The position numbers and the translations under genes are program-made. The notes beneath the pieces were generated by a model, which saw only the letters and a list, made by a program, of their open reading frames with translations, made no database searches and was not told the DNA's origin. From Klebsormidium nitens (lineage: Eukaryota; Plantae; Klebsormidiophyceae): DNA of 42,867 nt. Each line of letters begins with the position of its first letter. The stretch's first letter is position 1. Positions 1 through 42,867 of the stretch are shown one piece after another. The stretch spans positions 1 to 42,867 of the forward strand of contig DF237648.1 of NCBI GenBank assembly GCA_000708835.1. The letters run 5' to 3'.

Positions 1-50
1 AAAAAAAAAGTCAAAATGGATGCTTCTCTTTTCCTTCTGGATTACCGTAC

Positions 51-295
51 TTGCATATTACCCCCAGATTCTCCTAATATTCCTGTGGAAATCGAAGCTG
101 GTGTATGCTGTAACACGAATCTGTAGGAGTCAATGAGACGATGCATCGCTTCGACGGAGAAACCCAAATCCAGGAATTTATCTTGATAACAAGTAACAGT
201 GCCAGTGGGGTTGGCGATTTTGGTCAATGAGGTCTACCTCGCCACAGCACAGCTGCCTTGGCATTGGCACGGCATTGAAACTTGGACGGACCCAT
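51..295 (-). CDS. Possible 5' part of a minus-strand gene running off the left edge (organelle-targeted; weak mTERF-repeat-like exon)
   Basis: Putative exon ending at 238 (donor GTAGAC, phase 1; ...FQCRANAKAAVLWR). It joins in frame through a 56-nt intron (weak AAG acceptor) to exon 181-51 (DKFLDLGFSVEAMHRLIDSYRFVLQ...GNMQ, donor GTACGG). The start could be ATG 295 or ATG 388. The mTERF resemblance (FLxLGFS..hxxhIxxY..hL) is by eye only. Confidence 0.3.
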
Positions 296-386
296 TGCAA
301 ATCTAGAAGGTGGCGCTGGCCTCTGGCATTGACTTGGGAGTTTTGCAACGTTTCTGCGCGCACTTAGAGGAGAGGAGGGAGGAGGC

Positions 387-3300
387 ATGGCACGCGCACG
401 AGGGATCGTAGGAGCCGTTGTGCTTGTCCTTACTGCTGCCTTCATCGAAGGTTAGGATGCCGGAAATGAGAGCGGGATTTAGGACCTTTGCAAGGCGCTT
501 TGGGTCCTTTGGGTCATTGAACATTGGGCAGATATGCAAGGCAGCATCTTCGCAGTCAGACAAAGTATCTGATTATCCACCCGTCCACTTCACGACCATC
601 ATGTTGTAATACGCTTTTGTCAGTCCCACCTAAGCTTCTTCATTCTTGCAGCATTTCTCTCTTGCTGTTTACCCTGATTATGGTCAGGAAGTCCGCATTG
701 TGACATCCCGAGTTAGATCGAAGGGAGAAGTAGCTACCCGCAAATTTCCAGGAAGGATATTGACTTTGCAATAAATGCATAAATGCCCTCTTGTTGCCAT
801 CACTTAGGAAAGAATGTTTGGTCAGGTGCAGACTTGGCCAGTTTCGATGAGGTCGCGCCATGTTAAAAACCGTACCGCCAAGGGAATTCGCACCATCTTT
901 GGTGTGAAAACTTAATTTCGTTCATCCTGAGGATTCACCCGGCGCCGTGAAATGGTTTTTTACATTTCACACAAGAGCTTTTTTCGATTTTTCTACACTG
1001 GAAGTCACCAAAATGACCAATGTCTTGAATATTTCATGGTTTCACCTTTTCGCACTCGGGGTCCGACTTAGTTTTCAAATTGCACACCTTCCCCAAAATA
1101 ATCATTTTTGGGTGAATCCCTTGGCGGTACGGAACCTCAAAGGAGGGCCGTAATCACCATCCTTTCTTATCCTGTCAAGTTGTACGAATTCAGAAAGGTC
1201 GCGAACACACACTTTTTCCCGTTGGTTGTCCGTTTGTGGTGCCTGAATGGTATGGGGGGAGACTCTTTCGATGGAATGGCATTATGCAATTGGGACTTGG
1301 CGCCTGATTGGGGCTGGTCCTGCGCAGGTATTGTGGGTGACCACCCCCTCCTGGTGACCAACTGTGAGGAGCTGAGGCAGGCCGTGGGCGCCGCAAGGGC
1401 ACCCACTGATGGGACGCACCCCACAGTCATCCTCACAAACAGCCTCAGCTGCAGGCAAGTGGACTCTTTGGCGGACCAAGATATTACAGCATTGAGATGG
1501 TTGAACAGAAGTTGCTTTTATCGGTGAAGAGCCAAGCGGCAGCGAGTATGCACCCTCACAACCTGATTTCACGGAGGACAGCGTGGCTAGGTTGGGCTAG
1601 TTTGACGCACTTGCCCACCAGATGTCTGAAATCAGGCATGTCGGAAAGCATCAGCAAGCCCCTCCACTGCTATGCTGATTGATCCCCCCGGTCTACGTTC
1701 AGCAACGTGCACGTTGAGTACCCGCTCACGCTGCTGGGGGGGGCGAGCTCGTCTGGAGAAGCAATCACGCTGTCGCGGCGGACTATTGACCACCCCACTC
1801 TCATCATCATCTCCAAGGACGTCACCCTGCGGAGCATACTCTTCAAGGATGCAGGAGGGGTGGTAAGGCAGGCAGAGCCCCTGGCCCGTAGATGTTGTTT
1901 CTAAGCTCTCTCGAATGCATTTTGCCAGAACACGCGGATTTGCTCAAGGTGACAGTCAGTCTGTACACTTGGTTGCATATTGTAGATTGTGAAGGCTGCG
2001 CTGTTCCTTTTTCCATGGACAGTCCCACCATGTTTTAAACAAAGAAAAGCAGTGACGCTTGAAGCTGGCCCATCAGCACTGTCTGTGTGCTCCAGCACAA
2101 AAGTCTGAGCAGAGACTTTGGGTCATCATTGAGTCAAGGCGACTTCCCTCCTGACCCGTCAAACAATGGCCACAGGGTGGTGGGGCGGTGCTGCTATCCA
2201 AGAACGCCAGCGCTGCCATCCATGACGTGACCTTCCAGAACAGCGCCTTTGGGGTGAGTGCTCCGCTATGTGCGTGATGCTTACCCTTGTTTTGGGAGGG
2301 TGCACTTGTTTCCCCAGATTTCATACAGGCCGTCTATTGACCTTTCAGCTCCACAACTCTGTCCTGTTTCCTGGAAATCTTGAAAGTCCTTTTCTGTAAT
2401 CTGGAGACTGGAGAATGGAGCTACTTACTGATACCTTGCCTAAATCGCCTTTGCTGCCAGATCTGGCCTGCGCTAACCATTGAGGGGAAGGCCGAGGTGA
2501 CGAATGTCCTCTTTGAGGACTGTCACTCCAGCGTGAGTATCGATTGCCCTGTTTTCTTCTTTGGTATGCAAACGGTAGGAAGCTACTTTGTGGGGACTTT
2601 GTGTATCTGGACGACTCGAAACTCGAGCCGGCAACATATAATAGACCTTGGAGAGACCAACTGAATTCAGGCTCAGTTCAGTGTTAGTGGCGCATTCGTG
2701 TCCTGTTCCAAATGACGCCTTTATTCAACCAGACGTTTTGGCAACTTGAGACACTGCTTTCCCTGAGCCCAGCGATCCACTCTGCGGAAGTGTCGCTTCA
2801 CTGAGTTTGGAGTTCGATAACACCTGTAACGTGCAATATCCTGCCCGTTCGAGATTCGACATGTAAGCAGTCGTCGACGCTCTTTAGAAAACATATCTAG
2901 CCGAAACAGAAGCACAGAACGATCAAGCAAAGTTGCGGTAGATGAATAACGAAGACTAAATACTAGGATGTACCCACCTCAATCACTGTCCAGGTTTCAG
3001 TGTATCACCCTTTCCCTGACGCCCGTCCTCTCTTTGTGATGCAGGGCGCGGGGGGCGGAGCAGCAGTGCGTTCTTCGGGGTACGCCCGCTTCAAGGACTG
3101 CACCTTCGCCAGGAGCGCCGCCAATGTGAGAGGCACGCGTTGAATATTACGATCAGATCTTGCAAAGTACGCCAGCTTCCAGCACTTGGATTTAGCGATG
3201 TGGCGGGTCTCAACGCAAATCTGCAGTATAAATGCCATGTACTTATGTTGGAGCTTCTCTCTGAATTGGCTGGGCTAGACTTTCCAACTAGATTCCCTCC

Positions 3301-6258
3301 TTGTATACCGCACGCTCAATGCACTTCTTTCGCCAAGGCTCCTGTTTGAACACGGAGACTTCTTACCATCACTCGCAGCTCAGGAGGGGGAGGTCCCAGT
3401 ATCAGCTGCATGTGATCAGAGACCACACTAATGCTTCAAAGTTTCGTGCAAGCAACCATCAGCACAGCAATGTACATCCTCATTCTGTCAGCCTGTCATG
3501 TGCTGACGTGGCGCGTCGTGCAGATGGGAGCTGGGGTGGCCGTGGACGGGTTGGCGCATTTCTGCTCGACGTCCTTCGACGAGAACAAGGCCAAAGTGAG
3601 GCCAGCCGCCAGCTCCCAGGAGTTTCGTCCATACGGGGATGCTGTCCTTCGCAGCGCCCAGCTCCTTGTCAATGAAGTTCTCGGCCTGTTTGTTGCTGTC
3701 GCGCTCCGTTCCTCGAAGCAATAGCCGTGCATTTGGCTGCGTACTAATCAGCTGTCGTGTTGGTCGCAGCATGGCGCGAACGTGTGGGTGCGCGGCGACG
3801 AGCATGACGCAGGGGCCAAAGCATCCTTCTGCTCGGACGCGGCAGGGAGAGGGGCCAGAGCTGCCCCGCTCTTTGGGGGGGCGTCAATTGCGGTGAGGGC
3901 ACCAACAGCCGTGGACTTGTTCTTTGCGTCCAGCGTTGTTTTCACATGTACATCTCGACAATGTAATCGGAAGGTCGATTTGTGCGACGACTCTCTTCGG
4001 CTTGCCTGATGTCGCTTCTGCTGCGGACACACAAGGACAAATTCGATTCCCTGGTGGCCAGCCTGACGTGTGTGCCCCACTGTCCAGGGCGTCGAGAGCG
4101 AGTCGGAGCGGGGCCACATCACACGAGGTGCGCAGGACTGCCTTTTCAGTCACCGCAGCATCGGTTGCCTCTCTCAAAATTGCCGGTTCGAAATAGCAGG
4201 ATCTGCCACTTGTTTGGTTGTTCTTCCAGCGGACAGTTCCCTGGCTGTCACCAGCCCGCCTTTTATGATGTCATGCAGCTTCGCCGTATCAATCATTGTC
4301 AATGACCTGTTGACGGCTTGCAATCTTTCCACAGATTCGTGCGACGCGTGCGCGGAGCCGTTCGTGAAGAGCTTGGCGCTGTTCGAGAGCCGGCGGCGCG
4401 CGCGGGTGCCGCTGCTGGCGTTCCTGAGCCAGGCGCACCTGACGGACCACGAGCTGGGCCGCAAGGCCATCCGGCCCGAGGACGACGCCATCTCAGCACT
4501 GGAGTGCGGGCCAGGCAGCTTTGCGCTCGACGGGGTGTGCGAGCCAGGTGCGAATTTTCAGGTTTTGGGGTTATGGGGATTTGGTTTAAAGGGTTTTTGG
4601 CAGCGCAGAACACCTGGTGTGCCTGGAAGAACCAAGCGCTTTTGTGGTAGAACTCATTCGGGGCGGGGGCTGGAGGAAGGTCGATGAGTGCGCGCTTCTG
4701 CAGCAACAAGGTGGCGCTGAGCATGTTCCCAATTTCTAGCAGATGTGTCCGCTTTGCGATGTTCACGTCATCTCGGTTGTGTCTGGTGTAGGAGTGAAGT
4801 TTACTATCAAAGCGTCGCCTGCTCGAGTGCCGTAAACCAGATTGAAAATCTGCAGCCGAATGAGCTGGCGCTTCCTTCAAGGCCTGCTTGTCCCCTAATA
4901 ACCTCCGCTCTCCTCGTTTGTCGCAGACTGCCTGCCCCAGACCGTGACGGAGAGCGAGGACACGTGGCGTCTTCTGGACCTGGCGGGCGGCGCGCAGCCG
5001 TCGTACACCGTCCGCTTCGAGAACACGTGCGGCAAGACGCTCGAGGCGATTGCGTTTGACTGCGACGGCTTCCCGGGCACCGCCTGGGGCCTCGAGCGCC
5101 ACGGCCGCTTCTGCGTCCTCACCGGCCACGACGACGTCCTAGCAGGTGCCACATGGCCACGACTCCGTGCTTCCACGTCTCAGCCGTCCATGTTTGTGCG
5201 GTCCTGCAGGCGTTTGCTGTGTATCTTCGTCCTTATGAAGCCCAGCAGCACATTGGATTGGATTATTCCTCGCCCTGTCTTGATCCCTCGCCTCGTTCTT
5301 TCTCTCTGTTGAGCCGCCCCGGTTTGCTTCGTTCGTACTGTCCCCTTCAGCGTCTCTTCTACCTCACAGCCACATTGCAGGAAGAGTCCAGGTATCCGGC
5401 CTGGACGCCGTTCTTTCCCCAGGTCGCGCCGATACTTACCAGCTTTTTGAAGATAGGACACAGCTGTACTCTGAATGTGGGCCGCATTCAGCAGAGGCGC
5501 ACTTCTTAGCAGTTTCAACCATATTGCTGCTATTCTCGTTCCTGTGGGCATATGTGGCTTTACCTGCGAAGCACATTACCACAACATAACTCACAGTATT
5601 CACTGCACTTACTGCACACATCCCCACCGCCCCACTCACCCACACGCTCACGGGCCCCGGTTGCTTGCCCCGGCCTCCAGGTCACACTCACGAGTTCCAC
5701 TACACTTCCGCTGCCCCCTTCACGTTCCGCCCGCACAGCGCCCACACGCAGCACTCGACGCTCGTCAAGAGCGGCCGCGACGGCATCGAGGTGGTCAGCC
5801 GGGTGATCCAGACCTGGCGCAAGGCCGACTCGCAAGAGCTGCTGTCGCGGGTCGAGGTGACGGTGAACAATTTGTCGGGGGAGAAGGTCTCGCAAGTGGC
5901 ACTCGACTGCCACGCGTTCGAGCCCGAGTGGTCGATCGACGTAGATAGGAAGGACGGGCGGTGCTTGGTACCGCGCGTGTTGAACCATAACGAGACGCAC
6001 CGCTTTGAATACATCACGGAGGGGGTACGTGCGCATGACGTCAGCATTGCGGAGGTGCGGGGCTCGTACGGGGAGGTTGTGAAGGGGGCGGGCGTGGCGG
6101 GGGGCATGTACACCACGGTCGGGGCCATGTGCATGCTCGTGCTCGTGGCGAGCGCGTCTGTTGGCTGGTATGCGTTTGGGCCCAACAAGGACCGGAGGGC
6201 CGAGGTCTACACACGGATCCTGACACGGGAGAAGACTTTCAAGTTGGCCCAGACATAA
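387..6258 (+). CDS. ~608-aa secreted/type I membrane protein: signal peptide + GGA/FxxN beta-helix-like region + 2 x CBM49-like domains + TM helix + short tail
   Basis: 12 phase-consistent exons: 387-450, 1328-1454 (GC donor), 1703-1862, 2176-2253, 2461-2532, 3045-3125, 3524-3595, 3770-3892, 4088-4127, 4335-4547, 4927-5145, 5681-6258 (1827 nt). N-terminus is MARARGIVGAVVLVLTAAFIEG. Repeats: GGGAVLL..VTFQNS, GGGAAV..FKDCTFARS, GAGVAV..SFDENKA. The modules YTVRFENTCGKTLEAIAFDCDGFPGTAWGLERHG..HTHEFHYTS and VEVTVNNLSGEKVSQVALDCHAFEPEWSI..ETHRFEYIT match the plant GH9C CBM49 pattern (vTNksGKtlknlkl....gplWGL....leFvYi). TM: TVGAMCMLVLVASASVGWYAF. Confidence 0.8.
870..1132. mobile_element. MITE-like insertion (~263 bp) in intron 1 of the CBM49-like gene
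   Basis: Perfect 16-bp terminal inverted repeat CCGTACCGCCAAGGGA (870-885) / TCCCTTGGCGGTACGG (1117-1132), plus an internal copy GGATTCACCC (931-940) that is the reverse complement of 1110-1119. The interior is AT-rich and non-coding. No clear TSD. Confidence 0.6.
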
Positions 6259-7869
6259 CGGATGTCAATGTGGAACGAATGGATTCCAGAGCGCTAACAA
6301 CCTTCTGAAGTAAGGGTAGTAAGGCCCACACGACGGCTCGCTGGACATGCGGTGCGGCTTGACTGTCCATTGGAAAAAGGTAGCTGCGTCTAAGTTTTGG
6401 ACCCGAGGTAGTACAAACGTATCTCTGGCAGGCGTCATGGATCATTCAAGAAAGCAACCATGCACGACGAATTTCAAACTCGGCCATCATTCATACCTAT
6501 GAATTTCACTGAGCAAGTCCTTTTTCGAGCCCATGCGCTGGCACATGATGAATCGAGGCTTTACTATATATTGTGTACGTCGTTGCTGGCGGCGGCTATC
6601 GAGGGAGTCGGCCTCAGCAACGTGGTGATGAACGCCATATTGCCGACCTGACCTACAACCGCTTCCGCAAGGGCAAGGACAAGGAGTAGTCACCTAGTCG
6701 GAGCGCTCAGATGTATCGGGCCAACTCGGATGTAATAATTCGGACGTGAGTCCGGGTACTAAGCGTAGTCTCGTAGTCTCATTCGAGTCCGTTGCATACA
6801 AACATTATGTGCTCCGCACAACGCCATGATCGATTGGCACACCATAATGATTGAATTGCTGAAGCATAGATTATAACTTACAAGCGATTATATAGAGTCG
6901 ACATGTAGCATATAAGGGTTTGCATATCTTGCTGGACCGTCATGTCTTGTATAGCCGTAGCAAGTGCAGCGGAATCGAAAAAAACAGGTTCCCGGCCGCA
7001 CCGGAGACCGTCCGCGCGTGCTCCACGGCCATGGCGGCCGCCTATAAGGGCGTCAATAATTGGAAGTTACCGTCCATCGTTATCGTCGCTTCCGACACTG
7101 TTTTGCTGATGATAATCTATATATAATTATCATTCGTTGGTCGTCGGGATCTTGGCAATAGGCCAATCAATATATCAAGTCCAGCTATAGCTAATTCCTG
7201 CTTGCTAGACATGCATGGATTTTCGCGCGGCTGGCCGCCCGCGGCTGCACGTCCCTACAGTCGCCATGCCGTGCATGTGTACGTGCCAGTGGCCTCACAT
7301 AAGGGCGGCTGCACATGGCGCGATGTTCCATTGAAGCTATAGCCGATCGAGCGCATCGCGATCTATATAAAATGCCTACATTGCATTCATAGCGCAATTA
7401 ATCATGCTCGCGCATGTGTGGTCTTTTGCATTATCGTCAATATTACCGGTTGCTGCACACTTCACAATGATGTACTTCGACCTTTCGATATCTTTAATTG
7501 GTATATATCAGCATGATCCCTATTGTAAGTAATTTGACAATACATTCAGGCTCTGTTTGATAATGACAAACGTATGTTGCGTTCAGTAATAAGATAATGC
7601 GCATGAACCTTTGCAGATTGCCGCAGATCAATCGACATGTGCTAGTCCCCACGGGGCAACAGGCGGCCGCCTTTATGCGATCTCCAGGTGTCCGACTAGC
7701 TCAACTTGGTCAAAGCTTTCCGACTGGGCGGCTTGACAGTGATGTCGTTGTGGTCTCACTCATGCACTGGTGGCGATGCTCATCAAACTCAATCAGCGCT
7801 CAGCTATACTATACAAGCAGACAGATTATAAACAGACTAGGTACTTGTACAAGATTACTATACTAGTGG

Positions 7870-10800
7870 TCATTTACAGGCCCAGTGCACCTTTTCTGGT
7901 GCAAGCTGATCAAAACTGGGGCTCGCGACCTGCTCACCACTCCTGTCGAGATTGGCCGCAGCTTTCTCCGCCGGACTCGACGTTTCCGGTATGAACACGA
8001 AGGCGCCCGTGAGTGCCCCGGCAGGTTTCCGCTGGACTGTCCCGTCAGGCCGCATCTCGAGGAACGAGGCGGTGGCGGCGATCTTCGTTACCGGAAGGGT
8101 CAACGCAAATTCGGCTAGCTTTGTGCGCGCAAACTCGCGGCGGCGGGAGTCGGCCAGCTCAGTGTACCTGAAACGAAGAAGAAAAGTTCCTTTCTTAGGC
8201 TGAAGTTAGAATGGAATGTTGGGCCGCAAAAGCGGTGTTGCCGATTGAAAACGCGCGTGTTGTCTTGGTAGGAGCCGCCCGGCCGGAGCGAAAAGGTAGT
8301 CTGGGTGCGAATGCTGCGCCCGGGACATTTGCATTAACAACTACGAGGACCGGTTGCTGGAGCAATCAATAGGCTTCTGTTTCGGATCTGCGGAGCCTAG
8401 CCCCATACGAGATCGAGCACGCACTTTCACAGCATGTCTGATACCTTTCAGGGCACGTGCACTTCCATTACATACTTAGGTGTACTGAACTTGGGAACAA
8501 GTGGAACCAAAGATAAGGACGAAAGGCGACAGGGTGTTACCGAGAAGATGTCCACACTTGCTTCAGGTACACTCAGCTTGACAGCGTAAAGCCTCAGGGC
8601 TTGCTAGAGGATTCTTCGTTGACCTCCGAATGAACAACACGGCTCGAGACAGGTTCCACACGCAGTTGCGACGGTCAAGTGAAGTACATTTCATCGAATT
8701 CATCTTATTCGTTTCCTAGTCGAAGGACAACATAACCGCAAGCAACGACGGGCTCACTGGAAGAACGGCTCGTTAGGCTCCTCGGTCAACCGCGCGCTGA
8801 CCGCCGCCAGGTACGCGTCGACCCGCTGTTGGAAGGCAGCTGCATAGTCCGCCTCAGGAATCGCCCAGTTGGCCGCAAACTCGGCCTCCGCGCTGTCTTC
8901 CGGGGCGCCCTTAGCGGCGGCGACAATGGCGGGGGCGAGGAGCGCCTCCAGGTCGCTGCTGCGCGTTGCGGCAGAGTACTGGATCTCGTCGGGCGCGTAC
9001 TGCAAGTCGAGCGCAGACAGTCGGAAACAGACGCATTTTGTTGGTGAAATGTTTCAATTTTCGGTGAGCCGACTCAGAAGGGCCAGACCAACGTATGGCA
9101 CGGAGTCCTTGGCTTCAGCTGCTAAGCAGCAGGTTCAGAAGCGCCGAAGCAGGCAGAGGTGAGTGTCGATCCTTTCCAAAGTCTTCAACGTCCGCAAGCG
9201 CGACTATGTATGCGGGGATGGATCCTCTCAGTTTGCAGCTGTACGGTCAAGAACTGGGGAAACTTGTATTTAGTTCACATTCACGGATTGAAATTGTTTG
9301 TCAGCAACTGGTAGTAGTCAGCCATCACTGTGCCGGTACCTGTTGAACACTGTCACTTCATCTCACGGGTTAACGAAAGCGACCGCCTAAAGCGCGTTGT
9401 TGGGAGGCAAATCCGAGTTGCCTTGAGCGCATTTCAAGAGGAGCTGTGGACGTTCTGGAACGCCGAGTCGTTGGGATGGCGCGCGCGCTTGCCAGCTTAA
9501 CCGTAGTACTTCTTGATTGACCCGGATCGAGGCGGTGCCAATCAGAAGACATGCCGTACCGTTTGTGAAACCTCGACTTGTTCTGTTGAGTATCGCCTGG
9601 AAAGAATAAGTGATGAGGACGGCAAAAAAGATGTCAAAAGATATCAAGGCCCGCTCACTTGGGCGAGCCTCCGCCGGTGGTCCGAGTACACCGGGTTGGC
9701 CAAGTCCACCATCATGAGGCACGCCGCCAGGCGCTTGGTCACTATGCCCCGGTCAATCAGCTGCTGGAGGAGCACGACGTCCTCCTTGGCGGGTGCCGGC
9801 ACGAAGAACGCGAAGAACGTGTCGCCCTTCTGCGCGAACGCGCCCGCCTGCAGCCGGAAGTCGTACCTGCTAGGCAAAAAAACCGGGTTATGAGATATGG
9901 GTAGACCCGCGGTTAGCGGTTTCCCTTAGGGCTGTGTACCCAAACGTCATGCGGGCTGACGGCAATTGCTCAGAGGACGCTTTGTCGATAGTCCAACATA
10001 TGCTGTACTAGCACCAAAACACGTGGAAAGAATTGTTATCATCTAGGATCGTCGGAGCTCTCTGACCTCGTGCTATGCCGAGGGCAGTTCTAGGGAGCTC
10101 TCCAGGCTGTGAGGAAATCCAGTGGTCAAAGGTCAAGAATCTGTCGCAGACACCAATCTACCGCTTCCGTGAATCTGTACAAAGTCTGCCGAAGCGCTTT
10201 TCAGTTTTGAGGACCCTTGCACGGCTTGAAGGTACGCCGCCTGTGAAGCGGTAACAAGTGTCAATGGCTTCTCTTACGTCAAGGCAAAGGCAATAGCGGG
10301 TCGCCCGTGGCAACATTTTGAAAGCGCAGAAGCGCTTTGGTGAAGCGCTCACTCCGTAAGGCTGTCCTGATACTTTTGGTACGACACCCGCAGCTTCGAA
10401 GTGTCCCCCGCCACTATTCCCGCCGCCGATAGGGACTCGATGTCTAGAAAGAAGCCGGGAGGCAGGTCGTATTCGTTCTTCGTGAACCGCTGCTTGCTGC
10501 GCTCGGCGCTGCTTACGAAGTTGACTGTGGCGGTGGCAAGGATCTGCACACGTGGCAGATGAGCATCGAGTTGGTGTCATTTAGCTCTCAACGTCTGACG
10601 TTAGTGAATGACTTACGTCCAAGTCTGCTTCGACGCGACGTAACCAAGCCTGCTCTTTCGAGTTTCTCCCGAAGCACCGAAAGGAAATTGCAGTCGCCAG
10701 AGCACGAATCTGCGCATAAGGCGGATACACTGGAGTCGGCGGTGGTCAATCCGAGTTTGCCAGATGCCTATTAATGAGAATAGGAGTTGTTGACGACTGT

Positions 10801-13800
10801 CTTTCCGAAACCCAGTCAATCAACCGACTCTAGAACCGTCTTTCGTATCTCACTAAAGGTTCTCAAAACCAGGGTGCACCAGCAGCCCTTGTCAAAGTTT
10901 GCACCGAAGCAAGACCTGACCAGCCTTTGTTGATCACAAGAACGGAACCTGCTTCTTCATGAACCACGGCCACTTTGAATGCTTATGGCTGCGCATCACC
11001 GCCCTTGGTGCGGAACGAAGATTTCTAACAGCGTCGAAGTCCCCGTCAGGCCCTGATTGGGACGCCTAAGCTAGCACGACTGCGGGTATGTCGACCCCTC
11101 ACTGGCAAGACGGAACTTGGCCAGTGCCCACCTGATTGATGAGCAGCTTCACTCCGGTGAGTTTCGCCCCTTGGACCAAAGAGTCGATGCGGGCGCTCGT
11201 GAAGCGGTCTATGGCCGGCTGGACCACCAGCGTCTGGAGCTTGTTGGCGACCTCCTGCGCACAGAACACGCCACGTCAGCATGCCCATTCCTCGGATTTA
11301 TGAAGAGCAGGAGTGGTGACTCAGGGATCAACTTAATGAGAACTCGAAAGCGGATATCAATGCTGCCAACCTACCGTATCATATTAACCTGCGAAACGAA
11401 CCCTGCCCTCTCTCCAAGGTAGTGACGGTACTCTTGCAAAGCTGCCGTTTTTGGGCTTACGCGTTCTGACAGTCCACCGGATCCTGCGACCTTCTAACCC
11501 CTGACACGAATTCACGTGTGTCCGCTTGACACGTGCGATTGTAGTAACTCACGCGTGCACGTTTGTTGGATAAAAAACGCTGCGTCCGCTCATATCTCAA
11601 AGTCTGGAAAATCACATTTTGGAAACAGTTGCGTGTCGTGCCTGCTCACCTTGCCCGTAAAGAGGGGGTGAGTCCGCAGGGGGTGGCTGGGCGGCAGCGC
11701 GGTCTCACTTATGCCCGCGACGGAGCTGTGCCAGTTGTTCCAGGGGGGGGTCAGCTCCTTCATCACCAGGTTGCCGTTGACGTGCCCATCGAACGGGCCC
11801 TGCAACCGGGTGGCGGGGTCGAAGGCCATGTGCGACTGCCCCGCCCAGAACCACTCCCCGTTGAGCCTGTGAGGGCAGGCCGGGGGCAAACGTCTCGATA
11901 AGGTCAAAATATGAAGCGACTTGCGGAGGCCAGCTTAGGAGAAATGCGCACCGGTTGGGTGCTTAAAGCACTTTGTACGATCGTAGCAGGTCAGAACAAT
12001 CTTTGGATCATCCGAAGCGGTGCGACGAATCCACGAAGTGACGTGAGAGCTTACTTATTGGGAAATTGCGAGGATGTTTTTTACAGCATGTTGCTTTGAT
12101 ATGAGCCTCCCCTGCGAGCGAGACCCTCCGTCATGCCAGCAAGGCCCAGGGATGCAGCCAGCAAGAAGAGCACTCTTAATCGATCTCGATTCTCGTCTTT
12201 GAACTCGTTTCGTCCTCACTTCCTCTCCTTTACATTTTGATGGAAGCCAAATGCAGAAGCAAACGGATTTAGAAAGTGCCAAGAGCAAGTGATTCACTCG
12301 AACAAGTCCTTTCCCCCTGCTTGTCTCTATCTCACAGGTTAGCAGAGACATCTACACACAGAGGTAACGTTCGTCTTGCTTTGTCTGTCCTTCAAATGTT
12401 TGCTGCTAATCTGGTGCTCTTACAGGAAACAGCAGACTGAAGCTGCAAAAGATGAGCGTCACGATTCACCCAAGGAACCCATCATCAAAGGCCTTGGCAC
12501 CTCCCCACCTTTTATAGAAGTTATATGTCCTGTTTGCAACATCCCACGACGCGCACTGCAGAAAGATTGCATCGTCCGCAAAGCCTAGCGCACTGCCCAC
12601 GACCAGTATGTCGGCCTGGTCCCGGCTCCCAGTTGCGGTACGCGGGAAGCGCACCCACAGAAAGCGGAGCGCACGGTCTAGGTCTTTGGTCTCCTCAGTC
12701 CAACGCATCTGGCCCCCCTCGCCAGCCAGAAAGGTCATGAAATCGAATTTGTCGGCAGGGCTGCGGGAGGAAGCATTGCACGCTTCAGTCCAGGTGACCC
12801 TCTACAAAGTTAGAGTGAGCTCTTGAGGATGAAGAAGCTGGTCGAGCTCCATGCTGCCACTTTTGTGATGACGCAGGAGAACATGCCGAATAGGAGACTG
12901 GATTCACAGCAAGTCAGGAGATGAGAATACGGGAACAGAGCCCTTGCCCGGAGAATTTTGCTGGCATTGCTGGTCCAAAAGGGCCTTCCATTCTCTCGCT
13001 TTACAAGTCGCCTTTTTGATTGCTCATCAGTGTAGTGTATTGATTGCTAGCTTGTGACACGCGTGCAAGTGAAGCAACGTGCTCAGGGTTCTGTCTGTTT
13101 CTCTGATTGTTCCACCCCTCTTTTCACACCTGTGATGAGAAAGACTCTGCCGTTCTCGTGCGCAGCCTGGGAACTATAACAACAACGCATATGTGGGGCT
13201 AATCCTACAAAAGCATCGACAAAATCTTCGCGCTTGACAAAGACAAGGGAAGGGAGATTGAGCCACCTTGCATTGACAATGAACTCCACCGTAGTGTCCA
13301 GGTTCTGCGGCCGCTCGCTTGCTGGCACCAGTTTCAGCATCAGCGCTGCCAATGGGTCTTGCAGCCGGCTGTTGACCTCAGACTCCTGCATTGTGCGCCC
13401 TCGAGTGTCCACTCCCACAACGAACGCCTTGATTGGCTGCAGATAGCGACCATAAGGCTCAGTCCTGGCCGGCGTGTCTTTCTGGCAAGCAGATGGTTTG
13501 CCAGAAAGCTTTAAAGAGCAATCGCAATGCTCTCCGTGGGTTGTTAGCAATCAGGCATGCATTTTCCCTGTGCCCCGCCTCACGTATGAGGAGCTGCCAC
13601 ACACCTTGTGAGCGAGCTGAGAATCAATCAATGCAAACATGGAATCAAGCTGCATTTTTTTCTATGCAGCTGGTCAGGCTTCAGCATCTAGCCCACTCTC
13701 TGAAAACTGCGCACGTGCGCACCCGATGGAGTGGCCTGCAGGTTCTTCTCTAGAATCAAGCCAAGTACAGCTGCCAGCTGTGGCGGAGACATGCGGCCGG

Positions 13801-13957
13801 CACAAGCACCCAGACCCTCAAGCAACCCAGGTCACAGGATGACGCATACATGATTCCTGCGCACCTGCATTGCAGCTGCTTGCGCCCCGCCAATGCTGCC
13901 CATGTTCAATGCTGCAATGTTGTCGCCCGCCGCGGCTTCCATTGGGGTCGCCTGCAT
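7870..13957 (-). CDS. Uncharacterised protein 'B', ~597 aa (GPFDGHVNGNLVMKELTPPWNNWHS motif)
   Basis: 9 phase-consistent exons: 13957-13865, 13436-13267, 12760-12509, 11866-11650, 11254-11132, 10543-10353, 9866-9659, 8999-8758, 8167-7870 (1794 nt). Motif-like segments: FLAGEGGQMRW, FLQCASWD..YNFYKR, WFWAGQS, GPFDGHVNGNLVMKEL..PWNNWHS, GDTFFAFFVP.PAKED, LMMVDLANPVYS.HR, LADSRRREF..LAEFALTLP..LEMRPDGTV. The first exon and the last ~40 codons are less certain. Confidence 0.8.
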
Positions 13958-14786
13958 CTCAATTCCGCTGCAGTCTAGAGCCTGTGCATCGTTGCTGTGA
14001 CTGAAGACTTATATTGGGAGCCTTTCCACGATGGAAATTTCTCTGAGGCGCGCTGGCTAGTCATCAGAGGAGAGGCGCCTACACCACCGGCTTGAATGGA
14101 TCCAGCATTATGCTGAAGCGACTCGTCCGTGCCTCCAGCTGAGAACCTGTGAGCCGGCCTCTTGAGTCTTGTGTTAGGAAATTCCCCAAATTTGAAAGAA
14201 GCGCCATAGCGGCCCTGAAACGTCCACCCTGCAGTTGACTTTTCAGTGCAGCGCTCAATACGGTACATGGCCCATGGCATGGGCCTCCCATGTGGGCCTA
14301 TCCATAGTGCATTATGCACCAGGCTCCAGCCTCAGGCTCCAGCACTGAGCACTCCCTCGGGCCTCGGGAGTCGGCGGTTTCTACCGGCAGCCGCCTAGAT
14401 TGGCGGCCGACAGCTAGTGAGTGCGCGGGAGAGCTTTCCGATCGAGTGGCCTGACCTATCAAATGAGTGGGCGGCCAGCTAGTTAGCGGCTGCAGGCTGA
14501 GAACTTGAAGTTGCAGCCATGCACTGATGCAGTGCGTCCAAGCTGCAAGAACACTCAAGATCTGGACTGCACTGCCAAGGCGCCAACTTGCGCGTTGCCA
14601 TGTGGCTCTCATGCTGCCCTGTCCTCTGGGGGATGAAAGATACAAGTCAACGTACCATCATGATACTCCATGGGGAATTTTGACATACTTTATCTCAGCA
14701 ATTGGCAGGGTTGACCACCTTCTGATTCTGAGCAACATTTCAATCAAAGCAGAGTTTTCAGCTCGCTGATCTTCAACATCTCCGCA
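13958..14786. promoter_or_regulatory. Putative bidirectional promoter between genes B and A
   Basis: ~830 bp between divergent start codons. It contains three GGCCCA/TGGGCC (site II-like) hexamers and four short inverted repeats at 14269-14407, near the midpoint, and a TATAAG on the minus strand near 14010. Confidence 0.5.
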
Positions 14787-17700
14787 ATGGCACACGCCAG
14801 GGGCTCTCAAGCTGCTTGCAGATCACTGCACGGATGCCCAGCGACCACTGCTGGGCTTGCGAGCGCTCAATCTACACCACAAGCGACAAGAACGGCCTTT
14901 TCTGCACATAGCCCACAAGCTTTCTTGGGACTGCGGGGCCCGGCGGCGTTCCCAGGTCAATATGTGCAAGCGAGGGACTTGCAGCGCTCATGTCAGCTTC
15001 TCCCTTCGCCAAATCTGCTCAGCCATCAGCAGCCTCCAGCAAGGAAGTGCTCCATTGAGTCACGCGGTCTCCCTGGAGTGTGCCGCGCAGCTGCAACAGG
15101 TGCCCCGTCGGCCGTGCCCCCCAGATCCCCGTACTTTGACCCTCCCGGCTTTGTGGATGACCTGACGTCTGCGGCTGAGAAGAGGCAAGTCGTATGAATC
15201 TTGAGCTATGCAATCTGCATGACCTTCACATGCTTTCAGTTATACTGCTTTCAATCAATGCTGCTTTCAATCATTCAGTTGATGAGATTCCGAATGCGTC
15301 TTGTTGTAGGCTGCTGCGTCTTGCTTTCGTCCCCAATGCTGCTGTCCTCCGTGGTTTCGAGCTTCAGAGGCAGGACTCTTTCATACATTGCATTTGAGGC
15401 TTCTTGGTCAGGATGACAACGCTTGGGACAGGGAATCGGCGCAGGTCTAAAAGCCTAGTTTTCTTGGCTGGAAACTGAGCTCATTCTGAGGCTTGCTTAG
15501 CCATTGAGGTGTTAGAGCAACAGGTTGACCTCTTCTCTTGCCAAGCTTTAGCCAACAGCTCTTTCAAGCCCGATTTTGTTCCAAGGGGGGCCCGCTCCTC
15601 TCATATACAACCCCCTGCGCAGGGGCTGGAGCGATTGGATCAGCCGCCAGATGGACCGCGCAGTCAAAGGCACTCCCTCACGGAACGACGGCCCCCGCCG
15701 CCAGTTCCTGAACCCCAGCAAGCCGAGTACCCCGCTGGTTGAGCCAGTCACATACAAGGACATCTCCTGGACGGCATTCCCGCGCCAGGTCGATGTGGAC
15801 ACAGGGTCCGACAGTGCCAGGTGGGGGGAGCTGAAGGCGTGTTTCCAAGGAGTCTTTTGCCCCATGTACTGAATTCCGTCAGTATTGCATCTTGCAATTG
15901 CAATTGCATTTCGCAAGGCATTGCTTCACACTCCACCTTGCCCAGGGGGACTGCCGTACGCAATGTTCAGCTTGCAGATTGGAAGAGTTGTCTCTACCTC
16001 TCCCAACCTCCTCCCCTCATTCTGGAGGTCAATAACGCTGTGCAATTGCTCCAGTTCTGGGGCTTTCTTTTCCTTTTGAGGTGTGTTTTAGGGCCGCAGG
16101 TGGGGCCCTTGCTGGCCTCTCCAAAGGAGCTTAAGAGTCCCGAGCTTCTTCCTTCTCATACATGCTGTGTGATTGAAAGTAAGGACTGGGCTGCTCTGAT
16201 GGTTATCCCCCAACTTTTGGCATCTGTAGTTGGCTCGGGCATTTTTGTCGGACACCCAGCCACGCTCGGTTGCAATGAACCAACAAAACTTTGACTACCA
16301 TTCCCCAAAAGCCCGCAGAATCTGCACCAGATCTCTGGACTTGCGAGATCAAACCACGGTGTCAAAAGTTGTTCAGCCTGGGGCACAGCCTCCTCCTCTC
16401 ATGGGTTTGTGTTGAGGGTCCTGCGAGATTAGAATCTTTTTCATTCTGCTGAAGTTGTGCCCTTCTTTGCTCCCTTTTCTTTCTGTCCACTTACTTTTGC
16501 AACCGCCTGATGGCGAATGCATCATGCGACTTTGTGGCCTATGCAAGCTGGACGGAGGTAAGAAGATCCCTGATAAAACTGGTTGAACACCCAAAGCGAG
16601 CAGCCTACTGAGAGATGTGATCACGCACCAGAAGTGTACACTTCCAAAATTTGGCTCGGCTGAAATGCTTCACGGGCGGGGTCTTGGCAGGTGGGCTGCC
16701 GCCGACAAGTCGCGTGACGTACAGGACGAGTACTGCGAGTGGAGCGTCACGCGGGACCCCGTCAGCAAACTCATCACAAAGGTAAGGCTGCTCAACGGCC
16801 ACAACAGGCTGGCATCGTTTTGAGGACAGGAGCAAAGAGGTACATGCCAAGGCAAGGGCGATGGCATTGCCGGTAGGCACCAGGGTGCATCCTGAGTTGA
16901 TTGGTAAAGTGCTCGCTCCATCTCGGTGCCTAGAATGGGGGCCAAAACAACTTTCAGTCGAGTTCGTAAAACACAGAAAATTACCTGCACTCAAAGGCGT
17001 GGAACACTACCTATGTGACATGAGGCCGTCAAGCCATTGCAGCCGCGCCGTGACTTACTTTTCTTCCAACCAACCTACAGCGTAGAAACCTTTGTCGTTC
17101 TTAGTGCACTCTTCTAATGGGTCAGCAGAGTCAACAAGGGGTAGGGGTCACCCGTATTAGCTGCCTGCAGGTCACGTTCACAAGCGAGGGTCCCGAGTAC
17201 TGGGACTACCTGGCGTCCGTGAATCCGGACAAGGTGCTCGCGCTGTACCAGCAGCACATCAGCGCTGACGTCAAGAAGGCCGACTTGTTCGACACGGAGG
17301 GGAATTACAACCGGCGGAACAAGTGGAATTCAACCACCACGCGTGGCGCTATGCACCTGATTCAGGACAGCAACTCCCTAAGCGCTGAGATCGAACTCGC
17401 AGGGGGGTCGAGGTGAGAAGACCGCGACGGGAAGGTCGTTGTAGTGTACATAGGAACACTGCTTTGAACCGTGCTTCGTAACTCGACATTTAAGCGTCGA
17501 CTCACCGTAGGCGTTCAGGAAAAAAGCAGTTAATCTGACGTTGACACAGGAGTTAGAAGCGGATTGTTTCGATGATGAGCACGTAGCCTTGTGCTGGGTT
17601 CCAACTTTGTGGAGTGTTGGGACGGTCTGATCTGGATTGAAAGGGGGGGTCACGCACTCGAGGCAGCAAGCCATCTGAGCTTTGCCCCTCACGCTAACCA

Positions 17701-20296
17701 CTTCTTAAAACCGTTGTCAGATTGCAACGGAACGTGGAACTTTTGGCAAGCAACCCCAAATGTTCATGGATTCACCAACACAGTATCGTCGTCTTCTCGG
17801 TGCCGATATTTTCATGCGTTGAGCTTACCGACGACTTTCCCTTCTTCGCCGGCTGTAAATGCGTGTTCCCTGCTCCTTTTGAGAACCCGCGTTCTCTATC
17901 GACCTCAGCTTGGATATACTGCATCGCTCGTTCTTTGATTGTTCGAACCACATGGCGATGCAAGAGTCAAGGACGCTTTCAAATCTACGAGCTTTTCGAA
18001 CCAACCTCCGCTACAAAGGGATGACTCTGAAAGGTTGTTCGGCTGAAACGTACGGCCCGACAATCTCCTTCGTAACCTTTCGCAGTCTGCTTCTCGTTGC
18101 AAGTGCCAATGCCTTCACTTGTTTTCCTTGCCAACGCGTGGGAGTAAACCAAGTTGTGCCTCGAAGATGTCGCGTCGATCGATCACCTGATCCAGTCACT
18201 GCTCACCCCTTGCACTCACAGCATCGTCCGGACATCCGATGGGCAGATCCTGGAAGACAGTCAGGATCTTATCCAGTGCGGCCAGTACGGCGCACCCGGG
18301 CGCAACTCGGACCCCCACATCGGCTCCGAGGTCAACGCGCTCGCGCGCGCCAACGCGGTGAGCGCTACCTCTTTGTTCCGTTTACTGTTAACCGAGTTTT
18401 CCCAGTTTCTGCTGTTAGAGATCGAGTTGAATACTTGACTGCAACCATTCGAGTAGCCGGCGACAGCTGGCAGACAGCCGACTGCAGCACCCTGGTTCCA
18501 TTGGCTGCGCAACCTGGGTGTCTTCATGCACCACCGCAATCTGTCCGCTGGAATGGCCTCGTTGGCTGACCCCGCAGAACGCTGCAGTAGCGCAATCTGC
18601 TCGGCTGTATCATCAATTGAGTCGGTCTGCTCGGGTGTATCATCAATTGAGTCGGTCAGCGGCATCGGCAAGTTTACTCGCCCCTTTCAAGCAGTGTTTC
18701 TGACTAGCTGCCCTTGCCAACCCAGAGCCTACCAGAGAGGGGTTCACATTGTACATACTTTATTCAATTCGGGTCGCTTCGATTCGTGAGTGCTGCCTCA
18801 ATCCGCTGACGTCACGGGGTCAAATCGAGGCAACTCGACTTGGATTCACATTGGCAATACTATATCGTTGCCTCAATACGAAACCTCAGTCGTTTCGGTC
18901 GGTGGTTGTAACTTTGTAAAGTAGAGACTCACCTTAAAACTCAGCCGTCCAACTTACCACGCTAACGTGGTTTAAGGCACCTTTTCAGCGAGTCGGGGGT
19001 GCGTACCCCAATTCGAGTTGCTTCAATTCCGAGTTGAGGCAAAGCCGAGCGATGCCGGATTGAAGCATATGAATTGGGCCCTTTCTATGCTGACGTCTGC
19101 CTGCGAAAGCGTACTAATGACATCGTGAAGCGCGAACTGAAGCAAAAGTTGTCGAACGGGGTTGCCACCGTTGTGACGCCCCCTCTTCCCCCCGCAGTTC
19201 CTGACGCTCAAGAACCCGGTGGCGCTGTACATCGACGGCCTGGACGCGTCCACGTGGACCACGCCGGACGGCACGGACGCGCAGTCCTTCTGGAAGGTGA
19301 CACGTGGCGCCCCTGGGCTCGCCCTCCGGGCGGTTTACGAGGTGCCCAAAGACAAGGGCTACACCGTCGGGGAGATACAGACGGCGCGCGGACAGTGAGC
19401 ACCGGGCCGCACTGTGCTTCGAGCACATTAGTCAGCCTTCATGGCGGCAGTGTCAACCGAGTGACAACCCGAGCCGCTCTTCTGTTCTACTGCCCCGGGA
19501 GATGGATTTTTCTTCTTCTTTTCTCAAGGGCCTGATCTTTTAGCAATACTAAAGTAAAGGTGCATACAGACGGTGATTCGGGCCTGCCAAAGTGCCCAAT
19601 CATATCGAACAGCAATCGGCTGGGAGCTTGAAGGGACTAACGAGAAGAAGCAAACCACCCGGGGTCTTGATGTAGCTTCGTTTGCCAGACCGGGCGTTTT
19701 CATACTCTGTCACACGTTGAGGCGCTCGATTCTTGAGCTTCTGCACGAGTAGACGAGGGAAGTGCAAACATGCACCTTTCTTCACTTGCTTTGCTCTCGC
19801 TTCGACCAGACGACCAGAAGGGGTGACTCCGCTGACGTTGGCCCATCATGTGGATGCACTCCAGCAGTGGCGCGGTCTCAACGGGTTCCCGGTTCCTTAC
19901 TTGTCCCCCTGCTCTCGCGGCGGTGCGCTTGATGGAGTTGCGTAGACTCAGCGGCCCGTCAAGTCTGTCCGAGTTGGGCAGCCAGCTCCGCTCTGCCTGT
20001 TCCAATCCTTCCCAACTCCTGTCGCCAACAGTTCAAACGAAGCTTCAAGGAATCGGGGCCTCACTAGTCGGCGCTTCTCGCGGATCCTACCGTCTTGACA
20101 GGGCACGCGACGCTCCAGTACAAATTGCAGTGCCCATCGGAGTGCCCGGGTGGACTTTGACCTGGCTGTGGCCTGCTCTTGCAGGAGGATCGAATACGGC
20201 GCCCAGATCGCGGACTTCATCCAGATCCGCCTCACCGGCGCCGCGTGCCGCATCGGTGAGGCGAACTTTGAGCCGGTGGAAGGCTGCGTGGGCTGA
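14787..20296 (+). CDS. Uncharacterised protein 'A', ~457 aa, with ~100-aa plastid-transit-peptide-like N-terminus (QDEYCEW/EGPEYW/GAMHL/RNSDPHIG motifs)
   Basis: 7 phase-consistent exons: 14787-15184 (GC donor AG|GCAAGT), 15623-15820, 16691-16781, 17171-17412, 18222-18357, 19198-19394, 20185-20296 (1374 nt). The mature part reads FDPPGFVDDL..GWSDWIS..QFLNP..ISWTAFPR..RDVQDEYCEWSVTRD..KVTFTSEGPEYW..NRRNKWN..GAMHLIQDSNSLSAEIELA..CGQYGAPGRNSDPHIG..IEYGAQIADFI. Confidence 0.85.
18596..18657. repeat. 30-bp tandem duplication (2 copies, 1 mismatch) in intron 5 of gene A
   Basis: TCTGCTCGGCTGTATCATCAATTGAGTCGG followed by TCTGCTCGGGTGTATCATCAATTGAGTCGG. Confidence 0.9.
18765..19078. repeat. Cluster of degenerate ~20-bp direct and inverted repeats (CAATTCGAGTTGCyTCAAT) in intron 5 of gene A
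   Basis: Copies at 18765-18784 (+), ~18824-18843 (-), partial ~18866-18878 (+), 19009-19028 (+) and 19059-19078 (-). Confidence 0.55.
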
Positions 20297-21713
20297 CGGC
20301 GTTGCTGACGCAACTGGGCGGCACAGGATGCACAGCGGCTAAGCCAGCTGGCTTATAAGTTGAGCGTAGAGCAACAATTCAGAGCAGCGCCGTGGGCTTT
20401 GCTTTGGATTGGCAATTTTGCTGTGCCAGTAAATATGTGTACGTAATCTATATAAAAGTAGCGAGACAACATTAATCAACTGTTAGCTGTCAGAAATCAA
20501 ATAACCAATCAATTTTTCTTCAATCGCTGACCCAGACATAAGACTTGCTCCGGGGCTCATGCAGAATTGTGAGTTGTCGACGGACGGTTGAGTCGGGCCG
20601 GGCACTTGGAGGCAGGCGCAGCTGCTAACCAGCGTTTTGCTTGACATTGAATCATACGGGCAGCTGAGTTAATAACGTGAGGACTGCGTCGAGGAGAGCC
20701 TGTGACGTAGCGACCGGAGAGTGCATGGCGCCGCGGTGCGCGGCCAAGGCTTCCGGATTTAATTATCCAACTTGTATATACCATGCATCACAATATCAAT
20801 TTTGTCTCAAGTAGTTAGCTTTCATTATGCAAGCTAGGTGTGACGTGGTCTGCAACGTACACGGAAAGATTTTATCGCCTGTTAAAGGAATGGGACATTG
20901 AAACGCTAACACCATATATTCAATCGTCCTATGCAGATGATGTATCTCGATGATTGTGGCGCCGGGTTTTCATGGCACGTACCATACACGGATATATAAA
21001 ATTTATAAAATTTATTACGCGCCATATGCAACTTCCCTAAATTGTCGACGGCCGTACTATATCATTGCTAGCTGCCGCCAGCAACTTACGGTATAGAAGC
21101 CACTTCTCGTCGGATCTGCGCGGCTCTGATCCACGAAATTCGACCTATCTTAGTTTGTCAAGCAAATTATCAGCTAGCTGGCACGGATTGACGCCGGGAC
21201 CTTCATGAAAACCTCAGGTGCGAGCCAATGCACGGATCAACAGAATATAGAAATATCCGAGTTGCATACAGAAAGCCGCAGACGCACTAGTTACTAGTTA
21301 CATTAAGCCCATAATTAAACTGGTGTCCACAACTTGAAGGCCGCTGCAGCAACATAGAGGCATATGAAGCAACAGCTTGTGGTCGGATTGTGGCAAGATG
21401 AGTCCCGAAGATTCCTATCTTCTACTATACAACGTGCGGAACTTGTACGGTCTTAGGCTTCGGAAGGAATGTTTACGCTTGATCTCGCCCCGCAACTGTC
21501 ATTGGTGTTCTAAATCAACGGAGTTGAGGACCTTCATTGCAGGAGGAGGGTCGTGCAATGTAACGAGGGGTTCGCTAAGCCGAGATTGCCGGTCGCAACC
21601 TTTCTCCGCTTACCTTCGGTCAAGATGCGGCTCGTGATTGTAGCAAAACCCCAAAGCAAAAACCTGTGTTTGTGCTATAGACTGATCTCAAGTATCCTGC
21701 AGTCGCAAAGCGG

Positions 21714-24527
21714 TCACGAGACCGACAGCACCTGTTGGGCGGTCCAGGTCTGCCCCGGTTGCAGCGTGACCGGGTCCCCGACCACCGCCGCTTCCACGCA
21801 CACAAACTGGTGGTACTCCTCGTCGCCCAGGTCAGCGGTCGCCTTGGCCTTCTCAATCCAGGGGTTCCAAACGACTGCACACACAGCGTAACGCCACCAT
21901 TTCTTACCAAGACGATGGCAGCATCTGATGCCAACTTCCCAAGGTAGAAGACCGGTGCGGTAAGCTTGCTTGAAAAGGCTGTCAAAGGTCTCGTGTCTGC
22001 CAATTCAACTAGTAGGCATTTCGAAAATCGTGGCGCGTAGGCGAATCTTACTAGCGTCGGGCAGGCCGGTCTTTTTGAGCGTGATGGTCCTGTTGCCCCG
22101 GTCCACGATCCGCAGCTCGTCCGGCGTGTTCAGGTAGATGCGGTCCACCTGCAGAGCCAACGGGGGATAGTCCTTACCGAGGGGCAGGGAAAGGGCCGAG
22201 CTTGCTCGAAGTCCGAGTCGCTCCGAATGCCCGGCAGTACCTACTGGCCAACGTCACGATTGGTGCCGCCTGAGCTTCCATCCGGAACAACCACGTTCTC
22301 GTGCTGATTGATTGAGCCGGAATTACGGCCGATGCCCTTTCGGGCATCATGTGCAATTTCGTTTTATCGAACGCCTCGCCTGGACGGGTATGATTATCAA
22401 GTGCTGTGGCCGTACCTCTCCCTTGAAGTCGACAGCGCTCCGCTCCTCCTTTTCCTTCCGCCGCGGCGTGACCAGACTCTCCAGGTACTCCAGGCCCTGC
22501 ACGCCCGTTACCTCCACGTTGCTGCACAGCAACAGCGGGCCACCACGTCAAAGAATGCCCCAGCCAGTCTGGAAGGTCCCCGACCTGATTGCCACAAGAG
22601 CGGTTAAATGCGGATCCTGGTAATCTGGCTTCAGGACGATCAAAGAGCGTTCCGGGCCTCCGCAAGCCTCGTTCTGATTGAATAGGATCGGCATGGACAG
22701 TTCCGCCGACCCCGCTATAATCCCGTACTTCCGTCCACACCCTCACTTGCAATAGGCTGCCTCGTATGCAAGTTCAGTCTTGACTCGGGGTTGCACTACA
22801 CCTAAGTAGGAGGAAGCACATTGCCGGGTTCCACCGGGTTCATCGTCAAGGAAAGACAGGCCACTCACGACTATGAAAAGTCGCAAGTCGAAGTCCTCAC
22901 CTGATGTCTGAGACTGCGAAGTAGGTGTGAAGAGCAAATGTGAAGGTGAAGTCCTCGATGCCAATGTTCTTGACGGACGGCTGCACAACCAGATTTCCGT
23001 TCGTGGCAATCTGCACCCGCATCCGCAGCTCAAACCTGCGAGGATGAGTGACGGCAAGTCTAGAGACCAGACGCCAAACCGGTCGCAATTTAAATGATTG
23101 TTTGTCCACGCCGCAAGGAGATGCACGGCCTTAGAGATGAAGTCAAAGGAGCCATCACTGTACGAGTGGCAGTTGACAATCAGCAGAAATCGGTTTGGCT
23201 CTCAGAGGTTCTTCATGTAGCGAACACACCAGTTTAACTACAGAAAACTTTCTTCTGAGCGGACAACTGGGCTACCCGACTTCCATCAAACACAGGGCGA
23301 ATCAAAATTCTTCGTCTATAGAGAGTCTCTGGCAGCGCCAACTCACTTGTGCGGCCACTTCTGGAGCTCCTCCTGGCCTGATCTCAGGAGCAGCGTGAGC
23401 GTCGCTCCGTCCAGGCTCTCCTCGAGCGTGTCCACCGCCCACAGCTGGTTGCGCGCAAAGCCGTGCTGGCCAAGGGGGCCAAAGTCGCTGAACTGGGGGA
23501 AGCACACGGGGATGCCGCCGCGGATGGCCTTGGGGGGCTTGAAGATGGCCTGGACACGGGGGTGGGGAGGAAAGGGAGGGGTGAGGACTCAGCTGGAAGA
23601 GTGGAGTGAGTGCCACTGCAATCAGCACCTCATGTCGTGAGCCATTCTGACATTTGAGGACCATGTTGATTGCGCAAAAGAGCGTAAAACCTTCAAATCA
23701 TGCTTCCACTTGTATGGTAGCACCAAGAAGCAGATGGTTGTGGGCATAAGCCCCAGTCCAGTTGGCTGCTAAGCTGGGAATCTACTAAGCTTAACAAAAC
23801 AAAACAGGGAAATCTGCATAGCAAGGACAGATTGCCCTTACCTTTTCGCTGACGAACAGCAGCTCCTCTTTCTTAGACCCAGACACCCACGACGTCACGT
23901 GACCACCGTGGAGGTAGACCTGGCGTCAAAAAAAGTGGTTCAGGAGGTTGTACGTGCAAGGATGGGTCATCCAGGTCTCTGAACTCTTCAATAAAACATC
24001 CATCAGTGAGACTGCATGATACCAGCCGGACAAATTCGTGTATCTAGAAGATCTTTCCATTTCAAGGGGCAGTACCGTTGGAGTGCATTTGTCCAAAAGT
24101 TCCTACTTGAAGCACAAAGCCTTGCAATCATCTTCTGAAAGAAGTAGCTCAACCCTTCATCTGAGCTGCACCACTGATATGCACTTTTTGATGATATGGA
24201 TTAATCTATACAACTTTTGCTCTCTTCTGTCATCTGTCGCGTGCATCAATCAATCACTGCACATCCGCAGGTGACAATGCAGCTGCATATGATCAGAGGT
24301 TGTTTCATGCTTCTCTAGAACCAACAGTCAGCAAGTCAAGGATCCACGATTAAGGAAGCAAAGCTGCGCGAAGAGACACCCAGCAGGGCACCGCATGCCC
24401 TTGCCGCCGTGTTCATCAACTGATCCAGGCCCACCTCTGCCGTTGTTCCATCTGCGTTCTTCAGGACGGCCTTGTCTAATCCCTCCGTAGACTGCGTGAG
24501 GACAATTGGTTTAGCAGCACCCGCCAT
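21714..24527 (-). CDS. Glucose-6-phosphate 1-epimerase / aldose 1-epimerase family protein, ~290 aa
   Basis: 7 phase-consistent exons: 24527-24435, 23919-23842, 23549-23347, 23035-22901, 22521-22416, 22148-22052, 21874-21714 (873 nt). Family motifs: VYLHGGHVTSW, AIRGGIPVCFPQF, QHGFARN, FALHTYF, EVDRIYL, VVWNPW, FVCVEAA. Confidence 0.93.
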
Positions 24528-25919
24528 AGCGCCCTGATTGACGTGAACCACTTGCCTGCCCTCCACCGGCGCTAGCTACAGTTCACCTGTTCAGGCACTC
24601 TGCAGCTAAGTTGTCGGATCGATCTCCAGGGCCCATGCAGCGCCCGCGGCCCGGGCGCCGCCGCCCAGGCGCAGCGGCGGCCAGCCCCTGGGCTGGGCTG
24701 GCCTAATTGGACGCCAAGTGGCACTCCGTGAAAGAACGCCATGGGTATTTCAACGCATCGACGGTCGACATGAGATCTTGAGCGCTTAAAATCTTTAGAC
24801 TATCATCCTCAAATCCTTGGGGAAACAAGAGAATGTACTGAATTATATATACTTAGTAAGAACAGATTGTTTTGAAAGCCTGTGCGTGCATGAATGATAT
24901 ACCTCTATATCATTGTTATGCTCATCCGAATATTTCGATTGGGCAGGGCACGTACCATACACGAAACCAACATATGTATCGTCGTTTCAAAAAAGGTATA
25001 CTGAGCTCGATCACTGAGCTACCATGTTTCAATGTCTCAGTGGTTGGGCCGGCGCCGCCAGCGTGAGCCTGCTCGTTCAAGTTCATGCATTATATCATCA
25101 TGTTCATATATTACTTAGTATCCGTCGAGTCGGTTGGTGACGGTTGCAGATCGAAGATCACAGCCCATGACGTGGGCCGATACACGTCTAGCGCGGCATG
25201 CAATAACCTTCCATGCATGAGAGTCTTCATATGTATGATTGGCTGCCCAACTGTACACTCAACGGTTACATGAACAAACTTGAAATACGCAGCCTTGCTA
25301 TGTCACCATCACTTCTTGGAGTTGCATATGCATGTCCCACAAAGTGCAGCTTACTGAATGTACGCTCAAATCGATAGAATTCAAGTGGCATAGCGGGAAC
25401 TGATTGCGCACCGCAGTACTATAGTTGCTTCACGGATCATTGTGATGTATGCAGTGCCATACCTGCGTTCCACGCGTTAGTCGCAGCGCAGCAATTGGCT
25501 TGATGATTAGGACCACATGTCCAGACCACTGCACACATAGGGCCAGGCAATGCTCAAGGCACGAATCAAGGTATTGAGGTGCTCGCAACAATTTGCACGG
25601 AACCAAGATCCACCTATCTACCACGAGTCTGAACTACATCCCTTTGTCTAGCCTACGATTGATGAAGGAAGTCATAAAAAGAAGCTCAAGATTCGAAGCG
25701 TTTGGAGCTGAATTTCAGCTTCAGAGCAATGCTTATCAAAACTATACCAGAGTTTTTTCCACCTGATGACAGTCAAGGCAGCTCAATGAGAGTCAAGGAG
25801 CTTATGTATCGCATCCGCAAGGCAACTCATGTACATCCGCCGGCCAAAGTCTTTCGCGAGTTCTCGCTGGCGGCCAGTCCCAGCCTGCATGGGTGAGCAG
25901 CGCGTGGTGCGCCGTTGGC

Positions 25920-28900
25920 TTATGCCACCCGCTCTTCGAGCGCCGCGTGCTCCACGTTGGGGGCCGTCGTGATCAAGTGCCGGTCGCCAAACACGTTGTC
26001 AACACGCCCTGCACGTCGCAACCCAAGCCCATCAGCCGATGCACGACAAGAAGGATACAAGCAGCACCACCTACGAGCATACCAGCACCTACGAGCATAT
26101 CAGCAGTGGCAAGCGCCCAGCGCGGTCAGCCATCGTGTGCATCTCATACGTGTGCAGTGCAACGCTGTGGCACAGGGGTGAGAAGGCACTGGACGGCTCT
26201 TACCTGTAGTAGGCCAGAACTTGGCCTGGCGGACCCAGGCTGCCGGGAAGGCTGCGGCCTCGCGCGAGTACGGCTTCTTCCAGTCGTCGCCCAGGACAAC
26301 TGCCGCCGTGTGGGGGGCACCCTGCAACAAGACACTAGACTCAGCAATCCGAAAAAGATTCCAACACTGCCAAGAAAAGTGCTCAGACAAACTGCCGCAC
26401 ACCGTGCCACACAGTCTGATTGTGCCGTCGTCAGCTGGAGTACAACATATGCAAAGCAAGCCTCCTGCAGCAACCTTTGCTAGCGCACTGAGGGGGGAGG
26501 ATGGCGGGTGGGCCGCGCACCTTGAGAACGTTGTCGCGGGGGCTGGCCACGCCGGTCTCGATCTCCCGGATCTCCTCCCGGATGGCGATCATCGCGTTGC
26601 AGAAACGGTCGAGCTCGCTCTGCAGACAGGCGCACGGTCAGAGAGGCCGTGAGAGTAGACGCGACTAGAGGGGGAGTGAAGAATGAAGAAGCTTCCCCGT
26701 CTGACTTAAGATGCAAGGTGACCTCAGTACGACATGGTATCGGCTGCAGTACGAAACCGTATCGGGCGTGGAAGAAAAGGCCTCTGCAGCAGCCGAGCCA
26801 GGCATGACGGCGGTAACGGGGCGGGGCGCACCTTGGACTCGGACTCAGTGGGCTCGATCATGAGGGTGCCAGGGACGGGCCATGACATGGTGGGCGCATG
26901 GTACCCGTAGTCCATCAGCCGCTTCGCCACGTCCTCCGCCTCAATGCCCGCCGTGTTCTGCACACATGACCACGGGGATGCGGTGTGAAACAGCGAGCGG
27001 AGGAGCTGTGTCCCAGAGCCTCACGATCAAAGAGAGCACGTTTGAACGAACACAGTCTCTCTGCAGCAAGACGTTTAGATGCCAACATGAGCAGCAGGCT
27101 AAGTGACGCGTCATACAAGTTCTAGTGTCACGGTATGCTGTACAGTCGTTGCCTGTAAGGTCACGATGCAGGTGGTGCCTGACCTTGAAGGCGCGCAGGT
27201 CGATGATGAACTCGTGGGCGCAGGTCCCATTGGCTCCACGGAACAGAACGGGGTAGTGGCTCTGCGCGCATCCAAAAGCGAGGGAAGCTGAGCACACGCT
27301 CGTTTCTGAGGGTCGCATGCAGGCAGCAGGTTATGAATGCTGTAGCGAGTCCGCCCAATCTCAGAAGAGCAGCCGTGCTCAGGACACCACAACTTTAGGA
27401 TCAGACGAACGAGACAGCCTGCCGCTCCCCTCAGCTGGCGGCGCGGAGGAAGGTGGGCGCACCTCGAGGCGCTTGGCCATGTAGTTGGCGTTGAGGATGG
27501 CGAGCTTGGAGGCGTCGGTGAGGCCCTGCGCGCCCATCATGGCGATGTACATGTAGCTGATGGGCAGGATCGCCGCGCTGCCCCACGGCGCAGCCGCCAC
27601 CACGCCAAACGGCTGCAGCGCATCCTTGGGGGGGGGCACGCCGCCGGTGGCAATCACGGGGTGGGACGGCAGGAAGGGCGCCAGGTGCGCCTTGACGCCG
27701 ATGGGGCCCATGCCAGGGCCGCCGCCGCCGTGAGGAATGCAGAACGTCTTGTGCAGGTTCAAGTGGCACACGTCCGCGCCAATGTGGCCGGGGCTGGTCA
27801 GGCCCACCTGGAACGGGGAGAACGGGGAGTGGGTCAGAGCAACGCTCATGAACATGGCAAATACATGGTTCTTGTTGATTCCGCATATGCTTGACAGGAA
27901 TGAAGGCAACGATAATCTTCGCTAGGACACGACGTTTCGTGGACGTTCGCTGTTGAACCACACACCAAAGAATTGTCAAAAAGCGGAAGGTTTCGGTCTC
28001 GCACCTGTGCGTTCATGTTGGCCCCGTCCATGTAGACCTGGCCGCCGTTCTCGTGGATGATGCGGCAAATCTCGTCAACGCCCTCCTCGTACACGCCGTG
28101 AGTGGAAGGGTACGTGATCTGCACCACACAATCAAGAGCACATTATCACAATTGGCACTACTCAAGCGTGGGAAGTCTGACGGTTATACATGGTTCACGA
28201 ATAGGGCTCACGACGACCGAGCTTGGAACCATCATCAAAGCAAAGGAAGGAGAAGGTGAAGCCACGTAGGCCCCTCTGATCTCGCCTGCTGTTTTTGAGT
28301 TCTGCACCATGGACAAATCCTGTGTCAGATGGTAAGGAACGTGGATCGCCGGAACCTTGAGAGAGCACAATCGCCCCGCTCTTGCTCAGGCTGCATGCCA
28401 AGCGACGCATGTTGCCCCTCACCATGAGCGCCGCCAGCTCGTGCTTGTGCTTCTCGGCCTTGGCCTTGAGCTCGGCCACATCGATGTTGCCGTTGTCGTC
28501 ACTGGCCACAGGCACGATGCGCATGCCGCACATGGCTGCACTCGCGGGGTTGGTGCCGTGAGCGGATGCAGGGATGATGCACACGTTCCGGTGCACGTCG
28601 CCGCGAGCGCGATGGTATGCACGGATGGTCATGAGCCCCGCATACTCGCCCGCCGCGCCCGCGTTGGGCTGTAGCGACACGCTGTCAAAGCCGGTGATCT
28701 CCGCAAGCATTGCCCCCAGGTCCGCAAACATCTCCTGCACACACCAACGCGTCAGGAAGTCAGATGGGCAGCACCAAGACCAGCAAGACAATAGCCAGCT
28801 GGCACTCCGCACTTGAATCTGCTCAATCTTCGATTCTTCCTGGAAAGCTGGTTTGATGAGCCGAACAGGTAAATTGCAGGTAGGGATCAACGTTATGGTG

Positions 28901-31900
28901 ATGTTCCCTTGCCTAGCTGGTTCCAGAGAAAGCCTGTGCTATCAGAGCCTCTATGACTTCAAACCCTCCACCACAAATCCGAGCCTACTAGGAACTAAAG
29001 GCCTCTGTGTGCCACTATGCGTGCACAAGGCGGTCACCTGGTAGCCCTGTGTCTGGTTGGTGGGGGCGAAGGGGTGGATGTTGGCGAGCTCGGGCCAGGT
29101 GATGGGGATCATCTCGGAGGTGGCGTTGAGCTTCATGGTGCAGCTGCCGAGCGGGATCATGCTGTGCACCAGGGACAGGTCCTTGGCCTGCAGCCGGTAG
29201 ATGTACCGCAGCAGCTCGTGCTCCGTGTGGTACCTGCACGCACCACGAACGGGGGGAACGGGTAAGCAAGCAAGCCAGTGCATCCGGGGCTGGCAGCAGT
29301 ACCCTTAGCTCAGAGAATTGGCCTGAGGCGTGACACAATCTTGGCCATACCCTCAAACTGCATGCTGCGTTTCCAACTATGCAATCAGATTCAAAGCACT
29401 GCTGACACGCCTCTGATAAGAGGGGACGGCACCTACGTGACAGCACCCCCCAATGAGGACATGTCCCTAGACAAGGCACAGGTGCTCACATGTTGAAGAC
29501 AGGGTGGGAAAGGAAGGGGCTGCCGCGCGCCAGGCCGGAGGGAATCTGAGAGTCCACCTCGGGGGCCAGGGACTCAGCTGTAAACGGGACCTGGAACACA
29601 TGTCAAGCAGACTGTGTCAGCTCAGACTCTAGGGGGAAACCAGCGTAGGGCACAGGAACAGCAAGCTTGCAGCAGTTGCTGGGGGACAAGGTGCAAGGGG
29701 GCTGGGTGAGGAGCGAGCGAGGGCACACACCTTCTGGCCGGAGGCGAAGATGGAGAAGAGCTCGTCGACATCCGCCAAGTTCTTGGTCTCGTCAAAGGAC
29801 ACTGTCAACTGCACATCCAGCCCACCCATCACTGCATCAGCAGAGTGGCGGCCGGCAAGCAACAAGGGAAGCCTCACAGCATGGACCTTAAGGGGAACTT
29901 CACAGGTCAAGACCCACGACAAGAGCATCTACGGCAGGAAACCCCCTGCGGTGGGAACGCAGGCTGTTGCCTGCTGCCAGTTGGATACTCTTTCACATCT
30001 AGCTGATGACAAGCAGCCACCGGGGCAGCGGTTCTCAAGGACCACACGCTGAACCCCAGCCACTCAAAAACCACTTTTTAAAATCTCACATGCAGATTCA
30101 CAGGCCATCAAGATGCTGCTGCCTCATCAAAATCAAGACTGTGGCACATTTTCAACCGTTGCTCCTGCCTGCGCGCCAGTATGCTCACCGTGTTGGGGTC
30201 AGTCTCCAGGACGCGCAGGTTGACCTTGCGCTCCTGTGCAGCCGCCACCAGGGCCTGTGCCTGACCATTGGGGAAAGTAATGCGCACAGTGTCAAAGAAG
30301 GGCTCCTGCGCCACAGTGCCCACGTCCAGGCGCTGCACGCCGGCAGCAAACACTGCGGCCAGGCCGTGGGCCCTGGTGGCAATGTCCTTGAGGCCCTTGG
30401 GGCCGTGGTACACAGCGTACATGGCCGCCATGTTGGCCAACAGGGCCTGCAGGGAAGGGCCACCCAGGGTCACAACGGGCCGGTGTGCCCTAGGACCAGC
30501 GAGCTTCTAAAGACAAGCGATCTGCTAGCTTTGACGATCAATCAAGCATGCCAGCCTGGAGAATCAACCAAAGCGTCACAGTACAGGCGGTGAGCCCTAG
30601 CAACACCAGGCTCCTGGATGCGAGCAATCTAACTAGCTTTCAAAAAATCCAATCAAGCGCGCCAGCCTGCGAAGATGATATTATGGAGAACCAGCTCAGC
30701 ATCAGCAACCCTACAAAAAGCAGCTACTTGGCGCTACCATCACCTCTATATGGCCATTAAAAGGAGGTCTGAAACCCTAGCGAACAAGATGGCAGCAGCG
30801 TGTCCTGCGTCAATTCCAATTGGAGCACCCCCTGGCTCTTGTACCAATCAAACGTCTTTCCAAGCACCGCTGAGCTCGAGAACGTCTTTCCAAGCACCGC
30901 TGAGCTCGAGATTGCCTGAGAGCGCGCCTACTCACCTGCGCGGTGCAGATGTTGCTGGTGGCCTTGTCGCGGCGGATGTGCTGCTCGCGCGTCTGCATGG
31001 CCATGCGTAGCGCCGGTTTGCCCTGCGCGTCCACGCTCACGCCGATGATGCGCCCCGGCATCAGCCGCTTGTACTCCTGGCTCGTCGCCAGGAACGCGGC
31101 GTGCGGCCCGCCATAGCCCATGGGCACACCAAAACGCTGCGCGCTGCCCACCACAATGTCGGCGCCCCATTCCCCGGGGGGCCTCAGAACGGTGAGCGCC
31201 AGCAGATCTGTGGACACCACAACCTTGGCCCCTGCGCCCTGCGCCGCCTGCACCACGTCGCTGTAGTCAATGATGCGCCCATCCGTGGCTGGGTACTGCA
31301 CGAGCACGCCCGCCACGTCCTTGCCGCTGTAGTCAAACGCCGCATGGTCGCTCACCACGACCTCGATCCCCAGGCCCTCCGCGCGCGTCTGGCACACCGC
31401 AATGGTCTGCGGGTGGCAGCGGTCGCTGATGAGGAACTTCTTCTTCTTGCCACGGGTGATGTTGACACACATGGCCAGCGCCTCTGCGGCGGCGGTGCCC
31501 TCATCCAGGAGGGATGCGTTGGACATGGGCATGGCGGTGAGGTCGGAGATCATCGTCTGGAAGTTGAGCAGGCTCTCCAGGCGGCCCTGCGCAATCTCTG
31601 CCTGGTACGGCGTGTACTGCGTGTACCAGCCGGGGCTCTCCAGGATGTTGCGCAGGATCACGGGCGGCACATATGTGTTGTAGTACCCCATGCCAATGTA
31701 CGACTTGGCCACCACGTTCTTGGCTGCCATAGCCTTGAATTTGGCCAGCATAGCGCTCTCAGGGTAACCCTCATTGTACTCCCCAAGATCCATTGGCTCG
31801 CGCTTGATTGCCTGTGGCACTGTCGCCTCAATCAAGGCATCCACGCTGCTGAACCCCACAAATTGCGCCATCTGCTGGCCCTCCTCCTCGCTGATGCTAT

Positions 31901-32189
31901 TGTGGCGACGGGCAAATGTGTCGCTCTTGCGCAGCGCCTCCACTGAGATGCTCCGAGCTGCCAGCAGGCTGCTGCCCAGGGAGCCATACTGCAACGCAGA
32001 AGGGACGGAGCGGCGACACAAACCACAGGGCCCGGACTCAGACAGCAAACCCTTCAAAGCTCCCCTGTGCTGGCCGGCTGCCGCCTCACTCTCCCCCAGG
32101 GCTGCAGCACCATGAACATTCTTGGCCCTGTTCCCCGCAGCAACCAACGCCCGCCCCAGCCGCAGCGCGTTCGAGCGCAAAGATGCCAT
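25920..32189 (-). CDS. GLDP: Glycine dehydrogenase (decarboxylating), glycine cleavage system P protein, mitochondrial, ~1055 aa
   Basis: 13 phase-consistent exons: 32189-30936, 30446-30189, 29808-29731, 29590-29490, 29233-29038, 28734-28423, 28118-28005, 27807-27463, 27261-27184, 26957-26832, 26619-26521, 26321-26204, 26008-25920 (3168 nt). Motifs: [80 protein letters not shown]-lysine motif [26 protein letters not shown]. The N-terminus is Arg/Ala/Leu-rich like a mitochondrial presequence. Confidence 0.97.
26068..26103. repeat. 18-bp tandem duplication in the last GLDP intron
   Basis: CACCTACGAGCATACCAG / CACCTACGAGCATATCAG. Confidence 0.8.
30851..30910. repeat. Perfect 30-bp tandem duplication in GLDP intron 1
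   Basis: AACGTCTTTCCAAGCACCGCTGAGCTCGAG x2, exact. Confidence 0.95.
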
Positions 32190-33292
32190 TGTGCAGGATC
32201 TGGATCAAGCCCTTCGCCTTCGGGCCAACCTGCTGCTTGGAAGAGCACCGGAATGGATCGACCTTGTGCGATGCTCCCTAGCAGACGCGACTGTCCATCC
32301 TGCTTTTGGCAATTCCTGGAATTATTCCACGGCAAGCTCCTGCATCACCAACGTACGCAAAACGCAAGGTGGGACAGCAGGCACGTCACAGCGCAGGCTA
32401 GCGTTGGCATCAACTTGGCTGTACACGGGCACGGTTTGCGTACCAACGGTACATTAGGTAGGTAGGTACTCGACTCGTGACGTAACTTGCGGTTCTTTTC
32501 ATACTCGTATTGCAAATGTAAAATGTCTTTTTCGGCCGTTCTCACAACCAGAGCAGCTGTCGTATTCTTTCCCCCAAAATCTGCTTTTTGCAATCTAGAA
32601 TATCTTAACTACTAGGCTCCTTATTTCGGTAGAAAGACAAGTGTAAAAGCTAGACCCTGATCATATTCTCGTATGGAGCCTAAGATTGATCTCCTATCTA
32701 ATCATAGTACCATAATATATGCATGTATAATGCACTTATCCGTATCATGGTGTGCTTGCACATGTACAACTTGCCGCGGCCTAGGCCGGAAGTTGCAACA
32801 CGTGACATGATGAACCTACCAAGTCAAGGCTTCTTTCCGGATACAGTGACCGTCAGATCCGTATCGTACGGTAAGTGCTTGTTTCAAGTTGCCACGTCGG
32901 ATTCAGTGGCGTAATTGACCTTCTTTACACCGTTTTGTTGAAATGAGACCAGTCACCAACAACCAGCACCCAAACCCGTCAAACGCTTGTTTCAATCTCA
33001 GAAGTTGCGGGCGTGAATACCCCGATCGTCATCCAGCTAATCCGCTCTACCGCAGAGCTACGAAGCTTTACGAACGGCGTATGGATCTTCATCGGCGTCG
33101 TTTCGGCGATGCAGCTCATGGACTTGAAGCGAAGCACCATTCAACAGAACCAGTTCGATTTCGATTCGAGACGAGAAATACGACGTCTGACCTCTGAATT
33201 GTTCTGTGTGGCTGATGTCGCTGCTCCGCGTCGAAGCTCTCGCCGAAGTGTTGCGGCCCAATGCAGGGCTGCAAGCCCGTTTGCACGACACG

Positions 33293-36200
33293 ATGCCGGA
33301 AGGGATCGAAGTCGTCGATGAAGAAGAAGCAAGCTGTTCCTATCTTCCCCAAGCTTCGAGATTCCTTTGAAAAGCAAGCTGCCTAGTGTTGCTCGAGAAC
33401 CACGATACCAAAATTCCTAGCTACGTTCGCTGCCTCCACAATCGAGTCCTGGTTTGTCCACACGCTGTGCACACCTCCAACATTCTGTGTGCATGACTGA
33501 GAATGGCTTTTCCGCAGCTGTCTGCAGCCCCAGCTGTTGTGGCAGACACGCGGCCAACCTGGCGGTTCCAAATAAGCTTGGCAGAAGATGAAGCAACAGT
33601 GGTCTCCTTCAAGTAAGGACACACATGCTGCACACTTTGTTCAGGTCAACAGTCAGTGGCTAGGAATAGCCGGCAGGGCCTCAGTGACATTGGTTCTCCA
33701 AAGTGGTTGTCCACATGCCTGGTTGCTCTGGCTGCTGATATGGTGCTCAAGGTTATCCAAAGGCCCTCCCAATCTTGGTCCTTCAAAGGGTTTGAGGGAG
33801 TCAGGGTCAATGCAGCCACTCTGATGCTGGCCCTGCATGGCTCTGGGCTTGTAGCAACTCGCAGACATGTGACCTTTGATAAACCCTTGGTCATTGGAAC
33901 TAAAATTGGCTACATCTGCCCCTCATAGTAGCCTATGCTGGCAGTTGTTGGTGGTTATCAGGGGTGCACTGCTATGCTGCATCCCCTGCTTCCAGTCAGA
34001 CAGGAGGCTGTTTCCCAAGTTCTGATGCTGTATGCCAAGATGTGGCAAAGTGTTCCCATTGCACTTCCTTTTTGGTTGGTTGCTTGGAGGAGCGACGGTC
34101 CAATTGTTGTGATCAAGCCCCACTTGGATTTCAGCAGTCAAGGCTGGAGTCAGAGGGTTTCCCCCATTTCGTGGCCTAGAATGTTTGCCGTCTGGTTGCA
34201 GAAAGCTGGTGCGGGAGGCTGAGCGCTCCGCGCAGGCGCAGAATGGGCCCCCCCAGGGACCGGCGCCCCTCCTCCCTGGAGGCCCAACTATTGAGGCCAG
34301 TGATGGACCAGCTTCGGTGAGCGCAAGTGTCCCGCCTGGGCCTGCGTTCAAGGGGCCCCATCAAAGTCCCGCGGTGTCACTTACTCTGGTGGCCCCTCTT
34401 GAAGCACGTTTAGGGCAGCTTGAGTGGAAATTTGTTTTCTTCACGTGTCGGAGCGCTCATTCTGATCCTCGCTTCATGTGCAGCCTCCCCACCCGACCCC
34501 TCCTGGCTTGGGGGGAGACCTTGCAGCGGACGGGCTGCCGCCCCCCGCCAATCGCTTCAGCTCCGTCATTGAGAGGATTGAACGACTGTACACAGTAAGC
34601 TGAACAAGCCCCCCTCTCGGCCTCAGAAGCAAGCATGAAAGGACACCAGATCATGGTGGTGGCAGTCAGGGCATTGGGCTGCAAGGAAAGGCGGGCTGGC
34701 TCGTACGCTCGACACTTGATGAGCAAAACGACATTGTGTTCGTCTAAACCTGGGCAGAGGCGTGAATCCCAACTAGTTTGGACACTGTTGTGGTACTCGT
34801 TGAGATTCTTTACATCTGAAAGCAACCTGCTGATGCTTCTTCCATGTTTCAGCCCTTTTTGGCACCCACACTGACTTGAATTCATTGCCCAAATGCACTT
34901 CCATCGAGGAGCTCTCTGGTGTGCCACTTTGGCGAGATAGAGGACGTCACGCTCTTGCCTGCGCTTGTGCGTGGCAGGGGCACCAGAGCGACGAGGAGGA
35001 GGACACGCGCCAGCCGGCGGGGGCAGCCCCGGAGGAGGCCACCCCGCGCCACAGGAACAGGGAGGACGACTTCTACGACACCGATGACTCGTTCATTGAC
35101 GATGACGACCTGGTGAGAGAGTTGCGACCACCCGGCAGGATGATGGCGGCACCCCCTCTTGGAAAGGGGAGATCTGCACCAAAGACTGGGGAGTGGTCCG
35201 TGACCCACAGGAACAGCATTCTTGATCATGTTGCTCTCTGCTCGGGGTTAAGAGTGTGCCAGGCGTTTGCTGAGCGGAGTGCTGTTGTCGCACATGAGAG
35301 TAGACATGGGAAGTTTTTGTTTGGTGCGTGCAGGACGCCTACTTCTCAGACCAGGGTGAGCCGGAGCACCAGGGCTTTGTGGTTACCAAGGGGGCAGTCA
35401 AGCCCAGGTGAGCCACAGGAAAATGATGAGACAGGCGCGCTGGGCAAGGAGCAGAAGCAGTGTTTAGCAGATTGCTGTATTGTGGGAAGGGTTTTCAGTG
35501 CCAGAGGGGATCAACATGCGTCTGGCCCAAGCCATCTGGCCTCTTGTTATAGGTTATGCTCTCTGCCCTCATAGGGGGTATGGTATGTGGAGTAAGCACA
35601 TAAAGGGTTGTGATGGCTGTGCAAGCATCTGTAAATGGTTAAGTATGATGCAAGGGATGTGCTGGTCAGCGCTCTTCCAGTTGCTCCCTGGAACTCGAGG
35701 CGGCACACCAATTTTCCACGTCCAAGAAACAAAGTGGAGCATTCCGGATGAATTTTTATGTGCTGTTCAGGGCTCCACGCGTTGAGGGGGACGGAGCTGG
35801 GGTTACCAAGAGGAAGAAAAAGCGACCACGGGTGGAGGCAGCAGAGGGGAAGGAGACGGACAATGGGAAGAAGGTGGCTCAAAAGAAGGAGACAGGGGCA
35901 GTTGGGGACAAGGGCAAGCCAGCCAAGAAGACAAAAGTCAAGGAGGGTGGCAAAAAGCTTGGGGTAGCGGATGCAGCCAAGGCAAAGAAGGACAAGAAAG
36001 CCGATGAAAATGGGGCTAAGGCCGTTAAGAAGCCTGCCAAGAAGGACGGCCACAAGGTGGGGGTCTCGACAGATGAGGATGCAGCGTTGGCGCTGCCCGC
36101 AGTGATTGCAACTCCTGCCAAAGCGGTGCAGGCATTGGGGGGCCTGCCGCTAGCAGAGGAGAGCAAGGGTCCTGCCAAGAGTGAGGGCACGGAAGCAGGA

Positions 36201-38272
36201 GGGGCTGGGGGGGCCAGCAAGAAGGCGGGGAAGAAGACGCTGCTGGCGGACAAGGTGCAGCGGGCGCTGCAGGTGAGCAAGGACAGGGAGGATGCGCAGG
36301 CCGCCGCCAAGCGGGAAGCAGACGCCAAGCGGGCCAGCAAGAAGGGCGAGGGCAAGAAGCGGAAGAAGGAGGGGGACGTTAGCGTGGGTCCAGGGGAAGG
36401 GTCACGCGCGGCGCGGACGGAGGTGGCAGGGAGCATCCTGTCGGCCACAGTGTCGGGGGTGCCCATTGGGCTGCTGAATGCGGAGGTGAGCAACGCGCGC
36501 ACGCTGGGCAGCAGGCCCGAGTCCAAGAAGCGGGCGCGCGCAGAGGAGGATAGCGGCACTGAGACAGAGGAGACGGCGCCCGCCAAGAAGGTGAAGCGGG
36601 AGGCGGGCGAGGAGGGGGCCGACGACACGCGCTCCGCCAAGCCGCGCAAACCGCGCGCAACAGACCACGAGCGGCTAGAGTCCGCAATTGCGGAGCTGGC
36701 CAGCAGCGTGGCGGAGCTGTGCCCCCCCGTCAGCGGCGAAGAGGTGGATGGCGATGGGGCAGGCGACGAGGGCGACGAGGGGAGCAAGAAGAGGCGGCTG
36801 CCGGGGCCCACCCAGGCGGCGCTGTCCAAGGTGGCCCGAGTGGCAGGCATGAGGAAGGTGAGTGAGCGCGAGGGGGCTCAAAATTGCAGGCCCAACGCAG
36901 GTGCGTGGGGTCGGTGGCACTTTGTCACCTGTGAGCAGACGCGAGTGGAGCACAAACTCCTCCGACTTCCCCAGATTTTCTTGGTTCCCTTGGACTGGCT
37001 CGCTAGCCTGGTACGTCGGAGAATCAGGGTCGTTTCAGCTCGTACGCAGCGTTGCCTCGCTCACAAACCTCAGCCTGACTTCCTTCTCGGGTGCATGTAT
37101 TGCGTGCAGGGCCTGATTCCCGCTGAGCTGTTTCCGCGATTGCTGCCCATCGTGGGGCACGTGCTCAAGGATAACAGCCTCAAGGTCAACCTGAAGCGGG
37201 CGCTTGCGAAAGCCTTGGAGACCAAGAAAGGGGGGGCGACGACTCCCAAGAAAGACACCTCCAGGAAGTCAAACGGCGGGACGCCAAGGAAGAAAGAGGA
37301 GGGGGCCAAGAAGCGAGGGCAGCCGCGCGAGAGTGCGGAAGAGCCAGGCGCGGCCAGCCCGGCAGGGCACCACGTGGGTAGCCGGCACGCCCTGGCGGGG
37401 GAGAATGGGGCGCCGCCCACTGATGCACAGTGCGCCCAGCGCATGGCTGAGGCGCGGGCAGCCCTGGAGGAGCTGATCAGCGCGCGCATGGAGGCGGCCA
37501 CCGAGGCGCAGCGGGGCGGTGAAGCGGGTCCGAGTGGTAGTGGCAGCGGCGAGCCTATGGAAGCGGGCTTCGCGTGGGACCACCCGACAGAAAACGCGCT
37601 GCTGGCAGTGTCGCGCGTGTCGCGGGAGGGAGCGGGCGAACAAAACGGGCAGGTGGCACGCCAGCTGTACAAGGACCTCGCACAGCTCTGGCCGCCAGGC
37701 TGCATGGTGAGCGGGCCGCAAACTGTTGCGTACTCCAGGGACGGAACAGCAGGACGTGGCTGGTAGCGGGGCTGTTCTGCACTTTCAAACAACTCTACTG
37801 CATCAATCATTGAGTGGCTGTGCCAGGTTGCTGCCCGTGTGCTCTGCCCCGCTTCCCGTTTCTTGGTGTGTGTACTGATCCTGGCGGGGTGGCGTGCTGT
37901 GCGCAGGACGTGGCAGGTTTGCAGAAGGCCATCCGGCGTGCCAAGGCGCGCGCGGATAGGAAGGGCGGCGACGAAGCGGTGGGGGCCAGCGCAGAGAAGC
38001 AGGGACAGGAGGAGGCGCCGAAGGGGGGAAAGAAGCGGAAAGCGAAAGCGGCGGGGACGGAAGGAGGAAAAGCGGGCCAAGCGCAGGACAAAGGGGGCGG
38101 AGACAGCCCGGCGAAAGGACCCGCGGGAGAGAGGCCAGGCCCGACAGCCGCGGCTGAGGGCCAGGGCGAGCCGCGGCCTGTAGCGGAGGCCGAGGCGGCG
38201 CACTCATTACCCAGCGTGTTCAAGCAATTCCAAGGAAGCCCGCAGGCGCTGCCCTCAGTAGTGCAGTCATAA
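33293..38272 (+). CDS. UBN: Ubinuclein-like (HPC2/UBN, HUN domain) histone H3.3 chaperone complex subunit, ~870 aa
   Basis: Phase-consistent exons: 33518-33612, 34202-34316, 34484-34594, 34978-35112, 35334-35407, 35771-36857, 37110-37706, 37907-38272. The first coding exon is uncertain (ATG 33293 or 33215). Plant UBN-type motifs: RFQISLAEDEATVVSFKKLVREA, PPANRFSSVIERIERLYTG, HUN core FYDTDDSFIDDDDLDAYF..GFVVTKG. A long Lys/Glu-rich region follows. Confidence 0.8.
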
Positions 38273-39553
38273 CGGCGTGCTGCCTCCTCTTTCTGCTAGA
38301 TAGTACTAGTCGATCGGGCTTGCATCGGGGCAGGCAAGTCCCAGGCTGTAGCCGACCAAATACATTTGGTTAAGGTGATATGCGCGGTCCCTACAGCAGC
38401 GGCCCAACGCCATTTGGCAACTGTAGGATCGCTCCCTCAGCAAAGAGCATTGTCATTTCAAGGGTCAGCTTGCTTCTGCTTCTGATGGCCGAAACATCAC
38501 CGCTGCTCTCTGTACTCATTAAACAGCCTCCAATGCATGTTGCGCCCTGGCATATGTGTCACGTTCTGTAAGGTGTCAGCCAATGCCATGCATGCTAGGT
38601 TGTCAGTCTTACGATGCATTCTCTTCCTTCAATTATTACGTGGCGCGGAGGCGCGGAGGCTGAGGTACGTCGCTAGACGTCTCGAATTTTCGGTCACGTG
38701 CGTATTGCGCGGTAAGGCACGCGTCCAGGCCGGCCGGCTGCCATGTGCGGGGGTCGAAAATTTTGAACGCACGCGATGATGGATTCAATATATATTGAAT
38801 ATGCAAATGCTCATAGCGCTGGCCGGCATGCACGACTGACGCACAGGTACTATTGAATGGCTTGCCTAGCTCTAGAGAGCCAAAAACGCTGACTCTTGTG
38901 GAGCGCGGACGTTTTCAATCGGATACTTAAACGGTATTGTACTATACTATATAGCTGCATGCAATATACTAGGTGTGCGCCCGCGGCCGGCCCGGCAGAG
39001 CTATTTAATATAACTTACACTAAACTGAGAATGATAGATCGCCGCGTATAAGCTACAGCTATAGAGTATACAGATCGATGCATATACCTGATCATGCATT
39101 TGCATATAATGATGCGCGCGCCTCGCGCGTGGTGCAGCTTAGTAGGCGCCATGCTTTACTATAAGTTGAATCCATCATTATCGTTCCCGGGCATGCATGA
39201 ATTACCGTTTAGACTTTTAGCAGCGGCCGCAGCGCGCATGCAGCATCGATGCTGTAAGCGGATCCACACGACCAATATGATGTACTGACGCAGCTCAATA
39301 AGTTCTGGCGTGCAGCAACCCGGCGCTCGAATTGGCGCATGGCGCCAACAAGCACATCGGCGATCACAGCACAGCGCCGTGGCATGGTGCCGCGGCTAGC
39401 TACAGGCTAGCAGGCCGCCACGGCGCAATTGATGTAGTCGCATTGGCACGTGGCAACAGTCGAAGTAATGTTCGATAATTATTATCATTGGACATGTCGA
39501 CAGTAGTATAAGTAGAGCTACTAGATAAGCATGTCTCTCGCATGACCAGGATT

Positions 39554-39884
39554 NNNNNNNNNNNNNNNNNNNNNNNNNNNNNNNNNNNNNNNNNNNNNNN
39601 NNNNNNNNNNNNNNNNNNNNNNNNNNNNNNNNNNNNNNNNNNNNNNNNNNNNNNNNNNNNNNNNNNNNNNNNNNNNNNNNNNNNNNNNNNNNNNNNNNNN
39701 NNNNNNNNNNNNNNNNNNNNNNNNNNNNNNNNNNNNNNNNNNNNNNNNNNNNNNNNNNNNNNNNNNNNNNNNNNNNNNNNNNNNNNNNNNNNNNNNNNNN
39801 NNNNNNNNNNNNNNNNNNNNNNNNNNNNNNNNNNNNNNNNNNNNNNNNNNNNNNNNNNNNNNNNNNNNNNNNNNNNNNNNNNNN
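39554..39884. other. Assembly gap (331 N)
   Basis: Run of n characters. Confidence 1.
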
Positions 39885-39923
39885 AACAAGAGAACAGAAG
39901 TTGTCTTGAGAGCAGAAAGACAG

Positions 39924-42476
39924 TCAATTTTTCTGAGCCTGCGCCATCGCTTGAGAACGCCTGCTTTCATGGTTTCCGCACATGTTAGCTGATCGTGTGT
40001 AGTTATCCTGCCAGCTCCCTGCATATAGCTGGCCAACCATCACATGCATGCCACGTAGCAACAGCTGCAGGCTCTGTTGGACGAAGATCGTCCTGCGGTT
40101 CCACGCGTATAACCCAAGGTGTTCGCCGTCGAAGTGGATTGCGTGCGCCTCGTCGAGGCACTGGCAGTGGTAGATTCGCACCCGCACCCGCTGGCTCCAC
40201 TGGGAGGACGTCACGTCCGCCTCCACCCACTGCTCCACCCATGAGCCACCACACGCTGGGGGGCCCAGAGGGCAAGGCGCGCTTAGCAGCTCCTTCTCCG
40301 ACAGCTCTTGAAAGTGGCAGTGTGTCAGCTTGCTAACATGGACTGGGCGGTCGAGCGAAGTCACGAGCGGGTCATGAACGGCATGCGCATCACTGGGCCG
40401 TGCCAGCTTGGGCTTCGTGATTTGGCTCGCCTCCGTGGTAAGGAGCATGACAGGGACGCGCACCCTCGAGGCCTCCCCATGCTCACATCGACCGCTTGCA
40501 GCCGCCAGCGAGGCCAGTCTGCAGCAAGTGCATGCGTCGACCCAGCCTCGAATTGCCTCCTTGCCTCTCGCATCCGTTGGTGGCCGAGCGTCCCACCCCA
40601 CCCTCGTTTCTGTCGAGCCTTGTTTGTGCGCCTCCCAGAAGGTCTTGTTCCGCCTCGCTCGTTTGCGCGGGGGCTGTTCGTCAACTGCCCCCCTCTCCCT
40701 CTCATGATCGCCCCCATTGCTCTCCTGATCCCCTGAGGTGTGTGCGGCGGCCTCTCCAAAGAGTCGATCGTGCTGACGACAGAAGCACGAGTCGCCAACG
40801 CATGTCGCCCGCTCGTGGGGCCGCCGCTCCAGCAATTCAACGAGATACCGCTCCTCGTCCGCCAGAACCCCCTGCAAGGAGGGACCGGCGCCAGGCACCC
40901 CTCCGATTGTCGGCAACTCCCCATTCCACGCCTCGAGCCAGTCCATTGCGGCTCTCGACAGAGGCTCCGTAAGCTTCATGATTACCTGGTCGGCCATGAG
41001 AACGCCCCCTTCATCCGACCTCAGAGCCGCCTTCGCCGCCAAGACGTGCGAGCAATCCATGAGGCTTGGGCAGCCGTCGCGCTTCCCCTCGCAATACCAC
41101 GCCCCCTTGCTGCTGCAGAACAGCATGCGCCTCTGAGGACCAGGTGCTCCTTGGAGATTTTCAGCCACTACAAAGTAGCTCCCCGTTGCGTCCACCCCAA
41201 TTTGTTTGACCCTCGCCCCCCTGCCAAGCGAATTGTGAGTGGGCAGCTCTGCCGTTGGGGCCCAGCTTTCACTGAGGGCCGCCATCGCCAGCTTATGCAC
41301 GCACGGCGCGTCCTCCGTCAGCCGCCCCCGATGGCACGTACAACAGAGCTTGCCGAGCGTGCTCCACCATACCGTCTCTGGCAGCGCGTGCGTCTTGTCC
41401 GGCCTCCCTAACCCCTTCGGTCTGCCGTCCCCGTTGTGATCCCACGGAGACATGTAGAGCCTAAGCGGAGGGGATACCGACCCCGTTGGTAGATAGACCC
41501 GAACCAAATCCTCGGAAGACTCCATCATCTTCAGATAGCGCGCCGCCTGCTCCTTGATGCCCAACGACGCCGCCCCCTGCAATGCAAGGAGGGAGCACGT
41601 CTTTCAGAAGGACCTCCTTGCCGTTGTGAGGCAGCATCAAGACTATGGATCCCTTGGAATCGGTGTCTCTGTACTCGAACAATTGGGACACCTTGTGACC
41701 ACAAAGTTTGGCGTCACTATATAGCAACCTCAACAGCACCGTGAACTCTTTGAAATGGCGATGACGGCGATTCGCTCTCGCTATGTAGCAGCGATGGCAC
41801 CGCGAGCGAGCTGGGCAATATGAGAGTGTTGCACACATTTTTTTTCTGATGTACATCAAGAAAAAAGAGTTTGCGAGCTCACCTGGGTGCTCGTCTCCTC
41901 CGGAGCGCCTTTCACCCTCGGCCGCACTCCTTTAGCCATCCCTCGATTGCCGATCTGGGACGCTGCCGTGGCAGCTTTTGGCCTCTGCCCCGGCATTGTT
42001 CTTGCGTTTTCCTCGCGTAGAAAGCCAAGCAACTCGTTTGTGAGCTGCAGACTTTGCTTCCAAGGGCTTCCCTGTCCCTCCCGCTGCAAGATGGGAGAGT
42101 CTTGCTTGCCATCCCTCCTGGCGCTCAGAGTGACCGACAATCCATCATCGCTCTCGGCAATCATACCGAGCAGATCCTGGATGCAGCTCAAGCACACAAA
42201 TTGCTTGCATTGCTTTGCCTTTGGAATCTCGGCACTGACAACATAGCCCATGATTCTGCGGTCGCTCTTGCGAAAATTGAGCTTCAACTGCCCCTCCTTG
42301 CTCTTGACCCAGAACTGATGCAAGCACGTGAGGCATCTGACAGCAATACGCTCCTTGCAACTCTGAAGATCAACCCGAATCTCACCGGACGCGATGCCTC
42401 GTAGGCTACCTTGCTCTATGTGGCTTAACGCACTGCTGAAATGCTGAAGACTAGCCGGAGACTCCATAGTTACCAC
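39924..42476 (-). mobile_element. Transposon-derived gene: Cys-rich N-terminal ORFs + SWIM-type zinc fingers + CxC4-like cysteine cluster (KDZ/Zisupton-type DNA transposon), truncated or decayed toward the gap
   Basis: The 552-codon ORF 41582-39924 has CCTCHRG..PCVHKLA and WYCEGKRDGC..DCSHVLAA (SWIM-like CxCx(n)CxH), and PCPLGPPACGGSW..YHCQC..IHFDGEHLGLYAWNRRTIF (CxC-like cluster of KDZ-associated proteins). Upstream same-strand ORFs 42476-41856 (CLTC..CKQFVCLSC) and 41859-41461 (CHRC) lie in other frames. No catalytic KDZ domain or TIR was seen. Confidence 0.55.
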
Positions 42477-42867
42477 CCCTTCCTTGCCTTACTCTAAGGG
42501 GGGCGGACCTCCCTAAGCCCCGTGCGCCTGAGCCACCCTGTCTGCTGCTACCCGGTCCGGATTTACCGGGCCGTCAAACCTGCCTTTTGGACTCAACTCA
42601 CTCTCCCTAAGTGCCTCAGCCCCGACCTCGGCTGTTGGTACCCGGTCGCTTGGCCCTAAGTTCCGGTCGTTCGACGCATCAGTGATCGAAAGTGTCCAAC
42701 AACTGTCGTGGGGGGTGCCTACGTGGCATCCTCTACGGTACATGCGACGAAACTTACCCGTCACGGCCGAATCCGGCATGAGCGTTAACGCATTTTCACC
42801 GATCGATCCGTCCTGATCAATCTCGGCCGTTCATTTTAGTCTCAACTTCATTTGGTAGGCCCCTGCA

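Follow-up and report, generated by a model that had tools for sequence, protein, structure and literature searches.

Two genes lying head-to-head on a scaffold of the alga Klebsormidium nitens, gene B on the minus strand and gene A on the plus strand, with 830 bp between their ATG codons by ORF analysis, raise the question of where the pair came from and what it does. The window, the whole stretch of DNA analysed, is 42,867 nt long. Taken whole, it is moderately probable that a B-A operon was co-transferred, made divergent and encodes an undescribed oxidative two-protein system.

Structure and expression of the gene pair

The exon models of both genes were obtained by searching for splice sites with family HMMs as a guide (Table 1). 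They gave the same figures as the original prediction, namely 597 aa and eight introns for B, 457 aa and six introns for A, and an ATG spacing of about 830 bp. The motifs noticed then were found where they had been placed in the translated ORFs, QDEYCEW, EGPEYW, GAMHL and RNSDPHIG of A on the plus strand, and HVNGNLVMKEL, PWNNWHS, SRRREF and LAEFAL of B on the minus strand. The deposited B gene has an identical span and also encodes 597 aa, and the A model agrees with the deposited protein KFL_006990030 in every residue.

RNA contigs from four runs of four studies read junctions 1-2 of B and 1-4 of A directly, with no mismatches, and the loose ends of the same contigs match the following junction in each gene. 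For A exon 6/7 and B exons 4 to 9, the junctions were assigned from the HMM score, the presence of canonical sites and the match to the deposited models. Thirteen of the 14 introns are GT-AG, the sole exception being the GC-AG intron 1 of A. The introns are 389-870 bp long, and the GC content is 0.63 in exons versus 0.52 in introns. Aldose-epimerase and glycine-decarboxylase P genes, also with introns, are present on the same scaffold. Both A and B are intact and transcribed. Exon 1 of B extends upstream as a 5' UTR to about 14271, and the contig ends of the two transcripts (the 5' end of B at 14218-14271 vs 14468-14550 for A) are 196-330 bp apart. These ends and the ATG spacing bear out the shared divergent promoter region proposed earlier.

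Table 1. Features of the B-A locus, with positions in the window
Feature	Position	Strand	Basis and remarks
Gene B transcript as seen	7870..14271	-	RNA contigs, HMM-guided model, deposited gene
B CDS	13957 to 7870	-	9 exons, 8 introns, 597 aa; ATG 13957, stop 7872-7870
B coding exon 1	13865..13957	-	RNA joint 13436/13865 in 4 runs; ORF analysis
B exon 2	13267..13436	-	RNA joints 12760/13267 and 13436/13865
B exon 3	12509..12760	-	RNA contigs 12508-12760, loose end runs into exon 4; HMM-guided splice choice
B exon 4	11650..11866	-	HMM-guided; holds GPFDGHVNGNLVMKEL..PWNNWHS, the best-conserved motif in the family
B exon 5	11132..11254	-	HMM-guided splice search
B exon 6	10353..10543	-	HMM-guided splice search
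B exon 7	9659..9866	-	HMM-guided splice search
B exon 8	8758..8999	-	HMM-guided splice search
B exon 9	7870..8167	-	HMM-guided; includes stop codon 7872-7870
Shared divergent promoter region	14272..14467	.	Between outermost RNA contig ends
17-nt direct repeat	14405-14421 and 14470-14486	.	Copies 65 bp apart, at promoter region
Gene A transcript as seen	14468..20296	+	RNA contigs, HMM-guided model, deposited protein
A CDS	14787 to 20296	+	7 exons, 6 introns, 457 aa; ATG 14787, stop 20294-20296
A N-terminal extension	14787..15131	+	aa 1-115, without counterpart in bacterial homologs
A coding exon 1	14787..15184	+	RNA joint 15182/15621, shiftable by up to 3 bases; GC donor (GC-AG intron)
A exon 2	15623..15820	+	RNA contigs and HMM-guided model
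A exon 3	16691..16781	+	RNA contigs and HMM-guided model; QDEYCEW motif
A exon 4	17171..17412	+	RNA contigs and HMM-guided model; EGPEYW and GAMHL motifs
A exon 5	18222..18357	+	RNA contigs and HMM-guided model; RNSDPHIG motif
A exon 6	19198..19394	+	RNA loose end at 18357 reads its first bases; HMM-guided model
A exon 7	20185..20296	+	HMM-guided; stop codon; identical to deposited protein

Protein A is a full-length member of DUF8225 (PF26676), as revealed by a precomputed Pfam match, and retains every one of the 57 columns that do not vary among 55 bacterial members. Three Cys of A are invariant, as are many of its Tyr, Trp and His residues, and the protein ends right behind an invariant C-terminal Cys; a cofactor-binding motif was not found in it. 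The algal copy differs from other DUF8225 proteins by its introns and by the N-terminal extension, which contains 11 Arg/Lys versus 2 Asp/Glu and consists to 55% of Ala, Ser, Thr, Pro and Gly. By this composition the extension resembles a transit peptide, and targeting of A to an organelle may tentatively be suggested. The transit-like extension is present on A only; should it truly act as a transit peptide, A and B could be apart in the cell.

Protein B matched no Pfam family. The HMM built for the B family covers residues 28-546 (E 2.5e-157), and 59 of the 69 invariant columns are kept, while ten invariant residues have been lost. The conserved N-terminal FPxR motif is missing, the C-terminal 50 or so residues are an extension not present in bacterial B, and the branch of the algal protein in the bacterial B tree is long (1.62).

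Linkage of A and B in bacteria and fungi

The bacterial loci compared were the best 80 of 180 matching stretches in a one-genome-per-species collection, one of which stops at a contig end and is not evaluable. A and B are same-strand neighbours in all 79 evaluable loci, which represent at least 11 phyla. B precedes A in 76 of them, with the HMM-aligned ends 13-122 bp apart; two loci have both in one common ORF, and one has A first. Fusions of B to A occur on an Azospirillum plasmid and in P0251 and P0272, the last also bearing PLD. The distribution of the pair across phyla is patchy. No third gene is conserved beside the pair among the loci compared. The ferritin-like partner suggested earlier was not seen in the Pfam scans, which covered some of the neighbour ORFs. 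A and B are obligately linked or fused, and their physical or functional coupling is likely.

Among the fungi, Funneliformis geosporum carries the two as a B-A fusion. In Ilyonectria robusta and two more fungal assemblies B, twice with tyrosinase fused to it, lies head-to-head with A. The proteins concerned, of 1298 aa and 1401 aa, comprise B as the N-terminal part and a Pfam Tyrosinase match. The earlier statement that both families occur in bacteria and filamentous fungi and can be neighbours there was confirmed by these loci.

Genomic company and proposed function

In other lineages, DyP peroxidases replace B as the paired or fused partner of A. A adjoins DyP in Bacillus thuringiensis, Acaryochloris and Mycetohabitans plasmids, and A-DyP fusions were found in both orders. 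The operon of the closest relative of A begins with a multicopper oxidase. Within 7 kb, 15 of the 80 loci contain genes of animal-type haem peroxidases (7), GMC oxidases (8), galactose-oxidase-like proteins (3) or DyP (2), but these counts are not independent, since many of the Streptomyces loci are closely related. The original guess of a redox- or metal-dependent module fits this company of DyP, tyrosinase, multicopper oxidase, haem peroxidase, GMC oxidase and galactose-oxidase-like proteins. The distant relatives of B by fold bear annotations as cytochrome c domain proteins, and B aligns over residues 1-586 of an AlphaFold DB protein named tyrosinase.

It is likely that the A and B proteins act together, A (DUF8225) being the constant partner and B being interchangeable with a DyP-type haem peroxidase. 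B would give the oxidising chemistry supplied elsewhere by DyP and supplemented in fungi by the fused tyrosinase, and B-A would be an undescribed two-protein oxidative system with phenolic or aromatic substrates, or peroxide. Neither protein has a known cofactor motif or a functional match in Pfam or NCBIfam, the models of both match no solved structure, DUF8225 has no solved relative, and a literature search on DUF8225 found neither a paper nor a description of its function. The oxidative function is assigned by guilt by association, and we hold the chances of it to be about even. The pair is a good lead toward an undescribed enzyme system.

Several known systems invite comparison. DyP-type peroxidases have partners in the encapsulin-DyP and EfeUOB systems, and likewise the members of one A-family branch are obligately adjacent or fused to DyP. 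Judged by its position in the gene order and its size of about 550 aa, B occupies the place of DyP; however, it resembles DyP neither in sequence nor in Pfam match nor in fold, A is unrelated to encapsulin and EfeO, and the algal locus lacks DyP. Some tyrosinases possess an accessory protein or domain, as in Streptomyces MelC1/MelC2 and the fungal latent pro-tyrosinases. Similarly, fungal B forms the N-terminal part of tyrosinase-bearing proteins whose genes lie head-to-head with A, but B, with its 550 or so residues, is unrelated to the small MelC1 caddie, and bacterial and algal B have no tyrosinase.

Peptidases (S8, trypsin-like, some with Endonuclease_1, astacin and M4) and PLD-A fusions are as frequent nearby, and these hydrolase neighbours suit readings other than the oxidative one. 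According to one of them, which we consider unlikely, B-A forms the core, as sensor or scaffold, of a mobile module for defence or antagonism with a variable hydrolytic effector, and the alga retained the core alone. The effectors proposed are a PLD-type nuclease or phospholipase, a subtilase, a trypsin-endonuclease, an astacin and a histidine phosphatase. Agreeing with it, A is fused to PLD, in P0250 to an S8 peptidase and in P0244 to a histidine phosphatase; the PLD part resembles DrmC-type models and the S8 part a PADLOC subtilase model. Genes of S8, Trypsin_2 with Endonuclease_1 and astacin directly adjoin the pair on the same strand, many copies are plasmid-borne, beside IS elements, toxin-antitoxin pairs and an NB-ARC protein, and the patchy spread over phyla also suits a mobile module. 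However, A and B themselves match no PADLOC model, and in most of the 80 loci no hydrolase adjoins the pair. DyP, tyrosinase, multicopper oxidase, GMC oxidase and haem peroxidase would be atypical as defence effectors, and tyrosinase is the sole effector on the eukaryotic copies.

A more restricted version of the oxidative reading, somewhat less probable again, is maturation: B, DyP or tyrosinase might turn the Tyr/Cys/Trp cluster of A (DEYCEW) into a cross-linked or quinone cofactor. In a RiPP-like variant, protease-released peptides would be oxidatively cross-linked by the pair. MauG (for methylamine dehydrogenase) and LodB (for LodA/GoxA) build protein-derived quinone cofactors in their partners, and by analogy A, rich in invariant Cys, Tyr and Trp, may be seen as strictly paired with an oxidising partner, while the cytochrome c domains among the fold relatives of B might be a further likeness. 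The invariant residues of A combined with the lack of a cofactor-binding motif, the interchange of oxidising enzymes as its partner, the peptidases often nearby, and a LodA/GoxA pair, a radical SAM gene and a halogenase near one Bradyrhizobium copy are consistent with this. Nevertheless, the idea rests purely on analogy: A and B have no homology to the proteins of these pairs and no sequence or fold likeness to known quinoproteins or maturases, a precursor-peptide gene was not seen, and the alga has just two genes.

Origin of the algal pair

The best 120 relatives of A are proteins of about 367 aa with 54-61% identity, mostly from metagenomes. The named ones among them are all bacterial (Vitiosangium, Planctomycetaceae, Pyrinomonadaceae), and there is no plant or algal relative among these 120 matches. 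The identity of B to bacterial B is about 40-42%. In the bacterial trees, both algal proteins belong to the same half, the non-Streptomyces one (44-45 rows), with 99% SH-aLRT support. Judged by their sequences, both proteins are of bacterial affinity. The original prediction that they were acquired together agrees with the linkage in 79 of 79 loci and with the shared half of the trees, but the sister taxa do not match: the closest relatives of A and of B are on separate contigs, and the similarity ranks of A versus B over 76 loci agree weakly (Spearman 0.30). Given the complete linkage, the same half of the trees and the lack of plant or algal proteins among the best 120 matches, joint acquisition is by far the simplest explanation. 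Transfer is well supported, and a single event from bacteria is very probable.

It is improbable, though the divergent layout of B and A in three fungal loci would suit it, that the pair came via another eukaryote, such as a fungus with the genes already head-to-head, or that the two genes arrived in separate events, for which the separate contigs of the best relatives might speak. A clade of K. nitens and Funneliformis A was not rejected by the AU test (p 0.45), but algal A is closer to bacterial A (58-61%) than to that of Funneliformis (47%) or Ilyonectria (30%), and the tyrosinase of the fungal fusions is missing from algal B. Two separate insertions 200-330 bp apart would be very unlikely, since in the donors the two genes always lie side by side. 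Least credible of all is contamination or an assembly artefact, or vertical descent of an ancient eukaryotic pair with loss almost everywhere: the scaffold is short (42.9 kb), stand-alone and has an internal gap, and the pair is known from one streptophyte only, but spliced transcripts of 100% identity in runs from four independent studies, 14 long introns with host-like donor sites and plant-type genes on the same scaffold contradict contamination, and vertical descent would require very many losses and is at odds with 58-61% identity to bacteria.

By transfer from bacteria, the Klebsormidium lineage would have received a B-then-A operon into its nuclear genome on a single DNA fragment. Since the bacterial pair is co-directional, one gene would have been inverted in the alga after the transfer, placing both under one short divergent promoter region. 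Fourteen spliceosomal introns would also have been gained after the transfer, as would the transit-peptide-like extension of A. Yeasts of the Wickerhamiella/Starmerella group reportedly took up a bacterial siderophore operon, as Kominek et al. 2019 are said to have described. Both cases involve linked bacterial genes belonging to a single functional unit that are now separately transcribed nuclear genes and still clustered. Unlike the yeast operon, the K. nitens locus comprises two genes only, in a streptophyte alga and with 14 introns gained, and its once co-directional genes became divergent, a layout seen in fungi for the same module.

Gene models, transcripts and the host scaffold

The residue motifs listed for the two genes in the original prediction were all found in open reading frames, on the strands assigned to them, and its gene figures were reproduced: the plus-strand gene A has 7 exons and encodes 457 aa, the minus-strand gene B has 9 exons and encodes 597 aa, and their ATG codons lie 830 bp apart. 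Exons were mapped using plasmid-borne homologous proteins and family HMMs made from database matches as guides, and each intron was taken as the donor/acceptor pair that kept an open frame and gave the best HMM score. Nearly all chosen introns possess GTGAGC-type donors and pyrimidine-rich CAG acceptors. Two splice joints of B and four of A (see the table) are present at 100% identity in RNA contigs from four runs belonging to four studies, and the loose ends of these contigs continue into the next exon in both genes. The first intron of A is of the GC-AG type, with the donor GCAAGT instead of GT, and its joint was seen in all four runs.

Both genes are covered in 4/4 RNA runs, where contig depth is no measure of expression. 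In all four runs the transcript contigs of A and B end so as to leave about 200-330 bp without transcript between them, which indicates a true divergent promoter region. The predicted intron gain and divergent layout were borne out, as 14 introns were modelled, the starts are divergent and less than 1 kb apart, as are the transcript ends, and RNA contigs show that both genes are expressed. A 17-nt direct repeat (GGCCGACAGCTAGTGAG and GGCGGCCAGCTAGTTAG) with its copies 65 bp apart lies in the promoter region and is a candidate shared regulatory site, a two-copy repeat of this length being possible by chance.

A search of protein representatives with exon 4 of A retrieved KFL_006990030, a "hypothetical protein" of Klebsormidium nitens, which is exactly identical to the model of A. 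The annotation of DF237648.1 (GCA_000708835.1) gives B an identical span, 597 aa and no Pfam family, and assigns A to PF26676 (DUF8225). Intron-bearing genes for an aldose epimerase and the glycine decarboxylase P protein are located on the same scaffold. The introns of A and B are 389-870 bp long, GC content is 0.63 in exons versus 0.52 in introns, and GC3 is 0.76-0.79. Spliced RNA in four studies, the 14 introns and the host-type neighbour genes show that the pair is integrated into the host genome. The host record, the intron-bearing neighbours and the intron and GC profile make contamination a very unlikely source of A and B.

A phospholipase D-type (PLD) gene was considered downstream of the pair because of a weak tblastn match (E 0.09), but the stretch lies inside the opposite-strand aldose-epimerase gene and the candidate was rejected. 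Further downstream, the plus strand is strongly purine-rich over 3 kb, with GC skew up to 0.24 and AT skew up to 0.34; this stretch showed no tandem repeat. A sample from it contains many AAG/GCC-type codons, and its translation would be Lys/Ala/Glu-rich and of low complexity. The composition profile has one kilobase of seemingly low GC (0.327), which is due to an assembly gap of 331 N.

Positions of features in the window and in bacterial loci
Feature	Sequence	Position	Strand
Splice joints of B seen in RNA	window	12760/13267; 13436/13865	minus
Transcript contig ends of B	window	14218-14271	minus
17-nt direct repeat, two copies	window	14405-14421; 14470-14486	
Transcript contig ends of A	window	14468-14550	plus
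Splice joints of A seen in RNA	window	15184/15623; 15820/16691; 16781/17171; 17412/18222	plus
Rejected PLD match	window	23278-23700	plus
Purine-rich stretch	window	35000-38000	plus
Sample of purine-rich stretch	window	35901-36200	
Assembly gap	window	39554-39884	
Gene 3' of A-PLD fusion, Microvirga plasmid	L001	10384-11451	
Island around B-A, Bradyrhizobium barranii plasmid	L007	2127-4795; 10804-13892	
Four-gene arrangement, Streptomyces	L044	4807-11925	
A before B, Chlamydiales MAG	L079	5399-8494	

The bacterial B-A module and its partners

A tblastn search of plasmid records with one exon per gene found adjoining, same-strand homologues of A and B on plasmids of Microvirga, Mesorhizobium, Rhizobium, Bradyrhizobium and Azospirillum. 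A scan with a B profile, in which each bacterial species was represented by one genome, yielded 180 matching stretches, and the best 80 loci were analysed. They cover at least 11 phyla, including Actinomycetota, Pseudomonadota, Acidobacteriota, Myxococcota, Planctomycetota, Nitrospirota, Verrucomicrobiota, Bacteroidota and Chlamydiota. B precedes A on the same strand in 76 of these 80 loci, with aligned ends 13-122 bp apart; two loci carry both in a single ORF, one has A upstream of B, and one lies at a contig end. The statement that the two genes can be neighbours in bacteria and fungi proved right: among the best 80 of the 180 stretches, all 79 evaluable loci are same-strand adjacent or fused, and fungi possess divergent pairs and a fusion. 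The ferritin-like partner suggested alongside was not seen among those neighbour ORFs that were compared with Pfam, and no third family recurs outside small clades among the neighbours of the best 80 loci. This linkage in 79 of 79 loci and the lack of a conserved third gene indicate that B-A is a self-contained, obligately linked cassette. The sole locus of the 80 with A before B, in a Chlamydiales MAG, has long branches for both proteins.

Fusions of B and A are encoded on an Azospirillum plasmid and in the proteins P0251 and P0272, the latter also containing a PLD domain. A is fused to PLD in one clade, where an S8 peptidase gene lies upstream, and its further fusion partners include an S8 peptidase and a histidine phosphatase. 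Another branch of the A family does without B; here A is followed by a DyP-type haem peroxidase (DyP) of 520-560 aa, in plasmids of Bacillus thuringiensis, Acaryochloris and Mycetohabitans, and A-DyP fusions exist in both domain orders.

At distances of up to 7 kb from the 80 B-A loci, genes for an animal-type haem peroxidase (7/80), a GMC oxidoreductase (8/80), a galactose-oxidase-like protein (3/80) and DyP (2/80) were detected, at least one of the four at 15 of the 80, and these counts are not independent events because many loci come from related Streptomyces genomes. The operon of the closest relative of A, among its best 120 relatives, has a multicopper oxidase as its first gene and an S8 peptidase as its last. 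Peptidases of the S8, trypsin-like (some with Endonuclease_1), astacin and M4 types are about as common near B-A as oxidising enzymes. The main rival reading takes B-A for a conflict-type module in which such hydrolases would be variable effectors. PADLOC defence models gave no match to A, B and one B-A fusion; matches, to generic DrmC and subtilase models, were confined to the fused PLD and S8 domains. We regard a conflict-type module as quite improbable.

Several loci have distinctive surroundings. In L044 and related Streptomyces loci, four genes recur in the order S8 peptidase, B, A and a trypsin-like peptidase with a fused Endonuclease I; the S8 gene is found again in five Streptomyces loci and the trypsin-endonuclease gene in four. 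On the Bradyrhizobium barranii plasmid, B-A lies between radical SAM and tryptophan 7-halogenase genes and a LodA/GoxA quinoprotein oxidase gene with its FAD partner, and an MBL-fold hydrolase gene immediately follows A; the island looks like secondary metabolism. The gene immediately 3' of the A-PLD fusion on the Microvirga plasmid resembles a viral coat S-domain model weakly and below threshold (E 0.006), and was not seen in the other loci.

Eukaryotic copies and probable transfer to the alga

Algal A shares 54-61% identity with its best 120 relatives, which are about 367 aa long; no plant or algal sequence was found among them, and they are mostly unnamed metagenome sequences. Nesting among bacteria was recovered, as all named members of these 120 are bacterial, and algal A and B each fall, in unrooted trees, inside a bacterial set of 44-45 rows with 99% SH-aLRT support. 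The set comprises mixed soil bacteria without the large Streptomyces and Pseudonocardiaceae clade, and the placement of the algal proteins within it has no support. The trees come from quick searches, have long branches (end branches of 0.84 for algal A and 1.62 for algal B) and are rooted only at the midpoint. Because they are unrooted, the direction of transfer rests on distribution, namely 180 bacterial stretches, whose best 80 loci span 11 or more phyla, versus one alga. The best relatives of A and of B are on different contigs, and the agreement between A and B ranks is weak (Spearman 0.30, 76 loci); we infer a single transfer of both genes from their linkage, not from matching sister taxa.

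Fungal copies take several forms. Funneliformis geosporum (Glomeromycota) encodes a 1047-aa B-A fusion amid eukaryotic kinase and amylase genes, and in Ilyonectria robusta (Ascomycota) a B homologue is divergent from A at a distance of 1.16 kb. In two more fungal assemblies, the gene divergent from A encodes a protein of 1298 or 1401 aa in which Pfam recognises Tyrosinase, and the 5' region of these genes matches the B profile (E 1.7e-31 and 1.1e-25). In agreement with these B-tyrosinase genes, an AlphaFold DB cluster named tyrosinase aligns to B over its residues 1-586. The AlphaFold DB entries U4L3E2, Q2GTT9, A0A175WG83 and others are presumably fungal; the fungal membership of the copies rests on the genome loci, and the eukaryotic range of B comes from A-centred look-ups.

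The identity of algal A is 30% with Ilyonectria A, 47% with Funneliformis A and 58-61% with bacterial A. Judged by this lower identity to the fungal proteins, the algal acquisition was most likely independent of the fungal one; an AU test did not reject a clade of algal and Funneliformis A (p 0.45). If the acquisitions were independent, the head-to-head layout would be convergent. The change from a co-directional bacterial operon to a divergent pair with one promoter region may serve as a model for operon rebuilding, and the fungi, since they share the divergent layout, provide a natural replicate.

Bacterial gene transfer to algae and operon uptake by eukaryotes are known kinds of events, and there are few documented cases in which the streptophyte lineage received an entire functional unit from bacteria and not just one gene. 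For green-algal gene neighbourhoods, a survey concluded that they originated by rearrangement and not by recent transfer of intact clusters (PMC7826186). What is new in the present study is the B-A module, its rebuilding as a divergent pair in the alga and fungi, and the partner swap pointing to an undescribed enzyme system.

Protein families, folds and possible chemistry

Precomputed Pfam data give the A protein (P0241) a full-domain match to DUF8225 (PF26676), and its residues 116-456 match an HMM of 117 DUF8225 members with E 1.1e-163. A conserves 57/57 invariant columns and 55/62 columns at or above 90%, and it keeps the core residues DEYCEW, EGPEYW, MH, SDP and the C-terminal Cys. Residues 28-546 of B match the profile of the bacterial B family, which is unnamed and has no Pfam entry, with E 2.5e-157; 59 of 69 invariant columns are conserved and the N-terminal FPxR motif is lost. 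Local Pfam models, a set without PF26676, gave no match to the exons of A and B. A, and not B, bears a basic, Ala/Ser/Pro-rich extension of 115 aa, which by its composition may be a transit peptide; if real, a transit peptide on A alone would call the site of B action into question. A literature search on DUF8225/PF26676, KFL_006990030 and the tyrosinase and DyP fusions found nothing, and neither family has a described function there.

Confident AlphaFold2 models were obtained for a bacterial A (P0172, pLDDT 87.5) and a bacterial B (P0078, pLDDT 85.2), not for the algal proteins, with alignments from which proteins of plasmid records had been left out. With these models, Foldseek against the PDB (E >0.6), VIA-align wide (best Z 3.2 and 3.8) and ESM Atlas searches by shape and by features gave no informative match, and a profile search of PDB sequences with A and B was empty. 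Relatives in AlphaFold DB are uncharacterised; for B they also include distant "cytochrome c domain-containing" clusters (E about 1e-7, TM 0.45-0.5), and the Atlas feature search gave the same lead. The segment GPFDSHVNG..MKEL..PW.HWH has the highest conservation in B and the lowest model confidence, which would fit a loop that stays disordered until it meets a partner or cofactor.

Across bacteria and in three eukaryotic lineages, A and B are obligately linked or fused. This, the exchange of B for DyP and the fungal fusion of B with tyrosinase suggest that the two proteins function as a unit, probably a complex, and may point to oxidative chemistry. In such a unit B would take the role of DyP; that the reaction is of the phenol/peroxide type, with B providing what DyP provides elsewhere, appears to us an evenly balanced proposition, drawn from gene association. 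B-A is an unusually clean case of guilt by association, involving two uncharacterised families without a solved structural relative. It offers a concrete and testable entry to new oxidative enzymology, the organisms concerned being soil bacteria, fungi and a terrestrial alga.

A more far-reaching version, unlikely as a whole, makes B-A a new class of oxidative complex built of two folds without a solved relative. DUF8225 would have a protein-derived Cys/Tyr/Trp cofactor or a new metal site, installed or served by B, DyP or B-tyrosinase. Eukaryotes would have domesticated the module on at least two occasions, in a streptophyte alga and in fungi, and each time a head-to-head layout would have evolved convergently in place of operon co-transcription. 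A narrower variant of the oxidative reading, that A carries a protein-derived cofactor or that the pair modifies peptides, seems less probable still than the conflict-type module. The proposal that B is a divergent DyP was rejected, with no BLASTP similarity, no Pfam/NCBIfam DyP_N or Dyp_perox_C match and no DyP fold by Foldseek or VIA-align, as was a LodA/GoxA-LodB quinoprotein pair, with no NCBIfam or Pfam match for either protein.

Two AlphaFold DB entries with consecutive accessions, A0A7V9L1M6 and A0A7V9L1M7, show weak fold matches, one to A (E 0.09) and the other, annotated as a cytochrome c domain protein, to B (E 7e-8); they may represent a very distant A-like/B-like gene pair.
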